From Pirellulales bacterium (GTDB lineage: Bacteria; Planctomycetota; Planctomycetia; Pirellulales; UBA1268): a DNA stretch of 64,000 bases. The DNA lies in assembly GCA_028066355.1 (NCBI GenBank), contig JALCBP010000003.1, forward strand, positions 1,751 through 65,750, given 5' to 3'. The position numbers and the translations under genes were made by a program. Positions 1 through 64,000 of the stretch are shown here, one piece after another (position 1 is the first letter of the stretch; every line of letters starts with the position of its first letter). The notes beneath the pieces are model-generated. The model saw only the letters and a list, made by a program, of their open reading frames with translations, was not told the DNA's origin and searched no databases.

Positions 1-645
1 GATGCAACCCAAGCCGTAGGGAAAATCCCACTATCTTTTCCTGAAATTGAGGCCACAAGTCTTAGCTTTGCGCCGCACAAATTTGGTGGTCCGCGTGGAG
101 TTGGCTGTCTCCTCATCAAGAAAAATGTTGAGTGGAAACCACTCTTTTCTGGTTCTCAGCAACTCCAGATGCGCGGCGGTACAGAGCCTGTAGCCTTGAT
201 CGCTGGATGTCAAACAGCGGTGCATCAAGCAGTTGCACAACAGGGTTCAGAAGCGAAACGGCTAGAAGGATTACGGGAAATTTTTGAGTTTACTGTTTGT
301 AAAATGGCCAGAGAATTCGGTATCGACCCTTGGATTATTTGTAAGAACACGACACGAAGTCCACATATCTCAACAATTGCCTTTCCAGGGATTGATCGAC
401 AGGCTTTTATGATGGCAGCAGATCTGAATGGACTTGCCGTTGCAACGGGGACAGCCTGTGCAAGTGGGTCTCAGGAGCCGTCACCGGCACTTGTTGCAAT
501 GGACTTGCCAAAGCCTGTGATTCAGTCAGCGATTCGTTTCAGTTTTGGTCGTACCACTCATGGAACCGATATCGAAAATGCATGTGAGAAAATTAATCAG
601 ATTCTCCAAAAGCACTTTCCAGTACACCCGAATAATCGCCTGTAA
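1..645 (+). CDS. Cysteine desulfurase (class V aminotransferase, IscS/NifS family), C-terminal part; 5' end lies outside the window
   Basis: Frame 1 is open from base 1 to the TAA at 643-645. The translation (..FAPHKFGGPRGVGCLLIKK..MRGGTEPVALIAG..ATGTACASGSQEPSPALVAM..IRFSFGRTT) matches the conserved C-terminal blocks of IscS/NifS, including the active-site Cys loop. Confidence 0.8.
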   Translation, partial: DATQAVGKIPLSFPEIEATSLSFAPHKFGGPRGVGCLLIKKNVEWKPLFSGSQQLQMRGGTEPVALIAGCQTAVHQAVAQQGSEAKRLEGLREIFEFTVCKMAREFGIDPWIICKNTTRSPHISTIAFPGIDRQAFMMAADLNGLAVATGTACASGSQEPSPALVAMDLPKPVIQSAIRFSFGRTTHGTDIENACEKINQILQKHFPVHPNNRL

Positions 646-672
646 TTGCAGAAGGCATAAAGATTCCATAGC

Positions 673-1746
673 ATGACGCCATCGGGGAGAGTCTCAAGGG
701 AAAAGGCTCTATATCCATGGCATGGCGGCCGCACATCACCTCGAACTGGAATGTGGCAACCAATGCCATCTTGTACGTCTACCCAGCCGTTGTCTTATGA
801 TCTCATTGCTGGGTTCACGTTTGATTTTTGTATTGAAAAAATAGTTGCTTTAGCCACTCAATCTACATATCCAATACCAGAACGAGAGGGTTTTCTTGTG
901 GTTGGGTTTGGTGGCCAAAAAATCGTGCGTGAAGAATGGGTGCAGAGTGCAATAACTTCCTGGGAAAAAACATGTGAGGAAACAAGGGATACTGTATGCA
1001 AGTCATGGACACGAACAGAAGGATCGGTCCTATCAACATTACTCAGGAAATATCGCAAGGTCGGATCACTCCAGCCAATACGGAAATTACTAGATTCAGA
1101 TAATGGAAAACCGAATTGTTCTGATAACAACTTTAACATGGTTGTTATTAACCAACTTGACTGTGTGGCACAGAATGAATCTGATCAGTTTATGGCATGT
1201 CAATACTTAGACATGCTGCTTGGAAATACCTCTCTCGTAATAGTAACCCTTACGGATCATCCCTCGACTCTTCATTTACATCCCTCTCTTGCTTCACGAC
1301 TATCTGCAGGATTCCTGTTTCAATTTCCACATGGCACCTCTTCCTCGAAACAGAGCAATAACAAAGAGAGACATGCGGAGAAATCACGAGTGCGACAGAC
1401 TCAGAAGCGCAATACAAAGATACCGCAATCAATCGATTCTGGAACACTGGATACAGTTCATAGAATCATATGCACCGTTGCCAGCCATTTTGATGTGACA
1501 AAAAAAGATATTCAGAATAGCTCTCAACGTCGATGTCATGTTCGTCCAAGGGGTCTCGCTATATACTGCATTCGAGAAATGACAGATTTAAGCAGCCATG
1601 AAATTGGACAATTCTTTGGCGGTCGAGATCACTCGACCATCCTTCATAGCTTGAAGATCACTACAAAATCACTACAACAGGATCAAGCAACTCAGGCTGA
1701 CCTTCGAGCAATTAAAAGGCAGTTGCAGCATTCGATTATTTGTTGA
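673..1746 (+). CDS. dnaA: DnaA-family replication initiator homolog, short (357 aa), with degenerate ATPase motifs
   Basis: The C-terminal ~90 aa are a near-canonical DnaA domain IV (RPRGLAIYCIREMTDLSSHEIGQFFGGRDHSTILHS). The central part aligns to the DnaA AAA+ domain (FTFDF.., LVIVTLTDHPS, LASRLSAGFLFQF). Walker A reads VVGFGGQKI rather than GxxGxGK[ST], and Walker B reads VVINQLD rather than hhhhDD. There is no domain I/II. It lies directly upstream of an AT-rich gap and dnaN. Confidence 0.7.
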   Translation: MTPSGRVSREKALYPWHGGRTSPRTGMWQPMPSCTSTQPLSYDLIAGFTFDFCIEKIVALATQSTYPIPEREGFLVVGFGGQKIVREEWVQSAITSWEKTCEETRDTVCKSWTRTEGSVLSTLLRKYRKVGSLQPIRKLLDSDNGKPNCSDNNFNMVVINQLDCVAQNESDQFMACQYLDMLLGNTSLVIVTLTDHPSTLHLHPSLASRLSAGFLFQFPHGTSSSKQSNNKERHAEKSRVRQTQKRNTKIPQSIDSGTLDTVHRIICTVASHFDVTKKDIQNSSQRRCHVRPRGLAIYCIREMTDLSSHEIGQFFGGRDHSTILHSLKITTKSLQQDQATQADLRAIKRQLQHSIIC

Positions 1747-2422
1747 GAAGACAGTTATAAAACTGTTCGGTAGAGTGTCATCATTTTGTTGATTTCTATC
1801 TTCGAGGATTTGTCAACATCTTCGAACCAATTCGAAATCATGCAGTACCCAGCTACATGACACATGATTATGCGATACATGTGCCTTGCTCGAACATGCA
1901 ATAAAGAAGTTTTTGACCTTCTATGAAAGCTATGCACCAGATCAATCGACAAACAAAAAAGGCGTTAATAAACAAACAAATGACATCGATCAGACAAAAC
2001 TTCCACGTATAGACATGTCCTTTTTATAATCCCTCCATTTTATTAAAAACCTTTGTTTTTATGAGTCAAAACAACACTACGTTGTGGTTATCCAGGGGGC
2101 TATTCTAATTACATTTTCATTTCGGTGGCTTAGTTATCACGCTCTTCTACTAATACTTCTCATACTTTTTCTATTCCTTCTTTTACTTACTTATTTTCTT
2201 ATAAAAGGAAATAGAAGAAGACACCGATGAGTGTTTCTTGAATTGAGAATCGACCGGGCTCAAAAGACATGAAAACAAGTACTTTTTGAGCCGAAAAATT
2301 CTCATAAATCTTCTGCGAGACGTACAAAAATCGGGTAAATTGAGGGGTCCCCGGATTGATTGGTTTAGGCATATCAATCAATTGATTTATTTTGTCCTTT
2401 TCCTTGAAACAGTTTCCCCTAT
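1747..2422. other. Candidate chromosomal replication origin (oriC) / dnaN promoter region
   Basis: This is a 676-bp visibly AT-rich non-coding gap between dnaA-like and dnaN. Overlapping DnaA-box-like 9-mers are TGTGGTTAT (2083-2091) and TTATCCAGG (2088-2096), each 7/9 to the consensus. An inverted repeat pairs ATTGATTG (2355-2362) with CAATCAAT (2375-2382), and it overlaps the perfect palindrome AATCAATTGATT (2376-2387). A further palindrome ACAGTTATAAAACTGT lies at 1751-1766. No perfect TTATCCACA was found. Confidence 0.45.
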
Positions 2423-3535
2423 ATGAACTTTCGATGTACACGCGAACCGCTTTTAGCAGCGCTTCAAACAGCTGCTGTTGTTGTACCTACCAGGTCAACA
2501 AGACCGGTCCTGACAAACGTAAAATTGGAAGTCGATGGATCTACTGCAGTCCTTTCAGCCACAGACTTGGAAATAGGTATTCGTACTGAAATCGAAGGTG
2601 TTGAAACAACGGCAGCAGGAAGCGTGCTTTTGCCAAGCGCACGATTAATGGCAATCGTCCGGGAAAGTCCACCTGGAACAACATTCGAGATTGAGTCCGA
2701 TGGAAACGCAACAGTTGTCAAGGCTGCTCGAAGTCAGTTTCGTTTACCGGCAGAAGATCCAGTCGAATTCCCATCAGTAGCGACATTTCCAGCAGATGCC
2801 TGTTTTGAACTCTCAACACCGTTGGTTCGTGAATTAGTTCGTAGAACTGTATTTGCGACTGATAACGAGTCGAGTCGCTATGCCCTTGGAGGTGTTCTCC
2901 TTGAGTTAACAGATGCTACGGTAGTGGCTGTTGGAACAGATGGTCGCCGTCTTGCAAAGATGGAAGGTCCATCTTCAATTCAGGGTGGTGAACTGCCGGA
3001 TACTCAACCGATTGTTCCCGCTCGCGCGATGCAGCTTATTGAGCGGAGCCTTGGAGATGCAGAGACTCCTGTGAAATTAGCTGTCCAGGGAAGTGATGTG
3101 CTAATTCACACTGGACATACCACGATATCAGCACGGCTTGTAGAGGGAAGGTTTCCTCGGTGGCGAGACGTCTTTCCGGATAGACCCGATGCTGTGCGGG
3201 TCAAAGTCGTAGCAGGACCACTTCTGTCAGCCGTACGGCAAGCAGCCATTGTCACGAGCGAACAATCCAAAGGCGTTGATTTTGAATTTGAATCGGGACA
3301 ATTGGTCCTGGCTGGTCAATCGGCGGAAAGTGGCCAGAGTCGCGTGGAGATGCCCATTGACCATAGCGGTGAAACCGTACAGATCAAACTAGATCCTCGC
3401 TTTGTCAGTGAATTCCTTCGAGTTCTTGATCCAGCAACTTCCATTGATGTCGAACTCACAGATGGTCAGAGTGCGTGTGTTTACCGAACTGAGGATGGTT
3501 ATGGGTACTGTGTCATGCCGTTAGCAGCTGATTAG
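2423..3535 (+). CDS. dnaN: DNA polymerase III beta subunit (sliding clamp)
   Basis: 370 aa. The N-terminus (MNFRCTREPLLAALQTAAVVVPTRSTRPVLTNVKLEV..LSATDLEIGI) and overall length are typical of DnaN, as is the position after dnaA. Confidence 0.95.
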   Translation: MNFRCTREPLLAALQTAAVVVPTRSTRPVLTNVKLEVDGSTAVLSATDLEIGIRTEIEGVETTAAGSVLLPSARLMAIVRESPPGTTFEIESDGNATVVKAARSQFRLPAEDPVEFPSVATFPADACFELSTPLVRELVRRTVFATDNESSRYALGGVLLELTDATVVAVGTDGRRLAKMEGPSSIQGGELPDTQPIVPARAMQLIERSLGDAETPVKLAVQGSDVLIHTGHTTISARLVEGRFPRWRDVFPDRPDAVRVKVVAGPLLSAVRQAAIVTSEQSKGVDFEFESGQLVLAGQSAESGQSRVEMPIDHSGETVQIKLDPRFVSEFLRVLDPATSIDVELTDGQSACVYRTEDGYGYCVMPLAAD

Positions 3536-3599
3536 TACCGTGGTCTACAGAGGAACAACCATTGTGCCTTCAGTGTCTCTACCTTGGAAAACCAGCAGA

Positions 3600-3908
3600 A
3601 TGACAGACCCACGAACCCTCGGAAATGTTTTGTCGAGGTTAATGGCCAGAACTGGGTACGACCGTGAGCAAGGGAGTGATGCATTACGCTCTGCGTGGGA
3701 GCGTGTCGCCCCAGAAAGTTTGCAAGGTGTCTCTCAGGCAGGTGTTGTACGTCGAGGCATTCTCGAAGTCTTTGTAACTCATTCAGCACTGGTGCAGGAA
3801 ATGGGCTTTCATAAACATGAAGTCATTAAAAAACTCCAGTCACTGCTGCCATCAGAGGGGATTACTGATATTCGCTGTCGCCTCCTCATTGAAGCCGGTC
3901 AGAAGTAA
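3600..3908 (+). CDS. DUF721 domain protein (DciA-type helicase-loader family candidate)
   Basis: LGNVLSRLMARTGY..LRSAWERVAPESL..GILEVFVTHSALVQEMGFHKHEVIKKL fits the DUF721 pattern, and it occupies the dnaN-gyrB slot. The ORF track starts at the GTG at 3540. I prefer the in-frame ATG at 3600 (MTDPRTLGNV), but the start is uncertain. Confidence 0.65.
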   Translation: MTDPRTLGNVLSRLMARTGYDREQGSDALRSAWERVAPESLQGVSQAGVVRRGILEVFVTHSALVQEMGFHKHEVIKKLQSLLPSEGITDIRCRLLIEAGQK

Positions 3909-3988
3909 TGTCGATATATTTCGATCCCGCAAAAACTGTTTAACAAACTTGTATTCCAACCTACTTAATCGTTTTGTGAAAGGCGTCC

Positions 3989-6484
3989 ATGGCTGAATCA
4001 GCACCATCTCCTGCAGAAGATCCATCAGAAGCAGGTTATACCAGTACTGACTTAAAGCATCTCTCTGATCGTGAGCATGTCCGAGAACGGTTTGGAATGT
4101 ATATAGGTGACAACACGTCACGTGGACTCCATCACCTGGTCTATGAAGTCGTTGATAACTCAATTGATGAGTGTATGGCCAAATATGCATATCGAGTAGC
4201 AGTGACAGTCAATGTTGATGGTAGTGTGACCGTTGAAGATGACGGTCGAGGGATCCCAACAGGTATTCATGAGCAGCTTTCAGAGGAGATGGATCGCGAA
4301 GTATCGACTCTTGAGGGTGTGATGACTGTGCTCAAATTTGGAGGAAAGTTTGAGAAAGGCGCGTACCAGACATCTGGTGGTCTCCATGGTGTTGGTGTGA
4401 CAGTCGTCAACTTTCTTTCTGAGTGGTGTGAAGTTGAGGTATCTCGAGACGGGCATCTTTGGCAGCAGGAGTACCAGCGGGGAGAGCCAACCGGGCCGGT
4501 TAGGAAAATGGGCACGGCGACTGCGACAGGTACGAAGACAACATTTAAACCAGATCCTCAGATTTTTCCGCAGACTAAATTTTCCTGGGATGTCCTTTCT
4601 CGCCGCCTTCAAGAACTAGCATTTCTCAATTCTGGTGTGCGGATTGTCTTTACCGATGCTTCGAGTGGCCAGACGGAGGAATACCATTATGAGAGAGGTG
4701 TTGAAGAATTTGTTGAATGGTTAAATAGGTCAAGTGACGCCATCCATCCCGATGTTATTTGTCTTCAAGGTGAGACAGAGGGTGTCGCCTGGGATATCGC
4801 GCTTCAATACACCGGAGACTTTACAGAAAATGTACACAGTTATGTAAATAACATTTCCACGAATGAGGGTGGAACGCATGTTTCTGGTTTTCGTTCAGCA
4901 CTTACTCGAAGTCTCAATTCCTATGGCAAGAAAACAGGAATGTATAAGGACTTAGTGCCAACAGGTGATGATGTACGAGAAGGGATCACAGCTGTTGTGA
5001 GCGTGCGAGTTGCGGAGCCGCAATTTGAAGGACAAACCAAGACAAAGCTTGGCAATAATGAAGTTGAGAGCATCATTACCTCAGCCGTGGGTGAATTTCT
5101 TGGTAAATACCTTGAAGAACATCCCAAGAGCGCAAAAGCTATTGTCCAGAAAGGTGTTCTCGCAGCTGAAGCACGTACTGCCGCTCAAAAAGCAAAAGCA
5201 CTTCTCCGTGAACGGAAAGGTGCGCTCTCGGGTGGTGGTCTACCCGGTAAACTTCGTGACTGCACCAGTAAAGATGTTGATAAATGTGAAATTTATCTCG
5301 TTGAGGGTGATTCAGCAGGTGGTTCAGCCGAGGGTGGCCGCCTCCGTGAATATCAGGCAATCCTTCCTCTTCGGGGAAAAATTATCAATGCGTATAAAAG
5401 TCGTGAGGACAAAGTTCTTGCGAACGAAGAAGTCCGCAGTGTCATTTCAGCAATAGGAGCAGGCATTGGGCCAGAGGCAGATCTTTCAAAGCGACGATAC
5501 GACAAAGTTGTCATTATGACGGATGCTGATGTTGATGGTTCGCATATCCGTACGCTCTTACTGACCTTTTTCTATCGACAGATGTACCAATTGGTTGTTT
5601 CTGGACACGTCTATGTTGCCCAACCACCGCTCTTTCGTGTGCGCAACAAGAAGCAGGTTTACTATGTGCAAACAGAAGAAGAAATGAAGCAACAACTGCT
5701 TGATCAAGGCCTCGGAGAAGGTGTCTTCTTGCCAGGTGATGGCCGGGAGTTAGCTGGAGAGGAGATGCAGAAACTCTGTCGAACGTTGGCTGGATTAGAA
5801 GACGCCCTTGTCGCGCTTGAACGTCGAGGCATTAGCTTACGTGACCATGCGGATCGACGTGACTCAGATACGAAAATGCTCCCGATGTATCATGTCTTTT
5901 TTGGCACTGAAGAGCATTGGTTTACGAGTCGTGACCAGCTTGAGGCATTTGTTGAATCAAAAGAGAAAATCACAGGTGGTGAATTAGAGGCTGGAAAAGC
6001 TGATGAAAACAAACCAGGTGGAGGTGGTGCAGCCGATCCGGAATCAGCTGACCATCAACTCATTGTTATCGATCTTCATGAGGTCCGCAGCATTAATGCG
6101 GGGCTTAAAGAGCTCGATTCGATGGGGTTTGGAATCGAGTCTCTCATGCCTGAAGACCGAACTGGTACAGAAGAACCCCGGTACAAGCTGCGTCGTGGTG
6201 AAAATATGATAGGGCTTGAAGATTTACGAGGTCTTCTTGCAGCGGTAAGGCGTGCTGGTGAAAAGGGCTTAGCAATCACCCGTTTCAAAGGTCTTGGTGA
6301 AATGAATGCTGAGGAGCTCCGGGAGACAACACTCGACCCATCAAACCGTACGCTTCTTCGTGTCACGATGGAAGATGCGGCAGCTGCCCATGAACTTTTT
6401 CGTACGTTGATGGGAGAGAAAGTCGAGCCTCGTCGTGAGTTTATTGAGCGGAATGCTCTCGATGTAAGAAATCTCGATGTGTAA
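3989..6484 (+). CDS. gyrB: DNA gyrase subunit B
   Basis: 831 aa. It carries the GHKL ATPase block (HHLVYEVVDNSIDE, DDGRGIP), the Toprim block (EIYLVEGDSAGGSA, IMTDADVDGSHI) and the C-terminal KGLGEMN motif. Confidence 0.97.
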   Translation: MAESAPSPAEDPSEAGYTSTDLKHLSDREHVRERFGMYIGDNTSRGLHHLVYEVVDNSIDECMAKYAYRVAVTVNVDGSVTVEDDGRGIPTGIHEQLSEEMDREVSTLEGVMTVLKFGGKFEKGAYQTSGGLHGVGVTVVNFLSEWCEVEVSRDGHLWQQEYQRGEPTGPVRKMGTATATGTKTTFKPDPQIFPQTKFSWDVLSRRLQELAFLNSGVRIVFTDASSGQTEEYHYERGVEEFVEWLNRSSDAIHPDVICLQGETEGVAWDIALQYTGDFTENVHSYVNNISTNEGGTHVSGFRSALTRSLNSYGKKTGMYKDLVPTGDDVREGITAVVSVRVAEPQFEGQTKTKLGNNEVESIITSAVGEFLGKYLEEHPKSAKAIVQKGVLAAEARTAAQKAKALLRERKGALSGGGLPGKLRDCTSKDVDKCEIYLVEGDSAGGSAEGGRLREYQAILPLRGKIINAYKSREDKVLANEEVRSVISAIGAGIGPEADLSKRRYDKVVIMTDADVDGSHIRTLLLTFFYRQMYQLVVSGHVYVAQPPLFRVRNKKQVYYVQTEEEMKQQLLDQGLGEGVFLPGDGRELAGEEMQKLCRTLAGLEDALVALERRGISLRDHADRRDSDTKMLPMYHVFFGTEEHWFTSRDQLEAFVESKEKITGGELEAGKADENKPGGGGAADPESADHQLIVIDLHEVRSINAGLKELDSMGFGIESLMPEDRTGTEEPRYKLRRGENMIGLEDLRGLLAAVRRAGEKGLAITRFKGLGEMNAEELRETTLDPSNRTLLRVTMEDAAAAHELFRTLMGEKVEPRREFIERNALDVRNLDV

Positions 6485-6491
6485 TGAAGAT

Positions 6492-7145
6492 CTACGTATC
6501 TTCATCAAGAATCTTGAGCCGGACATTTTTGAGCCAGACGGCATAGCCATGATCTTGGAAAGCGAATCCTCCGCGCCTGGATCGCTGCCCCGCAGCGCCT
6601 TCATTCAAGTTGACCTGATTCACGACTTCATCATTTATTGAAACAGTAATCTGATTATCGATGCACCGAATATGCATATGGTTCCACTGTTTTGCTTGTT
6701 TTGAAGCATTCTTCGTTGGTGCATGACCTGGAATGATTCCACCAGCAGCATGGTCGCCAAGTTCTGGCTTCAACCAGAGACTGTTCTCAAAGAGTTGGAC
6801 TTCTTTATGGTTCCGATCCTCGAGTTGTGCAAGATCGGGAATGTGAAAATAGAGACCACTGTTCTTTGTCGTACGCCAATCAAAATCAATTTCAAAATTT
6901 GTGACGTTGACACCTTTTAGGACAAGATAGTTTTCATAGTTCTTCCAATGCTTATATTCACGTTCAGGAAGGTGGATCACGCCATCGTCTTGTAACAACC
7001 ACGCCCCCTTTGTTGTCCAGTTATCAGAAAGATGCTGATTGATAAGGGGCATCCAATCAGTAGCCAAGAGCGGGCTATCGATGAGAAAAAAACCGCTTAT
7101 AAAAAAAAGCATGCAAAAAATAGTTTGATATTTGCTTCGTAACAT
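6492..7145 (-). CDS. Secreted DUF1080 (3-keto-disaccharide hydrolase-like) domain protein
   Basis: It has an N-terminal signal peptide (MLFFISGFFLIDSPLLA) followed by W..KGAW..DGVI, SGLYFH, and FAFQDHGYAVWLKNVRLK, the characteristic DUF1080 C-terminal block. Confidence 0.8.
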   Translation of the reverse strand: MLRSKYQTIFCMLFFISGFFLIDSPLLATDWMPLINQHLSDNWTTKGAWLLQDDGVIHLPEREYKHWKNYENYLVLKGVNVTNFEIDFDWRTTKNSGLYFHIPDLAQLEDRNHKEVQLFENSLWLKPELGDHAAGGIIPGHAPTKNASKQAKQWNHMHIRCIDNQITVSINDEVVNQVNLNEGAAGQRSRRGGFAFQDHGYAVWLKNVRLKILDEDT

Positions 7146-7191
7146 GGGTGCTCCCTCTGTGATACTTGAATGTGAATATGAGAACGCTGCT

Positions 7192-7728
7192 TCATGTCTG
7201 CGGAGTGACAGACGTTACCGAAGCCAGATAATGCCATGTATCGAATGTTGCAGCCTGACCGTAATAGCGTCCATTTTCGTCAGAAATATTCCAGATAACC
7301 GCCTTTTCAATCTTGAAACGCTTGCCAGTCTTGGAAACTCGAATGCCGGCATAATCATCGATATACCCATTTTTTCTGGTTCTGTCCAAAAGACGTGCAC
7401 GCTCATCCCGGTGAACGGGCTCAGCTGTTTTTCGAGACGGCGTCCGAACGAATTCTTCCCAAGTCATCTCCCAGAGGCATAGCGCTTTTTTGTTCCCGTA
7501 ATTCAGTATGGGATCGTTCTCTAGTCCATGTGAAACAACAACAAATGGTGCATCAAATAAACAACGAACTCGTTCCTCATGGCTGCCATCATGTACAAGT
7601 AACTCCCTCCCAAGAAGGGAGGAGAATGAATGTAGAAGAAGTTCGATATGTTGGACAAGATCTCGCATAATGGAGCTCACAGGGAAGACATTGTCTGCAA
7701 AGGAAGTCTCTTCACGTATTCGGGACAA
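7192..7728 (-). CDS. MEKHLA domain protein
   Basis: FVVVSHGLENDPILNYGNKKALCLWEMTWEEF...GIRVSKTGKRFKIEKAVIWNISDENGRYYGQAATFDTW matches the MEKHLA signature as I recall it (RiS..GrRF.ie.a.vWn..D..G...GQAA.F..W). Confidence 0.75.
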   Translation of the reverse strand: MSRIREETSFADNVFPVSSIMRDLVQHIELLLHSFSSLLGRELLVHDGSHEERVRCLFDAPFVVVSHGLENDPILNYGNKKALCLWEMTWEEFVRTPSRKTAEPVHRDERARLLDRTRKNGYIDDYAGIRVSKTGKRFKIEKAVIWNISDENGRYYGQAATFDTWHYLASVTSVTPQT

Positions 7729-7759
7729 GCAAATTCAAATTTAATGGAAAGATTTTATC

Positions 7760-8455
7760 ATGACTAAACAGAGTACGAGGAATCGAGGACGTCTGTTTTT
7801 TACTCTGTGTTTCGTGACTCTTGCCTGGAACGTTTCTGATGTATTTGCTCAATCCATACAAGATATGGTATTCGAGGATGATTTTAGTGACGGTAGTACG
7901 CGATGGGAAACAACAGATTCTGACTCGTGGACACTGACAAAACAGAATGGTCGTGCGGCCTGGGGGCTCAATAAGCGGAAGAGTGATTACCAGCCAAAGG
8001 TTCGGAGCCCACATAATATAGCGTTAGTCCGGGATCTGGACCTTACCGATACTGTTATTGAGTTTGACGTAAAAAGTACTCGTGACACCGGCAATCATCG
8101 TGACTGCTGTGTGTTCTTTCAATACAAAGACCCAGAACATTTTTATTATGTTCATCTTGGTGCAAAACCCGATCCGCATAGTGGTCAAATTATGATAGTG
8201 AACGGTGCACCTCGTCGAGCGTTAACAAAAAACAAGAATTTGGTTCCATGGGACGATCAATGGCATCATGTGAGGGTGGAGCGGAATACAAAAAGTGGAA
8301 AGATAGCGGTCTTCTTTGATGATATGAAAAAACCAATCATGGAGGCATACGATAAAACATTTACATCAGGCCGAGTCGGTATTGGCTCATTCGATGATAT
8401 GAATGACTTCTCCCATGTGAAGATCTATGGGCAGAGAGCGAGTACAGAGCAGTAG
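7760..8455 (+). CDS. Secreted hypothetical protein, concanavalin-A/LamG-like jelly-roll (DUF1080-related) candidate
   Basis: It has a signal peptide (LFFTLCFVTLAWNVSDVFA). The C-terminal GRVGIGSFDDMNDFSHVKIYG resembles the last strands of LamG/DUF1080-type domains. Fold assignment is by resemblance only. Confidence 0.45.
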   Translation: MTKQSTRNRGRLFFTLCFVTLAWNVSDVFAQSIQDMVFEDDFSDGSTRWETTDSDSWTLTKQNGRAAWGLNKRKSDYQPKVRSPHNIALVRDLDLTDTVIEFDVKSTRDTGNHRDCCVFFQYKDPEHFYYVHLGAKPDPHSGQIMIVNGAPRRALTKNKNLVPWDDQWHHVRVERNTKSGKIAVFFDDMKKPIMEAYDKTFTSGRVGIGSFDDMNDFSHVKIYGQRASTEQ

Positions 8456-8534
8456 TCTTGCGAAGGTAACGTTCCTCATGTGAAATACGGAGGTTATTTA
8501 CAGACCACCCTATTTCTATGAGGAGCTGCACCCG

Positions 8535-9737
8535 ATGGCAAAGCAGTCAGTCGCTGACCTTAATCCCACTGGCAAAACCGTTCTTGTCCGAGTTGATTTT
8601 AATGTCCCACAAGACAGTAACGGTACGATCACTGATGACCGTCGAATTCGTATGGCTATCCCAACGATACGATCCATTGTTGATCGCGGTGGAAGGGCGG
8701 TGCTCATGAGCCACCTTGGTCGACCAAAGGGTGAGGCAAACCCTAAGCTTTCACTTGCCCCAGTCGCAAAACGTCTAGGCGAATTACTGGGAAAACCAGT
8801 AGCACTTGCCGCTGATACCGGGGGGAAGGACTCGGCCAAAAAGGTAGCTGCTTTGTCGGTTGGTGATGTACTGGTTTTGGAGAACGTCCGTTTCAATCCT
8901 AGTGAAAAAAAGGGAGATGATGCGAATTATGTTGCCGGTATTGCGAACCTGGCAGATGCATATGTGAACGATGCTTTTGGAACCTGTCATCGGACTGAAG
9001 CGAGCATGTACGCCGTTCCAAAGGCTATGAAAGAATCAGGTAAGCCAGTGGTTGTCGGCTTTCTTGTCGAGAAAGAAATCCGATATCTTTCCGATGCGGT
9101 GGGTCAACCAAAGCGACCGTTTGTAGCTATTCTAGGTGGTAAAAAGGTAAGTGATAAAATTGCTGTTATCAAGAATCTTTTAACGATTTGTGACTACGTA
9201 TTAATCGGAGGCGCGATGGCGTATACGTTTTCTCTCGCTCAAGGTGGGAAGACGGGTGATTCTCTTGTGGAGTCAGATAAACTTGAATTAGCAAAGCAAC
9301 TTATCCAAGATGGTGGAGAGAAACTCATTCTCCCGGTGGATACCCAATGTGCAGATGATTTTTCATCAGATGCGAACAAGAAGGTAGTCAAGGCCGGTGA
9401 AATACCAGATGGCTTTGAGGGTCTCGATATCGGCCCCGATACAGCCAATAAGTATGCTGAAATAATCCGCGGCGCTGGCACAGTTGTCTGGAACGGACCG
9501 ATGGGGGTATTCGAAATGCCGCCTTTTGATGCTGGTACAAAAGCAGTTGCCGACGCCGTTGCCAGTGCAACAGCCAGCGGTGCAATCACGATTATTGGTG
9601 GAGGTGATTCAGCAGCAGCAGTTGAACAGCTTGGTTATGCTGAAAAGGTAAGCCATGTTTCAACTGGTGGTGGAGCATCTCTCGAAATGCTCGAGGGGAA
9701 AGAATTTAAGACAGTCGGTATTCTTGATGAGACGTGA
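8535..9737 (+). CDS. pgk: Phosphoglycerate kinase
   Basis: 400 aa. Motifs include [33 protein letters not shown] and [16 protein letters not shown] Shine-Dalgarno lies just upstream. Confidence 0.97.
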
Positions 9738-9880
9738 CCAAGTCTGGTGATCAGGCCCATGGTTTAAAAACGGGTAGCCATTTGAACAAAATACTACGGA
9801 TGATTTGCTACGTCGTCGTATCTTTCATCCTAAGCAATGTTCAAAACATCTTGGCGTGCTTGGGCACGAGACAAAAGCAG

Positions 9881-9905
9881 TTGCGGAAGAAAAGTTCTTC
9901 CGCAA
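9881..9905 (-). terminator. Hairpin terminator between convergent pgk and nrdJ
   Basis: TTGCGGAAGAA-aag-TTCTTCCGCAA gives a perfect 11-bp inverted repeat. On the minus strand it is followed by CTGCTTTTGT, which fits termination of nrdJ (stop at 9931). Confidence 0.55.
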
Positions 9906-9930
9906 CTGTCCCTTGTAACCCTCTATTTAT

Positions 9931-12900
9931 TTAGCTGCATCCCATGCTGTTGCCACAGTTGTGGCAGAGATAGCAATTTCCATTTCGGACAGTAATTGAT
10001 CCGCAGTTATCACAGGCAGGGGCATCAATCTGAAATTTGGCGAACTGACTCTGTCTGTCGTCGGCACTGGCCTCAGGGTTTTCTGCCATTTTCAGGCCAG
10101 CACGTTCAAGAAGAGCAGCCGTAGTTCCATCGGTCCCTTTTCTCTTTGGAGCTGAGAGTGTCGCTGCCCGAGCGGTGACGTTGGCTTTCCCATTTCGCCC
10201 ACTTGGATGCCGGCCTCTACTTGTGGAGATTTGGCCACTTGCATTGTGTTTTCCATTGGTGGCTTCCTGCCCGTTTGCGTGCCCGCTCGCCTTCGTGGCG
10301 GCGGGCTTGGACTCACTCTCTCCATCTTCTCCTGCAGTGGCCTCCCCACCACTGCTACTGCCGGCTGGTCGATTTGCTTCACGATACCCAGGTAAGAATT
10401 CTGTTCCCATCCAGCGGAAAATATAGTCCACCAAACTCTTCGCGACAGGAATATCAGGGTTTTTGGTATAGCCCCATGGTTCAAACCGGGTGTGTGAAAA
10501 TTTCTTGGTATAGACTTCAAGAGGAACACCGTACTGAAGGCTCATGGATACAGCTGTTCCGAACGAGTCCATTAATCCACCAATGGTGCTACCTTCTTTT
10601 GCCATTGTGATGAATAGTTCACCAGGGCGACCGTCATCGTAGAGACCTACTGTGATGTAGCCTTCATGCCCACCAACATTAAATTTGTGGGTCACACTTC
10701 TTCGCGTATCAGGAAGACGTTCTCGTCGTGGTGCAGCAACAACCTTTTCTGCATTTTTATCACTTTCAGTACTCGTAGAAAGTGGCTGACTTTCTTTTGA
10801 TCCATCACGATATATTGCGATTGCTTTCAGTCCAAGTCGCCAGCCTTCCACATAAGCACCAGCAATATCCTCAGGAGTTGTTTCACGAGGCATATTTACT
10901 GTTTTTGAAATAGCACCGGAAAGAAATGGTTGGGCTGCTGCCATCATCTTGATGTGGGCTTCCCAGTTAATTGACCGTTTCCCAAGACGAGGCTTAAAAG
11001 CACAGTCAAAAACTGTGAGATGCTCATCTTGAATTTCAGGACAATCTTCGATGGTGTCATTTTTGTCGATGTAGGCAAGAATCTTCTCAATTGCTGGCTC
11101 TTCGTAGCCGAGTTTTCTTAATGCCAAAGGTACTGTTTGATTAACAATCTTCAGCATGCCACCGCCAGCAAGTTGCTTGTATTTAACAAGAGCAATATCA
11201 GGTTCAATACCGGTCGTATCACAGTCCATCAAAAAGCTAATAGTACCTGTTGGAGCAAGTACCGTTGCCTGGGCATTCCGATAGCCGTGCTGTCGACCCT
11301 CTGCCAGCACATCATCCCAAATCTGACGTGCCGCATCTCGTAAAGGTGCGGGGCAGGCTTCGTCAATTTCCTCAACGGCATCACGGTGCATCTGCATGAC
11401 ACGAAGCATTGGTTCGCGATTTGCAGCAAAACCTTCAAATGGACCGACAGCACCGGCAAGTTCTGCACTCGTGCGGTTTGCTGCACCGTGAAGGATTGCC
11501 GTAAGTGCACCACAAAGGCCACGACCAGCATCGGAGTCATAAGCCATGCCATCGGCCATAAGCAGACTACCCAAATTGGAATAACCAAGGCCAAGTGGAC
11601 GATACAGATGGCTGTTTTTGGCAATGCGTGCCGTTGGATAGCTGGCGTGATCAACAAGGATTTCTTGTGCGATCAGAAAGACTCGACACGCTGCAGCGAA
11701 TCGTTCAACATCAAATTCACCATCTGGCTTGCGGAATTTCATGAGATTGATACTTGCTAAGTTACATGCAGTATCGTCAAGAAACATGTATTCAGAGCAA
11801 GGATTACTTGCATTGATTCGACCAGAGTTTGGACACGTGTGCCAACGATTAATTGTTGTGTCATATTGCACACCTGGGTCACCACATTGCCATGCACACT
11901 GTGACATACGATCCATAATCTCATTAGCTTTATACGTTGGGCCGGCCTTCGAAGAGTCTGTTACCCAGCGAGTCGTCCACGAATCATTACGTTCTACAGC
12001 CTCCATGAACTCGTCAGTTAATCGAACCGAGAGGTTTGCATTCTGGAATAAAATAGAGCTGTATGCTTCTCCATTAAAATTCGCGTCGTAACCACCTTTT
12101 TCAATCAGAACACGTGCTTTCTTTTCTTCTCTGGACTTACATTCGATGAAATCCATGATGTCCGGGTGAAAGACTTTCAGTGACTGCATTTTCGCAGCAC
12201 GTCGTGTCTTCCCACCACTTTTGACGACACCGGCAATCTGGTCATAAACCCGCATGAACGAAAGTGGGCCGGATGGACTGCCACCACCCGAGAGCTTTTC
12301 TTTTTGGCTTCGAAGGGTCGTTAGGTCGGTGCCTGTGCCAGAACCAAATTTGAACAACATGGCCTCACTACGAGCCAATTCCATGATGTCTTCCATGTTG
12401 TCTTGGACGCTTTGAATGAAGCAGGCGCTTCCTTGTGGATATTCATAGGGATTATCAGGTTGCGTCACATCCCGACTGGCCTCATCCCATCGCCAATTGC
12501 ACTTGGCCCCTTGGACGCCATATTGGTGATATAACCCGACGTTAAACCATACCGGAGAGTTGAATGCACCATGCTGGTGAACACACAGCCATGCCAGGTC
12601 GCGGTAGAAGTTTTCACCATCTTCTGGTGTCTTAAAATAACCATCTGCAATGCCCCAATCTGAAATAGTACGGGCGACGCGATGGATAAGTTGTTTGACT
12701 GAATGTTCGCGTTCTGGAGTGTGAATCTCACCATAAAAATACTTGCTGACAACAACGTTGGTAGCCAGCTGGCTCCAGGCTGCTGGAATTTCACAGGCAG
12801 CCTGCTCAAAGAGAAGTTGACCATTCTCTCCCTTAATGGCTGCTGTTCGGAGTTCCCACTCTGTTGTGTCAAACGGGCTCTCAGCTTCAGTCGGGCAGAA

Positions 12901-13020
12901 TGTTGATTCAATTTCGATTCCCACTCGCTCGGAAGTCGACTGCGGGCCGCCAGTTCCAGAAGTTTCTTGTGAATGTGAGGCGGACGAAGCGACTTGAGTG
13001 GATGAATCGAACTGAGTCAT
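9931..13020 (-). CDS. nrdJ: Class II (adenosylcobalamin-dependent) ribonucleotide reductase
   Basis: The ORF is ~1030 aa. Class II RNR blocks are present (NPCSEYMFLDDTACNLASINL, LGLGYSNLG, ATVLAPTGTISF) along with the C-terminal Cys-rich tail CDNCGS..NGNCYLCHNCGNSMGCS. The ORF track starts at 13053. I prefer the ATG at 13020 because AGGAG (rc of 13029-13033) lies 8 nt upstream. A low-complexity Gly/Ser/Ala insert precedes the C-terminal tail. Confidence 0.92.
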   Translation of the reverse strand: MTQFDSSTQVASSASHSQETSGTGGPQSTSERVGIEIESTFCPTEAESPFDTTEWELRTAAIKGENGQLLFEQAACEIPAAWSQLATNVVVSKYFYGEIHTPEREHSVKQLIHRVARTISDWGIADGYFKTPEDGENFYRDLAWLCVHQHGAFNSPVWFNVGLYHQYGVQGAKCNWRWDEASRDVTQPDNPYEYPQGSACFIQSVQDNMEDIMELARSEAMLFKFGSGTGTDLTTLRSQKEKLSGGGSPSGPLSFMRVYDQIAGVVKSGGKTRRAAKMQSLKVFHPDIMDFIECKSREEKKARVLIEKGGYDANFNGEAYSSILFQNANLSVRLTDEFMEAVERNDSWTTRWVTDSSKAGPTYKANEIMDRMSQCAWQCGDPGVQYDTTINRWHTCPNSGRINASNPCSEYMFLDDTACNLASINLMKFRKPDGEFDVERFAAACRVFLIAQEILVDHASYPTARIAKNSHLYRPLGLGYSNLGSLLMADGMAYDSDAGRGLCGALTAILHGAANRTSAELAGAVGPFEGFAANREPMLRVMQMHRDAVEEIDEACPAPLRDAARQIWDDVLAEGRQHGYRNAQATVLAPTGTISFLMDCDTTGIEPDIALVKYKQLAGGGMLKIVNQTVPLALRKLGYEEPAIEKILAYIDKNDTIEDCPEIQDEHLTVFDCAFKPRLGKRSINWEAHIKMMAAAQPFLSGAISKTVNMPRETTPEDIAGAYVEGWRLGLKAIAIYRDGSKESQPLSTSTESDKNAEKVVAAPRRERLPDTRRSVTHKFNVGGHEGYITVGLYDDGRPGELFITMAKEGSTIGGLMDSFGTAVSMSLQYGVPLEVYTKKFSHTRFEPWGYTKNPDIPVAKSLVDYIFRWMGTEFLPGYREANRPAGSSSGGEATAGEDGESESKPAATKASGHANGQEATNGKHNASGQISTSRGRHPSGRNGKANVTARAATLSAPKRKGTDGTTAALLERAGLKMAENPEASADDRQSQFAKFQIDAPACDNCGSITVRNGNCYLCHNCGNSMGCS

Positions 13021-13192
13021 GTGCAAAACTCCTGATGAATATGATGGCCTCATAAAGACCTAACAAAGTGTACTCGCGTATAGGTTCTCAACAACTGGTA
13101 TCGACCGACATACGCGTCTGGAGTGAATCCTTCACTCCGTTAAATTCCCTAAAAACGTTACAAAGATAAAAGGCAGTTCCGTCTGCATGCTA

Positions 13193-13239
13193 TCGCAAGA
13201 TATTGTGGTGTTTACTACTTGGACCACTTGATATGGCAG
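13193..13239. promoter_or_regulatory. Candidate tandem NrdR boxes upstream of nrdJ
   Basis: Box 1 is 13193-13208 (TCGCAAGATATTGTGG). Its reverse complement matches 12/16 positions of the NrdR consensus acaCwAtATaTwGtgt. Box 2 is 13224-13239 (CCACTTGATATGGCAG), a weaker 9/16 match. The start-to-start spacing of 31 bp is the typical tandem NrdR-box spacing. The site lies ~175-220 nt upstream of the nrdJ start. Confidence 0.45.
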
Positions 13240-13564
13240 GGGGGTGAATGTAGCGGTCTGACAGCCCACGTCAAGCAGAAAAAATTGAACCCCTACGAAT
13301 ACCCTATTTGATGAGTTTTCGAACTTTCCGAGACGTTTGTGGACAGGCTTTTGTTCCAGCTAAAAAATAGCTCCTGCGAGGGGTTCAGCTGCCTTTTCAT
13401 CAAAACTACGGCCGGCTTCCTTCCCAAGAAGTTTCAGCAACGGTGTTTCCCCGACATCTTTTTACCAACGCATTGAAAACGAATCGGTGATAATGCAAAA
13501 AAGCGGTCCGATCTTTGGAAAAAATGCAAATTTTCCATACTCAAGCAAGTGAGGCAGGTCATCA

Positions 13565-14104
13565 ATGAATAAAAAACACCCGCTAGCAAAAACTCGCGTC
13601 CTGTGCCTCGTTGGTGAGGCTTATGAAGATCTGGAACTTTGGTATCCGAAACTCCGGATTGAAGAAGTGAGCGGACATGTCACACTTGCCGGCCCGCAGC
13701 AGGGGTATGAATATGCCGGGAAACATGGCTATCCCTGTGTAAGTGATGCCGCCTTTGGAGATATGGAGGCGGATGATTTCCATGGAATTCTCATTCCAGG
13801 AGGCTGGATGCCTGACAGTTTGCGTCGCGACCCAAAGGTGCTCCAACTTGTGCGGGACTTTGCCAATCATGGCAAGCTTGTTGCTGCTATCTGTCATGGT
13901 GGCTGGATTCCAATATCTGCTGGTGTCTACCGTGGTGTGCGTGTGACAGGAAGCCCAGGTATCCGTGACGATCTCATTAACGCCGGAGCTATCTGGGAAG
14001 ATACGTCCGTTGTCGTTGATCGACACTTTGTGTCCAGTCGGCGGCCAAGTGATCTCCCGGACTTTGCGTCAGCGATCCTTCGTGTGCTGTCTGATACGAC
14101 CTGA
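13565..14104 (+). CDS. DJ-1/PfpI family protein (type 1 glutamine amidotransferase-like)
   Basis: 179 aa. It has the nucleophile elbow AAICHGGW and DALLIPGG-like FHGILIPGGW, and the length is typical of PfpI. Confidence 0.85.
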   Translation: MNKKHPLAKTRVLCLVGEAYEDLELWYPKLRIEEVSGHVTLAGPQQGYEYAGKHGYPCVSDAAFGDMEADDFHGILIPGGWMPDSLRRDPKVLQLVRDFANHGKLVAAICHGGWIPISAGVYRGVRVTGSPGIRDDLINAGAIWEDTSVVVDRHFVSSRRPSDLPDFASAILRVLSDTT

Positions 14105-14215
14105 TTGTTTCAACGCCATGAGTAGACTGAGCATTAGGGGAAAAACCCAAACGAGAAGAAACTCTAAGACGCTTGTTGCCAGAATTGAATGACAGTCAAA
14201 AGGATACCGTTTTGA

Positions 14216-16015
14216 ATGAATTCTGAAGAAGAACTCATCGTACGAGCAGGTGGTGGATTGAAATCCGATACGTTTTTGCAACGGTTTCACTCAATCACCT
14301 GTAAAACAACCATCCTGACCTGTGTTGTTTTTGTTTCGATGCTCACCATCACTGTGACAGTTGGCTGCCAAGAACAGTCATCGCTTTACTTCGGAACGGT
14401 TGAGCCGCGGCATGGCCCACGAGAGCTTTGGATAAATAATTCAAGTGAACCAGAGTGGCTCGATCCTGGCCGATGTTCAGATAGTACAGGTGGTGAGATT
14501 ATCTGGAATACGTTTGAGGGACTTGTCCAGGCTCATCCATCTACTCTGAAGCCACTTCCAGCCATTGCAACGCATTGGGATATATCAGAAGACGGACGCG
14601 TGTACAGGTTTTATCTTCGCCCATCATTCTGGTCAGACGGTCACCCACTTACAGCAAATGACTTTGTGTTTGCGCTTCGCCGTCTTGTTGATCCACAAAC
14701 AGGGAGTAAGTATGCCAGCAATGGTTTTATTTTTCAGGAAGGTTTATCAATCAGTCGGGGTGAAGCGGACGTCAGTACTCTTGGTGTCCGAGCATTAGAT
14801 TCACACACTTTGGAAATTGAGTTGGTCGATCCACTACCATACTTTCTCAACTTCCTGAGTTTTTACTCCTTTATGCCTATCCCACAGCATCTTCTTCAAG
14901 ACCTCCAGCAACGAGGTATTGATGCAGATCTATGGACGCGACCGGAGCATGTTGTCTGCAATGGAGCATTTCGGATGACAGACTGGCAGTTTCGTCAGCA
15001 CATGACGTTTGAAAGGAACCCACATTATTGGGATGCTTCTTCTGTCAAGCTTGATCGTGTACGTGTCGCGATGGTCGAAAGTTCAACGACGGCAATGAAT
15101 ATGTATGTCGCTGGTGAATTTGATTGGCCAGGAGGAAGTACGTCACTTCCTGCTGAATTCATAGACCATCTAGAGAGATACAAGGATTTTCATAGTCATC
15201 CCTATTTGGGTGTGTACTTTTATTGGATCAATACAACGAAACCTCCGCTGGATGATCCACGCATTCGGCGAGCATTGTCTCTTGCAATTGATAGGGACTC
15301 ACTGGTGAAGCATGTGACACGTGGGGGACAGATAGGCTCATCCGATCTTGTACCTGATGGCCTTGCTGGATACGAAGGACTTCATCTGCCGGTTTATGAT
15401 CCAGTGGAAGCCAGGCGATTGCTTGCGGAGGCAGGTTATCCAACAGGTCAGGACGTGCCGGCAATCACGTTGTCGTTCAATACGTCCGAAGGACATAAAC
15501 AAGTTGCTGAAGCAATTCAGGCGATGTGGCAGCAGGAACTTGGGATTCCTGTGGACTTGGAGAATCAGGAATGGAAAGTTTTTCTGGCAAATGCCGAGCA
15601 AATGAATTTCCAAATTAGTCGTATGGGTTGGATTGGTGACTATGCAGACCCCTATACGTTCTTGGAACTTCTCACGAGTGACTGTGGGAACAACCACTCA
15701 AATTGGTCCAGTAAGACATACGACAAGTTATTAGAACAAGCCAATCAACAAAATAATCCAGAAGAGCGACTCAAAATATTAAGAAAAGCAGAGGCGCTTG
15801 CTCTTGAGGAACAACCACTAATTCCTCTTTACGTGTACACCCGAACACAACTGATTAAGCCTTATGTTCGAGGCATCTGGGGAAATCACCAGGATCGACA
15901 TCCATGGAAATATATGTGGATTGATGAAACGTTTAAACCAAATCAGGAAGTGCCGAATCAGGAAGTAAGTGATTCTGTCAGTAAGTCATGGAAACACATA
16001 CAGGTGCATGAATGA
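14216..16015 (+). CDS. ABC transporter substrate-binding protein, family 5 (Opp/Dpp peptide-nickel type), lipoprotein
   Basis: 599 aa. It has a lipobox-like TVTVGC and family-5 SBP blocks (WSDGHPLTANDFVF, RNPHYWD, GW.GDYADP). Confidence 0.85.
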   Translation: MNSEEELIVRAGGGLKSDTFLQRFHSITCKTTILTCVVFVSMLTITVTVGCQEQSSLYFGTVEPRHGPRELWINNSSEPEWLDPGRCSDSTGGEIIWNTFEGLVQAHPSTLKPLPAIATHWDISEDGRVYRFYLRPSFWSDGHPLTANDFVFALRRLVDPQTGSKYASNGFIFQEGLSISRGEADVSTLGVRALDSHTLEIELVDPLPYFLNFLSFYSFMPIPQHLLQDLQQRGIDADLWTRPEHVVCNGAFRMTDWQFRQHMTFERNPHYWDASSVKLDRVRVAMVESSTTAMNMYVAGEFDWPGGSTSLPAEFIDHLERYKDFHSHPYLGVYFYWINTTKPPLDDPRIRRALSLAIDRDSLVKHVTRGGQIGSSDLVPDGLAGYEGLHLPVYDPVEARRLLAEAGYPTGQDVPAITLSFNTSEGHKQVAEAIQAMWQQELGIPVDLENQEWKVFLANAEQMNFQISRMGWIGDYADPYTFLELLTSDCGNNHSNWSSKTYDKLLEQANQQNNPEERLKILRKAEALALEEQPLIPLYVYTRTQLIKPYVRGIWGNHQDRHPWKYMWIDETFKPNQEVPNQEVSDSVSKSWKHIQVHE

Positions 16016-16929
16016 TTCGTCTTCTCGTTCGACGCGTGTTGGAACTCATCCCAACGGTGTTGGTTATCGTCTTGGCATCATTTGCACTTGTGCGATTGGC
16101 ACCCGGTTCACCTTTTTCGAGCGAGAAGGAAATCCCGGCTGAGATTCGTCAGAAACTTGAAGCAAAGTATGGCTTTGATAAGCCACTTCCGGAACAGTTT
16201 GTTCGATACCTCGGCAATCTTTTGAAGGGAGATCTGGGACTTTCAACAAAGTATCCACAGCGCACAGTGAATGAGATTATTGCAAATGGTTTTCCTGTTA
16301 CCCTTACGTTAGCAGCAGTCGCTCTTCTCTGGTCCTTACTTGTGGGCATGACGGCTGGAATCATCGGAGCCGTTCGCCAGAATACAGTCTGGGATCATGC
16401 TGCAATGACCGCAGCGCTGATTGGCATTAGTGTGCCAAGCTTTGTCCTTGGACCCTTGCTTGTATTAGTGGTATCCCTTCGGTGGCATATGCTGCCTCCG
16501 GCTGGTTGGGGTGATTGGCAGCATGTGGTATTACCAGGTCTTACACTTGGCACGATTTACGCATCTTCGATAGCACGGCTCACTCGCGGTGGAATGCTTG
16601 AGGTAATTCGTAGTGACTTTATTCGTACCGCACGAGCCAAAGGACTTTCCGAAAAACTGATTGTCTGGCGGCATATGCTTCGCGGTGCACTGTTGCCAGT
16701 TGTAAGTTATCTCGGGCCTGCTGTTGCCAGCATGCTCACAGGAAGTGTGGTAGTTGAAAAGATATTCAATGTTCCCGGAATCGGACCATACTTCGTCGAT
16801 GCGGCTTTTAATCGGGATTACTTTCTTGTTATGGGCATTGTCTTACTGTACGCATTTTTCCTTCTTTTTATGAACCTTGTGGTAGATATTGTATACGGGT
16901 TGCTCGATCCACGGATTGATGTTTCATGA
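16012..16929 (+). CDS. ABC transporter permease (OppB/DppB type)
   Basis: 305 aa. The N-terminus (RRVLELIPTVLVIVLASFALVRLAPGSPF) and the EAA-type loop (IRTARAKGLSE) fit this family. It has a 4-nt overlap with the upstream gene. Confidence 0.9.
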   Translation: MIRLLVRRVLELIPTVLVIVLASFALVRLAPGSPFSSEKEIPAEIRQKLEAKYGFDKPLPEQFVRYLGNLLKGDLGLSTKYPQRTVNEIIANGFPVTLTLAAVALLWSLLVGMTAGIIGAVRQNTVWDHAAMTAALIGISVPSFVLGPLLVLVVSLRWHMLPPAGWGDWQHVVLPGLTLGTIYASSIARLTRGGMLEVIRSDFIRTARAKGLSEKLIVWRHMLRGALLPVVSYLGPAVASMLTGSVVVEKIFNVPGIGPYFVDAAFNRDYFLVMGIVLLYAFFLLFMNLVVDIVYGLLDPRIDVS

Positions 16930-17843
16930 AGAGGATTCAACAAGAAACTGTGGCTGAAACCAACGCGCATGAGAACGATCTCATCGCGGGTACATCACTT
17001 TGGCACGATGCCTGGAAGCGGCTCCGGAAAAACAATATGGCGTTGTCCAGCGGCATTATTATGATGTGCCTCAGCGTGGCCTGTCTTTGTGGTCCGGCAA
17101 TTTTAGAGATTATGTGGGGCTATGATGCACACACTCAGAATCTTGCATATGGTCCACAACCTCCATCATTACAGCATCCGTTCGGTACGGATTTCTATGG
17201 CCGGGATCTCTTAGTTCGCGTGCTTACTGGCGCCCGAGTGAGCCTTTCAATTGGAGTGCTTGCGGCACTGGTTGCGGCATCAATTGGCACAATCTATGGA
17301 GCAGTATCAAGCTACAACGGTGGCTTTGTAGATAGTTTCATGATGCGGATCGTCGATATTCTCTATGCATTACCGTATATGTTTCTTGTGATTATTCTTG
17401 TCACAATTCTTGGAAAAAGTCTGTTACTTCTTTTTCTTGCTCTTGGGGCTGTTGGTTGGTTACTGACAGCGCGTGTTGTCCGTGGGCAAGTGATGAGTCT
17501 CAAGGAACAGGATTTTGTTCTGGCGGCTCGTAGTCTTGGCACAACAAGTCGAGGTATTATTTTTCGACACCTTATTCCAAATACACTCGGCCCAGTCATT
17601 GTGACATTTACGCTCACAGTGCCTTCGATGATCTTGCAGGAAGCATTCCTCTCTTTTCTTGGTTTGGGCGTACAACCACCCCAGCCAAGCCTCGGAAGCC
17701 TCATTAATGACGGAGCAAATCAGATGTTGGTATTTTGGTGGACACTGGTTTTTCCCGGCGGAATCATGGCCACCATGCTCTTTGCGCTCAATTTCCTTGG
17801 TGATGGAATACGTGATGCGTTAGACCCACGCATGAAGATGTGA
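16926..17843 (+). CDS. ABC transporter permease (OppC/DppC type)
   Basis: 305 aa. Matching blocks are HPFGTDFYGRDLLVRV, FVLAARSLG and LIPN. It has a 4-nt overlap with oppB-like. Confidence 0.9.
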   Translation: MKRIQQETVAETNAHENDLIAGTSLWHDAWKRLRKNNMALSSGIIMMCLSVACLCGPAILEIMWGYDAHTQNLAYGPQPPSLQHPFGTDFYGRDLLVRVLTGARVSLSIGVLAALVAASIGTIYGAVSSYNGGFVDSFMMRIVDILYALPYMFLVIILVTILGKSLLLLFLALGAVGWLLTARVVRGQVMSLKEQDFVLAARSLGTTSRGIIFRHLIPNTLGPVIVTFTLTVPSMILQEAFLSFLGLGVQPPQPSLGSLINDGANQMLVFWWTLVFPGGIMATMLFALNFLGDGIRDALDPRMKM

Positions 17844-17886
17844 CGTCAGGAGCATGTACGCAGCTAAACGAGCCGAGCGTACCAAA

Positions 17887-19647
17887 CTAGTTCTTAGTCT
17901 TGGATTTTTTCATGGGACGAATGTTTTCCCAAGGAATGACCTGTGCCCGAGCAGCGTAGTCATCCCATGCATGAGCCATGTTCTTCGCGCGGCTTACCTG
18001 CTCATTTGAAAGATCATGCTGTTCAGATCGATCACTGGAGATATCGTAGAGTTCCCAAGGCTTATTAAACTCCGCAACCAGTTTCCATTTACCGTCACGA
18101 ATTGCTCGGTTCCCTTCATGTTCCCAGTAAAGTTTTCGGTTTGGCAATGTCTTTTTCTGAAACAGTGGCTGCAGACTCAATCCTTCAAGAGGAGTCTTAT
18201 TCTTTGGATAATTTGCATCAGCAACATCGACAGCAGTTGCCATTATGTCGATAAGATGACCGGGTGTTTCTTCCATACGACCAGGGTCAACAATACCGTT
18301 GGGCCAGTGCACAATGAGTGGTGTCGCAATACCACCTTCATGCACCCAGTGTTTGTACTTTCGAAAAGGTGTATTCGATACAGTTGCCCAAGCCTGACCA
18401 TACCCAATGTAGGTATCAGCAGGACCAGCCAAAACACCTTTGCCCTGACGAATCGGATACCCATCACGGGTCTGTTTTGGAATCATGTCTATTTGGAGTG
18501 CGTCAGCTTTCATACGAGGGAGTGGAGGAGTTGACGCTCTTGGTTTTCCGATAGTCCGTCGGCCCATCCCTTCCGCGCAGCCACCGTTGTCTTGCATGTA
18601 GCAGACGAGTGTGTTGTTGAATTGGTTTGTGGTTTCAAGAGCATCTACGATTTTTCCGATACCTTGATCCATCGAGTCAACCATGGCGGCATAGACTTCC
18701 ATATTGCGTTCATCCCATGGCCAATATTCACCCTGTTCACCCCATCGCTTTTCGAGGGGCCAGAGCGTTGTCGAACTCTTTGTCACAAGGCCATGTTGGA
18801 GCATCCTCTGATAACGATTCTCCCGAACCGATGAGTAACCATCTTTGTAGCGGCCTTTATATTTCAAAAGATCCTTTTCTTTTGCATGCATTGGCCAGTG
18901 GGCTGCGGTAAAAGCGACATACATGAAAAAAGGTTTTGTCGTATCGTGCTCATGAATAAAACGGACAGCATGATCAGCGATTGCATCAGTGTAATAATAT
19001 GAGTCTGGTTTGTAGGTGGGGTCGGCGTAGGGGGAAATCAAGGTATTATCTCTGACCAAAGTGTTTGGATCAAAAAAACTTCCGGCACCATGAATCGTTC
19101 CGTAGAACCGATCAAACCCGCGCTGGATTGGCCAGTTTTTTTTGTCTTCAGCTTTTTCTGGGGAGAGTCGGTGAGTGATATGCCATTTGCCAGCCATGTA
19201 ATTTTTATAGCCGGCAGGCTTCAGGGCCTCCGCAATCGTGCAGCAGTTATCCCCAAATTCTCCACGATAGCCAGGAAATCCCCTGTCATTCATCATATGA
19301 CCGATGCCGGCCTGATGAGGATACAGACCTGATAGCAAGCTTGCTCGAGTTGGGCAACAACGACCTGTATTATAAAACTGTGTAAATCGAATACCGTTGT
19401 GTGCAAGTCGATCTAAGGTGGGTGTCTCAATCTCACCGCCGTAACATCCGACATCAGAATAACCCATATCGTCGGAAAGAATTACAATAATATTTGGCTG
19501 AATCTCGGCATGTATAGACCGAGCAAGGCAGCCCACCACGAGACTCATTATCAGGCATGTACTGACTCGCAGAAAAGTGCCTCTGCCGTCGTTTGAGAGT
19601 CTGCTCTGACACATTATGAAATCTGCTCTGCCAGACATAGTCATCAT
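17887..19647 (-). CDS. Arylsulfatase-family sulfatase (formylglycine type)
   Basis: 586 aa with a signal peptide. Motifs are SDDMGYSDVGCYGG and the CxPxR motif in GRCCPTRASLLSG. Confidence 0.9.
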   Translation of the reverse strand: MMTMSGRADFIMCQSRLSNDGRGTFLRVSTCLIMSLVVGCLARSIHAEIQPNIIVILSDDMGYSDVGCYGGEIETPTLDRLAHNGIRFTQFYNTGRCCPTRASLLSGLYPHQAGIGHMMNDRGFPGYRGEFGDNCCTIAEALKPAGYKNYMAGKWHITHRLSPEKAEDKKNWPIQRGFDRFYGTIHGAGSFFDPNTLVRDNTLISPYADPTYKPDSYYYTDAIADHAVRFIHEHDTTKPFFMYVAFTAAHWPMHAKEKDLLKYKGRYKDGYSSVRENRYQRMLQHGLVTKSSTTLWPLEKRWGEQGEYWPWDERNMEVYAAMVDSMDQGIGKIVDALETTNQFNNTLVCYMQDNGGCAEGMGRRTIGKPRASTPPLPRMKADALQIDMIPKQTRDGYPIRQGKGVLAGPADTYIGYGQAWATVSNTPFRKYKHWVHEGGIATPLIVHWPNGIVDPGRMEETPGHLIDIMATAVDVADANYPKNKTPLEGLSLQPLFQKKTLPNRKLYWEHEGNRAIRDGKWKLVAEFNKPWELYDISSDRSEQHDLSNEQVSRAKNMAHAWDDYAARAQVIPWENIRPMKKSKTKN

Positions 19648-19677
19648 TTCAAACCTCCCATGACAATGTAAGAGTAC

Positions 19678-21123
19678 TTAGTGTTTTTGGATAAAAGCAT
19701 TTTCGGTGGCGACTGGATCACTATCGTCCCAACGTTCTAGCCATTCTTGGAGCGCTTTTTGAAGCCTTTGGAAGGTCTGTTTATGGCCCGGAGACTCTGT
19801 AAGATTCTCAAGTTCGTCCGGATCAACTTTTCGATCGTAAAGAGCCCATTCGGGTCGATGATGGAGACGTTGCACCAGCGCAGTATTACGAGCATTCGGT
19901 TGTTTGTGAGACCATTGTACCCACGAGGCCGCAACATCAGGGTGTTTATCGCTCCCACCATTTGTAATCCAATCAAGTGCCTGGGTAAGTGTTACGTTCG
20001 ATGTAACATCCTGATACTTCGGTGACCAGATGAGGGTATATCTGTCATCACGAATCGAACGAATCGGATAATTCCGCGTTTTGTTATCAAGAATGTTGCA
20101 GTTGGTAAATGCCCCAAAAGCATATTGATGGACATCAATGTTGCTACCTGTCCAGTTGTCCCACTGGCTTATGCCATCAAAAGTCCATTCACTTGTTTTA
20201 CCACCTGCTGCTTCAAGAAGCGTTGGTGCAATATCTGCAATCCACGTCATAGTATTGTTTCGTGTTCCTGCAGGTATAACTTTTGGTAGAGCGGCAATCA
20301 TGCCAACTGCTAAGCCACTGTCAAAACATGTCCATTTTGAAAATGGAAAAGCATTGCCCTGCTCGGAGCAGAAAACGATTAATGTGTTTTGAGCAATATC
20401 TTCATTGTCAAGAATTTCCCGAAGCTGACCTAAGAGAGCGTCAAGGTTGGTGACTTCAGCAAGATGAGCCCCAAGCTGTTCTTTGTATTGAGAAGTGCCA
20501 ATTGCATCATGAGGTGGTTGTACGATGTCGGAGGTATATCGACTACGATCACCATGTGTGTATGGCCCATGGCCATCGTTTGAAGCAACAACAAGACAGA
20601 ACGGAGTTTTTTCATGCACAGCTTTTTGAATGTACGTCTCTGCCCGCGTAACGGCTTCGGCATTAGCGTCACGATCTTTTGCAAGATCACCAAGGTCGTC
20701 AAAAGGGTATGCATCCCGTGGTCCGATGTGTTTCTTTCCCAGCAAGCCAACGCGGTAACCAAGTGGCTGTAAATAATGGGGCAAACTTTTTGTACCAGCA
20801 ACAGATTTTGAATGATTTGGCATAGCTCCAGTACGCCATGCACATTGACCACTAAAAAATTCCTGTCGAAACGGCGCACACATCGCAACATTGGCATAGA
20901 CACAATCGAGCCGCACTCCATCACGTGCAAGTTGATCAAGATGAGGTGTGTGGGCCTGACCGCCCCAAGGCCCAAGCGAAGTCTTGTCAATGTCGTCACC
21001 GAGCAGAATCAAGATGTTCGGCGGGGCTGCAGCATCAACCTGAGGAAGTAGATCACCAAAAAATAGTGTGTAGACAATCGCACATAGGAACAAGAGGTAC
21101 GACTTCATGAAATGTTCTCTCAA
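19678..21123 (-). CDS. Sulfatase-family protein (formylglycine type)
   Basis: 481 aa with a signal peptide. Motifs are LLGDDID and the CxPxR motif in MCAPFRQEFFSG. Confidence 0.85.
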   Translation of the reverse strand: MREHFMKSYLLFLCAIVYTLFFGDLLPQVDAAAPPNILILLGDDIDKTSLGPWGGQAHTPHLDQLARDGVRLDCVYANVAMCAPFRQEFFSGQCAWRTGAMPNHSKSVAGTKSLPHYLQPLGYRVGLLGKKHIGPRDAYPFDDLGDLAKDRDANAEAVTRAETYIQKAVHEKTPFCLVVASNDGHGPYTHGDRSRYTSDIVQPPHDAIGTSQYKEQLGAHLAEVTNLDALLGQLREILDNEDIAQNTLIVFCSEQGNAFPFSKWTCFDSGLAVGMIAALPKVIPAGTRNNTMTWIADIAPTLLEAAGGKTSEWTFDGISQWDNWTGSNIDVHQYAFGAFTNCNILDNKTRNYPIRSIRDDRYTLIWSPKYQDVTSNVTLTQALDWITNGGSDKHPDVAASWVQWSHKQPNARNTALVQRLHHRPEWALYDRKVDPDELENLTESPGHKQTFQRLQKALQEWLERWDDSDPVATENAFIQKH

Positions 21124-21842
21124 TTTTCAAGTGGCATGACTTCAACTTTGCGAATGTTAACAACGCTGCCAGGATCATGTTGCTGGAAAGCAAAATAGCC
21201 CTCAGTGAAGGCTTTTGAAAAGTCAAGGTATTCGTACAACTCATCCCCGTTCACCATAACCTTTATGCGCGTGAGGTCACGACGACGCCACTGATCATCA
21301 CGAACTTCTAACTCATATGTAAACCACTCGTTTGGTCGAACGAGGTCTCTATAGATGTTTAAGAATCCATAGAGAGATCCGGTACGAATTGGATCCTTGT
21401 GCGTGCTGTCAATTTGGGCTTCATAGCCATCTTTGAATGTTGGATTTCGTGACGTTCGAAAGTACAGTCCTGAGTTGCCACCATCATTAATACGGACTTC
21501 TGCTCGATAGCGAAAATTTTTAAACGGCCCTTTGGTACAGACAAGCATTGAAGGTGTTCCAGTACCGGTTAAAGCACCATCGATCACTTCCCAGTTGCTT
21601 TCTTCACTCCCAACTTTTTCCCAGCCATTGAGAGTCTTACCGTCAAAAAGTGTTATCCATTCATGTTCTGCAGCTTCCAAGCTCGCGATGAGAATCATAC
21701 TCGTTATCAAAAAGAAGGCCGCCCGGTGTATTCGGCGTGTCTGAAATGATTGAGCAATATGGCAGCCACAGACGCGATTTGCCCAAGACGAACGTGAAAG
21801 AAACTTTAAGTTAATCATTGTTCTACCCTGATCTGTCTCCAT
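21120..21842 (-). CDS. Secreted DUF1080 (3-keto-disaccharide hydrolase-like) domain protein
   Basis: Matching blocks are LFDGKTLNGWEKVG..NWEVIDGALTG, NSGLYFRT and YFAFQQHDPGSVVNIRKVEV. A possible Tat-like QTRRIHRAAFF sits in the leader. Its stop overlaps the start of the downstream sulfatase by 4 nt. Confidence 0.85.
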   Translation of the reverse strand: METDQGRTMINLKFLSRSSWANRVCGCHIAQSFQTRRIHRAAFFLITSMILIASLEAAEHEWITLFDGKTLNGWEKVGSEESNWEVIDGALTGTGTPSMLVCTKGPFKNFRYRAEVRINDGGNSGLYFRTSRNPTFKDGYEAQIDSTHKDPIRTGSLYGFLNIYRDLVRPNEWFTYELEVRDDQWRRRDLTRIKVMVNGDELYEYLDFSKAFTEGYFAFQQHDPGSVVNIRKVEVMPLEN

Positions 21843-21879
21843 AAATATTTATGAGCATGTCTAAAATAAAAATAGTTAC

Positions 21880-21907
21880 CAGGTGTTTTCTGTCAGGTGT
21901 TTTCTGT
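21880..21907. repeat. Perfect tandem direct repeat, 2 x 14 bp (CAGGTGTTTTCTGT)
   Basis: The two copies were read directly at 21880-21893 and 21894-21907. They lie in the divergent intergenic region between the DUF1080/sulfatase operon and oppD-like. Confidence 0.9.
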
Positions 21908-22024
21908 GAGTACTTATCCATTGAGCGAGTGCTCACCCGTACCCTTCCGTACACTCCGTCCCATACCCCTTATTAGACCATAATGTATTTCAGACGTTTA
22001 GTAGTATGATTTGAAAGAGGCTTT

Positions 22025-23050
22025 GTGTTCGAGAAGGTTTTTGTAATTCAGGAAACACCTGTGACAGCGCGGTCTGAGAATATTCTTGAAGTCTGTGATT
22101 TACGAACCCATTTTCGTACGGATGATGGGATCGTGCGTGCTGTTGATGGCGTCAGCTTTTCTGTGAAGCGAGGAGAGACGCTCGGCATTGTCGGTGAAAG
22201 TGGTTCGGGAAAAAGTGTTACCTGCCTTTCTGCGATGCAACTCGTAGCGAGGCCACCAGCTGTTCATCCGACGGGTAAAATTTATTTTGGTGACACAGAC
22301 CTTCTGAGTCTTTCAGAGCGTGAAATTGAAAAACTTCGTGGTGAGCGTATGGCCATGATTTTTCAAGATCCACTCACTTCTCTGAACCCATATCTCACTA
22401 TCGCCCGTCAATTAACTGAGGTCTTAGAAGTTCATCGTGGTGCAACATCTACTGCTGCCCGTCAGAAGTCGATTGAGATGCTGGAGCAGGTTGGCATACC
22501 CGATGCTGCTGAGCGAATTGATCAATATCCGCATCAATTTTCTGGCGGTATGCGGCAGCGAGTAATGATAGCCATGGCATTGTTATGTGGACCAGAAGTT
22601 CTTTTTGCGGACGAACCTACAACAGCGCTTGATGTCACAATCCAAGCGCAGATTCTAAGATTAATCAAAGATCTACAAACAGCTATTGGGACTGCTGTCG
22701 TACTTGTGACACATGATCTTGGTGTCGTTGCCGGTACAACTGATTACGTGGCAGTAATGTATGCCGGAAGGATCGTTGAGGAAGGCACAACGGCTGAGGT
22801 TTTTGCCAACCCACTACATCCCTACACACGAGGCCTTCTGGAAAGTATGCCCCGTATTGATACACCACCTCAAAAGTCACTTTATGCGATCCCCGGCCTA
22901 CCACCTGATCTGGGAAATCTTCCAGCAGGCTGCCCGTTTCATCCACGGTGTGAGTTGGCAACAGATCAGTGTCGCAAGGCATATCCCGACAAAAAGAAAG
23001 CCTCATCGACACACAGTGCAGCTTGTTGGGAGGTAGAGGTAATCGAATGA
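22025..23050 (+). CDS. ABC transporter ATP-binding protein (OppD/DppD type)
   Basis: GTG start. It has Walker A GESGSGKS, signature FSGGMRQR and Walker B LFADEPTTALD, plus the C-terminal oligopeptide-type extension (CPFHPRC). Confidence 0.92.
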   Translation: MFEKVFVIQETPVTARSENILEVCDLRTHFRTDDGIVRAVDGVSFSVKRGETLGIVGESGSGKSVTCLSAMQLVARPPAVHPTGKIYFGDTDLLSLSEREIEKLRGERMAMIFQDPLTSLNPYLTIARQLTEVLEVHRGATSTAARQKSIEMLEQVGIPDAAERIDQYPHQFSGGMRQRVMIAMALLCGPEVLFADEPTTALDVTIQAQILRLIKDLQTAIGTAVVLVTHDLGVVAGTTDYVAVMYAGRIVEEGTTAEVFANPLHPYTRGLLESMPRIDTPPQKSLYAIPGLPPDLGNLPAGCPFHPRCELATDQCRKAYPDKKKASSTHSAACWEVEVIE

Positions 23051-24072
23051 AAACGACAGGTAAGCCGGATACCCCATTGCTAGATGTCTCTGATTTAACT
23101 GTGCAGTTTCGCGTGCCAAGTCGTGGCAGTGTTTTATACCGAAAGAGAAAAGATGTTATAGCGGTTAACGGAGTCAGTTTTTCTCTGACTCGTGGAGAAA
23201 CGCTAGGACTTGTTGGTGAAAGTGGTTGTGGGAAGTCGACGACTGGCCGTGCAATTCTCCAATTATTGCGACCAGCTGGTGGTAGTGTGATCTTTGACGG
23301 TGAGCCGATACATGAATTTTGGGAGAAAAAAGGTCAAAAATGGGTATGGGATAAAAGACTTCTTGACCTCAGGTGTCGTATGCAAATGATTTTCCAGGAT
23401 CCATTTGCATCTTTGAATCCAAGAATGACAGTTGAATCCATCTTGTCAGAACCATTGAGAAATTTTGGTGTGGTTCAGGGAGCTGAGCGACGAGAAAAAA
23501 TTCAGGATCTGTTGATGACAGTTGGCATGGATCCTCGGTGTTTGCGTCGATATCCCCACGAGTTTTCAGGTGGACAGAGACAACGAATAGGGATCGCTCG
23601 GTCGCTTGCTCTTGGACCTGATTTTATAGTAGCGGACGAGCCCATCAGTGCACTAGATGTTTCTATTCAAGCGCAGATCATGAATTTACTATCGGAACTG
23701 CGTGAAAATCTTGGTCTTACTCTTCTGTTTATTGCACATGATTTAGCTGCTATTCGTCACGTGAGTGATCGTATTGCGGTCATGTATCTTGGCCAAATTG
23801 TTGAATTGGCTGATGCCCAGACACTTGTTGACCGTCCTCAGCATCCATACACCCAGGCGTTGTTGTCTGCTGTACCAACACCGGATCCTACGCGAGAACA
23901 ATTACGCCAACGCACTGTTTTGTCGGGGGAGATGCCGAGTCCAATCAACCCGCCATCCGGATGTCCATTTCATACTCGTTGTCCAGTACGTGAACAACGG
24001 TGTCAGAGCGAGGTTCCAAGGATGCGAACCATTGAAAAAGGTCATCAAGTCGCTTGCCATCTTGTAGAATGA
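23047..24072 (+). CDS. ABC transporter ATP-binding protein (OppF/DppF type)
   Basis: It has Walker A GESGCGKST, signature FSGGQRQR, Walker B IVADEPISALD and a C-terminal CPFHTRC. I prefer the ATG at 23047, which makes an ATGA overlap with the oppD-like stop, over the ORF-track start at 22969. Confidence 0.9.
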   Translation: MKTTGKPDTPLLDVSDLTVQFRVPSRGSVLYRKRKDVIAVNGVSFSLTRGETLGLVGESGCGKSTTGRAILQLLRPAGGSVIFDGEPIHEFWEKKGQKWVWDKRLLDLRCRMQMIFQDPFASLNPRMTVESILSEPLRNFGVVQGAERREKIQDLLMTVGMDPRCLRRYPHEFSGGQRQRIGIARSLALGPDFIVADEPISALDVSIQAQIMNLLSELRENLGLTLLFIAHDLAAIRHVSDRIAVMYLGQIVELADAQTLVDRPQHPYTQALLSAVPTPDPTREQLRQRTVLSGEMPSPINPPSGCPFHTRCPVREQRCQSEVPRMRTIEKGHQVACHLVE

Positions 24073-24120
24073 AAATTGACAAAAAAGGAAAGTTATCTTT
24101 CTGGAGCCTCTTCTTTAACA

Positions 24121-24924
24121 ATGAGTATTTCTGCCCTTGGACCATATTGTCAGCAACTCAATCCACAGAGAAGAACCATCTTCAGGAAGATATTACTGTC
24201 GGTCGTCGTCTTTGCTTTTTGCAGTGCGTGTTGTGTTGGAGTGCTTCTTGGTAAGGAGATATCTCAGGAGGACCAAGAAGTACAAAAAGAAAAACTTATG
24301 CCTCTCCAAGAATTTATAGGTGGTTGGAGGGGGGTGGCGATGCAGAAGTTAGGTGGCAATGCCCGTTGGTCAGCGGAGTCTGAATGGGCATGGTCGTTTG
24401 ATGAGGGTGTGCCAGCTATTGTGTTTGAGTTGACACCCGGTCGCTATTTCACAAGCGGCCGAATTATTCCAGGCAAAGGTGAGAATGCGTTTGTTCTTCA
24501 GGCACGGCATACCGAATCAGAAGTAGTTGAAACATTTTCTGGTTTTCTTGATGAAAATAACCAAGTTGAATTCATCAATGACGTCATTGAGCCGAGCCGG
24601 CCGGCTCGACTGCTCATTAAAACACTTGCAGACAACAAGCGTTTGGTTCTTACGTTGCAGTATGGTTCGAATCTAAACCGCCTGCAGCAGGGAGCAACGC
24701 TTGGATATACCCGTAAAGGCACAGTATTTGCGACACGTTCACGCCCCGTGAATGAATGTGTGGTGACGGGAGGTGAGGGTAACCAGCAGGTGTCCTATGG
24801 AGGCGAAACCTATTGGGTCTGCTGCAAAGGTTGTCTCAGCATGTTTGAGGACAATCCAGAGAAAGTGATCGCAGCATACGAAGCCCGCAAGGCTAAGGAA
24901 CGAGCAAAACAGCAGTCTCAATGA
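24121..24924 (+). CDS. Membrane-anchored hypothetical protein with C-terminal YHS/TRASH-like Cys motif
   Basis: It has an N-terminal TM segment (ILLSVVVFAFCSACCVGVLLG). The C-terminal ECVVTGGEGNQQVSYGGETYWVCCKGCLSMFEDNPEKV resembles the YHS/TRASH pattern. The ORF track starts at the TTG at 24076, and the ATG at 24121 seems more likely. Confidence 0.5.
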   Translation: MSISALGPYCQQLNPQRRTIFRKILLSVVVFAFCSACCVGVLLGKEISQEDQEVQKEKLMPLQEFIGGWRGVAMQKLGGNARWSAESEWAWSFDEGVPAIVFELTPGRYFTSGRIIPGKGENAFVLQARHTESEVVETFSGFLDENNQVEFINDVIEPSRPARLLIKTLADNKRLVLTLQYGSNLNRLQQGATLGYTRKGTVFATRSRPVNECVVTGGEGNQQVSYGGETYWVCCKGCLSMFEDNPEKVIAAYEARKAKERAKQQSQ

Positions 24925-25138
24925 AAGAGACTTCTCTCAGTAATTCTTACTTTGACAACATGAACGAGCATGCTTGCATGCTCTTTAACAATACGCCACT
25001 CTTCCCGTTGTTCCTATTCGTTAATTAGGCGATAATTAGTTGTTATGGGGATTCGTGAGCAGTTGAGGGACATTCTCAATTTTTTTGCAATGATTTGCAT
25101 GGATAGTCGTCGTTCTTCTTGTAGGCCGGTGGTACGAG

Positions 25139-28100
25139 ATGATTCATTTCCAAAAAAAAAGGTATAAGAAAAAAAGGAGTGGCAAGACACGTGCGCAATC
25201 ACACGTATATGTTGAATGTCTTGAAAAGAGACAAGTGCTCTCTGTAACAGAAGTGGGTAGTCTCAGTGACGATCTGCTGGTGTCTCAAGCACAGGCCACT
25301 TCTGATCAGATAGCCGTTACTCGATCGGTGTCACAGTTATCTATAAGTCAGCTTTCCTCTCCAACACGTTCCATACCGTCAGGTGGTACAAGTCTGCTGC
25401 CCGACGCACAGCCAGCAGATAACTTTGTGCTGGGAGGAAGTGCATCTAATACTGCCGCCCTAAGCGTACAAGTTAATAATGATCAGGACTTGCCTTTTGA
25501 AAAGTATGTTCGTTTAGAAACGTCAACCGTACCAACGAATGTTTGGAATATTAATGTTGCACTGAACCCGACAGGTGATCTTGTTCAAGATGATGTTGTT
25601 TTTGTCAGCTTTTATGCGCGTGGGGAACCAGCCCTAGGCACAGAAACAGTGCAAGCAAATGCATATCTGCAAGAAAATGGCACCAACAATAAGTTGGCAA
25701 CAATACCAATTAGTGGACAAGCCCAATGGCAGCACTTCTCAACGAAAATTGAGGTTGGAGAATCTATTGCGAGCGGTGGTTACAAATTTGTCATTCATGC
25801 AGGCTTCGCTGAACAGGTACTCGAGATAGGTGGTCTGGAAATCCAAAACTATGGTCGCCTTGGTCATCGGTTGTCTGATTACACGGTGACGGTTCAAGAC
25901 AAGTTTGGTAATCCACTACCAGAAGCGACACTCGATGTGCAGATGACCAACCACGGATTTAAGTTTGGTACACAAGTTCGTGACCAGTTGTATGCCATTA
26001 CGGAAGAAGAATTTAATGCTTTGAACGAAAATCAGCGAAGGGCGTTGACCCCCAACCTAGAAGATAACTTTAATATTCCTCGATTTATTCCCACGTGGTC
26101 GGATGTCCTGAATTATCGCAATGCAGTCCTCGACACTTTCAATCACGTCGTACCAACGACAGGTCTGCAATGGGTTGCAATTGAAAATAGTGGTACTTCG
26201 GTGCCAGAAGCAGCCGTCAATCGAGCAACGACTGATGGCCAGAGTGTGACGGCGGCGTCTGTTGTATGGCAGAAGGACAGATGGCCAACTCCTGAAGCGT
26301 ATCTTTCGGCATCGAGTCCAAATGCACAGGCATTCCATGACGCCTTGATCGATGCGCGTCTTGGTCCATCGAGCGTTTTACAGCAATTCAGCGAAACAGG
26401 TAGCTCCCCAGCGATTGACGATTGGAAGCTATTAAATGAACCGCTCCACGAAAATTATTATCAACAGGTTTTTGTTGATGCAGGAATTTATGCGAGTGAA
26501 GTTGAAGCATTAGCAGATTATTTTATACGAGCCGATGCTGTTCGTCCTGACGCCACCCTTTCTATTAATGAATACGCTGTTATTAATTCTCAGAATGATG
26601 ACTTTGCAATTCAATATCGTGATCTTATTCAAAGCCTTTTAGCTGCTGGTGCCCCGATTGATCGCATAGGTATTCAGGCGCACATTGCTCGGAACGACAT
26701 CACGAAAGAAGATATTATTCGCCGACTAGATATTCTTGCGGAAACAGGACTTCCGATAGAGATCAGTGAATTCGATATGCGCGATGACGCAGATACGCCT
26801 CAACTCAATGCCATTGAGCAGGAGAGGATGTTTCGCGATATACTCGAGGCATCATTTGCTCATCCGTCTGTGGACGGATTCATCATGTGGGGCGTCTGGG
26901 ATAAAGTTCATTGGCGCGGCAATGCTCCGCTTTTTGATTCCGACTGGAATGTTAAACCGGAGGCTGCTCCGTGGTTTGACCTTGTTCACAATCAGTGGAA
27001 ACCAAATCTGATTAACGAAGCAGTTCGCAGCAATGGTGAATGGATAGCACCAATTGGTCTCTATAACGGTGACTATCAGTTTACCGCGGAAGCCAATGGT
27101 GTTTCGTCAGTGGCGAATGTTACGGTGAGTCAGGACGGGAACTATGTCATCACAGTTGATACAACGGCCTCGTCAGCAATCCCGGTAGTTGATGAAGTCG
27201 TGATTTCGGAAACCGCTGCAATGGTTGTTGGAGAAACAATTAATATTACGGTACAGGTATCAAATTTTGACCCAGCGGCAACAGTAACGTTGTCCGGACC
27301 TGGTACGACACTCAATTCATTTAACCAGACAAGTGCATCAACGCTTGATCTTTCAGTAACATTGTCTGCATTGGCTTCTGAAAGTTCTCAAACACTCATT
27401 GTTACAAACCCCAATGAACTAACTGGCCAGAAAGTCTTTGCGATTGGGCAGTTGAGCCCAAGCGATAGCCTTGCCCACAGGAAGTCCGATGTCACGATTA
27501 GGGTGGTTGATCAACTCGGTAATCCACTCCCAGATGCGACAGTCGACGTTGGTATGACTCAGCATGCCTTTCGCTTTGGAACACAAATCCGTGGTCCACT
27601 TCTTGCGGTGACACAAGCCGAATTTGATGGGTACACCGATCAGAAGAAACAAGGTCTTCTGCCGAATTTAACATCATTGGGTCAGGATCGATACACGCCA
27701 ACTTGGCAAGATGTGTTGAACTATCGATCAGCTGTCATCAATAATTTCAATCACATCGTGCCGGGTAATGATCTGCAGTGGCAAGCATTTAACGCCAACG
27801 GGTCAGCAAATCCGGATGCAGCGTATGCCCTTGCTTTTGCAAACGGCCTGACAGCAGGAGCTGTCCATGTTGTGTGGGAAAAGCCAGACTGGCCAACACC
27901 ACCAGAATATCGCGCTGGCGCGACATTTAGCCCGCAAGATTTCCATGACGATTTAATTGCAGATCGCCTGAGTTCAACAGGCATTATGAATTTTTATAGT
28001 GATTCTGGACCTGGCGTAACTATTACAGACTGGAACGTTCTAAACGAACCTCTGCATGTCACACATCACTCAGATACGTTTAAAACGGCTGGTATCTATG

Positions 28101-29383
28101 ATTCAAATGTCGAAGCATGGGCAGATTATTTTATCCGTGCACGTGCGATTCGGCCGGATGCGAGACTATTAATCAATGATTACAACATTCTGAATTCAGC
28201 AAGCGATGTAGCGACAGTCGAATATCGTGATTTAATTAACAGTTTACTTGCTGCTGGTGCCCCGATTGATCGCATTGGTCTGCAGGCGCATATTGCGCTG
28301 AATACTATTACGAAAGCAGACATTGTTAGGCGGCTTGATATTCTTGCGGAGACTGGGCTGACGATTGAAATCACCGAGTTTGATTCTCGTGATGACGCCG
28401 GCCAATTGACACCAGCACAGCAGCAACAAATTTTTCAGGACATGCTTGAGGCGGCCTTTGAACATGAATCAGTTGATGGATTTATTATGTGGGGATTTTG
28501 GGACACTGGCCACTGGAGAGGGAATGCACCGCTGTTTGACGCAGACTGGAACACAAAGACAGAAGCTGCTCCCTGGTTTAATTTAGTGCATGGGGACTGG
28601 AAGCCAAATCTTGTCGGTCAAACAGTGAATGCAAATGGTGAATGGATTGCCCCCGAAGGATTATTTGACGGTAGTTATGACATTTCAGCGCGACTTAACG
28701 GTCGATCGACAACGCTGGTAGATGTTGAAGTCAATGAATCAGGTGCTCATATTATCACGATTGAAATAATGGTTTTTGATACTATCGCTGATGACTCTGG
28801 AGTCATTTTGGCTAAGGACAATGCTGACAATCTATATGTCGATACTCAGCCAGTGATCTATCAAGGACAACCGGTTCCACAGTCATTCTTCGGACATACT
28901 GTTGTTGGTATAGATGCAAGTCATTCAGAGAATGCCTTACTGCTACAGTCTTTAATGGCAGAGGGCAGCCAGCCAACGCATCGCTTGCTGACTGATGAAA
29001 CATGGGGAATTAATGGTATATTTCACTCACTTCAGAATGCATCGTCTCCAGTGCTGGATCTATCTGGCTTAGAGTTTTCCGGCAGACTGAATATTGCTGC
29101 TATTGCCGGTGCATATGAGATTCACGGTATAAGTAACCCAACACTTATTGTTCGTCGTGGTCAGACCTATACATTCAATCTGAATACACCAAACCATCCG
29201 TTCTATCTTCAGACGACGGGTAATGGCTATCAGTTTACAAATATCTACGGAGTTGGCTTTTCAGGAACTGGCCAAACAAGTGGTGAGTACGAATGGGTGG
29301 TGACACATAACGCACCAGATGAACTCTTCTATCAGTGTAAATTCCATTCAGTCATGTTCGGCAAGATCACCGTGATGGACTAA
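25139..29383 (+). CDS. Giant secreted protein: CBM-like domain + two GH10-like (clan GH-A) catalytic domains + C-terminal cupredoxin-like domain
   Basis: 1414 aa. Both catalytic copies carry GH10-like blocks: F[KR]FGTQ, FNH[VI]VP..[GD]LQW, W[KN][LV]LNEP (acid/base Glu), IN[ED]Y, IG[IL]QAHI, I[ES]I[ST]EFD (nucleophile Glu) and GFIMWG.WD..HW. The C-terminal NHPFY...YQCKFHSVMFGKITV matches a type-1 copper H..C-x2-H-x2-M pattern. The N-terminus is a basic stretch followed by VECLEKRQVLSV. Confidence 0.7.
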   Translation: MIHFQKKRYKKKRSGKTRAQSHVYVECLEKRQVLSVTEVGSLSDDLLVSQAQATSDQIAVTRSVSQLSISQLSSPTRSIPSGGTSLLPDAQPADNFVLGGSASNTAALSVQVNNDQDLPFEKYVRLETSTVPTNVWNINVALNPTGDLVQDDVVFVSFYARGEPALGTETVQANAYLQENGTNNKLATIPISGQAQWQHFSTKIEVGESIASGGYKFVIHAGFAEQVLEIGGLEIQNYGRLGHRLSDYTVTVQDKFGNPLPEATLDVQMTNHGFKFGTQVRDQLYAITEEEFNALNENQRRALTPNLEDNFNIPRFIPTWSDVLNYRNAVLDTFNHVVPTTGLQWVAIENSGTSVPEAAVNRATTDGQSVTAASVVWQKDRWPTPEAYLSASSPNAQAFHDALIDARLGPSSVLQQFSETGSSPAIDDWKLLNEPLHENYYQQVFVDAGIYASEVEALADYFIRADAVRPDATLSINEYAVINSQNDDFAIQYRDLIQSLLAAGAPIDRIGIQAHIARNDITKEDIIRRLDILAETGLPIEISEFDMRDDADTPQLNAIEQERMFRDILEASFAHPSVDGFIMWGVWDKVHWRGNAPLFDSDWNVKPEAAPWFDLVHNQWKPNLINEAVRSNGEWIAPIGLYNGDYQFTAEANGVSSVANVTVSQDGNYVITVDTTASSAIPVVDEVVISETAAMVVGETINITVQVSNFDPAATVTLSGPGTTLNSFNQTSASTLDLSVTLSALASESSQTLIVTNPNELTGQKVFAIGQLSPSDSLAHRKSDVTIRVVDQLGNPLPDATVDVGMTQHAFRFGTQIRGPLLAVTQAEFDGYTDQKKQGLLPNLTSLGQDRYTPTWQDVLNYRSAVINNFNHIVPGNDLQWQAFNANGSANPDAAYALAFANGLTAGAVHVVWEKPDWPTPPEYRAGATFSPQDFHDDLIADRLSSTGIMNFYSDSGPGVTITDWNVLNEPLHVTHHSDTFKTAGIYDSNVEAWADYFIRARAIRPDARLLINDYNILNSASDVATVEYRDLINSLLAAGAPIDRIGLQAHIALNTITKADIVRRLDILAETGLTIEITEFDSRDDAGQLTPAQQQQIFQDMLEAAFEHESVDGFIMWGFWDTGHWRGNAPLFDADWNTKTEAAPWFNLVHGDWKPNLVGQTVNANGEWIAPEGLFDGSYDISARLNGRSTTLVDVEVNESGAHIITIEIMVFDTIADDSGVILAKDNADNLYVDTQPVIYQGQPVPQSFFGHTVVGIDASHSENALLLQSLMAEGSQPTHRLLTDETWGINGIFHSLQNASSPVLDLSGLEFSGRLNIAAIAGAYEIHGISNPTLIVRRGQTYTFNLNTPNHPFYLQTTGNGYQFTNIYGVGFSGTGQTSGEYEWVVTHNAPDELFYQCKFHSVMFGKITVMD
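25871..27160 (+). repeat. Intragenic duplication, copy 1 (GH10-like module plus small beta domain)
   Basis: It is collinear with 27479-28766 at the protein level (LSDYTVTVQDKFGNPLPEATLDVQMTNHGFKFGTQ vs RKSDVTIRVVDQLGNPLPDATVDVGMTQHAFRFGTQ, and so on). Near-identical nucleotide stretches also occur, for example GCTGCTGGTGCCCCGATTGATCGCAT at ~26641 and ~28250. Boundaries are approximate. Confidence 0.8.
27479..28766 (+). repeat. Intragenic duplication, copy 2 (GH10-like module plus small beta domain)
   Basis: See copy 1. The offset is ~1608 nt (536 codons). Boundaries are approximate. Confidence 0.8.
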
Positions 29384-29525
29384 GACAGTACTGAATCACA
29401 ACAGAAATAAATCGTGTGACATCGAAAGAAGCCATTCATCTCAATTGAAATGATTCGATCTCAGCATGCCTATCTGGTGTAGCTTAGAAGGATGATAGGA
29501 CCATGATGCCGCTACTGTTTGAAAT

Positions 29526-30005
29526 TCAAGAATCTATTTTTGATGATGGTTCTTTGATACTTTCTTGAGAATCGACCAGAATTGTAACTGGGCCGTCATT
29601 GATAAGAGCAACCTGCATATCAGCAGCAAATGTTCCGTGAGCTGGTGTGCGTCCAGTGAGATGTTCCATTTCCTGAAGAAACTCTTCATAGCGAGGGATG
29701 GCTTCGTCTGGATTGGCAGCTTGAAAGAAACTTGGACGATTGCCTTTTTGAGTATCTGCGAAAAGCGTGAACTGGCTGACGACAAGTATGTCACCTTGAA
29801 TCTCTTGGATATTTTTATTCATCCGGTCATTTTCGTCAGGGAAAATTCTCATTCGAACTATTTTTCCAGCGAGCCACCGTACATCTGCTGATGTATCACC
29901 TGTTTCGACACCCAAGAAAACAAGCAGTCCTCTGCCAATGGTGGCTGTTTCCTCGTGATCTATCGTGACACATGCTTTTGAGACTCGTTGAATCACTGCT
30001 CGCAT
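29526..30005 (-). CDS. dtd: D-aminoacyl-tRNA deacylase
   Basis: 159 aa. Matching blocks are MRAVIQRVS, GLLVFLGV, VVSQFTL and NDGPVT. Confidence 0.93.
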   Translation of the reverse strand: MRAVIQRVSKACVTIDHEETATIGRGLLVFLGVETGDTSADVRWLAGKIVRMRIFPDENDRMNKNIQEIQGDILVVSQFTLFADTQKGNRPSFFQAANPDEAIPRYEEFLQEMEHLTGRTPAHGTFAADMQVALINDGPVTILVDSQESIKEPSSKIDS

Positions 30006-30093
30006 GGGAAATGTTCCTACTGGTATCCTAATATTCCGTTTTGTTCCTTCAGTATGAACAAAGCAAATAAAATCAATTCATTTTGGAAAAGCT

Positions 30094-30870
30094 GTGTCAG
30101 TCAAGTTATCTCACAATGTTTTCGGGGAAGGCCAGACACTAGTGATCTTACATGGCCTTTTTGGCTCAAAAAGAAATTGGTCATCTATTGCACGGCAGCT
30201 TTCAGACACATTTCGAGTCCTGACAGTCGATCTTCGCAATCATGGTGAAAGCCCATGGAATGATATTCATGATTATCCTTCAATGGCTGAAGATGTGGCT
30301 ACTCTTATCAAGGACGAGTGTTCGGAACCAGTTTGTACCCTTGGTCACAGCATGGGTGGCAAAGTGGCAATGTATCTTTCGCTGGTGTGGCCCAAGCTTG
30401 TAGATCGACTCATTGTTGTTGATATTCCACCAGCACGGTCGTCGGGTACACCGATTGACTATGTCCATGCAATGCAGAATGTGCCACTGGCAACCCTGTC
30501 CCATCGTCGGGACGTTGAGCAGGCTCTCGCGAATATGATTCCAGATCCAAAAGTTCGAGGGTTCTTAGTCACAAACATTATGACTCAGCCAGAGGGACTG
30601 AAATGGATAGCGAATCTAGATGTAATCGAACGATATTTTGACAAGATTCTTGCCTGGCCGGACTCCGTCAATGGTTATCAGTTTTCCCGCCCAACTCTTT
30701 TTCTTGAAGGTGAACACTCTGGCTTTGTTGGGCCCGAGCATGCGGAAGTAATTCACAAATTATTCCCAGTGGCGAATCGTCAGGTTATCGAGAACGCTGG
30801 TCATTGGATCCATGTTGAGAATACAGAGGCTTTTCTGCATGCAGTGCGAGCATTTATGGAATCGTCGTAA
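30094..30870 (+). CDS. Alpha/beta hydrolase (YbfF-like esterase family)
   Basis: GTG start. It has LVILHGLFGSKRNW, the nucleophile elbow GHSMGGKV and a C-terminal GHWIH. Confidence 0.8.
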   Translation: MSVKLSHNVFGEGQTLVILHGLFGSKRNWSSIARQLSDTFRVLTVDLRNHGESPWNDIHDYPSMAEDVATLIKDECSEPVCTLGHSMGGKVAMYLSLVWPKLVDRLIVVDIPPARSSGTPIDYVHAMQNVPLATLSHRRDVEQALANMIPDPKVRGFLVTNIMTQPEGLKWIANLDVIERYFDKILAWPDSVNGYQFSRPTLFLEGEHSGFVGPEHAEVIHKLFPVANRQVIENAGHWIHVENTEAFLHAVRAFMESS

Positions 30871-30880
30871 CCTAGTTGCA

Positions 30881-31516
30881 TTAGAAGGGGCAGGAGGACT
30901 GCCACGACACTATGTTCCCGGTCAGAGGATGTGAAAACTGTATTTCACGAGCATGAAGAAGAAGACGATCTGCGGCTTCGAAGGCAGTGGCATCTGCGTA
31001 TAACGGATCCCCAAGAATAGGATGATCGATCGAAGCAAGATGAAGTCTTATCTGATGAGAACGCCCGGTAAGTGGTTCAATCTGGAGACGAGTAGTATTG
31101 TCATGGTTTTTAAGTACGCTCCACGATGTTTCAGAAGAACGTCCATTTTCGTGATCAATTTTGTAGCGTGGTGGCCGTGTTAGATCTCGTCCGATCGGCA
31201 GTGTTATGCACCCGGAGTGTTGTGCCGGAGTTCCTTGCACAATGCATTCATAGATTTTTCGAACTTTGCGTTCTTCAAACTGAAGACTGATATTTCGCTG
31301 AGACGCTTTATCCAGAGCCATTATCATGAGTCCTGAGGTGTCACGATCCAGACGATGAACAACTCGAGCGGTTGGAAAGCGTGTCTGAATACGGCTGGAT
31401 AAACAGTCCTGTAAATCGGGTCCCCGTCCTGGCACGGAAAGGAGCCCAGAAGGTTTTTCGAGTACCAAAAGATATGCATCGCGGTAGTGAATGAGAAGGT
31501 CGTCATCAGAGTGCAT
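30881..31516 (-). CDS. RluA-family pseudouridine synthase
   Basis: 211 aa. It has the catalytic motif HRLDRDTSGLMIMA plus SHQIRLHL. Confidence 0.88.
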   Translation of the reverse strand: MHSDDDLLIHYRDAYLLVLEKPSGLLSVPGRGPDLQDCLSSRIQTRFPTARVVHRLDRDTSGLMIMALDKASQRNISLQFEERKVRKIYECIVQGTPAQHSGCITLPIGRDLTRPPRYKIDHENGRSSETSWSVLKNHDNTTRLQIEPLTGRSHQIRLHLASIDHPILGDPLYADATAFEAADRLLLHAREIQFSHPLTGNIVSWQSSCPF

Positions 31517-31582
31517 GAATTGGACCTATGGACGGTGAAAAACGTAGGGTGGTGAATGCTCTATCCATTCCTTGGATGTGAT

Positions 31583-32659
31583 TTAATACCAGACACCCAA
31601 CCGCACGAGAAATGTGTCACTGGGATGATAGTCAGCTGTATCAGTCACATAATATTCTACGAGTCGCCCAGTTACCCAGCCTGTTTCCAGACGCCAACTG
31701 ATCCCAAGATCTGCAGGTCTCCGCTCCCATCCGGCCAGCAAACGATAATCGTGATAGACAACAATGTCGTCAGCACCAGAGTCGCGACGCACAGCCCACT
31801 GATTTCCCCCAAATTCACCAGCAAGATAAACCCACTGAGCAGCTTTTGAAGTTTCTTTGATTCGCCAGGCGAGACGAGGTCGTGGAAAGATCAACTCAAA
31901 GCGTCGATCATCACTCGGAGTCCAGAGAAGTCCGCCAGCGGGCAGAAGATTGACATCATAACGATCAAGGTAGATGACCCCAGCAACAACACGGAGATCT
32001 TCGTGAGCCTCCCAGGCACCAAATCCGTGGCCTGTGACCCGGAATGCCTGTGCACTGTCATTTACAAAGTCGCTGTACCAGCCTGGTGCAACTGCAAGAT
32101 CGACACCCAAACGTTCACCAATTTTTCGCATCCAACGGGCCTGAATCCATGACTCATAAAGTGTCGCGGGAAGACCAGGATCCATCGGGCCACTTGCCTC
32201 ATCTATAAAGGTCCATCCAAAACCGGGAGTGACGAGGAGTGGTGAATCAACGGTCGGTGCAGGCATACCAAGGGTCAGGCTCGTTTCGAGTGTAGCAAGC
32301 CCAAGCCCGTTGCTACCCAGACGAGGTAATTCGGTAGTCGTGAGAATGAGTTGCTGGAGAGCCCCAGGCTTTGCACCAGGAGGAAGTTTTCGACCAGGTG
32401 GATTATTTTCTTGGCGTGGTTGGCCTGGCGGAGCGACATCGTCTGGTAGCAGTGGCTCAGTTAGGTCTTGAGGATCACCGAGTGCAGCCAAGCGAATCTT
32501 CTCAAAGAAATTGGTGTCAATCGACTCCACTGGCGGTAGCGGGATAATCGCATTGTCGGAAGCAGACACATCAAGTGTCTGAAGGGCAAGGCATAGCAAG
32601 AGAATGAGCTGCGATATGTTTCTACGCTTTTGAGAAGCCATATTCTTCTCCGCGAGCAT
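31583..32659 (-). CDS. Putative outer-membrane beta-barrel protein (paralog of 32659-34158)
   Basis: It has a signal peptide (LILLLCLALQTLDVSA) and a C-terminal aromatic residue (..RLGVWY). It shares blocks with the upstream gene: TPGFG, GVIYLDR...LPA.G..WTP, FP.PR..WR, W.Y.AGE.GG. The family was not identified. Confidence 0.5.
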   Translation of the reverse strand: MLAEKNMASQKRRNISQLILLLCLALQTLDVSASDNAIIPLPPVESIDTNFFEKIRLAALGDPQDLTEPLLPDDVAPPGQPRQENNPPGRKLPPGAKPGALQQLILTTTELPRLGSNGLGLATLETSLTLGMPAPTVDSPLLVTPGFGWTFIDEASGPMDPGLPATLYESWIQARWMRKIGERLGVDLAVAPGWYSDFVNDSAQAFRVTGHGFGAWEAHEDLRVVAGVIYLDRYDVNLLPAGGLLWTPSDDRRFELIFPRPRLAWRIKETSKAAQWVYLAGEFGGNQWAVRRDSGADDIVVYHDYRLLAGWERRPADLGISWRLETGWVTGRLVEYYVTDTADYHPSDTFLVRLGVWY

Positions 32660-34158
32660 TAGTAGGCAAGGCCTAACCGAAACATAATGGTGCTTGGCAG
32701 ATCAACAATTTGCTGTATGCCGTTGGCAGGATCTCCGACGCCATTGACGTAAAAAAGTTGGCGGTAGAAAGCATATCCGATTTCAAAGTTGCCGGAGAAG
32801 CCAGTTGTGGCGAGAGGCAACCACTCTGTCCCAAGAGAAATTCGTATATCGTTGTAGTCAAATCTCTGGATAAACCCTTCTCCGCCGTTGTAGTTAACAT
32901 TTCGAAATGTCCAAGCACCACCACCATATTCGCCAGCAACATAGCCCCACCAAGCATGTCGCCGTGTCTGTCCGAATCGCCACATAGCTCGCGGCGCTGG
33001 AAAGAACACGTCATACCGCGATGTTGCGTTTGGTGTCCATGTAAATCCAACAGCGGGTAATATCTTTACCTGGTTTCGATCGAGGTAGATGACACCCAGT
33101 TTGCCCTGAAATGTTGGAGTCATATTTAACGTACCGATTGCTCGTCCCATGACGCGCCAGCTGTCCATGACGAAAACATTCCAGTTTGTGTAGAAGCCAA
33201 CACGGATTCCCAACTCAGCGCCAAATAGTGGTGTGAACTGAGGATTCCACGCAGTATCCAAAAAGTTATCGTAGGTATTTCCTGGAAGTTGGGGTACTAG
33301 AGGTCGTGGCAGTAAAAGTGGATTGAATGCACTCTGAGGACCACCCCACAACTGTAAACCAAAGCCTGGAGTAATCAGCAGAGGAGCCTGATTAATATTC
33401 GCTGGTGAATTCATGAAAAACGGGAGTGCAAACGTTGCCGTTGTATCGAGTTCATTTACAGCGACAGAATTTCCCCGACCAGTTCCTAGAACATAGGTCC
33501 AACTTCCCCGTACTCCCTGATATGCTCGCAAGGATTGTTGGTATGTTTGCTGAAACCATTGACTCTGTTGCGTTGGCGGTTGGGGATAACCAACAGGCAA
33601 TGGTTGCGAAGGATTACTTGGGACGATAGGTGGTGGTGCTGTCGAATAGCCCGGGTAACCAGGCTGTCCATTTACAGCTGACGTGGCCCATGTTGGTGGC
33701 GGATTTGTTCCCGGGTTGGTTGCAGGTACAGGATAGATTTGGCTCGCCTGTGGCCCGTACGGATCCCACGCGGGGGGTGGAGGGGAGAGTGGATAGCCAT
33801 ACGGTGATGCCTGTGCAATCCTGTCGAGAGAGGAAGCAGCAGGTGGAGGCAGCTGTACAGTCTGCGCAGCAATGTTGTTATCTGCCGTGAATGCAGATAT
33901 TCCTATGATCAAGACAATGAGTGAAAAAGTCTGTACTCGCACGCGGTCGACGACCCACGCAGTGGGAGGTTGGCTGTGGTCATCCGGATAGCCCCGAATG
34001 CTGACCCCAACTCTCCGTGGGGGGTACCGCGCAAGAGCTATACGGGTCAACATCGCCGCCCTTGCATCACGTTTACTGCTCTCTTCTATGGTCTTTAGTT
34101 CACGTAGACTTCCCTCTTTGACAGACTTTTTGTCTGATAAAGCTGGGTGATAGACCAT
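32659..34158 (-). CDS. Putative outer-membrane beta-barrel protein with Pro/Gln-rich linker (paralog of 31583-32659)
   Basis: A hydrophobic leader (FSLIVLIIGISAFTA) is followed by a ~110-aa Pro-rich low-complexity region. A C-terminal domain homologous to the downstream gene follows, ending ..FRLGLAY. The start is uncertain, with an alternative ATG at 34053. The stop overlaps the next start as TAATG. Confidence 0.5.
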   Translation of the reverse strand: MVYHPALSDKKSVKEGSLRELKTIEESSKRDARAAMLTRIALARYPPRRVGVSIRGYPDDHSQPPTAWVVDRVRVQTFSLIVLIIGISAFTADNNIAAQTVQLPPPAASSLDRIAQASPYGYPLSPPPPAWDPYGPQASQIYPVPATNPGTNPPPTWATSAVNGQPGYPGYSTAPPPIVPSNPSQPLPVGYPQPPTQQSQWFQQTYQQSLRAYQGVRGSWTYVLGTGRGNSVAVNELDTTATFALPFFMNSPANINQAPLLITPGFGLQLWGGPQSAFNPLLLPRPLVPQLPGNTYDNFLDTAWNPQFTPLFGAELGIRVGFYTNWNVFVMDSWRVMGRAIGTLNMTPTFQGKLGVIYLDRNQVKILPAVGFTWTPNATSRYDVFFPAPRAMWRFGQTRRHAWWGYVAGEYGGGAWTFRNVNYNGGEGFIQRFDYNDIRISLGTEWLPLATTGFSGNFEIGYAFYRQLFYVNGVGDPANGIQQIVDLPSTIMFRLGLAY

Positions 34159-34261
34159 CCTCAGTGGTCTCTTGTGCGAGATATGGTTTCTCTCATTTTT
34201 TGCAGATGCACGTCGGTATCGATCTGTGCTCGTGTGAAGACTGATCTAAGGGCAGGTTCGG

Positions 34262-35110
34262 ATGACGAAAATTGGAGACACGGAACACCTGAAACAGGTG
34301 ACAAAACTCGGGACCATTGAGTGCCATTCAGAGCTTGAGTCGACAATGGATCGAGCGAAAGAAATCGCTGTCGATACATCCGTACCTCTCCCTGCTTTGA
34401 TTACAGCAATTCATCAAAAAAGTGGCCGGGGTCGTCGTGGTGCAGGCTGGTGGCAGCCAGTAGGTAGCTTGGCGATGACACTCATTATGGAAATACCCTC
34501 AAAGGAAAATATTCCGGTAAGTGTCCTGCCAATTTGGTCGCTCGCATGCGGACTTGCTGTCGCAGAGTCTCTTCATCAACTCAATCCAAAACTGAAACCC
34601 CATGTGCGTTGGCCGAACGATATAGAAATCAGTGGTCGGAAGATAGGAGGCCTTCTACTCGAAGCAACAACAACTCAAAGGCTACTCATTGGTGTTGGGA
34701 TCAATACAAATGGCTCAAAGGAGGATGCACCAAAGCAACTCAAAGAACGACTTATCACAATCCCGGATATCTTGGGTAACACTATTTCACATGATGATCT
34801 TCTAGCAATTCTTGTTCCTCAGATTTTGAATACTGTTTTTGATACGTTCAATCCTGAAAAACGGTTGTCGATTTTGAAGAGGTATCAGTCCCGTTGCAGC
34901 CTGACTCATATGTCAATCAAGCTCTTTGATGTTCTATATGAGTCTGAAACAGATGGAATTTCGTCAAAGTCTCTTAACCGCGCGACTACACTGACCGGTA
35001 TTTGTAAAGGTATTGATGCGGCCGGTCGTCTCCTTGTTGAGACACCACAGCAAACATGTGCGGTATTGGCAGGAAGTCTGACTGATCCCTCAGCAATCTG
35101 GAAACGATGA
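34262..35110 (+). CDS. birA: Biotin--[acetyl-CoA-carboxylase] ligase, group I (no N-terminal HTH)
   Basis: It has QKSGRGRRGAGWW (the GRGRRGR.W motif), WPNDIEISGRKIGGLLLE and IGVGINTN. At 282 aa with the catalytic core starting near residue 15, there is no DNA-binding domain. Confidence 0.85.
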   Translation: MTKIGDTEHLKQVTKLGTIECHSELESTMDRAKEIAVDTSVPLPALITAIHQKSGRGRRGAGWWQPVGSLAMTLIMEIPSKENIPVSVLPIWSLACGLAVAESLHQLNPKLKPHVRWPNDIEISGRKIGGLLLEATTTQRLLIGVGINTNGSKEDAPKQLKERLITIPDILGNTISHDDLLAILVPQILNTVFDTFNPEKRLSILKRYQSRCSLTHMSIKLFDVLYESETDGISSKSLNRATTLTGICKGIDAAGRLLVETPQQTCAVLAGSLTDPSAIWKR

Positions 35111-35138
35111 GTCACAGTGTTTGCTGCAAACAAATCCC

Positions 35139-36218
35139 TCAATTTCGGGAAGAGTTCTTTTGAGCCACAAGACAGATTTCCTGTCCACCCGTTGATAACT
35201 GTTGTACGCGGGCTTGATACCCCCAAGATGCACATGATGCGCACCACTGATCGAGTTTATCAGCATGTGCTATCTCAGAGAGTTTGAGCGTTGCGATAAT
35301 TCCACGTGGTTTCTGAGGCCGAGATGAAAGAATTCTTTCTAGAGAGGCTATCGTATTGGCTGGGTCGATGTTCATATCAGTGAGAATCCAATCGAAATCA
35401 GCAAACTCTCTGATTCGGATATCCCTGGCACGTTTTTTCCAATGCGTGAAGTGCTCATGTTTAACCAGTTGGGGATTCATGGTGGCAGGATCGACACCGA
35501 CGACTGTGAGATTTGCCTCCAGAAGGCGTTGACAGGCTCCACCTGGAGCCGCCCCCAGCTCACAGACCCGTTCTCCGGAATGAAATTGAATACCAAAACG
35601 AGCGATCGCTTCGTCGAGTTTGAGCCACGCCCGTGAGATGCCGTGATCAGGCATTAGTCCTGGGTAATATCCTCCAGACCATTGACATGTCGGCCCACTT
35701 CCAATGTGCCAGCCAAACCACCAACGATCAACAGAGTCAACAACACAGTTCAGAATAAGATTCTGTTCCGACGTGACAGAATTTCTCTGAAAGGAATAAA
35801 GCGAAGCAAGCTTGCACTGAATTGAGGCAGTGTCAACCTGAAGACGGGGATCACGTTTCCATACATGGACCGCGTTTACTTTTAGCGTGCCGAGCAATTG
35901 CTGAGTTGTAGCAATTCTCTCATCCTCATCTTGTCCTGTAACCTGTCCTAATGAACGAATGCCAATGCGAGCGAAAACAAGTTGTTCAAGAACCTTTTCA
36001 GGCACTCCGAAGTGACACCACTCTGGTTTTGACACGATATGGGACGGAATTCGAAAAGTTACCAGACCTTTTCGCCAGTACAGCTTTTGGAATGTAGGAA
36101 AAGTAAGCCGTTGTCGATGTTCTAAAGCGGACTCACTGCCATGCTTGCATCCAATCAGCAAGTACTCACTCTGTTGAAGAGGCGATGACATGTAGGCTTC
36201 GGATATTTGGCCGTTCAT
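35139..36218 (-). CDS. RlmM/FtsJ-like SAM-dependent rRNA 2'-O-methyltransferase candidate
   Basis: 359 aa. CELGAAPGGACQRLLE (SAM motif I) and WILTDMNIDP resemble E. coli RlmM (DLGACPGGW ... MVCDMVEKP). An N-terminal THUMP-like region of similar length is present. Confidence 0.55.
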   Translation of the reverse strand: MNGQISEAYMSSPLQQSEYLLIGCKHGSESALEHRQRLTFPTFQKLYWRKGLVTFRIPSHIVSKPEWCHFGVPEKVLEQLVFARIGIRSLGQVTGQDEDERIATTQQLLGTLKVNAVHVWKRDPRLQVDTASIQCKLASLYSFQRNSVTSEQNLILNCVVDSVDRWWFGWHIGSGPTCQWSGGYYPGLMPDHGISRAWLKLDEAIARFGIQFHSGERVCELGAAPGGACQRLLEANLTVVGVDPATMNPQLVKHEHFTHWKKRARDIRIREFADFDWILTDMNIDPANTIASLERILSSRPQKPRGIIATLKLSEIAHADKLDQWCASCASWGYQARVQQLSTGGQEICLVAQKNSSRN

Positions 36219-36281
36219 AGATATGTATCAAACCGGAGATATGTGCCAAACCGGGCTGACCAGAAGCCTACCTATAAAATG

Positions 36282-36317
36282 AGGCCGGCCCGGGCGCCCA
36301 AGAGCCCGGGCCGGCCT
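36282..36317 (-). terminator. Rho-independent-type terminator hairpin downstream of the H1-like gene
   Basis: A perfect 13-bp GC-rich stem pairs AGGCCGGCCCGGG (36282-36294) with CCCGGGCCGGCCT (36305-36317), with a 10-nt loop. On the minus strand it is followed by CATTTTAT. Confidence 0.7.
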
Positions 36318-36428
36318 TTCTCGTCAGAACAACGGCATGTTCACCATCGTCCGATCACCCTGCCAGAATGAACCATTCTCACATTGGAGCGTTCGATGGA
36401 GACCGCCTTCAGTCACGTCAAAGACGGA

Positions 36429-36632
36429 TTAGGCGTGGCCCTTTTTCTTGGCAGCCTTCTTCTTCTTGGCGACTTTCTTCTTCTTAGCCACCTTCTTCTT
36501 GGCAGCCTTCTTCTTGGCTACCTTCTTCTTGGCGACTTTCTTCTTCTTCTTAGCTACCTTTTTCTTAGCAGCCTTTTTCTTAGCTACCTTTTTCTTAGTA
36601 GCTTTCTTCTTAGTAGCCTTCTTCTTGGCCAT
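36429..36632 (-). CDS. Lysine/alanine-rich histone H1/Hc1-like basic protein
   Basis: The 67-aa product is MAKKKATKKKATKKKVAKKKAAKKKVAKKKKKVAKKKVAKKKAAKKKVAKKKKVAKKKKAAKKKGHA. The ATG at 36632 is preceded by AAGGAG 7 nt upstream, and the ORF-track start at 36656 is less likely. The DNA is an imperfect short tandem repeat. Confidence 0.75.
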   Translation of the reverse strand: MAKKKATKKKATKKKVAKKKAAKKKVAKKKKKVAKKKVAKKKAAKKKVAKKKKVAKKKKAAKKKGHA

Positions 36633-36805
36633 TGAATGGCTCCTTGCCAGTAGCACCCCCTAGGAATGAACCGACTACTTCCTTGGGGTGCTGAGTGTTG
36701 GAAGCGATCGACGTTTTCATGCTGCCATGATGTGCAAGCACATACATTGCATGCATGAAGTACGTGTTTTCAGAAATTTTGTGTTCTACTGTCAAGAGAA
36801 ATCAC

Positions 36806-36849
36806 GGAAATTTTTTAAAAAATTTTGGTTTTTTTTAAAAAAAATTTGG
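36806..36849. repeat. Two adjacent A/T-tract palindromes (GGAAATTTTTTAAAAAATTTTGG / TTTTTTTTAAAAAAAATTTGG)
   Basis: These were read directly, and T8A8 is a perfect palindrome. The two units repeat with ~21-bp period. They lie ~175-215 nt upstream of the H1-like start and ~110 nt downstream of the ino1 stop. Confidence 0.85.
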
Positions 36850-36960
36850 ATCGTACTCTGTTTTTGTTAGAGCAAAATTTAATCAGAGGACATATCCAGA
36901 GACTGTGAGTGAGTATTGAATGCGAACAAAAAATACTTTTTTTACAGTAGAAAGTCTCTT

Positions 36961-38172
36961 TTAGGGCTGTGCTGAGTGTTTTTTTACCCAGTCGTGAAGC
37001 ATGGTCATTTGGGCAGCAAAACCCTGCTCATGACAATCGAGTGGGCTTTTAAAAAAACTTGCCAGCCAAGGCAGTGAACCGGCCTCACCAGCCACTCGGG
37101 CGCGATCAACCAATCGGACAAGATCAATGACCAATGGAGCTGCCAGAATAGAATCACAGCCCTGCCATGTGAACTGCATGGTCATTGGCGTACCAAGAAA
37201 TCCCTGAAAATGGATGTGATCCCATGCAGTTTTCCAGTCACCAAGACTCTCAATGAATTCAATAGATACAAGTGTTTGTGGTGTTGATGGTAAGAGATTC
37301 GCAAGCAGATGGTCTTTACTCTTTACCTTGGCTGCTTTGTTTGATGGGTCATCAAGAATTTTTCCATCAAGATTCCCAAATATGTTGTGTCCCACCCAAC
37401 TCATGACATCCAGGTGGCGATCACGAAACATTGGGGCAAGTACACTCTTAAGCAATGTCTCACCAGTTTTTCCATCGCAGCCTGCATGAGGGAGTCCCCT
37501 CTGTTGTGCGAGGGTATTGAGTGCGTGCGGTGTTGCACCAGTGGAAGGTGTAAAATTGATATAGGCAGCATCTGCTTCGAATGCAGCAATTGCATAGAGG
37601 CTGCTCGTGGGGAGTGGACTTGATTCTGATGCGTTCTCGAGCAAAGAAGAAATTTCATCAAGATTGTCTGGAATAGGCAATGACCAGGGCGGTTCAGTTG
37701 ATGCGAGGTTCACCACGACCACACGTTCAACATCATTCGTTTCTGCAAAGTCAAGAATATCTGTTCGAATTTGATCAATAATACTTCGTGGTGTCTGAGC
37801 TGCTTTGGATTCTGGCAGAGAAGCTATAGCCTGAATGGAGCTACCAGATGCCACTACAGTGCCAGGACGAAGACGAGTCTCAATATCTATCAGATCAGGA
37901 GTGACAGATTCCAAGACACCAGGTGGAATTGCTCGACTGACTGTCCACATGCGGCGAGCCTCATCAAGAAGACTCCCATCACGAATATCATGTCCACCAA
38001 TAACCATATCACTCCAATCAATAAGATTGAGTGAATGAAAAGCCGCGGTCTCAGTAATGAGACCGATTGGCTCAACCAATCTACGGGCAAGAGCTGCTAG
38101 GCCGGTCATGACGGTCGTGGCGACGCCACCTTTTGCACCGATTAGCCAAAGTCCAATTCGTTTTTGTGCCAT
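36961..38172 (-). CDS. ino1: myo-Inositol-3-phosphate synthase (archaeal/bacterial short type)
   Basis: 403 aa. It has an N-terminal Rossmann motif IGAKGGVATT. DGKTGETLLKSVLAPMFRDRHLDVMSWVGHNIFGNLDGKIL closely parallels the conserved MIPS core (KDGKTGETL.K..LAPMF..R...V..W...N..G..DGKVL). Confidence 0.85.
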   Translation of the reverse strand: MAQKRIGLWLIGAKGGVATTVMTGLAALARRLVEPIGLITETAAFHSLNLIDWSDMVIGGHDIRDGSLLDEARRMWTVSRAIPPGVLESVTPDLIDIETRLRPGTVVASGSSIQAIASLPESKAAQTPRSIIDQIRTDILDFAETNDVERVVVVNLASTEPPWSLPIPDNLDEISSLLENASESSPLPTSSLYAIAAFEADAAYINFTPSTGATPHALNTLAQQRGLPHAGCDGKTGETLLKSVLAPMFRDRHLDVMSWVGHNIFGNLDGKILDDPSNKAAKVKSKDHLLANLLPSTPQTLVSIEFIESLGDWKTAWDHIHFQGFLGTPMTMQFTWQGCDSILAAPLVIDLVRLVDRARVAGEAGSLPWLASFFKSPLDCHEQGFAAQMTMLHDWVKKHSAQP

Positions 38173-38325
38173 CCAAACTCCTCATGGTCACCGTGGTATC
38201 ATCTGTGACGGATGGTTGTTTTGTGTTTTTATGCCAGCACTAGTTTCGGATGGCATACTGATACCAGAAGTATGCCATGTGATAGAGGTTCTTACTGGTA
38301 AGAAATAGGAAAGGAAATAAAAGTC

Positions 38326-39528
38326 ATGGAAGAAGCTGCTTGCCTTCAATTAGCACATCGGATGGCTTCCCTCCAGCCATCAGCGACACTCGCTATGGCA
38401 GCGCGAGCTGGTGTGATGAAGGCATCTGGTATCGATGTTATTGATCTTTCAGTCGGTGAACCAGATTTTCCGACACCAGAACATATCTGTAAGGCCGGGA
38501 AAGCAGCTATCACTGCAGGAAAAACAAAGTATACGCCAGCGGCTGGAATACCAGCGCTGCGTGAAGCAATTGCCAAAGACTATACGCGTCGATCTGGTCT
38601 TTCAGTCACACCAGCACAGGTTATCGTTTCAAATGGGGCGAAACACAGTCTTCATAATGTCTTTACAGCTGTCTTAAATCCAGGTGACGAAGTCATCGTA
38701 CCAACTCCTTATTGGGTCAGTTATGCAGAATTGATCAAGCTAGTTGGAGCAAAACCGATTCTTGTTGAGACCTCAATCGATGAGGATTTCAAACTTCAGC
38801 CCGCAGCCTTGAAGGCAGCAATAACTCCTCGTACGCGAATGCTTCTGCTCTGTTCTCCGAGTAATCCAACGGGTGTTGTTTATTCACGTGAAGAACTCAC
38901 TTGCATTGCAGATATTGCGATCGAATCAGACATTTCCGTGGTTTCTGATGAAATCTATGATCAGCTTGTATTTGATGGCCGGGAATCTGTTTCATTTCCA
39001 ACATTACGACCTGGTCTTGAGTCACGGAGCATTGTTGTCGCTGGTGTAAGTAAGACGTATTCAATGACGGGTTGGCGTATCGGATGGACGATCGCTCCAC
39101 CCGCACTGTCAAAGGCAATGGGGAGTCTTCAGAGCCAAGAGACAAGCAACCCGTGTAGCATCAGCCAACATGCAGCTATCGAGGCGATCACTGGTCCGCA
39201 AGAATGTGTCGCAGTGATGCGCAATGCATTTCAAGCACGAAGAGACCTTGTTGTTGAAAGGCTCAGGAGTATCCCAGGTGTGAAGATTCCTGATATCGGT
39301 GGTGCTTTTTATGCTTTTTTTGATATCCAATCATTCCTAGGTGCCTCCAAAGGTCCTCAAGACAGTGTGGCCTGGTGTGAACAGTTGCTTGAAGAAGAAC
39401 ATGTGGCAACTGTGGCAGGCAGTGCTTTTGGTGCAGAAGGACATGTTCGCATGTCTTTTGCTGCATCTGAGGAGAAGTTGACGGAAGGCCTTGATCGAAT
39501 TGCTCGTTTTCTTGGTTCGGTGCAGTGA
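38326..39528 (+). CDS. Class I/II PLP-dependent aminotransferase (aspartate aminotransferase type)
   Basis: 400 aa. Motifs are GEPDFPTP, NPTG and the PLP-lysine block SKTYSMTGWRIGW. Confidence 0.88.
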   Translation: MEEAACLQLAHRMASLQPSATLAMAARAGVMKASGIDVIDLSVGEPDFPTPEHICKAGKAAITAGKTKYTPAAGIPALREAIAKDYTRRSGLSVTPAQVIVSNGAKHSLHNVFTAVLNPGDEVIVPTPYWVSYAELIKLVGAKPILVETSIDEDFKLQPAALKAAITPRTRMLLLCSPSNPTGVVYSREELTCIADIAIESDISVVSDEIYDQLVFDGRESVSFPTLRPGLESRSIVVAGVSKTYSMTGWRIGWTIAPPALSKAMGSLQSQETSNPCSISQHAAIEAITGPQECVAVMRNAFQARRDLVVERLRSIPGVKIPDIGGAFYAFFDIQSFLGASKGPQDSVAWCEQLLEEEHVATVAGSAFGAEGHVRMSFAASEEKLTEGLDRIARFLGSVQ

Positions 39529-40217
39529 ACAAGACACCTGCAGAAGTCCGGAAAAAAGACACAGCAGCAATTATCCTTGCGGGTGGAAAAGCGAAGCGCT
39601 TAGCGGACAAACGACCACTCGGCGGGAAAGCAGAATGTATTATCGGTGGTAAATCTCTTCTCAGTATTGTGAGTGGAGCTCTTGTTCCAGTCACACGTTC
39701 GATTCTTGTTGTGGGTGGTGATTCACTGGACTTGTCTTCTCAAGAATTTGTACCTGTTTGGCACATTCCTGACCATCAGCCGAATTCTGGTCCATTAGCA
39801 GCCGTTCTGGATGGGCTTCGATGGATCTGGCGAGAACACCCTCAACCCCTGCCACAATTTGTCATCCTCTCCGCGTGTGATCTGCCTGCAATTCGCTCAT
39901 CCTTTGTGTTGGAAATGATTGCTCGTTTTCCACAGGAAGAAATGTGTACGCAGTGGGTCATTCCAGAGGTAGGAAAACGTCTTCAGTATCTTTTTTCTGT
40001 TTGTCGGCCAACGATTCTGCATCACTTAGAGGGCTTTTTTAGCTCTGGTGGTCGCGATTTTCGTGGCTTTGTTCAATATCTCCAGAAGTATGAATCAAAG
40101 AGTATTCATGTCATATCTGATGCCATCTGGGCGACAATAGATCCAAATGCACATGCAGGCAGTGATATTGATACTCCCACTGATCTCGCCGTGTACACAG
40201 GCGATACTTCGCATTGA
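39525..40217 (+). CDS. MobA-like nucleotidyltransferase (NTP_transf_3; molybdenum cofactor guanylyltransferase-like)
   Basis: The GTG start overlaps the aminotransferase stop (GTGA). AAIILAGGKAKRL..K fits the LAGG..xRMG motif region, and ACDLP is also MobA-like. Substrate specificity cannot be told from the sequence. Confidence 0.55.
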   Translation: MNKTPAEVRKKDTAAIILAGGKAKRLADKRPLGGKAECIIGGKSLLSIVSGALVPVTRSILVVGGDSLDLSSQEFVPVWHIPDHQPNSGPLAAVLDGLRWIWREHPQPLPQFVILSACDLPAIRSSFVLEMIARFPQEEMCTQWVIPEVGKRLQYLFSVCRPTILHHLEGFFSSGGRDFRGFVQYLQKYESKSIHVISDAIWATIDPNAHAGSDIDTPTDLAVYTGDTSH

Positions 40218-40317
40218 TTCATGAGACTCTCTATACTCATGTAGAGAGTATCGGTAATTTCAGTCTCGTGTTTATGAGATACGCTCTTTTTTCTCAACCA
40301 CAGATCAGCCGACAATC

Positions 40318-43300
40318 ATGGATGATGTCCAGAATGATCAAAAAGATTCTCTACGATCCGTCCTGTTGCGACGGTGGCGGTGGTTTACACGTTTAATCAA
40401 GCTGGTTGTTATCTGTTTTGTCATATACCACTCGCCAAGATTAACACGACTTAAGGCTGTTCGAGATTGGCCGCTAGAAAACGTATTTGACGGCCTTGCA
40501 GGCCAAATCTCATCGGGTTCAGCAACGTGGGATTGGTTTGGTCCCATTGTTTATCAAGACCTTCTTATCAAGACATCAGATGGAATGCCATTGCTCGCTG
40601 TTGATCGCTTAGAGGTGAACAGAAACCCTCTTCGTTTGGTCTTGCAACCACACGACCTTGGCTGCATACGGCTTGAAGGAGCGAGGCTCTCAACAGCTGT
40701 GTGGGACGGTGGAAGCACCATTGAAACAGTGCTCGATCCGTGGATCGAAAAAGTAAGTCAAAGTAATCAGCAAGAAAGTGCTCAAAGCCCTACTGATAAC
40801 GCAGATACTGAAATAGTATTTGGTGATACATCCAATCACATTACAGGAACCGTTGAAATCGTTGATGCAACAATCGAGTTGACAGATTTACGGCATGGAG
40901 ATGTATGGTTGCTCGATGATATTGCCGCAGTTATTCCATTCCCCCAGTCTGCAGCGGGTGGTGAGCCTTCTTTTTTCCCATCGGGCACAATCTGTAGTGG
41001 ATCTATTCGGTACGCCGAAGAGCCTCAGTTGGAAATACGTAAAGCTTCTTCACAGGTTGAAAATAGGCTAACGACAGCCAGTATTATCAATCGAGCAAAT
41101 TCAATTCTTGCTCAGCCTGGTGGTTGGTCAGTGACAGTATCCGAGTCGGAGGCAGATAAAAGAAAGTCTTCATTGGTGGTAGGGACGACCCGCTGCCCGG
41201 CCGGTATTTCACGGGTAGTAGCAAATCGATTTGGCTGGTCGCATCTCATCCAAGGCATCGTTGATATTCGCGCTGATGTACTTCTTGACCAATCGTTTCA
41301 AATGAATTGGTCGACCCCACCATCTCATAAAGAGGCACAGGTTGTTATCAAGGGCAACGTTATCGGTCGGGATTTGTCAATTGTTGAAAATAAGACAGAT
41401 CAGAAGGAACTGGTAATTGAAAAAGTTGATATGCCTTTCGAGGCTGCTTTATTTCCGGATAAATATGTTATTAAGAGGTTCCAAGCAGAGACAGATGTCG
41501 GTTACTTGGAAGCTTCAGGAACTATTACGGCGACACCTGGCCATAGATATAAAAGTGACATCGTATTTCCTGGTTGGCAGGTACTGGAAGTATTTCAAGG
41601 TGATGACTTTGAGGCCCATGCATCTATTGACATTGCTTCGCTACTAAGTGCTTTCCCACGTATTCGTATGCTACGTCCAGACGTGCAAATGACAGGAGGA
41701 GCAGTCACTGTTGATATTAAGAGCGAGGCACAAACTGCCGGTCGTCAAATTCAGTTTAGATCTGAACTCAAGAACGTATCAGCGATCCAAGGTGAAAAGA
41801 AAATAGAATGGCACGCTCCATGGTCCGCTTGGATTTCCGCCCGGCAACAACTCGATGGGCAACTTTATGTAGAGGAATCCGGGTTCGCATCAAACTTTGC
41901 TGATATTTCGATGAACGGGATGTCTGATACAGTCGAAACAACGTGGCGGATTGACCTAGGCAGTATGTTTCAAAGTGTGAGTGAGCTACTCGATTTCCAA
42001 AAAGGGATGAAAAAGCAACATCTCTCAGGAATATCACGAGGACAATGTCGTGTTGATCGCTCATCGGAGATGGGTCCAGCAAAAATATCAACATCATTAA
42101 GTATCGAAGAATTGAAATGGTTGATCGGTGAGCAAGCAGTCTGGGAAGAGCAGCTCATTTCCATTGATCTCGATACAGGCTGGATTGAAACACCAGCCGA
42201 CATCGTACTGAAGAATGTGGATTTCAAGTTGGGGTCAGGGGGTGATTCCTTTGTTGTATCGCTTTCAGAAGAGTATCGTTTTTCTTGTGATCTCAGTAAG
42301 ACACCGTGGGTAAATATGATCGCACAAGCGAAGAAAGAGCCAGTCGCTTTCGACTGTCAGATGTCAGGAAATTTGATGACATGGCGACAGCGAATTCTTG
42401 GTTTTGGTGTTACTGGGGGTTTTGAAGTACCTTCTTCTCAAACAGAAATAGCGGGTCGTTTTGAAAGCAGCTGGAACCTCCGGTATATCGGAGAGCAATT
42501 TCAGATAACAAAGGCTTCAACGCAGATAGAGAACCTCGTTTTTCAAGCGGGTAGGCAACGCATAGAAGAATCGAAGGTGATTCTTGCAGCAGTTGGATCG
42601 GTAGATCCTGGTCGAGGAATCATAAGGCTCTCAAGTGCTGAAATGTTGTCGTCAACGGTATCACTACGAACAGGTGGATTGCAGATAGTCCCGAGAAGTT
42701 CAAAAGATCAACCATTGATCAATACTCTTTTCGATAGCGTGCAGGGTCGGATACAGTGGCAAGTCGATCTTACAAGACTGAATAAATGGCTGGCACAAGA
42801 TCTGACACTAGACGCAGCAGGTCGTCTTTGGGGAACAGCGGATCTCCTTGAAACACCTACGGGTCTCAATCTTTTGATGACAATAACAGGTAGCCAATTA
42901 GCTGTTTCTCATTCAAACGTCCCAAACGGACAAGCTGAAGGTCTACAAGCACATCTGGTTTGGAAAGAACCGCAGGTGAACGGACTGCTTGACATAACAC
43001 GACCGGTTGCGAATGAAGTATTAACGAACCAAATAGAAATAAATCAATTTAAAATTGAATCCTCAACCGTGAGTGTTGTAGCGACTGGGTCAATCGACGA
43101 CATAACAGGGCGACAGCACGTAGAACTTGGTGGCACAATATTAATGAATTGGGAGCAGTTAAGCCGACTTCTTTCACCGTCTTCAGCTCAGATGTTGAAA
43201 GTGACAGGCGGCGGCCCACAACCGTTTTCCATAAGAGGTTCTGTTGAATCTTCTATGACAATTGATGATTCAGTGATGGTACCACTTCCAGAAAAGTGGA

Positions 43301-44313
43301 AGGCACCTTCGCCACAGCGTTCTTTATCAAAACAACAACTCATCGCTTTACCGTCGAAACAATCCCACAGTGCTGACCAAGGTATCGAGAACTGGTTTCC
43401 GCGTATAACAGCCGAAACAACACTTTCTTGGCAAGGTGGACAAATTGCCGGTTTTCCCCTTGGGCCTGGCACGATGCCACTGCGACTGCTCGAGGGACAA
43501 CTGGCTTTTGGACCATTTGAAATACCAGTGTCAGGAGGAAAAATTCGTGGAACACCATGGATTCAGCTTTTTCCTCCACCTGGTCAACTTATTGTACCAC
43601 CAGGAAGATTCATTGAACGTATTGCGTTAACGCCGCCTCTTTGTGATCGGTGGTTATCCTGGCTGTCTCCAATTCTGAGGCGAGCAACTGAAGCAAACGG
43701 CTTTCTGACCGTTGATACATCCGGAGGTCAGTTGCCCTTGAACGATCCACTCAATGGTCGATTTGATGGACAGTTAATGCTGGAGCAGTTTTCTGTTACA
43801 CCCGGCGATATGGCAGGACCGCTCATTAAGCTTTTAGCAAAACTTCAAAGTGTTGTTGATCCACGTTTTGCATTTGGTGATCAGGTCGTTTTCTTGCGGG
43901 CACGACCAGATCCAGTACGGGTGCAGATAGCAGATGGTCGGGTTTACCATGACAATCTTATCCTCGACATGGGTCAATTGACTGTACGCAGTCAGGGCAG
44001 TATGGGGCATGACGGTTCATTGTCGATGCAGCTCGAAGTTGCTTTTCGAGGAGATTTAGCAGGAGCTACTCCAGTAGTTGCACAACTTCTACGCACTCCT
44101 TTTGTGATCCCACTTCGGGGAACGGTTCGTAATCCTCAATTCGATGCTACTGCGATCGATACGATCTTAAAGCGAATCATGCAAAACACAGCAGATGCAG
44201 TATTACGCGATGGCATTGGGAGAGGTCTCGAAGCGATCTTTGGTAATCCTCAACAGCCAGAACAAAAAGTACCACCAGTTACGCAGCCACTAACTTTTCC
44301 AGATGGTTTGTGA
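40318..44313 (+). CDS. Giant (1331 aa) N-terminally anchored envelope protein, AsmA/TamB-like candidate
   Basis: It has a single N-terminal TM segment (FTRLIKLVVICFVIYHS). The remainder is long with no recognizable enzymatic motifs. The C-terminal region (..FVIPLRGTVRNPQFD..) is reminiscent of AsmA-like C-termini. The assignment is by architecture only. Confidence 0.35.
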   Translation: MDDVQNDQKDSLRSVLLRRWRWFTRLIKLVVICFVIYHSPRLTRLKAVRDWPLENVFDGLAGQISSGSATWDWFGPIVYQDLLIKTSDGMPLLAVDRLEVNRNPLRLVLQPHDLGCIRLEGARLSTAVWDGGSTIETVLDPWIEKVSQSNQQESAQSPTDNADTEIVFGDTSNHITGTVEIVDATIELTDLRHGDVWLLDDIAAVIPFPQSAAGGEPSFFPSGTICSGSIRYAEEPQLEIRKASSQVENRLTTASIINRANSILAQPGGWSVTVSESEADKRKSSLVVGTTRCPAGISRVVANRFGWSHLIQGIVDIRADVLLDQSFQMNWSTPPSHKEAQVVIKGNVIGRDLSIVENKTDQKELVIEKVDMPFEAALFPDKYVIKRFQAETDVGYLEASGTITATPGHRYKSDIVFPGWQVLEVFQGDDFEAHASIDIASLLSAFPRIRMLRPDVQMTGGAVTVDIKSEAQTAGRQIQFRSELKNVSAIQGEKKIEWHAPWSAWISARQQLDGQLYVEESGFASNFADISMNGMSDTVETTWRIDLGSMFQSVSELLDFQKGMKKQHLSGISRGQCRVDRSSEMGPAKISTSLSIEELKWLIGEQAVWEEQLISIDLDTGWIETPADIVLKNVDFKLGSGGDSFVVSLSEEYRFSCDLSKTPWVNMIAQAKKEPVAFDCQMSGNLMTWRQRILGFGVTGGFEVPSSQTEIAGRFESSWNLRYIGEQFQITKASTQIENLVFQAGRQRIEESKVILAAVGSVDPGRGIIRLSSAEMLSSTVSLRTGGLQIVPRSSKDQPLINTLFDSVQGRIQWQVDLTRLNKWLAQDLTLDAAGRLWGTADLLETPTGLNLLMTITGSQLAVSHSNVPNGQAEGLQAHLVWKEPQVNGLLDITRPVANEVLTNQIEINQFKIESSTVSVVATGSIDDITGRQHVELGGTILMNWEQLSRLLSPSSAQMLKVTGGGPQPFSIRGSVESSMTIDDSVMVPLPEKWKAPSPQRSLSKQQLIALPSKQSHSADQGIENWFPRITAETTLSWQGGQIAGFPLGPGTMPLRLLEGQLAFGPFEIPVSGGKIRGTPWIQLFPPPGQLIVPPGRFIERIALTPPLCDRWLSWLSPILRRATEANGFLTVDTSGGQLPLNDPLNGRFDGQLMLEQFSVTPGDMAGPLIKLLAKLQSVVDPRFAFGDQVVFLRARPDPVRVQIADGRVYHDNLILDMGQLTVRSQGSMGHDGSLSMQLEVAFRGDLAGATPVVAQLLRTPFVIPLRGTVRNPQFDATAIDTILKRIMQNTADAVLRDGIGRGLEAIFGNPQQPEQKVPPVTQPLTFPDGL

Positions 44314-44367
44314 TCCAAAGAATGTATTACGTCGAGTTTGCAGGGTAGAGACAGGTTGAGGAGATTA

Positions 44368-45717
44368 TTAGATAGCTGCGTGGCGCAAGCGTCTGTTTAG
44401 TCCACAAATAAGTTTTTTGAGGTGTTGAGAATAACTAAAATGTTCGACCTCAAGTGCATGTCGCGGTGACTTGATATAGTGAATCGAATTATTTTTCTGT
44501 ATTCTTTGCCGTTGTTTTTTAAGCCATGCTTGAGCTCGTGGCGCGCTACGATTTGCAAGAATCATTCGAGCGATCACCTGTGATTGGAGATCTGTGATAC
44601 CCCATTGTCCGCTGTCGGGTTGAATCATTCCAACGACAGCAAGATCATTGGCTTCTGGGTGAAGGAAGTGCATAAATAACTTTGGTATACCGTCTTCTGT
44701 GTTAAGTTCAGGTGTATTCATTTTGGGGAATGTAAGGCGATACCCTGTCGCTGCTATAACAACATCGATTGACTCACGATGACCGTTTTTGAAAAAAGCT
44801 GTCGCATTTTCAAATCTTTCAATATCAGGCATTGGTCGAATTGCACCCTCATCAATGCGACGATAAAGATTTTCATTTATGACAGGATGTGTTTCCCAAA
44901 GGCTATGATCGGGTCGAGGAAGACCATGTTTTTCAGGTAAACCAATCGTGCGCGCAATAACTCGTCGACTGATTAGTCTTCGAATGCTGAGAGGTATGCG
45001 CATTTTTAGAAGTCGCTCACCTCGGAGGTCTGATGGTCTGCCCATAAAGAGGCGCGGTAAAATGTGATAGTTTCGACGAGTTGAATGAAATGTGACAGCA
45101 GCATGAAAAGAAGCTTCCACAGCAATATCGCAACCAGAGTTTCCACCCCCGATAACAAGAACTCTCTTGTTTTTTAGCACACAGGGCACTTCTGGTGACT
45201 TGTATGCTGCAGAATGGATTACTGGACCAGTAAATGTTGAAGCGATATCTGGCAATCGTGGCTCATGGTTGTGTCCCGAAGCAAAGACAACACCCGCATA
45301 GTATCGCGTGCTTCCATCTTCAAAATCAACTTGCCAACCTTGTCGCACCTGATTGCACTCGATCGGTGTGATATGCGTAACAGAATTCTTAAAAAGAATG
45401 TGCTTGCGTAAACCAAAGTGATCAGCATACCGATGAAGGTATTCCAGACATTGTCTATGACCAGGATATTCTGGCCAATCCTGAGGCATTGGGAAATCAG
45501 TGAATTGAGTAAGTGACTTTGAGCTAATCAGCTTTGTGGATTCAAAAACACGAGATGTTGATGATCCAAAATACCAATTTCCACCGAGATCATCTTCACG
45601 CTCAATACAGTCAACTTGAATACCGCACTGCAAAAAATTCTTCAGTGCTGTTAGCCCAGAAGGGCCAGCACCAATAATACACCACTTCGACAAGTCGTTT
45701 GATTCACATGCAGACAT
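44368..45717 (-). CDS. Flavin-containing monooxygenase (class B flavoprotein monooxygenase)
   Basis: It has the FAD motif IIGAGPSGL, DDLGGNW, the FMO-identifying motif FTGPVIHSAAY (FxGxxxHxxx[YF]) and the NADPH motif VIGGGNSGCDIA. Confidence 0.8.
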   Translation of the reverse strand: MSACESNDLSKWCIIGAGPSGLTALKNFLQCGIQVDCIEREDDLGGNWYFGSSTSRVFESTKLISSKSLTQFTDFPMPQDWPEYPGHRQCLEYLHRYADHFGLRKHILFKNSVTHITPIECNQVRQGWQVDFEDGSTRYYAGVVFASGHNHEPRLPDIASTFTGPVIHSAAYKSPEVPCVLKNKRVLVIGGGNSGCDIAVEASFHAAVTFHSTRRNYHILPRLFMGRPSDLRGERLLKMRIPLSIRRLISRRVIARTIGLPEKHGLPRPDHSLWETHPVINENLYRRIDEGAIRPMPDIERFENATAFFKNGHRESIDVVIAATGYRLTFPKMNTPELNTEDGIPKLFMHFLHPEANDLAVVGMIQPDSGQWGITDLQSQVIARMILANRSAPRAQAWLKKQRQRIQKNNSIHYIKSPRHALEVEHFSYSQHLKKLICGLNRRLRHAAI

Positions 45718-46927
45718 ATTTGATTATCGAGTTACTCAATGCATCAATAGTATCTTCAGAATGTTTGAAGGACAGACTTACTCGGAGGAGACTCGATCCT
45801 CTTGGAACACTCGGAGGGCGTATTGCGGGTACAAAAAAGCCATCCTTAACGAGGGAAGCAGCTATTTGAACCGCTTGCTGTGGTGTTTTGACGTAGACGG
45901 GCACAATATGTGCTTCAGCGTTACCGATGTTGACTCCGTGCGATAAGAGCTTGTGCCGAAACATATCTGCATTTTCTGTAAGTGTTTTTCGACGAAAAGG
46001 TTCCTCAGATAATAGCTGAATTGCACGTATTCCAACTGCGGCAGATGCTGGTGAATGAGCAGTGGAAAACATCCAACCGCGGGCCCGATGTCTGAGATAT
46101 TCGATAAGAGTGTGGTGACCAGAGACAAAACCACCTGAACCTCCAAGAGCCTTGGAGAGAGTTCCAATTCGCACAGCAACCGAGGAGGCAACGTCAGCTT
46201 CTTCAACAAGTCCACTGCCACGAGTTCCAAAAATTCCAGTAGCGTGTGCTTCATCAACGAGAAGCATACTTTTGGTGTCGTGAGCAAGTTGAGCCATATC
46301 CGCCAGGGGCGCGATCGTACCATCCATGGAAAAGAGGCTATCAGTCACTATGAGTCGTCGCTTTGCGGGAATATTTTTAAGAAGGCTGGCAGCTACTGTA
46401 AGATCGCGGTGTGGATAGATCTGAATATTCGCCCCAGAAAGCCGACAACCGTCGATTATGCTCGCGTGGTTCTTTACATCGCTCACGATAAGATCATGAG
46501 GACCAGTAAGACACGCAATTGTGGACATATTTGCAGCATAACCACTTGGAAAGATGAGAGACTCTTCGGTGTTCAAGAGTGACGAAAGATTTGTTCCAAG
46601 AGACTCGTGAAGGGCAGAATGACCGCTTACCAGTGGACTCGCTCCTGCACCAGCACCCTCGGAGCAAGCTCCTTTTGCAGAAGCTTTAATCAGACGAGAG
46701 TCTCCAGCATAGCCAAGATAGTCATTGGACCCAAAGTTAATAAGTTCACGATCGTTCAGTATGACGGTTCCATCTTGTCGCCCTAAACGTGTTCGGACCG
46801 GTCTGAAGAGATCATTGGATTTGATGGTACCCAAATCGTCTTCAAGCCACTGGAGGCTTTCTGGAAGAGGCTTGCTTGTTGGTGCTACTGGTCGTTGATG
46901 TGATTCATGCTGGCATGACATAGACAA
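45704..46927 (-). CDS. Alpha-oxoamine synthase family PLP enzyme (8-amino-7-oxononanoate synthase / BioF-like)
   Basis: It has INFGSNDYLG, VDEAHATGIFG and the PLP-lysine block GTLSKALGGSGGF. The sequence alone cannot distinguish BioF from SPT, Kbl or CqsA-type enzymes. Confidence 0.75.
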   Translation of the reverse strand: MSMSCQHESHQRPVAPTSKPLPESLQWLEDDLGTIKSNDLFRPVRTRLGRQDGTVILNDRELINFGSNDYLGYAGDSRLIKASAKGACSEGAGAGASPLVSGHSALHESLGTNLSSLLNTEESLIFPSGYAANMSTIACLTGPHDLIVSDVKNHASIIDGCRLSGANIQIYPHRDLTVAASLLKNIPAKRRLIVTDSLFSMDGTIAPLADMAQLAHDTKSMLLVDEAHATGIFGTRGSGLVEEADVASSVAVRIGTLSKALGGSGGFVSGHHTLIEYLRHRARGWMFSTAHSPASAAVGIRAIQLLSEEPFRRKTLTENADMFRHKLLSHGVNIGNAEAHIVPVYVKTPQQAVQIAASLVKDGFFVPAIRPPSVPRGSSLLRVSLSFKHSEDTIDALSNSIIKYVCM

Positions 46928-46930
46928 GTT

Positions 46931-47395
46931 TTACTTTTGTTTTGCAAGTCGTTCAAATACCTTGAAGTGTGCTGCTGAAACAGGATGGACTGAAAGCCTA
47001 CTGCCACGACGCAGCAATTCGAGGCCCTCGAGTGCCTTTACACCACGTAGTTGTTCGAGCGAAATTTCTTTAGGAAAGATCTGAACAAGTTTTACATCGA
47101 CCATGGCCCAAATGGGCTTTTCAGGAGAAGCCTTTATATCTTGATATTTGTGCCCTTCTTTCCAAGCAAAATGATCTGGATACGACTCTTTCACAACTTC
47201 AACAATGCCAACAGCTGCTGGGGGTTTCGCATTTGAGTGATAGAAAATGGCACGATCACCCTTTTTCATTGCTTGCAGAAAGTTTCGGGCTTGGTAGTTG
47301 CGGACACCTTCCCAGCATGTTGTCTTGTTTTTTGAATGAGCAAGATCATGAATTGAGAAAGTTGTTGGTTCACTTTTTATCAGCCAATAATGCAT
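46931..47395 (-). CDS. EVE (PUA-like, DUF55) domain protein
   Basis: 154 aa. Matching blocks are MHYWLIKSEP, WEGVRNYQARNFL..MKKGDRAIFYHS and AVGIVEV. Confidence 0.85.
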   Translation of the reverse strand: MHYWLIKSEPTTFSIHDLAHSKNKTTCWEGVRNYQARNFLQAMKKGDRAIFYHSNAKPPAAVGIVEVVKESYPDHFAWKEGHKYQDIKASPEKPIWAMVDVKLVQIFPKEISLEQLRGVKALEGLELLRRGSRLSVHPVSAAHFKVFERLAKQK

Positions 47396-47516
47396 TGATC
47401 ACTCCACTACAGGTTTGAGAAAGAACACCTGGTTTCTTGTAGCGAAGAATACACTAGGCAGTTCTCTAAGGCATCACGGCGGTTTCTAGACGACGCAATT
47501 GAGGCATTCTAGACCA

Positions 47517-48911
47517 CTAGGCAGATTTCTTAGTGTTTTCTGAGTCGTTTGAATGAACCTTACCAGATTGACTTGTCACGTCGTCTTGCGCTTGCTTTAC
47601 AAAACAACGGCGAACAGTGAGCGGTACTTTTTTCGACACACTGTAAGGAACACGAACGTAATATCTCAAGGTTTTTTTCTCTGTCACGGTGTCGTGGCCG
47701 AGAACACGATACGTACATATTTTTTCTTTCGGCACCATAACGGTATATCGCACTGTTTTTGTCTGTATTTTAGGAACATTTTTTTGAAGAGTCTGCTCAG
47801 GAGTTCGTGTTTCCCAACGGTATTGTGTGAAGTGGGCAGGTTTAGTTCTTTTTTCAGGAACCATTTTTGTTACACAATATGTGCCCGTTCGTTTTTCTTC
47901 ACGAAAAGTGTCTATGGAGACAATCCTCGTTCTTTTTTCAGGAACCATTTTTGTGATAAAGGACTCACGGATTTTTGTTTCTTTACGGTAACGTTGAACA
48001 TAATGTGTGCGAGTTCGTTCTTCAGACCGATACTTCTGCACATACGAGATGTGGGGAACTTCTTCGATAATGCATTTCCAGATTGTGGCAGGAACTTCCC
48101 GAGTGACCGAAGTTGGCACCCACTTCCGACGGTAAATAGTTGCCGGAACACCCGGATCTCCTGCAGGATCACAGCGGCTGTTCTCTGATACTTTCTGTGC
48201 TTCCATCCCCCAGTGTCCACCATGACAGACGACTGTTTTTGTTGTTTTGACTGGCACCCGTTTGGTTACCTTCCGATAAGTAATTATTTTTTCTTGATAC
48301 GGTACCTTAACGGTGTATGTTTCATGGACTTTCTCAAGAAAGGGAATTCTGACGGTATATTCTTCTGTTTTCTTCTCCTCAACAGGTACCATCACGATGA
48401 ACATTTCCTCAAATGTTTTTTTGAATGGAACCTTCACAGTCCAACTGGTTGTTCGCTCCTGCTGCACTGGAATCATCACTGTGTATTGCTTATCAAATTG
48501 TTCCTGATTGGGAATCCTGACTGGGTTTACGTGTCGCTGATTGCTGGGAAAATGTTCTGTTGTGCACTGAACAGTTTTCGTTCTATTTTCAGGAATCATA
48601 ACGGTGTACTTTTTTGATCGATATTCTGTGTGAGGCACGCGTTTCTTTATTGTGTATGCGAGCGTGCGCTCCTCCATTCGCCATTTCGTATAGCAAATAT
48701 CTCTCATCTCTGTTCCGTCGTGCGATCGCATGAGAGTTTGTTTAGGACTACTGTGTGAACTGTTTTGAAAAAGATGCGAGCCTCCTTGCTGAGCTTCGAC
48801 CAGAAATTGTGTCTGTGTCGCTTCATCGTGCGCGAGGCCCAGACTACTACTGGTAAAAAGATATGCTCCTGTTATCCATAGCAACACATGAAAGTTTTTC
48901 GTACCTGTCAC
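47517..48911 (-). CDS. Secreted YTV-repeat protein
   Basis: It has a signal peptide, then more than 10 degenerate repeats of the type YTVMIPE.RTKTV / YTVRIPF / YTVKVPYQEK / VTKMVPEKRT[RK] / YTVMVPKEK. The identical 25-nt string TTCTTTTTTCAGGAACCATTTTTGT occurs twice (~47849 and ~47930). Confidence 0.7.
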   Translation of the reverse strand: MTGTKNFHVLLWITGAYLFTSSSLGLAHDEATQTQFLVEAQQGGSHLFQNSSHSSPKQTLMRSHDGTEMRDICYTKWRMEERTLAYTIKKRVPHTEYRSKKYTVMIPENRTKTVQCTTEHFPSNQRHVNPVRIPNQEQFDKQYTVMIPVQQERTTSWTVKVPFKKTFEEMFIVMVPVEEKKTEEYTVRIPFLEKVHETYTVKVPYQEKIITYRKVTKRVPVKTTKTVVCHGGHWGMEAQKVSENSRCDPAGDPGVPATIYRRKWVPTSVTREVPATIWKCIIEEVPHISYVQKYRSEERTRTHYVQRYRKETKIRESFITKMVPEKRTRIVSIDTFREEKRTGTYCVTKMVPEKRTKPAHFTQYRWETRTPEQTLQKNVPKIQTKTVRYTVMVPKEKICTYRVLGHDTVTEKKTLRYYVRVPYSVSKKVPLTVRRCFVKQAQDDVTSQSGKVHSNDSENTKKSA

Positions 48912-49017
48912 TACAGAATTCCTTCTCTTCTAGTCGTAACGGTTATCAGTCTGCTCGAATACAGATCATGACAAGGCACCATCTGTTATTTACCGAACCG
49001 GAATGCAACTCGAAACA

Positions 49018-49043
49018 AAGTGTGGCCCCGTAGCGGCACACTT
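49018..49043 (-). terminator. Weak hairpin downstream of the zinc-ribbon gene
   Basis: AAGTGTG (49018-49024) pairs with CACACTT (49037-49043) around a 12-nt loop. On the minus strand it is followed by TTGTTTCGAG. The stability is marginal. Confidence 0.3.
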
Positions 49044-49110
49044 GGACACAAATAGAATCACATTGTTCTAACCGAACAAAAGAAAGATCGAGTTTTCCTA
49101 ATCAAAAAAC

Positions 49111-49308
49111 TCAGCCTGTTTTGAAATCTTCAGATTGTTTGGAATCTACCGGGAATGGCGGTTGTTGGTCACAGGGACGAGCACCCATGGGACCACCCTC
49201 ACAGCATGTTTCCAAAATCATTCCACATTGTCGGCAATGAAGTTTGGCACGAATTTCATGCGTGTCACCGCCACACACCGGACAAATAGATTTTGGAGAT
49301 TCTGACAT
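49111..49308 (-). CDS. Small (65 aa) zinc-ribbon protein
   Basis: The CPVCGG...CRQCG pairs are spaced as in a zinc ribbon, followed by a CC pair (TCCEGG). Confidence 0.55.
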   Translation of the reverse strand: MSESPKSICPVCGGDTHEIRAKLHCRQCGMILETCCEGGPMGARPCDQQPPFPVDSKQSEDFKTG

Positions 49309-49349
49309 AAAAATTCGGATGCAACAGGGTACGTGAAAACGATAAGTGC

Positions 49350-49826
49350 CTAGAGATTCATTCCAAGAAAGCCACCAGCAGCGTCACTCGCAGCCTGTTC
49401 GCGTTCAATTCGATTTATTGCCTCAGACAGATCACCTGCTGCAATATACCGATCAAATTCGATTTCGACTGCATGGCTTACACTGTTTTTGAGCCATTCA
49501 ACAGCTGGTTGTGTGAGCCAATCACATGTTTCTGTATCAAGACAAATAATGAGATCACTGCCAATGGTCTGACTGTCATTGTCATTTGTTATGACGGTAC
49601 CCTCGAATGCAAACTTTACCCAGCCAATTTCTGGGTTATTTGTAAATCGAAACTGACACTTGGCGTCGGTAAGATAATATGTGTTGCGAGTACCATGTTT
49701 TGTGACGGCTGCCTGTAACAATTCAAGACGTCTTCGAAAAGTAGGTGATGCATCTAGGGGTATGTCGAAGCGAGAAATGCTTCGTAATGGCGTACAGTCA
49801 AATGTAATCGTGACCGGTAAATCCAT
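49350..49826 (-). CDS. Hypothetical protein (158 aa)
   Basis: The ORF is clean with no recognizable motif. I prefer the ATG at 49826 (MDLPVTITF), which has AAGGAA 7 nt upstream. The ORF-track start at 49898 would overlap the apbE upstream region. Confidence 0.5.
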   Translation of the reverse strand: MDLPVTITFDCTPLRSISRFDIPLDASPTFRRRLELLQAAVTKHGTRNTYYLTDAKCQFRFTNNPEIGWVKFAFEGTVITNDNDSQTIGSDLIICLDTETCDWLTQPAVEWLKNSVSHAVEIEFDRYIAAGDLSEAINRIEREQAASDAAGGFLGMNL

Positions 49827-49931
49827 CGAATGTTCCTTTATTAAATCAAAAGCTTGGACATACACGTGATCTTTTCTGCAAGCCGAAAACAAACTCAATT
49901 CTACCTCAATGGAGTGAGTTATTCATCCCAA

Positions 49932-50969
49932 ATGGTGTTATGGGTACTAATTTCCTTTATTCTTCTCTCGCAAATACCAGCGAATGCAGCGTCGCTCAGT
50001 CGTTATTCGGGTACCAGAAGGTGTATGGGAGTGACCTGGACTGTAACAGCGTTTGCAGAGTCACTTTCCAAAGCCGAAAAAGCAATTACAGCAGCACTCG
50101 ATGAGGTCAGTCGACTTGAACAAGTCCTGTCTGATTACAAACCAAAAAGTGAACTATGCCAACTCTCTGCTTTGGCACCAACACTGTCGCCGACACCAGT
50201 CAGTCCAGAACTCTGGGAAGTTCTTGTTCAAGCTACCGCTTGGCGCGATCGGAGTCATGGGGCTTTTGATCCAACGGTTGGAGTTTTTACAGACTTATGG
50301 AGAAAATCACGACAGACAAAGCGCATGCCTCTTGCAAGACAGCTTGTAGCTGCCCGTAATGCATCAGGCCCGGACACGTTGAGGCTAGAAGACGGCCACA
50401 AGGTTAGCCTTCTTAAACCTGATATGAGGCTTGACCTCGGTGGTATCGGTATGGGTTTTGCCATCGATCAGGGATTAAACATTCTAAAGGTCAATGATAT
50501 TGTTGCTGGAATGATTGATGCATCGGGTGATATAGGTGTCATTGGGAGACCACCAAATTCAGCTGGTTGGCGGGTAGAAGTAGATGCACTTGGCAGGCAG
50601 CCAGAAAAAAATAGATGTGAAGATCTGCCACCAATTTTCATAACACTTCAAGATGCATCTGTGACAACTTCTGGAGATGCATTTCAAGCCGTTGAAATAG
50701 AAGGAATACGATATAGTCATATCGTCGATCCAAGAACAGGTATTGGTGTAGTTGGTTCAACAGGTGTGACTGTTATTGCACCTGATGCAACGACTGCAGA
50801 TGCCTTGGCAACAACCCTGAGCGTACTTGGTCCAGAGGCCGGCTGCGAATTTGTAGAAAAGACCAAAGACTGTTCGGCACGCTTTGTCTGGTATGAAGCT
50901 GGACAGATTAGGGTACAGACGTCTTCTCGATGGTCTACCCAAACCTCCTATTCTTCGCAGAAAAAATAA
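49932..50969 (+). CDS. apbE: FAD:protein FMN transferase (ApbE family)
   Basis: Matching blocks are AFDPTVG, DLGGIGMGFAID, DASGDIG, TTSGD and YSHIVDPRTG. I prefer the ATG at 49932, which gives a signal-peptide start (MVLWVLISFILL..ANA), over 49854. Confidence 0.88.
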   Translation: MVLWVLISFILLSQIPANAASLSRYSGTRRCMGVTWTVTAFAESLSKAEKAITAALDEVSRLEQVLSDYKPKSELCQLSALAPTLSPTPVSPELWEVLVQATAWRDRSHGAFDPTVGVFTDLWRKSRQTKRMPLARQLVAARNASGPDTLRLEDGHKVSLLKPDMRLDLGGIGMGFAIDQGLNILKVNDIVAGMIDASGDIGVIGRPPNSAGWRVEVDALGRQPEKNRCEDLPPIFITLQDASVTTSGDAFQAVEIEGIRYSHIVDPRTGIGVVGSTGVTVIAPDATTADALATTLSVLGPEAGCEFVEKTKDCSARFVWYEAGQIRVQTSSRWSTQTSYSSQKK

Positions 50970-51259
50970 AAACAGGTCATAAATAACGGTTAGCACAAGT
51001 TTGTCGATTCAGTCGTCGATATGAACTGTGCTGGCGCTACGCCCTAGGGTGTGCGACGACGTGGGTACGATCCGGGGGGTTATCGTACTCAGAAGACTTT
51101 CTGTTGTGTATCAACGGCAAGGGAAACCTTGCTGTATGGATACTCGGAAAGAATTCCCTCCAGGGCGGAGCGTCAGTTTGTTCAACGCAACGTGGGAAGT
51201 CTTGTGGCGGTTAGCCACACTTCCCACGCTGATCAACGAACCTGATAAAGAAAACCTCC

Positions 51260-53593
51260 GTGAACAGTTGGTTCCAAAAAATCGGCATGCTTTTCAGCTG
51301 TATGGCTATTGCAGCGAGTGGATGTGCGCCACGGCAGCCATTTTATTTTTTCGAGGATGGTGATCTTTCTCATTATGTAGGCGCTGTTCAAAAAATAGAA
51401 TACCCAGATACATGCCAAGATCCACTTGATGAGGCGGCTGAAACAGTTGAGCCTCTTACACTCTCAAATGCGAATTTTGAAGAAATTTGGGAAGTGACGC
51501 TTGAGGATGCGATTCGTACTGCTCTCGAAAATGGCAAAGTTCTTCGAAACTTAGGTGGCAGGTTCAGTAGTTTTGGAGGGCCCAGACCGCAGACTGGTGA
51601 GCCACCAGTATCACTTTTGACGAATCCAGATCTTACTCCGACTGTCTATGATCCAGCTCTTGTCGAAACGGATCCATTTCGTGGTGTTGAGAGTGCCCTC
51701 GCACAATTTGATGTCCAGCTTTCGAGTTCACTGACATGGGAACGGCAGAATAGGCCGCAGAATGTTGGTGGGCCAGGAACGATTATCTTCCAACAACACT
51801 TGTTGGGTGATACAGGAAACTGGACAACGGGTTTACAAAAACGAACGGCAACTGGTGCAACCTTTGGGCTCGCGAATGAAACCTTATACGACAATAACAA
51901 TTCACCAATTCGACAGACGGGTGTCCCATCGACGTGGACAACTAATTACGACTTTTCATTCCAACAACCGCTACTTCAAGGTGCAGGCCTCACGTATAAC
52001 CGAATCGCTGGTCCAGATGCCTTTGAGAATCTGTATGGCAGACCAAATTTCCGCGGTGTTCTCCTTGCACGAGTGAGTGCAGATATTTCACTGGCTGATT
52101 TTGAAATTGGTGTTCGAAACTTGATTAGTGATACCGAGCAAGCCTATTGGGAACTTTACTTCGCCTTCCGTGACCTCGAAGCTCGTAAGGTCGGTCGCGA
52201 TAGTGCACTGGAGGCATGGCGTCGAGTGCATGCTCTCTATGTTGAACAATCACGCGGTGGTGAAGCAGATAAAGAAGCACAGGCTCGAGAACAATATTTC
52301 TTTTTTCGTAGTGAAGTTGAACAGGCGCTCAACTCAGTGTTCAGTGCTGAGAATAGGCTGCGATACATGATGGGGATCTCATCTTCTGATGGACGACTAA
52401 TACGTCCTGCCGATGAACCAACAACAGCACGAGTTACATTCGATTGGCAACAATCTCTCGTAGAAGCACTTTCTCGATCTGCCGAACTCCGTCGACAAAA
52501 ATGGAGAATCAAGCAGCGAGAGCTCGAGTTGACAGCGGCGAAGAATCTTATTCTGCCGCGACTTGATCTCGTGGGAAGATGGCGTTTCTTAGGGATGGGT
52601 AATGACTTACTCGGTGGGAATAATTCATATGGTGCCGATGGAGCAGATCCACTTGATGGAACAAATGCATATGCAACCCTCTTCCACGGCGAATTTCAAG
52701 AATGGCAGGCGGGTGCTCAGTTCTTAATGCCACTCGGTTTTCGTCGTGAACTGGCGACGGTACGGCATCATCAACTGCAGTTAGCGAAGGCTCGTGCTCA
52801 ACTTCAAGATGAAGAGCTTGAAGTCTCGCATGCACTCGTCGAAGCAATACGAAATATTGATACAAACTTTGCCCTTGCACAGACGAACTTTAATCGACGT
52901 GTGGCTGCCGAGCGACAGGTTGAAGCAGTACAAGCCGCTTATGATGCCGGTACGACAACTTTTGATCAGTTACTTGATGCCCAGCGACGAAGAGCTCAGG
53001 CAGAAAGTGCCTATTTCAGATCGCTTATTGATTACAACCGATCGATCGCACAGTTCCATTTTCGTAAGGGATCGTTACTCGAATATAACGGTGTTTTTCT
53101 CTCAGAAGGACCATGGCCGGGTAAGGCGTATTTTGATGCCCATAGAAGAGCACGTCAGCGAGATGCCAGTCTCTATTTAGACTATGGTCATTCTCGTCCC
53201 GGAGTTTTCAGTCGTGGCCCGATAACTCAACAATTTGATGCCGTTGGTGCTGCAGCCCGAGCGCAGCAGATGCCACCACGAGATCCAGCGACTCGTGAAT
53301 TACCGGCAAAGTTGCCTCGTGATTTCAATACCGAAGAACTCCCAACACCAATGCCAAACGAAACACCGAGTTTCCCAGCGGCAGCACAAGGTTTTCCAGG
53401 TGAAGAGATAAAACTTTCGTCATTTCAGCCAACAAAGAAATCAGCCATCGATTCAGTTTCAACCGCAGATGAAACAAAGCAGCTGCAGGAAAGGAACGCA
53501 GATATTGTTACAACTGGGTGGCAAGAGCCAGTGACTCCAGCAGCGAAGGTAGTAATCAACCCGGACTCTGCTGCTAAGACACAGCTACAGTAG
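51260..53593 (+). CDS. TolC-family outer membrane efflux protein, lipoprotein-type, with long Pro-rich C-terminal extension
   Basis: It has a lipobox-like IAASGC and the OEP N-terminal block LTLEDAIRTALENGKVL. Two OEP repeats with coiled-coil regions follow. The last ~170 aa are low-complexity and Pro-rich. The start is either the GTG at 51260 or the ATG at 51287. Confidence 0.8.
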   Translation: MNSWFQKIGMLFSCMAIAASGCAPRQPFYFFEDGDLSHYVGAVQKIEYPDTCQDPLDEAAETVEPLTLSNANFEEIWEVTLEDAIRTALENGKVLRNLGGRFSSFGGPRPQTGEPPVSLLTNPDLTPTVYDPALVETDPFRGVESALAQFDVQLSSSLTWERQNRPQNVGGPGTIIFQQHLLGDTGNWTTGLQKRTATGATFGLANETLYDNNNSPIRQTGVPSTWTTNYDFSFQQPLLQGAGLTYNRIAGPDAFENLYGRPNFRGVLLARVSADISLADFEIGVRNLISDTEQAYWELYFAFRDLEARKVGRDSALEAWRRVHALYVEQSRGGEADKEAQAREQYFFFRSEVEQALNSVFSAENRLRYMMGISSSDGRLIRPADEPTTARVTFDWQQSLVEALSRSAELRRQKWRIKQRELELTAAKNLILPRLDLVGRWRFLGMGNDLLGGNNSYGADGADPLDGTNAYATLFHGEFQEWQAGAQFLMPLGFRRELATVRHHQLQLAKARAQLQDEELEVSHALVEAIRNIDTNFALAQTNFNRRVAAERQVEAVQAAYDAGTTTFDQLLDAQRRRAQAESAYFRSLIDYNRSIAQFHFRKGSLLEYNGVFLSEGPWPGKAYFDAHRRARQRDASLYLDYGHSRPGVFSRGPITQQFDAVGAAARAQQMPPRDPATRELPAKLPRDFNTEELPTPMPNETPSFPAAAQGFPGEEIKLSSFQPTKKSAIDSVSTADETKQLQERNADIVTTGWQEPVTPAAKVVINPDSAAKTQLQ

Positions 53594-53660
53594 AAAACAG
53601 CAGATGTTTCCTCATATTCGCTCACAATATTCCGTTGCTCGACGTACGATTGAATAAAAT

Positions 53661-54884
53661 TTAAGGAGCAGCAGCAGGAAATGGTATTGCTGCCGCTTGT
53701 CGAGCCTTATTGAATACCTCAATATCTTTCTCCCTGAGTTGAGTAAGCAGGGAGGCACTTTTCTCTGATGGATACGCCAAGAGATACCCAATAATTGCCG
53801 GCCGAATGAGTGGATCTTCGGTACCAAGAGTATCCCACATTGCAACAATCTGGTTACAAAATGCCCAATCTTGATATCGTGATAAGTCAACAATGACCTC
53901 GCGCGTAAGGTGTGGCACGGGGAAGAGTTTACGAGTGATGAAGGTAACTTCTGTTCGGGGGATCGTGTCAGATGGATATTCCCAGCAAAACCGCAATGCT
54001 TGTAGAAGATGTCGCTGATTAACAGGGCTTGCCTCATTCTCGAAGAGATTCTCACGTTCTAAAACCGGCAGTGCTTGTTTACCTAACGCGATAAAGAGTC
54101 CAGCCATAATGCCATCAAGGCCAGCCTGAAAATCACTTGATTGGTCTTTGGTAATCATGCGAACAAGCACGTTCGCGCATGCTGATTGAGACTCTTTCGA
54201 TGACTGACGAGCTAGTACACCAGCCACTATCCCATAGAACCCACGCCTTTGCTGTTGAATGGATAGATCATTCAGATGATCGACAACGTGCTCTGGAGAA
54301 AAAGCATGAGCTGAGTCTCGAACTTCCTGAAATGGAGCGAGGGCAAATTCGGCATAGGCATCTTTTGAAATAGCAGGATTGGGATGATCCAGCCATTGGG
54401 CAAACCACTCAAGGCGGTTTTTATCGTTAAAAATCTTCTGCGTTAATGGAGGTATTTGGAGAGCGTAGCCAAGAAACATTTCATCAGCAGCATGCGCAGT
54501 CCACCCAGTAACAGGAAGATCAAAAAGTAAAGCAGTCCCCGAGAAAGTAGTTTCAACAGTAGCTTTTACCAAGGGTATAGCAGACTCAATGGCAACTACT
54601 TTTCTACCTGAAGGCGTCGGAATTATTCTCGAAAGAAGTGAAAAAGACTGGTGTTGTTGGCCTTGTATATTTGCAACTGCATCTGTTACCGAGTCGCCAA
54701 TGGCAATGTCACTTGATCGTTCGATACTATAAGAGAGTGGTGTTTCAACAGGGCCACAGAATGGGCATGCTGGGCTTGTCGAAGCGAGAGACGAGAGCAA
54801 GCAAAGAGTTAAACATGCCCTACGCGATACAGTGTCTAAATGCATCCACATGATCGATAATTGGAGATACTTCTGGCCGATCAT
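53661..54884 (-). CDS. Secreted hypothetical protein with N-terminal Cys-Pro-Phe-Cys motif (paralog of 56125-57639)
   Basis: The signal peptide is followed immediately by ACPFCGP. Blocks shared with the 504-aa paralog are DAYAEFALAP/DAYDEFAIAP, QQRRGFY/SNRRRLY, GLDG/GLDA, ALRF and DLSRYQDW/DLARWQDW. Its ATGA start overlaps the stop of the upstream gene. Confidence 0.6.
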   Translation of the reverse strand: MIGQKYLQLSIMWMHLDTVSRRACLTLCLLSSLASTSPACPFCGPVETPLSYSIERSSDIAIGDSVTDAVANIQGQQHQSFSLLSRIIPTPSGRKVVAIESAIPLVKATVETTFSGTALLFDLPVTGWTAHAADEMFLGYALQIPPLTQKIFNDKNRLEWFAQWLDHPNPAISKDAYAEFALAPFQEVRDSAHAFSPEHVVDHLNDLSIQQQRRGFYGIVAGVLARQSSKESQSACANVLVRMITKDQSSDFQAGLDGIMAGLFIALGKQALPVLERENLFENEASPVNQRHLLQALRFCWEYPSDTIPRTEVTFITRKLFPVPHLTREVIVDLSRYQDWAFCNQIVAMWDTLGTEDPLIRPAIIGYLLAYPSEKSASLLTQLREKDIEVFNKARQAAAIPFPAAAP

Positions 54885-55459
54885 CGAACAGATTCTCCAG
54901 TGAGCGAATAGACAGCGAGGTGACTCCCATCCGGACCTTTTAATTCCTTGATACCAAAAGTCCCGGTAACAGCTACAGGACGAATAGAAAAATTAGCTGT
55001 CCTGCCCGGAAGCATTTTGACAACGATACAATCGTATAACGCTGCGCCGGGGCCAAAACAGCATTCCATATTGTCCCGAACCAAGACAAACTGGGTTAGG
55101 CCAGCCTGTTGAAAGCTCGGAAGAATATATCCTCGAATCCGAATCTCATGTCCCACTAAAGAGGTGACTCGCTCGGGCAAGAGTTTTTGGGAAAAAGGTT
55201 CGTCCTCCGCCATCTCAAAGATAATATCGTCAAAGGATATCTCACGAATACCATTTTGGTTGAGTCTCTGTTTCGGCTGTGACTGACGCTCGTCAGTACT
55301 CGGTGCACCGTTTTTATCAAAAGCGTTTTCATCAGAAGTTAGAGGGGCGTTTTTGTCTCGACCACAGCCTGAAAAAAGTGAAGCAGATAGAAAACAAACA
55401 AAGACTTTAGCGAGGAAACGCTTCTTCAAGATGGTAAAGGACCCCCCCCTCGATACCAT
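54881..55459 (-). CDS. DUF3299-like lipoprotein (CCFG motif)
   Basis: It has the lipobox LFSGC, and its C-terminal domain is IRGYILPSFQQAGLTQFVLVRDNMECCFGPG. The start is uncertain. The ATG at 55459 overlaps the upstream gene by 53 nt, and the ORF-track start at 55675 is implausible. The family name is recalled from memory. Confidence 0.5.
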   Translation of the reverse strand: MVSRGGSFTILKKRFLAKVFVCFLSASLFSGCGRDKNAPLTSDENAFDKNGAPSTDERQSQPKQRLNQNGIREISFDDIIFEMAEDEPFSQKLLPERVTSLVGHEIRIRGYILPSFQQAGLTQFVLVRDNMECCFGPGAALYDCIVVKMLPGRTANFSIRPVAVTGTFGIKELKGPDGSHLAVYSLTGESVR

Positions 55460-56099
55460 CTTGGCCAAAGGTTGGGCGAACGGTGAATGTGCCAGCGATT
55501 TTTTTCTGACGAGAGCTAAATGACATGCTCTTTTCATCTTGAAGATGGACAAGAACACGATCAGTAATTTTTGGATTACCTCCAAAGCAGCAATCTCCTT
55601 GATCTCGTACAAGTAAAAATTGACGAATCCCAAATTGTTTTTTCCCCGGATACATATAACCCTTAATGAGTACATTATGTCCGTCTATAGCGCGAGCGGA
55701 ATCAGGTATTGAAGCCGCGGGTGAGCCCTCAGCAGGTTGCAAAATACCGTAATGAACTCTCTCGAATCCTTCAGGCAATTCAGCAGCATATACCCATGAT
55801 AGATATATAGTCCCACCTATTAGGCAAACCAATGAAAAAGTCGTAGCTGTTTTAGCCAGTCGTTTACCTGTGAAAATATCAGGACGTTTGATAATGTCCC
55901 GTAAGGCAACCAGACCGAGACAAAAACCAACTGCAGGTACAGCTAGTAGCCACCAGTCAATAAACGCCAGTGGTGACAGAAATGCGAGTGTTGCAGCAGC
56001 AATTGATGTCCCAGCTAAAGCCTTATAGGCATGATCTTCGTTACTTTCAACACTACCTTGAGTAGCTTTTAGAGGAGTATCAAAAAGTCCTTTTTTCAT
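55407..56099 (-). CDS. Membrane protein with C-terminal DUF3299-like domain (CCFG motif)
   Basis: About 3 predicted TM helices are followed by IKGYMYPGKKQFGIRQFLLVRDQGDCCFGGN, which is paralogous to the downstream gene. The start is uncertain: the ORF track gives 56192, and in-frame ATGs lie at 56138 and 56099. Only 56099 avoids overlap with the upstream gene. Confidence 0.5.
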   Translation of the reverse strand: MKKGLFDTPLKATQGSVESNEDHAYKALAGTSIAAATLAFLSPLAFIDWWLLAVPAVGFCLGLVALRDIIKRPDIFTGKRLAKTATTFSLVCLIGGTIYLSWVYAAELPEGFERVHYGILQPAEGSPAASIPDSARAIDGHNVLIKGYMYPGKKQFGIRQFLLVRDQGDCCFGGNPKITDRVLVHLQDEKSMSFSSRQKKIAGTFTVRPTFGQDGIEGGVLYHLEEAFPR

Positions 56100-56124
56100 A
56101 ATTGCTGTACTGCAACTGGATTTG

Positions 56125-57639
56125 CTAACCAGCAGCATCCCGTTTTCCTGACTGAAGAAAATAGCGAGATAGAAAGGCTGCAACAACAACAAGAACAGCC
56201 CAGACGAACCATTTTAGCATTCGCAAGGATTCTGTAGATGATCTGTTCTCAGAGTATGGAATGGGACTTTTTCTGGTCTGAGAATCTTCTGCCACCGGTG
56301 GTGAGCCCGTACTCACAACCATAGAGCGGTCTGACGTGACATCATCTGCAACGACATCAGCAACACGTACGGGCGTAGTAGTTGACTGCTCTGTTGAAGG
56401 AGCCTCTTCAGCCGAAGGGGTTCCTTCAGCACTTGCTGCGAGGCCCGCTAAACCAGCTAACGTGGCTGCTCTGCGAACAGCATCGGGATCAATCTCACGA
56501 AGTTTTACCAAAGCACTCGCGGCCTCAGGAAGCGGACACGCTTTCATATAGTTCACTATGGGTTCACGCACAAAGATGTTCTCTGGTGTGGCGTCCACAT
56601 AAATGGTCGTCAACTTTTCTATCACAGACCAATCCTGCCAGCGAGCGAGATCAGCAATGACCAGATCTGCAAGTTTTGGTTCATTAAGCAATAACCGCAA
56701 GGATTCAAGAACACGGTCACGTGGAATGTTTTCTGACTCTTCGCCAAGGAAACGAAGTGCCATTACCGCGGCATATGTTTCTGTGAATGGAATATCCCGA
56801 GAGCTACGATCAAGAAAAAGTTTATCAATGAGATCGAGACCCGCTGGCCCAACGAGCACGACATAGCAGGCAATCAACGCATCCAATCCACTGCGCAGAT
56901 CAGATGAATCATCGCCAAGTTCTTCACCAAGAAGAATTTTCTCTATTTCAGATGCGTCAGCGGGAGTTCCGCATATACCCAACATCGTGGCGTACAAACG
57001 ACGTCTGTTCGAGGGAATCTTTGGCGTCTTTATCCATTGCAGTAGTGCAGTCGGATCCATTCTATTTTCAAGGCCACGGACATCATCATATGGTGCGATT
57101 GCAAATTCGTCATATGCGTCTCGAGTAAGAACATCGTCTTCGTCTTCGAGGTATTGTTGAAAAAAGGCAAGACGATCTGGGCCAGATTCAGGGAGCTCAT
57201 CAAGTGTCTTAAGATATGTAACAGCACGTTCATTAATGGCAATTGGGTTCGACCATATAAATTCGGGCGGCTCAATTCCCATGATGAGATATAAATCCCC
57301 AGGAGTGGTTACCTCGAGCATAATTGCATCAATGAGAGTTTCCGCATCAAGCATATTCGTTGAACGCAATAGGTCTTCTCCTTTGAGGACATCAACTACT
57401 TCGAATTTAGCCCGTGGTAATGGACCCTCAGCATTAGGTCCCAAAGATGATGCAGGAGGTGGCTCAACAAGGCGGGCGATGACGGCAGCATCGCTTTGAT
57501 TAATTTCTTGAGAGAATGTTAAGGAGACTGCGGAACAAAAAGGACAGGCAAGAGATTGTGCGAATGGCACAATTAACAAGGAGCTGATGGCAAGCATCAG
57601 AACAGCAATTCGAGAATGATAGAAGGCAGGCATTCGCAT
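56125..57639 (-). CDS. Secreted/anchored hypothetical protein with N-terminal Cys-Pro-Phe-Cys motif and C-terminal TM helix
   Basis: The signal peptide ends ..AQSLA and is followed by CPFCSAV (codons at ~57531-57551). The body looks like alpha-helical repeats. A Ser/Thr/Ala/Pro linker and a terminal TM segment (WFVWAVLVVVAAFL) follow. It is a paralog of 53661-54884. Confidence 0.6.
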   Translation of the reverse strand: MRMPAFYHSRIAVLMLAISSLLIVPFAQSLACPFCSAVSLTFSQEINQSDAAVIARLVEPPPASSLGPNAEGPLPRAKFEVVDVLKGEDLLRSTNMLDAETLIDAIMLEVTTPGDLYLIMGIEPPEFIWSNPIAINERAVTYLKTLDELPESGPDRLAFFQQYLEDEDDVLTRDAYDEFAIAPYDDVRGLENRMDPTALLQWIKTPKIPSNRRRLYATMLGICGTPADASEIEKILLGEELGDDSSDLRSGLDALIACYVVLVGPAGLDLIDKLFLDRSSRDIPFTETYAAVMALRFLGEESENIPRDRVLESLRLLLNEPKLADLVIADLARWQDWSVIEKLTTIYVDATPENIFVREPIVNYMKACPLPEAASALVKLREIDPDAVRRAATLAGLAGLAASAEGTPSAEEAPSTEQSTTTPVRVADVVADDVTSDRSMVVSTGSPPVAEDSQTRKSPIPYSENRSSTESLRMLKWFVWAVLVVVAAFLSRYFLQSGKRDAAG

Positions 57640-57714
57640 ACCCCTAATATATAGGACACATTGTGATACCGAATCAAGGTTTGGGAGAAGGCTTGCTTTT
57701 CAACGTTTTTTACT

Positions 57715-59034
57715 TTAATTCAGCCATCGTGCGACGTCCGTGCGATACGCAGCCACAGCTGGTAATAATGCTGCAAGGATCGCAAGTACGATTAAGAAAG
57801 GTACAAGGAGCAGTTCTGCCGTCGTATGCGATAAAAATCCAGCTGTAACACCTGCATTTGTTGCTATCCATGGCCCAATGAGTCCAACTGTGCCGTGCCC
57901 AAGGAGCAATCCGATGACTCCTCCTCCAACAGCAAGGAGAATGGCTTCAATAAGTACTGTTGCTAGAACAACGCTGCGACGAGCCCCCAAGGCTCTCATG
58001 ATTGCCACGTCCCGGCTTCGTTCAAGAGATGAACCAACCATACTCACCAGGATGCCAATTGCGGAAACAATCACGACAAGAGTTGTGACTAACAAAAGTA
58101 ATAACTCAAGCGGTGTAACAAAAAGATCAAGGAGTACACGAATCTCAGCAATCGGAAGAGCAGCCTGAGCTTCACGACCCTCATTGATCGCATTACGAAG
58201 GCCCATCGCAGTGAGTTCTGCCGGGAGACCAGGAAGAGCCGCTGTCTCAAGCAAAATAGCAGTGACCTCACGTTGGTTAAATGGAAGTAGCCCATCACCT
58301 GGTGAGTTATTCTCCTCGGGTATGGTTTGATCAGCGACCACACTCGAATCAATCGGCTTTGCATGCCCCTCTTGAAGATAAAAGCCTTCCATATTGACGA
58401 AAACACCGCGGTCAATAGGAGTGTCAGTTCTGGAGAGAATTCCCGTGATTTCGAATGGATCATGAACCTTACCATCATCAGCACCATGTGTCGGTGCGAT
58501 CGTATCACCAACACGCAGGTTTAGCGTACGTGCAACTTGGCTTCCTAGAACAGCACTGTATAAATCATCATCGTGAAAGTTTTCCCCGGAAGAAAACTCA
58601 AAAGGCTCGCCATTGCCACGAGTAAGTCGATCGAAATAAGCAGAATTTGTGCCAACTACTCGGTGGCCACGAAAGTAATCGCCCATACAGATGGGAACAG
58701 CAGTCTGCGTACTTGCTGCCCATGTTCCATCTTTTCCATCAGGACGTTCATGGGCAGGCAAAAATTCTGCATATGTAGCCCACGAAATATTCTCGATTGG
58801 CTTGCTGATGAAATAAACACTATTGAGCACAAGTTGTAACGGGCTGCCTTTGGCACCAACGATCATGTTGTAACCAAGGCCCGCACCTGACTCGAAGGCT
58901 TGCTTTACAACACCACCCGTGATCAAGGTTGCTACAACAAGTGCGACACCAAGAGCCATTGATAATGCAGTGAGGCCACTTGGAAGTGCCCGCTGTTTAA
59001 TGTTTCTCCATGCAATTCCGAGCAAACTCATCAA
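57715..59034 (-). CDS. FtsX-family ABC transporter permease (MacB/LolC-type, large periplasmic loop)
   Basis: 439 aa. TM1 (LTALSMALGVALVVATL) is followed by a ~250-aa extracytoplasmic region containing IVGAKGSPLQLVLNSVYF. Three C-terminal TM helices carry the FtsX block (RDVAIMRALGARR). Confidence 0.85.
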   Translation of the reverse strand: MMSLLGIAWRNIKQRALPSGLTALSMALGVALVVATLITGGVVKQAFESGAGLGYNMIVGAKGSPLQLVLNSVYFISKPIENISWATYAEFLPAHERPDGKDGTWAASTQTAVPICMGDYFRGHRVVGTNSAYFDRLTRGNGEPFEFSSGENFHDDDLYSAVLGSQVARTLNLRVGDTIAPTHGADDGKVHDPFEITGILSRTDTPIDRGVFVNMEGFYLQEGHAKPIDSSVVADQTIPEENNSPGDGLLPFNQREVTAILLETAALPGLPAELTAMGLRNAINEGREAQAALPIAEIRVLLDLFVTPLELLLLLVTTLVVIVSAIGILVSMVGSSLERSRDVAIMRALGARRSVVLATVLIEAILLAVGGGVIGLLLGHGTVGLIGPWIATNAGVTAGFLSHTTAELLLVPFLIVLAILAALLPAVAAYRTDVARWLN

Positions 59035-59795
59035 TGTACTCCACTTGTTGTTGGGTGGATTGCCGCAGCCCGATTAAAATCTTCCAAACGATGGCGTACT
59101 GGAAATTGCTCTGCTACTTCTGGAGCATGTGTGACAACTAAAAGTGCGACGTCTTCTTCCTTGCATGTATTCTGCAGGAGATCAATAACTTGTTGTTGAT
59201 GGGCAGGGTCAATACTTGCGGTCGGCTCATCGGCAAGAAGAACTCGTGGCCGATTTGCAAGTGCACGGGCAACTGCAACGCGTTGTTGTTGTCCAATACT
59301 CAAAGCTGCTGGCTTGTGATGGAAACGGTCAGCCAGACCAACGGCGTCAAGCAGTGACTCAGCCCGTTCCTTACTTGCTGCTTGTGATCCGAAACTCATT
59401 GCAACGAGTACGTTCTCGAGCGCAGTGAATCCAGGCAGCAGGTTAAATTGTTGAAATACAAGACCGATTCGATCAGCCCGTAGCCGGTCGCGCTGTGGCT
59501 CAGCTAGCTTGACGATATTCAGGCCACCAATCAGGACCTCACCACTATCAGGACGTAAAATACCAGAAACAACATTTAAAAGCGTTGACTTGCCAGAACC
59601 ACTTTGCCCTTCCAGTGCAACAAGTTCACCAGCGGTAATTTGGAAAAATGGTATGTCAAGAATTTGTAGAGGATTACTACCTGGAACAGGAAAAGACTTT
59701 TTCACATCTCGCAGTTCAAGAACGGCTACCTTTTCAGTAGAACTCTGGTTTTTTGTATGTGTTTGTTTCATATGGACAAAGAATCGCTGGAACAT
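59031..59795 (-). CDS. ABC transporter ATP-binding protein (LolD/MacB/FtsE type)
   Basis: It has Walker A GQSGSGKST, the Q-loop FQQFNLLP, signature LSIGQQQR and Walker B LLADEPTASID. It makes an ATGA overlap with the permease. An alternative start lies at 59771. Confidence 0.9.
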   Translation of the reverse strand: MFQRFFVHMKQTHTKNQSSTEKVAVLELRDVKKSFPVPGSNPLQILDIPFFQITAGELVALEGQSGSGKSTLLNVVSGILRPDSGEVLIGGLNIVKLAEPQRDRLRADRIGLVFQQFNLLPGFTALENVLVAMSFGSQAASKERAESLLDAVGLADRFHHKPAALSIGQQQRVAVARALANRPRVLLADEPTASIDPAHQQQVIDLLQNTCKEEDVALLVVTHAPEVAEQFPVRHRLEDFNRAAAIHPTTSGVH

Positions 59796-60069
59796 GACGT
59801 GATGTCAAAAGGAGTTTCTCATGGCGGGCTTTCTGTGGGAAAAACCGATTTTGGACAAATTTCCTGCCAGGTGAAGCTAGCTGACATCCCTGATTTCCAA
59901 GAATTCGACGGCAAATACTTTTGATTGGTGTAGCGACAGGCTAAAACCTGTGGGTGATTGAGATAGAGTTGGTGCGCGTGTATAGTCCTGCCGGAGAAAC
60001 TTTACGGTGGCAGTGCCCGAAGGCACTCTGACAACTGCCGATCTGACGACTCGTTATAGGAGTTTTGCT

Positions 60070-61086
60070 GTGTCCATTCGTGTTGGCATTAATGGTTTTG
60101 GTCGTATTGGACGTCTCACGTTCCGAGCGATATATGAAAAATTTGGCCTTGATGGTGAGGTGCAGATCGTTGCCCTCAATGATCTTACAGACGCCAAGAC
60201 GAATGCTCATCTTCTCGAGCTAGATTCAAACTACGGTCCATTTAAAGGAACAGTAGGGACTAATGGGAATGATCTCGTTGTCGATGGCAGAACAATTAAG
60301 GTTTTTGCCGAGCGTGATCCAGGATCAATTCCATGGGGGTCAGAGAATGTAGATATCGTTGTTGAAAGTACTGGCTTTTTCACTGACGCAACGAAGGCGG
60401 TCGCTCACAAGCGAGACAGTGTAAAAAAAGTGGTGATTTCAGCTCCAGCAAAAAATGAAGATCTTACGATCGTGCTTGGAGTAAATGATGATATGTATGA
60501 TCCATCAAAGCATCACGTGATTTCAAATGCTTCCTGTACTACGAATGGTCTTGCTCCTGTAGCAAAGATTCTTCACGAGCAGTTTGGTATTGATCGTGGT
60601 CTGCTTACTACGGTTCACGCATATACAAACTCTCAGAAGACAGTCGATACCGCTGCTGGCAATCTGCGTGATGCACGAGCGGCCGCTTTAAATATTGTTC
60701 CAGCAGGAACGGGTGCTGCAAAGGCAGTCGGTCTTGTTATACCTGAACTACAGGGCAAGTTTACCGGCATGGCGTTTCGTGTACCGGTGCCAACTGTAAG
60801 TGTTGTTGACTTTACGGCGACGCTGGGCAAGGAGGCTTCCCCTGAAGAAATTAACGCTGCCATGAAGACAGCAGCAGACGGTCCACTAAAAGGAATTCTC
60901 AGGTATTCAGAGCAACAGTTGGTCTCAACTGATCTACGAGGAGATCCCCATAGTTCAATTTTCTCTGCTGTTGATACTATCGGCCTTGGAAATCTTGTGA
61001 AGGTCGTTAGCTGGTACGACAATGAATGGGGTTACTCGAACCGCGTTGCCGACTTATTGAATTTCTTGGAATCAAAAGGGCTTTAA
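60070..61086 (+). CDS. gap: Glyceraldehyde-3-phosphate dehydrogenase (type I)
   Basis: It has INGFGRIGR, the active-site block SNASCTTN and WYDNEWGYS. I prefer the GTG at 60070 (VSIRVGINGF), which has AGGAG 7 nt upstream, over the ORF-track start at 60007. Confidence 0.93.
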   Translation: MSIRVGINGFGRIGRLTFRAIYEKFGLDGEVQIVALNDLTDAKTNAHLLELDSNYGPFKGTVGTNGNDLVVDGRTIKVFAERDPGSIPWGSENVDIVVESTGFFTDATKAVAHKRDSVKKVVISAPAKNEDLTIVLGVNDDMYDPSKHHVISNASCTTNGLAPVAKILHEQFGIDRGLLTTVHAYTNSQKTVDTAAGNLRDARAAALNIVPAGTGAAKAVGLVIPELQGKFTGMAFRVPVPTVSVVDFTATLGKEASPEEINAAMKTAADGPLKGILRYSEQQLVSTDLRGDPHSSIFSAVDTIGLGNLVKVVSWYDNEWGYSNRVADLLNFLESKGL

Positions 61087-61120
61087 AGAAAAAGTCCCTC
61101 ACTAAAAATTACTACTTGAG

Positions 61121-61156
61121 CGGCCGGCCTTGCTTTCCAAAAGGCCGGCCGTTTTT
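61121..61156 (+). terminator. Rho-independent terminator after gap (probably bidirectional)
   Basis: CGGCCGGCCTT (61121-61131) pairs with AAGGCCGGCCG (61141-61151) around a 9-nt loop, followed by TTTTT (61152-61156). It also lies immediately 3' of the minus-strand gene ending at 61155. Confidence 0.8.
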
Positions 61157-62117
61157 AGTGGCTGTCTCCAGATGCGGAGTTAAGTTTAGCAAGAGCTTCC
61201 GTTTCAATTGCTGAGCCATCAAACTGAGTCAGCTGAACTGTAATTCGAATAGGAGTAGTCGCTGGTGCCGTAGTTGGCCACGGTAGTATGAAATGAAGAC
61301 CACGGGCTCTTGATGTGCGTCGAAAGTGCTGTTGAGCTTCGGCCGCGGGAATTGTCCATTCTGCAAACTGACGTCCTAGACTGGCCTCTTGGGCTGTTGC
61401 TGTCGGTTCAAATGCAGCCACATAAATATCACCAGCAGTCGTGACAAGGCGTTCATCAGCATCACGTGGCTCAACGACAAGTGTGATTCCCTCTGGGGAG
61501 CCATCACCATCGCTGTCATAACAAACAGTTTTTTCATGATTAATGACTAGATGCGTGAGATCTGCTTGATGGCCAACGCTTTCAGCAAAAGAAAGCTGGC
61601 GAACAGGTCTGGAAGCACCTCGCTCACTCGACTCCTGTGGCAACGGCGGCACGCCCTCTAGGGTCGGAGGTGTCATATCCTCGCTAGGCTTTGGCAGACT
61701 GTTGGAGCTCTTTTTACTACTAGTCCCAGATGGAGGGTCGGTACCAAAAATGGGACCGGTACTTTTCGGGCCATCACTTGTTCCATCAAAGTTTGGCACA
61801 TCAACTTGTGGCGGAACAAGGAGTGGCTGAGCAGGTGTCGGCGAGGGTAGCGTGGTGCGCGAAGGAGAAGAGTCATCAACGATCCCAAGTTGCTTACGAA
61901 GTGATGCGTTCTCTTCTGTCAACGTATCAAGTTCGTAATATTGCGTCTGTAACTTGTCTTGGAGGCAATAAATCTGATCTTCTTGAAGCCGCAGTTCTCG
62001 TTCAAGAAGTTGATGATGAACATCACTCTTACAGCCACAAATCAAAATTATCAGACACACGAAAAATGACACCGGAGAAGGTCCAAGTTTCATCTGTTGA
62101 AATAAAGTTACTTTCAT
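61155..62117 (-). CDS. Hypothetical lipoprotein with coiled-coil and Pro-rich segments
   Basis: It has the lipobox LICGC, then a heptad-like segment (LLERELRLQEDQIYCLQDKLQTQYYELDTLTEENASLRKQL). A Pro/Ser-rich linker and a C-terminal beta-rich domain follow. No family was recognized. Confidence 0.5.
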   Translation of the reverse strand: MKVTLFQQMKLGPSPVSFFVCLIILICGCKSDVHHQLLERELRLQEDQIYCLQDKLQTQYYELDTLTEENASLRKQLGIVDDSSPSRTTLPSPTPAQPLLVPPQVDVPNFDGTSDGPKSTGPIFGTDPPSGTSSKKSSNSLPKPSEDMTPPTLEGVPPLPQESSERGASRPVRQLSFAESVGHQADLTHLVINHEKTVCYDSDGDGSPEGITLVVEPRDADERLVTTAGDIYVAAFEPTATAQEASLGRQFAEWTIPAAEAQQHFRRTSRARGLHFILPWPTTAPATTPIRITVQLTQFDGSAIETEALAKLNSASGDSH

Positions 62118-62155
62118 GACGCGCCTCCTTGCGCCTCACGTACCGTAAAGGACTA

Positions 62156-62746
62156 TTAACCCGTGGGCATTTGTTCAATCACTTCGTCAATAAGATGATA
62201 TTCACACGCTTCGTCTGCTGACATAAATCGATCACGATCAGTATCCTCCTCAATTTTCTCAAGGGGTTGACCAGTGTGTTTCAGTAAAATTTTATTCAAT
62301 TTACTTTTAATATTTCGAAATTCGTTTGCATGAATCATGATTTCTTCTGCGGTACCTTCCATGCCAGCAAGTGGTTGATGAATCATGATCCGAGCATTTG
62401 GTAGAGCTCGTCGTTTTCCAGCCGTTCCAGCTGTTAAGAGCAAAGCGCCCATGGATGCAGCTTGACCTATGCAATAGGTTGCAACATCACAGCTCACAAA
62501 TTGCATTGTGTCGTAAATTGCCAGCCCTGCCGTAACGCTTCCTCCAGGTGAATTGATATAGAGATGGATATCACTTTTCGGATCGTCAGTCTGAAGAAAG
62601 AGCATCTGCGCGACAATGGCATTCGCCATTTCATCATTTACCTGAGAACCAAGAAATATGATGCGGTCTTTAAGCAGCCGGCTATAAATGTCCATGGCTC
62701 GCTCTTCGCGGCCACTTTTTTCAACAACATAGGGGATCAGGGGCAT
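62156..62746 (-). CDS. clpP: ATP-dependent Clp protease proteolytic subunit
   Basis: 196 aa. The catalytic residues are present: GQAASMGA (Ser), MIHQP (His) and DTDRD (Asp). Confidence 0.95.
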
Positions 62747-62795
62747 TTAATTGATTCCGGTTATTCAGGAAAAAGATGAAGGGAAGAAAAGATGC

Positions 62796-63452
62796 CTAAT
62801 CAACGTCTTTGTCTTCTTCTCCGGGAGGTTTGGTGAGAATGTCATCAACGAGACCATAGTCTTTGGCTTCCGTCGCTGTGAGATACCTGTCTCGGTCTGT
62901 GTCTTGAGCAATGCGTTCAATTGGTTGCCCAGTATGAGATGCAAGAATTTCATTTAAAACAGCACGGGTTTTAATTATTTCATCAGCCTGGATTTCAATA
63001 TCGCTGACTTGTCCACCAACTTGACCATATGGCTGGTGAATCATCACTTTGGCGTGAGGGAGCGAGAACCGCTTGCCGGCTGCACCTCCGGCCAGTAACA
63101 CGGCACCACCGCTCGCAGCCAGACCAACACAATATGTGGCGACTGGGCACGAGAGTATCTGCATTGTGTCATAAATTGCCATTGTTGCAGTGACACTGCC
63201 GCCAGGTGAATTGATGTAAAAATGAATGTCTTTTCGACGGTTTTCACTCTGCAGATAGAGCAATTTCATGACGAGTTCATTTGCATTTCCGTCATAGATT
63301 TCACCCTGTAGAAGAATGATCCTGTTTTCCAGCAGAAGATCACCAAGTGTCATCTGTCTCTGCCGTTGGTAGTCTCTGTAAGCGCTGGCAGCACTTGGAT
63401 CAATCGGAGCGTTTATTGATGGTAATGGAAACCTTTGGACAGCCATGAGCAA
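62796..63452 (-). CDS. clpP: ATP-dependent Clp protease proteolytic subunit (second paralog)
   Basis: 218 aa. GLAASGGA (Ser), MIHQP (His) and DTDRD (Asp) are all present. An acidic C-terminal tail is PPGEEDKDVD. Confidence 0.93.
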   Translation of the reverse strand: MLMAVQRFPLPSINAPIDPSAASAYRDYQRQRQMTLGDLLLENRIILLQGEIYDGNANELVMKLLYLQSENRRKDIHFYINSPGGSVTATMAIYDTMQILSCPVATYCVGLAASGGAVLLAGGAAGKRFSLPHAKVMIHQPYGQVGGQVSDIEIQADEIIKTRAVLNEILASHTGQPIERIAQDTDRDRYLTATEAKDYGLVDDILTKPPGEEDKDVD

Positions 63453-63496
63453 CTTTCAGCAGTGCGAATGAATGAGGCAAAAGAATTATTTAAAAA

Positions 63497-64000
63497 CTAT
63501 GAAGATGAATCTTCATGTGAAAGTGGTGTGGTTGGAATTTCATCCTCGCCGGCAGCAACACCACAAACGGCGTGGTCAATAGCCTCAGCATCTGGTTTTG
63601 GAAATTCAAAAGGCATATCTTCAAATTTGGCCTGTGAAGTAACTAGGTCAATAGTTTTTCGTTCAATAATTTGATTTCGAAGCACATCCATAAGTCCTCT
63701 TCGCTCAAGGCTGGCACGAACACGTCTCGGTGATTCACCAGATTGAGCAGCGATAGCCTTGATTTCTGCTTCATAATCTGCAGCAGAGTCAGAGACTTTC
63801 TCGGCTTCTGCAATTTTTTCCAAGATGAAATGTTCTTTCAATGAACGTGCCGTGCTTGCCATCACAGACTGACGAAGTTCATTGACGTATCGACGGATTG
63901 AGTCATCATCAAAACCACTCCGCCGAAGCTCTAAAATAGATCTCTCCAGTTCACGTTGGCTCTGGCGACGCAACAAGTCAGGAGGAAGTTCCCAATTAGC
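63497..64000 (-). CDS. tig: Trigger factor, C-terminal part; 5' end lies outside the window
   Basis: The frame is open to the window end. The C-terminal domain sequence (..LKEHFILEKIAEAEKV..IERKTIDLV..) and the position upstream of clpP are typical of tig. Confidence 0.85.
   Translation of the reverse strand, partial: ANWELPPDLLRRQSQRELERSILELRRSGFDDDSIRRYVNELRQSVMASTARSLKEHFILEKIAEAEKVSDSAADYEAEIKAIAAQSGESPRRVRASLERRGLMDVLRNQIIERKTIDLVTSQAKFEDMPFEFPKPDAEAIDHAVCGVAAGEDEIPTTPLSHEDSSS

Follow-up and report, generated by a model that had tools for sequence, protein, structure and literature searches.

A six-gene ABC module of Planctomycetes, related to Zrg/PA4063-66-type systems, with DUF3299 proteins and cysteine-tagged HEAT-repeat partners

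Relatives among DUF3299-dependent ABC systems

The closest described systems are ZrgABCDE of Vibrio cholerae and V. parahaemolyticus, and PA4063-PA4066 of Pseudomonas aeruginosa. The zrgABCDE genes are strongly induced under Zn limitation, with ZrgE being a DUF3299 protein (PMC9817125), and growth under Zn limitation requires ZrgA (PMC9820375). PA4063-66 is Zur-regulated, its loss leads to Co accumulation, and it has been proposed to be an exporter of pyochelin or its cobalt complex; the authors of that study see no evident Zn binding in the PA4066 structure (PMC11481552). The module described here lies at 53661-59795 of a 64,000-nucleotide stretch of DNA from a Pirellulales bacterium (the window). 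Like these systems, it is an operon without a membrane-fusion protein (MFP) that combines a separate NBD and FtsX/MacB_PCD permease with a DUF3299 OB-fold partner. Unlike them, it lacks both DUF2796 (ZrgA/PA4063) and ZrgD and instead encodes a pair of HEAT/ARM proteins that carry CPFC near the N-terminus; DUF3299 is duplicated, as a three-TM fusion and as a lipoprotein, with the loop CCFG where theirs is CIH; and it sits in a housekeeping context, next to a TolC gene and with no adjacent Fur/Zur gene.

The closest annotated relatives of the permease are found in clusters such as that of Phaeobacter, i.e., a Fur regulator, DUF2796 (ZrgA), an ATPase, a permease and a DUF3299 gene, so that a link to a zinc-responsive DUF3299/FtsX cluster, loosely suggested in a sequence-only reading of this DNA, proved correct and to be one of specific homology. 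The ATPase is 41% identical to its Phaeobacter counterpart (E=6e-49), the permease 33% identical over 427 aa (E=3e-57), and the DUF3299 proteins match at E=4e-5. Together, the ATPase and permease make up a split engine of the MacB fold, with ZrgB/ZrgC as its homologs. An equivalent core in Polymorphobacter adjoins Fur and MerC genes, and has a double copy of DUF3299, which rules out two copies as a trait unique to the lineage of the window. This cluster also includes a WCVPC protein, as seen in its sequence.

Gene layout, conservation and the ABC engine

All six ORFs that the sequence-only reading had placed on the minus strand are present and tightly packed, encoding an ABC ATPase, a MacB_PCD/FtsX permease, two HEAT/ARM paralogs with CPFC and two DUF3299 paralogs with CCFG, and the domain scores agree with its assignment to the type VII (MacB/FtsX-fold) class (Table 1). 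Of the two ATGA overlaps it described, that at 54881-54884, between HEAT_B and the preceding gene, was found, but the bases at 59031-59034 are TTGA, with the ATPase stop TGA at 59033-59031 and the permease starting at TTG 59034 or ATG 59031. Alignment of the upstream regions indicates that the true start of the ATPase is probably ATG 59771 (M9), giving a product of 246 aa. The element TTGACA-N17-GATTCT is an invariant block in these alignments, located in the same place in 16 related loci, and we infer that it may act as a promoter element; a sigma-70 scan did not list it because its -10 hexamer matches at only 3/6 positions. Starts read from the sequence indicate that the listed ORFs of both DUF3299 genes are over-extended, with D3299_lipo likely to begin at ATG 55459 or TTG 55429. 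No Fur/Zur gene, palindromic operator or riboswitch was found close to the operon in the window. Housekeeping genes (tig, clpP, gap) surround the operon in conserved synteny.

Table 1. Features of the module and its neighbour (positions in the window)
Feature	Coordinates	Strand	Description
Promoter-like element TTGACA-N17-GATTCT	59780..59808	-	Ends 8 nt before ATG 59771
ABC ATPase (ZrgB/PA4064-like NBD)	59031..59795	-	ABC_tran 117 bits; maximal ORF 254 aa
Type VII ABC permease (ZrgC/PA4065-like)	57715..59034	-	MacB_PCD 47.3 bits, FtsX 49.6 bits
HEAT_A	56125..57639	-	Signal peptide, CPFC 32-35, HEAT/ARM solenoid, C-terminal TM; 504 aa
D3299_TM	55407..56099	-	Likely start ATG 56099, 230 aa; CCFG loop
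D3299_lipo	54881..55459	-	Lipobox LFSGC; DUF3299 OB domain, loop ECCFG + C144
HEAT_B	53661..54884	-	Soluble shorter HEAT_A paralog; signal peptide, CPFC 40-43, 407 aa
Lipoprotein-type TolC/OMF	51260..53593	+	OEP 81 bits, lipobox AASGC; relevance to module uncertain

The neighbourhood is conserved: ~80 Pirellulales genomes share the gene order, and it is also seen, with changes in copy number, on distant planctomycete contigs, where the HEAT, DUF3299 and ABC genes remain linked; at one of these distant loci (L085) there are three HEAT paralogs, and DUF3299 is not adjacent. In a set of 86 related loci, 76/82 HEAT_A and 42/46 HEAT_B proteins retain CPFC, and 79/80 D3299_TM and 72/72 D3299_lipo proteins retain CCFG; such conservation far exceeds chance. 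Anchoring is conserved as well, since all 80 D3299_TM orthologs have the upstream TMs, and 45 of 46 HEAT_B orthologs have no C-terminal TM. The six genes are a genuine module kept across Planctomycetes, and its two CPFC proteins, both HEAT/ARM solenoids, accompany the engine and DUF3299 genes throughout this group.

The best NCBIfam matches of the ATPase are LolD, DevA, FtsE and MacB, every one under its cut-off. The permease has four hydrophobic segments, and its periplasmic domain of ~250 aa was confirmed to lie between TM1 and TM2, as expected of the FtsX-type protein that had been proposed; in a PDB comparison, MacB, YtrF or LolF match only its C-terminal FtsX part. Residues D119, H183, H191 and D208 of the periplasmic domain are invariant across four phyla, these His/Asp positions being conserved in ZrgABCDE/PA4063-PA4066-type permeases, and they make up most of its polar invariant positions; in planctomycete orthologs, C116 and H224 are conserved at a level of at least 97%. 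Long His/Asp-rich inserts occur in this domain in two distant planctomycete modules (HEHAHHDDHDHHGHDHHGHAHH in L086 and (HDAAD)n in L084), and the permease of the window has no His-rich insert.

Duplicated DUF3299 and HEAT/ARM partners

Both CCFG proteins have the DUF3299 OB fold and are homologs of ZrgE/PA4066. Their DUF3299-like identity, and their description as a 3-TM protein and a lipoprotein sharing GY[IM]xP...QFxLVRD...CCFG, were both borne out: they are 34% identical over 99 aa (E=6e-19); D3299_lipo scores 22.6 bits with Pfam DUF3299, just over the gathering score of 22 (D3299_TM, 14.4), and matches 4hsp by phmmer (E=0.0067) and hmmsearch (E=9e-4); and the best Foldseek match of its AF2 model is again 4hsp, PA4066 (E=1.5e-6). 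Hydropathy places three N-terminal TM helices (DUF4190-like) in D3299_TM, followed by a periplasmic DUF3299-type OB domain, and residues G31 and C32 of D3299_lipo are nearly invariant. At one aligned position, the loop carries a varying Cys site, i.e., CCFG in the module, CPFC in Deinococcota, CxFCPP in Polymorphobacter and CIH in Pseudomonas. We know of no DUF3299 protein for which metal binding has been demonstrated.

The 504- and 407-aa CPFC proteins are paralogs, as had been claimed, with 27% identity over 378 columns (E=3e-33), CPFC following the signal peptide in each, and all of the quoted motifs (DAYxEFAxAP, GLD, ALRF, DLxRxQDW) found in the pair. After the signal peptide and CPFC, HEAT_A has a small beta domain and then the HEAT/ARM solenoid (137-403), which a disordered linker joins to a TM anchor (469-495); HEAT_B has no such C-terminal anchor. 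The anchor is absent from the earlier description of HEAT_A. The AF2 model of HEAT_A (pLDDT 83.7) has only generic HEAT/ARM proteins as Foldseek matches, and the HEAT_2 score of the protein, 25.8 bits, is under the gathering score. More than 1546 homologs, every one annotated as hypothetical, were found, and CPFC is present in 116 of 150 representatives of a family that forms 2550 clusters at 50% identity. The HEAT-CPFC proteins are unrelated to DUF2796 (ZrgA/PA4063), and our literature search found no functional characterisation of the exact architecture with these partners.

FtsEX acts via a partner bound to its periplasmic domain, and the conserved invariant residues of the HEAT solenoid, rich in Arg/Asp/Tyr, would suit protein or peptide binding. 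The module could in this way be a mechanotransducer controlling a partner in the periplasm, in the style of FtsEX-EnvC or YbbAP-TesA, with the HEAT and DUF3299 proteins as regulated effectors or scaffolds and not as substrate handlers, and type VII ABC systems do often work via partner proteins bound at the periplasmic domain (PMC12646458). We consider this very doubtful, as no enzymatic domain was detected in any accessory protein, and the metal-regulon link of the homologous clusters would be left unexplained.

In each paralog pair, one member is anchored in the inner membrane (HEAT_A via its C-terminal TM, D3299_TM via three TMs at the N-terminus), and the other is free (HEAT_B) or lipid-anchored (D3299_lipo), an arrangement that recalls LolA/LolB and LptC/LptA. 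Like LolCDE-LolA-LolB, the module has a type VII ABC engine and paralogous periplasmic carriers, one of them an outer-membrane lipoprotein; unlike it, its carriers have OB and HEAT-solenoid folds in place of LolA-type half-barrels, and the module falls under the equivalog thresholds. That the module is an envelope-biogenesis or thiol-redox machine is a reading we weighed and find quite improbable. It might be a Lol/Lpt-like relay, taking a lipoprotein or lipid out of the inner membrane and passing it from inner-membrane-anchored to outer-membrane-anchored paralogs, or it might be a disulfide relay coupled to the ABC engine, with CPFC and CC as the redox-active sites. The strong conservation of the family (53-89% identity across Pirellulales), its setting among housekeeping genes and LolD as best NCBIfam match of the ATPase all fit such a machine, but the scores are far under cut-off (LolD 186.8 vs 307.75, LolCE 28.4 vs 362.45, FtsEX 171.4 vs 264.85), the permease is homologous over its full length to Zrg-type permeases and not to LolC/E/F, and the OB fold differs from LolA. 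CPFC is a glutaredoxin-type motif, and the WCVPC protein of Polymorphobacter would be in keeping with a redox role; there was, however, no thioredoxin-fold match, and CPFC sits in a flexible tail instead of between a beta strand and the start of a helix.

The TolC neighbour and a proposed metal hand-over

As the sequence-only reading had observed, a lipoprotein-type TolC gene is convergent with the module, its stop 67 bp from that of HEAT_B, and no MFP is present, with no HlyD/MFP match at E<=0.1 in the four accessory proteins or in any window ORF of >=150 aa. The module resembles MacAB-TolC in the MacB_PCD plus FtsX fold of its permease, an ATPase of the LolD/MacB clade and a TolC-family gene nearby; unlike MacAB-TolC, its NBD and TMD are separate genes, there is no MacA/HlyD adaptor, just the C-terminal FtsX region of the permease aligns with MacB, and TolC, being convergent, is not co-transcribed. 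The original framing as a MacAB-TolC-like pump without its adaptor is not supported, because Zrg/PA4063-66-type clusters likewise carry no MFP, which makes its absence the norm for this subfamily and leaves no need for the duplicated accessory proteins to replace the adaptor.

It is unlikely, in our estimation, that the module is an efflux pump that takes an organic molecule, be it a metallophore, a lipid-like compound, a peptide or a toxin, out of the periplasm or outer leaflet via the neighbouring TolC, with the HEAT and DUF3299 proteins bridging to TolC instead of a MacA-type adaptor and the cysteines being structural. TolC stays beside HEAT_B in >40 Pirellulales loci, also when an interval of ~3 kb with unrelated genes sets HEAT_B apart from the rest of the module; this adjacency is, however, limited to a Pirellulales clade sharing the whole regional synteny (ClpP to ApbE), and so may be inherited and not functional, and TolC, which is on the opposite strand, was not found at the distant loci L082 and L084-L086. 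The inner-membrane-anchored and lipoprotein paralogs could span the periplasm, but HEAT solenoids and OB folds are unlike the adaptor domains (hairpin, lipoyl or barrel), and no HlyD-family protein is encoded in the module or window. The MacB_PCD plus FtsX fold and the proposed export of pyochelin or its cobalt complex by the P. aeruginosa homolog (PMC11481552) are consistent with efflux, which nevertheless leaves the conserved His/Asp site, the His-rich inserts and the Cys-loop variants unexplained.

These same three features support the thiophilic-metal chemistry that the Cys pairs had originally suggested. MerP (CxxC) passes Hg(II) to the vicinal Cys pair of membrane-bound MerT, and CusF, a metallochaperone of the periplasm, is an OB fold that has an aromatic cap. 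By analogy and not homology, the module pairs CxxC with CC and a soluble donor with a membrane acceptor, as in MerP-MerT, and its DUF3299 proteins are periplasmic OB folds, as in CusF/CusCBA; unlike both, its engine is a type VII ABC and not an RND pump or passive MerT. We give roughly even credence to the joint reading that the module represents, in planctomycetes, the Zrg/PA4063-66-type DUF3299-dependent type VII ABC system, and that a thiophilic metal, or a chelate of one, is handed on by it from one periplasmic partner to another.

In such a machine, ATP hydrolysis would drive mechanotransmission to the periplasmic domain of the permease, which carries a candidate Asp/His site (plus Cys in Planctomycetes), and the CPFC tails and CC loops, whose contact is conjectural, would be thiolate ligand-exchange sites for a transition metal (Zn, Co, Cu or Cd class) or its chelate. 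Cargo would pass between an outer tier (the lipoprotein DUF3299 and soluble HEAT_B) and a membrane tier (HEAT_A, D3299_TM and the permease), with the HEAT-CPFC proteins substituting for the His-rich chaperone ZrgA/PA4063. A MacB-type mechanism and the Pseudomonas data would favour outward removal from the periplasm or membrane, for which the neighbouring TolC might be the exit, and the Vibrio data would favour acquisition. Several points count against metal hand-over, as the function of the model systems is disputed (Zn import vs Co-pyochelin export), no DUF3299 protein is known to bind a metal, with no Zn binding evident in PA4066 (PMC11481552), the operon has no Fur/Zur gene, palindromic operator or riboswitch nearby, its own permease lacks the His-rich insert, DUF3299 is not adjacent in L085, the housekeeping context fits a constitutive envelope function equally, and the Cys pairs in the periplasm could be no more than structural disulfides. 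The cysteine-tagged HEAT-repeat partners are an uncharacterised family that is new relative to Zrg-type systems, and as such they offer new clues to the mechanism of these systems.

Homology of the ABC core to Zrg-type systems

Using the permease of the module as a tblastn query against annotated plasmids, we observe that the top annotated matches are permeases in Phaeobacter clusters, and that these clusters encode a Fur-family regulator, a DUF2796 protein, an ABC ATPase, a permease and a DUF3299 protein, i.e., the arrangement of ZrgA-B-C-E in Vibrio and PA4063-66 in Pseudomonas. Full-length pairwise alignment with the Phaeobacter proteins gave 33% identity over 427 aa for the permease (E = 3e-57), 41% for the ATPase (E = 6e-49) and E = 4e-5 for the DUF3299 protein, with MacB, YtrF and LolF aligning to the permease only over its C-terminal FtsX part. 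Judged from best hits and pairwise alignments, the permease and ATPase are homologous, and putatively orthologous, to ZrgC and ZrgB (PA4065 and PA4064), which gives substance to the link with a zinc-responsive DUF3299/FtsX cluster that the sequence-only reading had raised. As in the Zrg and PA4063-66 operons, a DUF3299 protein (ZrgE/PA4066) is encoded with the transporter, here in two copies; the module differs from both in that the His-rich ZrgA/PA4063 (DUF2796) is missing, and we found no Fur-family gene near the operon in the window.

Zrg-type genes are also present on a Polymorphobacter plasmid, on pMPI of Deinococcus radiodurans and in Thermus (L090, L089 and L088 in the table). The proteins annotated as hypothetical in the latter two clusters were missed by Pfam and are DUF3299-like by hhalign (96.6% probability, E = 6.5e-10), with the loop CPFC. 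Both of these clusters come after an alkaline phosphatase gene, and the 146-aa WCVPC protein of Polymorphobacter, which has no Pfam match, appears thioredoxin-like by eye. A 666-aa downstream protein in Deinococcus was considered as an analog of the HEAT proteins of the module and rejected, being without CxxC and not helical by sequence.

The core system is tied to metal homeostasis by experiment in relatives. Zn limitation raises expression of the zrgABCDE operon, where ZrgE is the DUF3299 protein, by 75- to 205-fold (PMC9817125), and PA4063-66 is Zur-regulated, with PA4064/65 modelled as a split MacB and proposed as an exporter of cobalt-pyochelin (PMC11481552). Our literature searches found no structural paper on ZrgBC, and nothing relevant on Planctomycetes with MacB, FtsX and lipoprotein as terms.

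The assignment of the two ABC proteins to the type VII (MacB/FtsX) superfamily holds. The ATPase (ABC_tran, 117 bits) is an NBD of the LolD/MacB/FtsE clade, with LolD, DevA, FtsE, YbbA and MacB as its top NCBIfam matches and all curated matches far below cut-off. The permease scores 47.3 bits for MacB_PCD and 49.6 bits for FtsX, above the respective gathering scores of 27 and 25.5, and its hydropathy shows four hydrophobic segments: TM1 at about residues 20-45, a loop of ~250 aa to TM2, and three C-terminal TMs. Assignment to a named equivalog was rejected for MacB (NF007826, cut-off 966, reached with only 164 and 36.4 bits by the two proteins) and for DevA (score below cut-off).

A Lol-like or redox machine of the envelope, for which the housekeeping gene context and the tiered paralogs speak, is decidedly unlikely, since the curated thresholds fail (TIGR02211, LolD, 186.8 against 307.75; TIGR02212, LolC/E, 28.4 against 362.45) and the permease is of the Zrg type, not the Lol type. 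The FtsEX models were likewise not reached (TIGR02673, FtsE, 171.4 against 264.85; FtsX models at most 21 bits), and an FtsEX-like regulator of a partner protein is very improbable, as none of the accessory proteins yielded an enzymatic domain.

At E<=0.1, none of the four accessory proteins has a HlyD-family match, and no HlyD-type protein was found among ORFs of at least 150 aa in the 64-kb window, in agreement with the earlier observation that the module contains no membrane-fusion protein (MFP). That observation had been presented as a puzzle, i.e., a MacAB-like pump lacking its adaptor. The Phaeobacter, Polymorphobacter and Deinococcus/Thermus clusters are all without an MFP, and lack of the adaptor is therefore the rule in this subfamily; the puzzle dissolves because the module is a Zrg/PA4063-66-type system. 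It differs from MacAB-TolC also in that NBD and TMD, fused in MacB, are encoded by separate genes.

HEAT-CPFC and DUF3299 partner proteins

The two secreted proteins of 504 aa (HEAT_A) and 407 aa (HEAT_B) are paralogs, as had been proposed (27% identity over 378 aligned columns, E = 3e-33), and both have CPFC directly behind the signal sequence. We additionally identified a TM anchor and a positively charged tail at the C-terminus of HEAT_A, which the first description does not mention. In related loci this anchor is present in 76 of 82 HEAT_A and 1 of 46 HEAT_B proteins, and CPFC is kept in 76/82 and 42/46, respectively. The AF2 model of HEAT_A (pLDDT 83.7) begins with a signal helix and a flexible segment that holds CPFC; a small beta-rich domain (~42-135) and a HEAT/ARM solenoid at 137-403 with helices throughout (pLDDT >90) come next, and a disordered linker leads to a TM helix. 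Foldseek returned HEAT/ARM proteins only, i.e., generic solenoids, with probability ~1.0 and low TM-scores; Pfam HEAT_2 gave 25.8 bits, under the gathering score of 27.7, and the family profile had no match among PDB sequences. A thioredoxin or glutaredoxin fold around CPFC was rejected: the N-terminal 103 aa have no Pfam match even at E<=10, and CPFC is modelled within a low-confidence tail ahead of the first helix of the beta-rich domain.

More than 1,500 homologs of HEAT_A were found, all annotated as hypothetical, and those with names are all from Planctomycetia or Pirellulales. A profile search of 1.84 billion representatives identified 2,550 clusters at E<=1e-3, with CPFC following the signal peptide in 116 of the 150 best. 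No DUF2796 match was found in the module proteins, and a HEAT profile compared with the Phaeobacter DUF2796 gave an hhalign probability of 0.7%. By sequence comparison, the HEAT-CPFC proteins occupy the place of DUF2796 in the cluster, though they are unrelated to it. What is new here is this large uncharacterised family of CPFC-HEAT partners, together with the two-tier architecture of the module.

The other pair, one protein with three N-terminal TMs (D3299_TM) and one lipoprotein (D3299_lipo), shares a C-terminal domain of ~100 aa (34% identity, E = 6e-19) with the pattern GY[IM]xP...QFxLVRD...CCFG, as noted from the sequence. D3299_lipo matches Pfam DUF3299 (PF11736) at the border of significance (22.6 against a gathering score of 22); D3299_TM scores below it (14.4 bits) and, at that E-value, is a clear paralog of D3299_lipo. 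The proposed DUF3299 identity is upheld by structure, in that Foldseek places the D3299_lipo model closest to PA4066, itself a DUF3299 protein (4hsp; E = 1.5e-6; TM-score 0.56 with normalisation to target length; hmmsearch E = 9e-4), with OB folds next. A tblastn search of plasmids with D3299_lipo gave no match, the permease being the productive query.

In related loci, TMs precede the domain in 80 of 80 D3299_TM proteins, and CCFG is kept in 79 of these 80 and in 72/72 D3299_lipo proteins. The loop that joins the FxLVR strand to the following one holds a Cys site whose form varies while its aligned position stays the same: Planctomycetes have E-CCFG, Deinococcota TCPFCT, Polymorphobacter CQFCPP and CAFCPP, and Pseudomonas and Phaeobacter ACIH.PPP. 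All of them keep the first Cys, and a second ligand-type residue (Cys or His) follows at +1, +2 or +3. No His-rich stretches were found in the DUF3299 or HEAT homologs. PA4066 itself showed no evident Zn binding (PMC11481552).

Gene boundaries and conservation of the locus

Six minus-strand ORFs are present where the module had been described. One of the two ATGA overlaps reported for it, at 54881-54884, is real; the other, at 59031-59034, reads TTGA when the DNA is read directly. The ATPase probably starts at ATG 59771. Both DUF3299 ORFs as listed are too long, with likely starts at ATG 56099 for D3299_TM and at ATG 55459 or TTG 55429 for D3299_lipo, the latter giving the lipobox LFSGC. The element TTGACA-N17-GATTCT just 5' of the ATPase gene is also present in 16 closer relatives, and its position suggests a leaderless mRNA or one with a very short leader. 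A sigma-70 scan upstream of the operon gave no significant match, no inverted repeat was found in an operator search of 59750-60060, and the riboswitch search returned only one, spurious, Rfam lncRNA match.

Features of the window and of the related loci compared with it
Sequence	Position	Strand	Feature
Window	53661-59795	minus	six-gene module
Window	59780-59808	minus	conserved element TTGACA-N17-GATTCT, ending 8 nt before ATG 59771
Window	51260-53593	plus	TolC homolog, unusually long (777 aa), with a low-complexity C-terminal extension of ~170 residues after the OEP repeats
Window	61155-62117	minus	conserved 320-aa putative lipoprotein (LICGC): coiled-coil N-terminus, Pro/Ser-rich middle, no Pfam match
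Window	673-6484		gene with DnaA C-terminal domain, then dnaN, gyrB
Window	40318-44313 and 31583-34158		large ORFs of 1331, 358 and 499 aa, no Pfam match at E<=0.001
L001	12861-15635		insert genes: Bestrophin-like, Peripla_BP_6, AIM24
L008 (closest long contig, 3 Mb)	7926-9489		HEAT_A in two ORFs (frameshift or assembly error)
L082			HEAT and two DUF3299 genes; no adjacent ABC genes
L084			three HEAT paralogs
L084	about 2600-3100		permease insert, (HDAAD)n repeat crossing an assembly gap
L085			three HEAT-CPFC paralogs; no adjacent DUF3299
L085	2063-4021		permease (652 aa) with insert of ~200 aa
L086			ATPase, permease, HEAT, HEAT, D3299_TM, D3299_lipo
L086	about 5200-5500		permease insert, HEHAHHDDHDHHGHDHHGHAHH
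L088, Thermus	3064-3336		hypothetical protein 5' of Zrg-type ATPase and permease
L089, D. radiodurans pMPI	2743-3201		hypothetical protein 5' of Zrg-type ATPase and permease
L090, Polymorphobacter plasmid	33-6141		Fur-family repressor, MerC, WCVPC protein, ATPase, permease, two DUF3299 (CxFCPP loops)

Our scan of one genome per species identified 505 genomes with a relative. Gene order is almost universal in the 80 best loci. Two ClpP genes and a lipoprotein gene come first, followed by GAPDH, which is on the opposite strand, and then by ATPase, permease, HEAT_A, D3299_TM and D3299_lipo; HEAT_B comes next, either directly or after an insert of ~3 kb, and TolC and ApbE, again opposite in strand, close the series. 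In two of the related loci (L039 and L049), GAPDH, ATPase and permease form a block that is flipped with respect to HEAT_A, and the HEAT_A and DUF3299 genes there must therefore have their own promoter. Among distant members the association is kept and copy numbers are changed, as in L082 and L084-L086. Many Pirellulales carry ~3 kb of unrelated genes between D3299_lipo and HEAT_B, with HEAT_B still adjoining the convergent TolC gene. In related genomes, the place of the 320-aa putative lipoprotein is invariably between clpP and gap. At the start of the window there are a DnaA-domain gene, dnaN and gyrB, and the window therefore probably adjoins a replication origin.

The convergent TolC gene (OEP, 81 bits) does end 67 bp from HEAT_B, and its product is 70-97% identical across related loci. 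Efflux of an organic molecule through TolC is nevertheless an improbable role for the module: the gene is convergent and missing from distant loci, and its adjacency is conserved only in the clade where the whole region is syntenic. Integral membership of TolC in the module is therefore unproven, and we rejected it.

Permease residues and a possible role in metal handling

Comparison of eight permeases from four phyla (~31% identity) demonstrated that only 21 periplasmic positions are invariant, among which D119, H183, H191 and D208 stand out as ligand-type. All eight also have a His near position 224, though it does not form an aligned invariant column, and C116 is specific to Planctomycetes. 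The L086 and L084 permeases contain long His/Asp-rich low-complexity inserts at the same site of the periplasmic domain, after H224, similar to the His-rich loops found in ZnuA and ZrgA. In the insert of the L085 permease, motifs of the EF-hand-like form D-x-[DN]-x-[DK]-G occur several times, with a faint match to Pfam EF-hand.

We put the chance of the metal-handling reading, taken as a whole, at about even. The ABC engine would alter the conformation of a candidate Asp/His(/Cys) site in the periplasm, and the CPFC tails and CC loops may exchange a thiophilic metal or metal chelate, in two tiers formed by an anchored pair (HEAT_A, D3299_TM) and a free or lipoprotein pair (HEAT_B, D3299_lipo). 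Transport could be outward from the periplasm, as favoured by MacB mechanics and the Pseudomonas data, or could serve acquisition, as favoured by the Vibrio phenotypes.

A more specific version, which we consider unlikely, is that the CPFC tail and the vicinal-Cys DUF3299 loop form an intermolecular thiolate site, within a metal relay across the periplasm that is driven by ATP and coupled to the permease His/Asp site, with D3299_lipo and HEAT_B near the outer membrane and D3299_TM and HEAT_A at the inner membrane. MerP and MerT pair a CxxC donor with a membrane-bound vicinal Cys pair, and CusF is a periplasmic OB-fold metallochaperone; to the module these are analogies only. If true, this would make the relay the first periplasmic metallochaperone cascade powered by an ABC engine, and would also explain the role of DUF3299 in Zrg/PA4063-66 systems.

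In pathogens, the DUF3299-linked type VII ABC systems are important for the homeostasis of zinc and cobalt. The variant described here serves as a natural experiment, with at least 2,500 clusters of CPFC-HEAT proteins in place of ZrgA, a DUF3299 Cys loop that differs in form from phylum to phylum, and a permease whose conserved Asp/His site is accompanied in some members by His-rich inserts. The loop, site and inserts are hints that make the role of DUF3299 systems testable at residue level, and the variant indicates which residues to mutate and which proteins to assay for metal binding. Pirellulales are abundant marine and freshwater bacteria, and the module marks an envelope system that is conserved and probably important in them.
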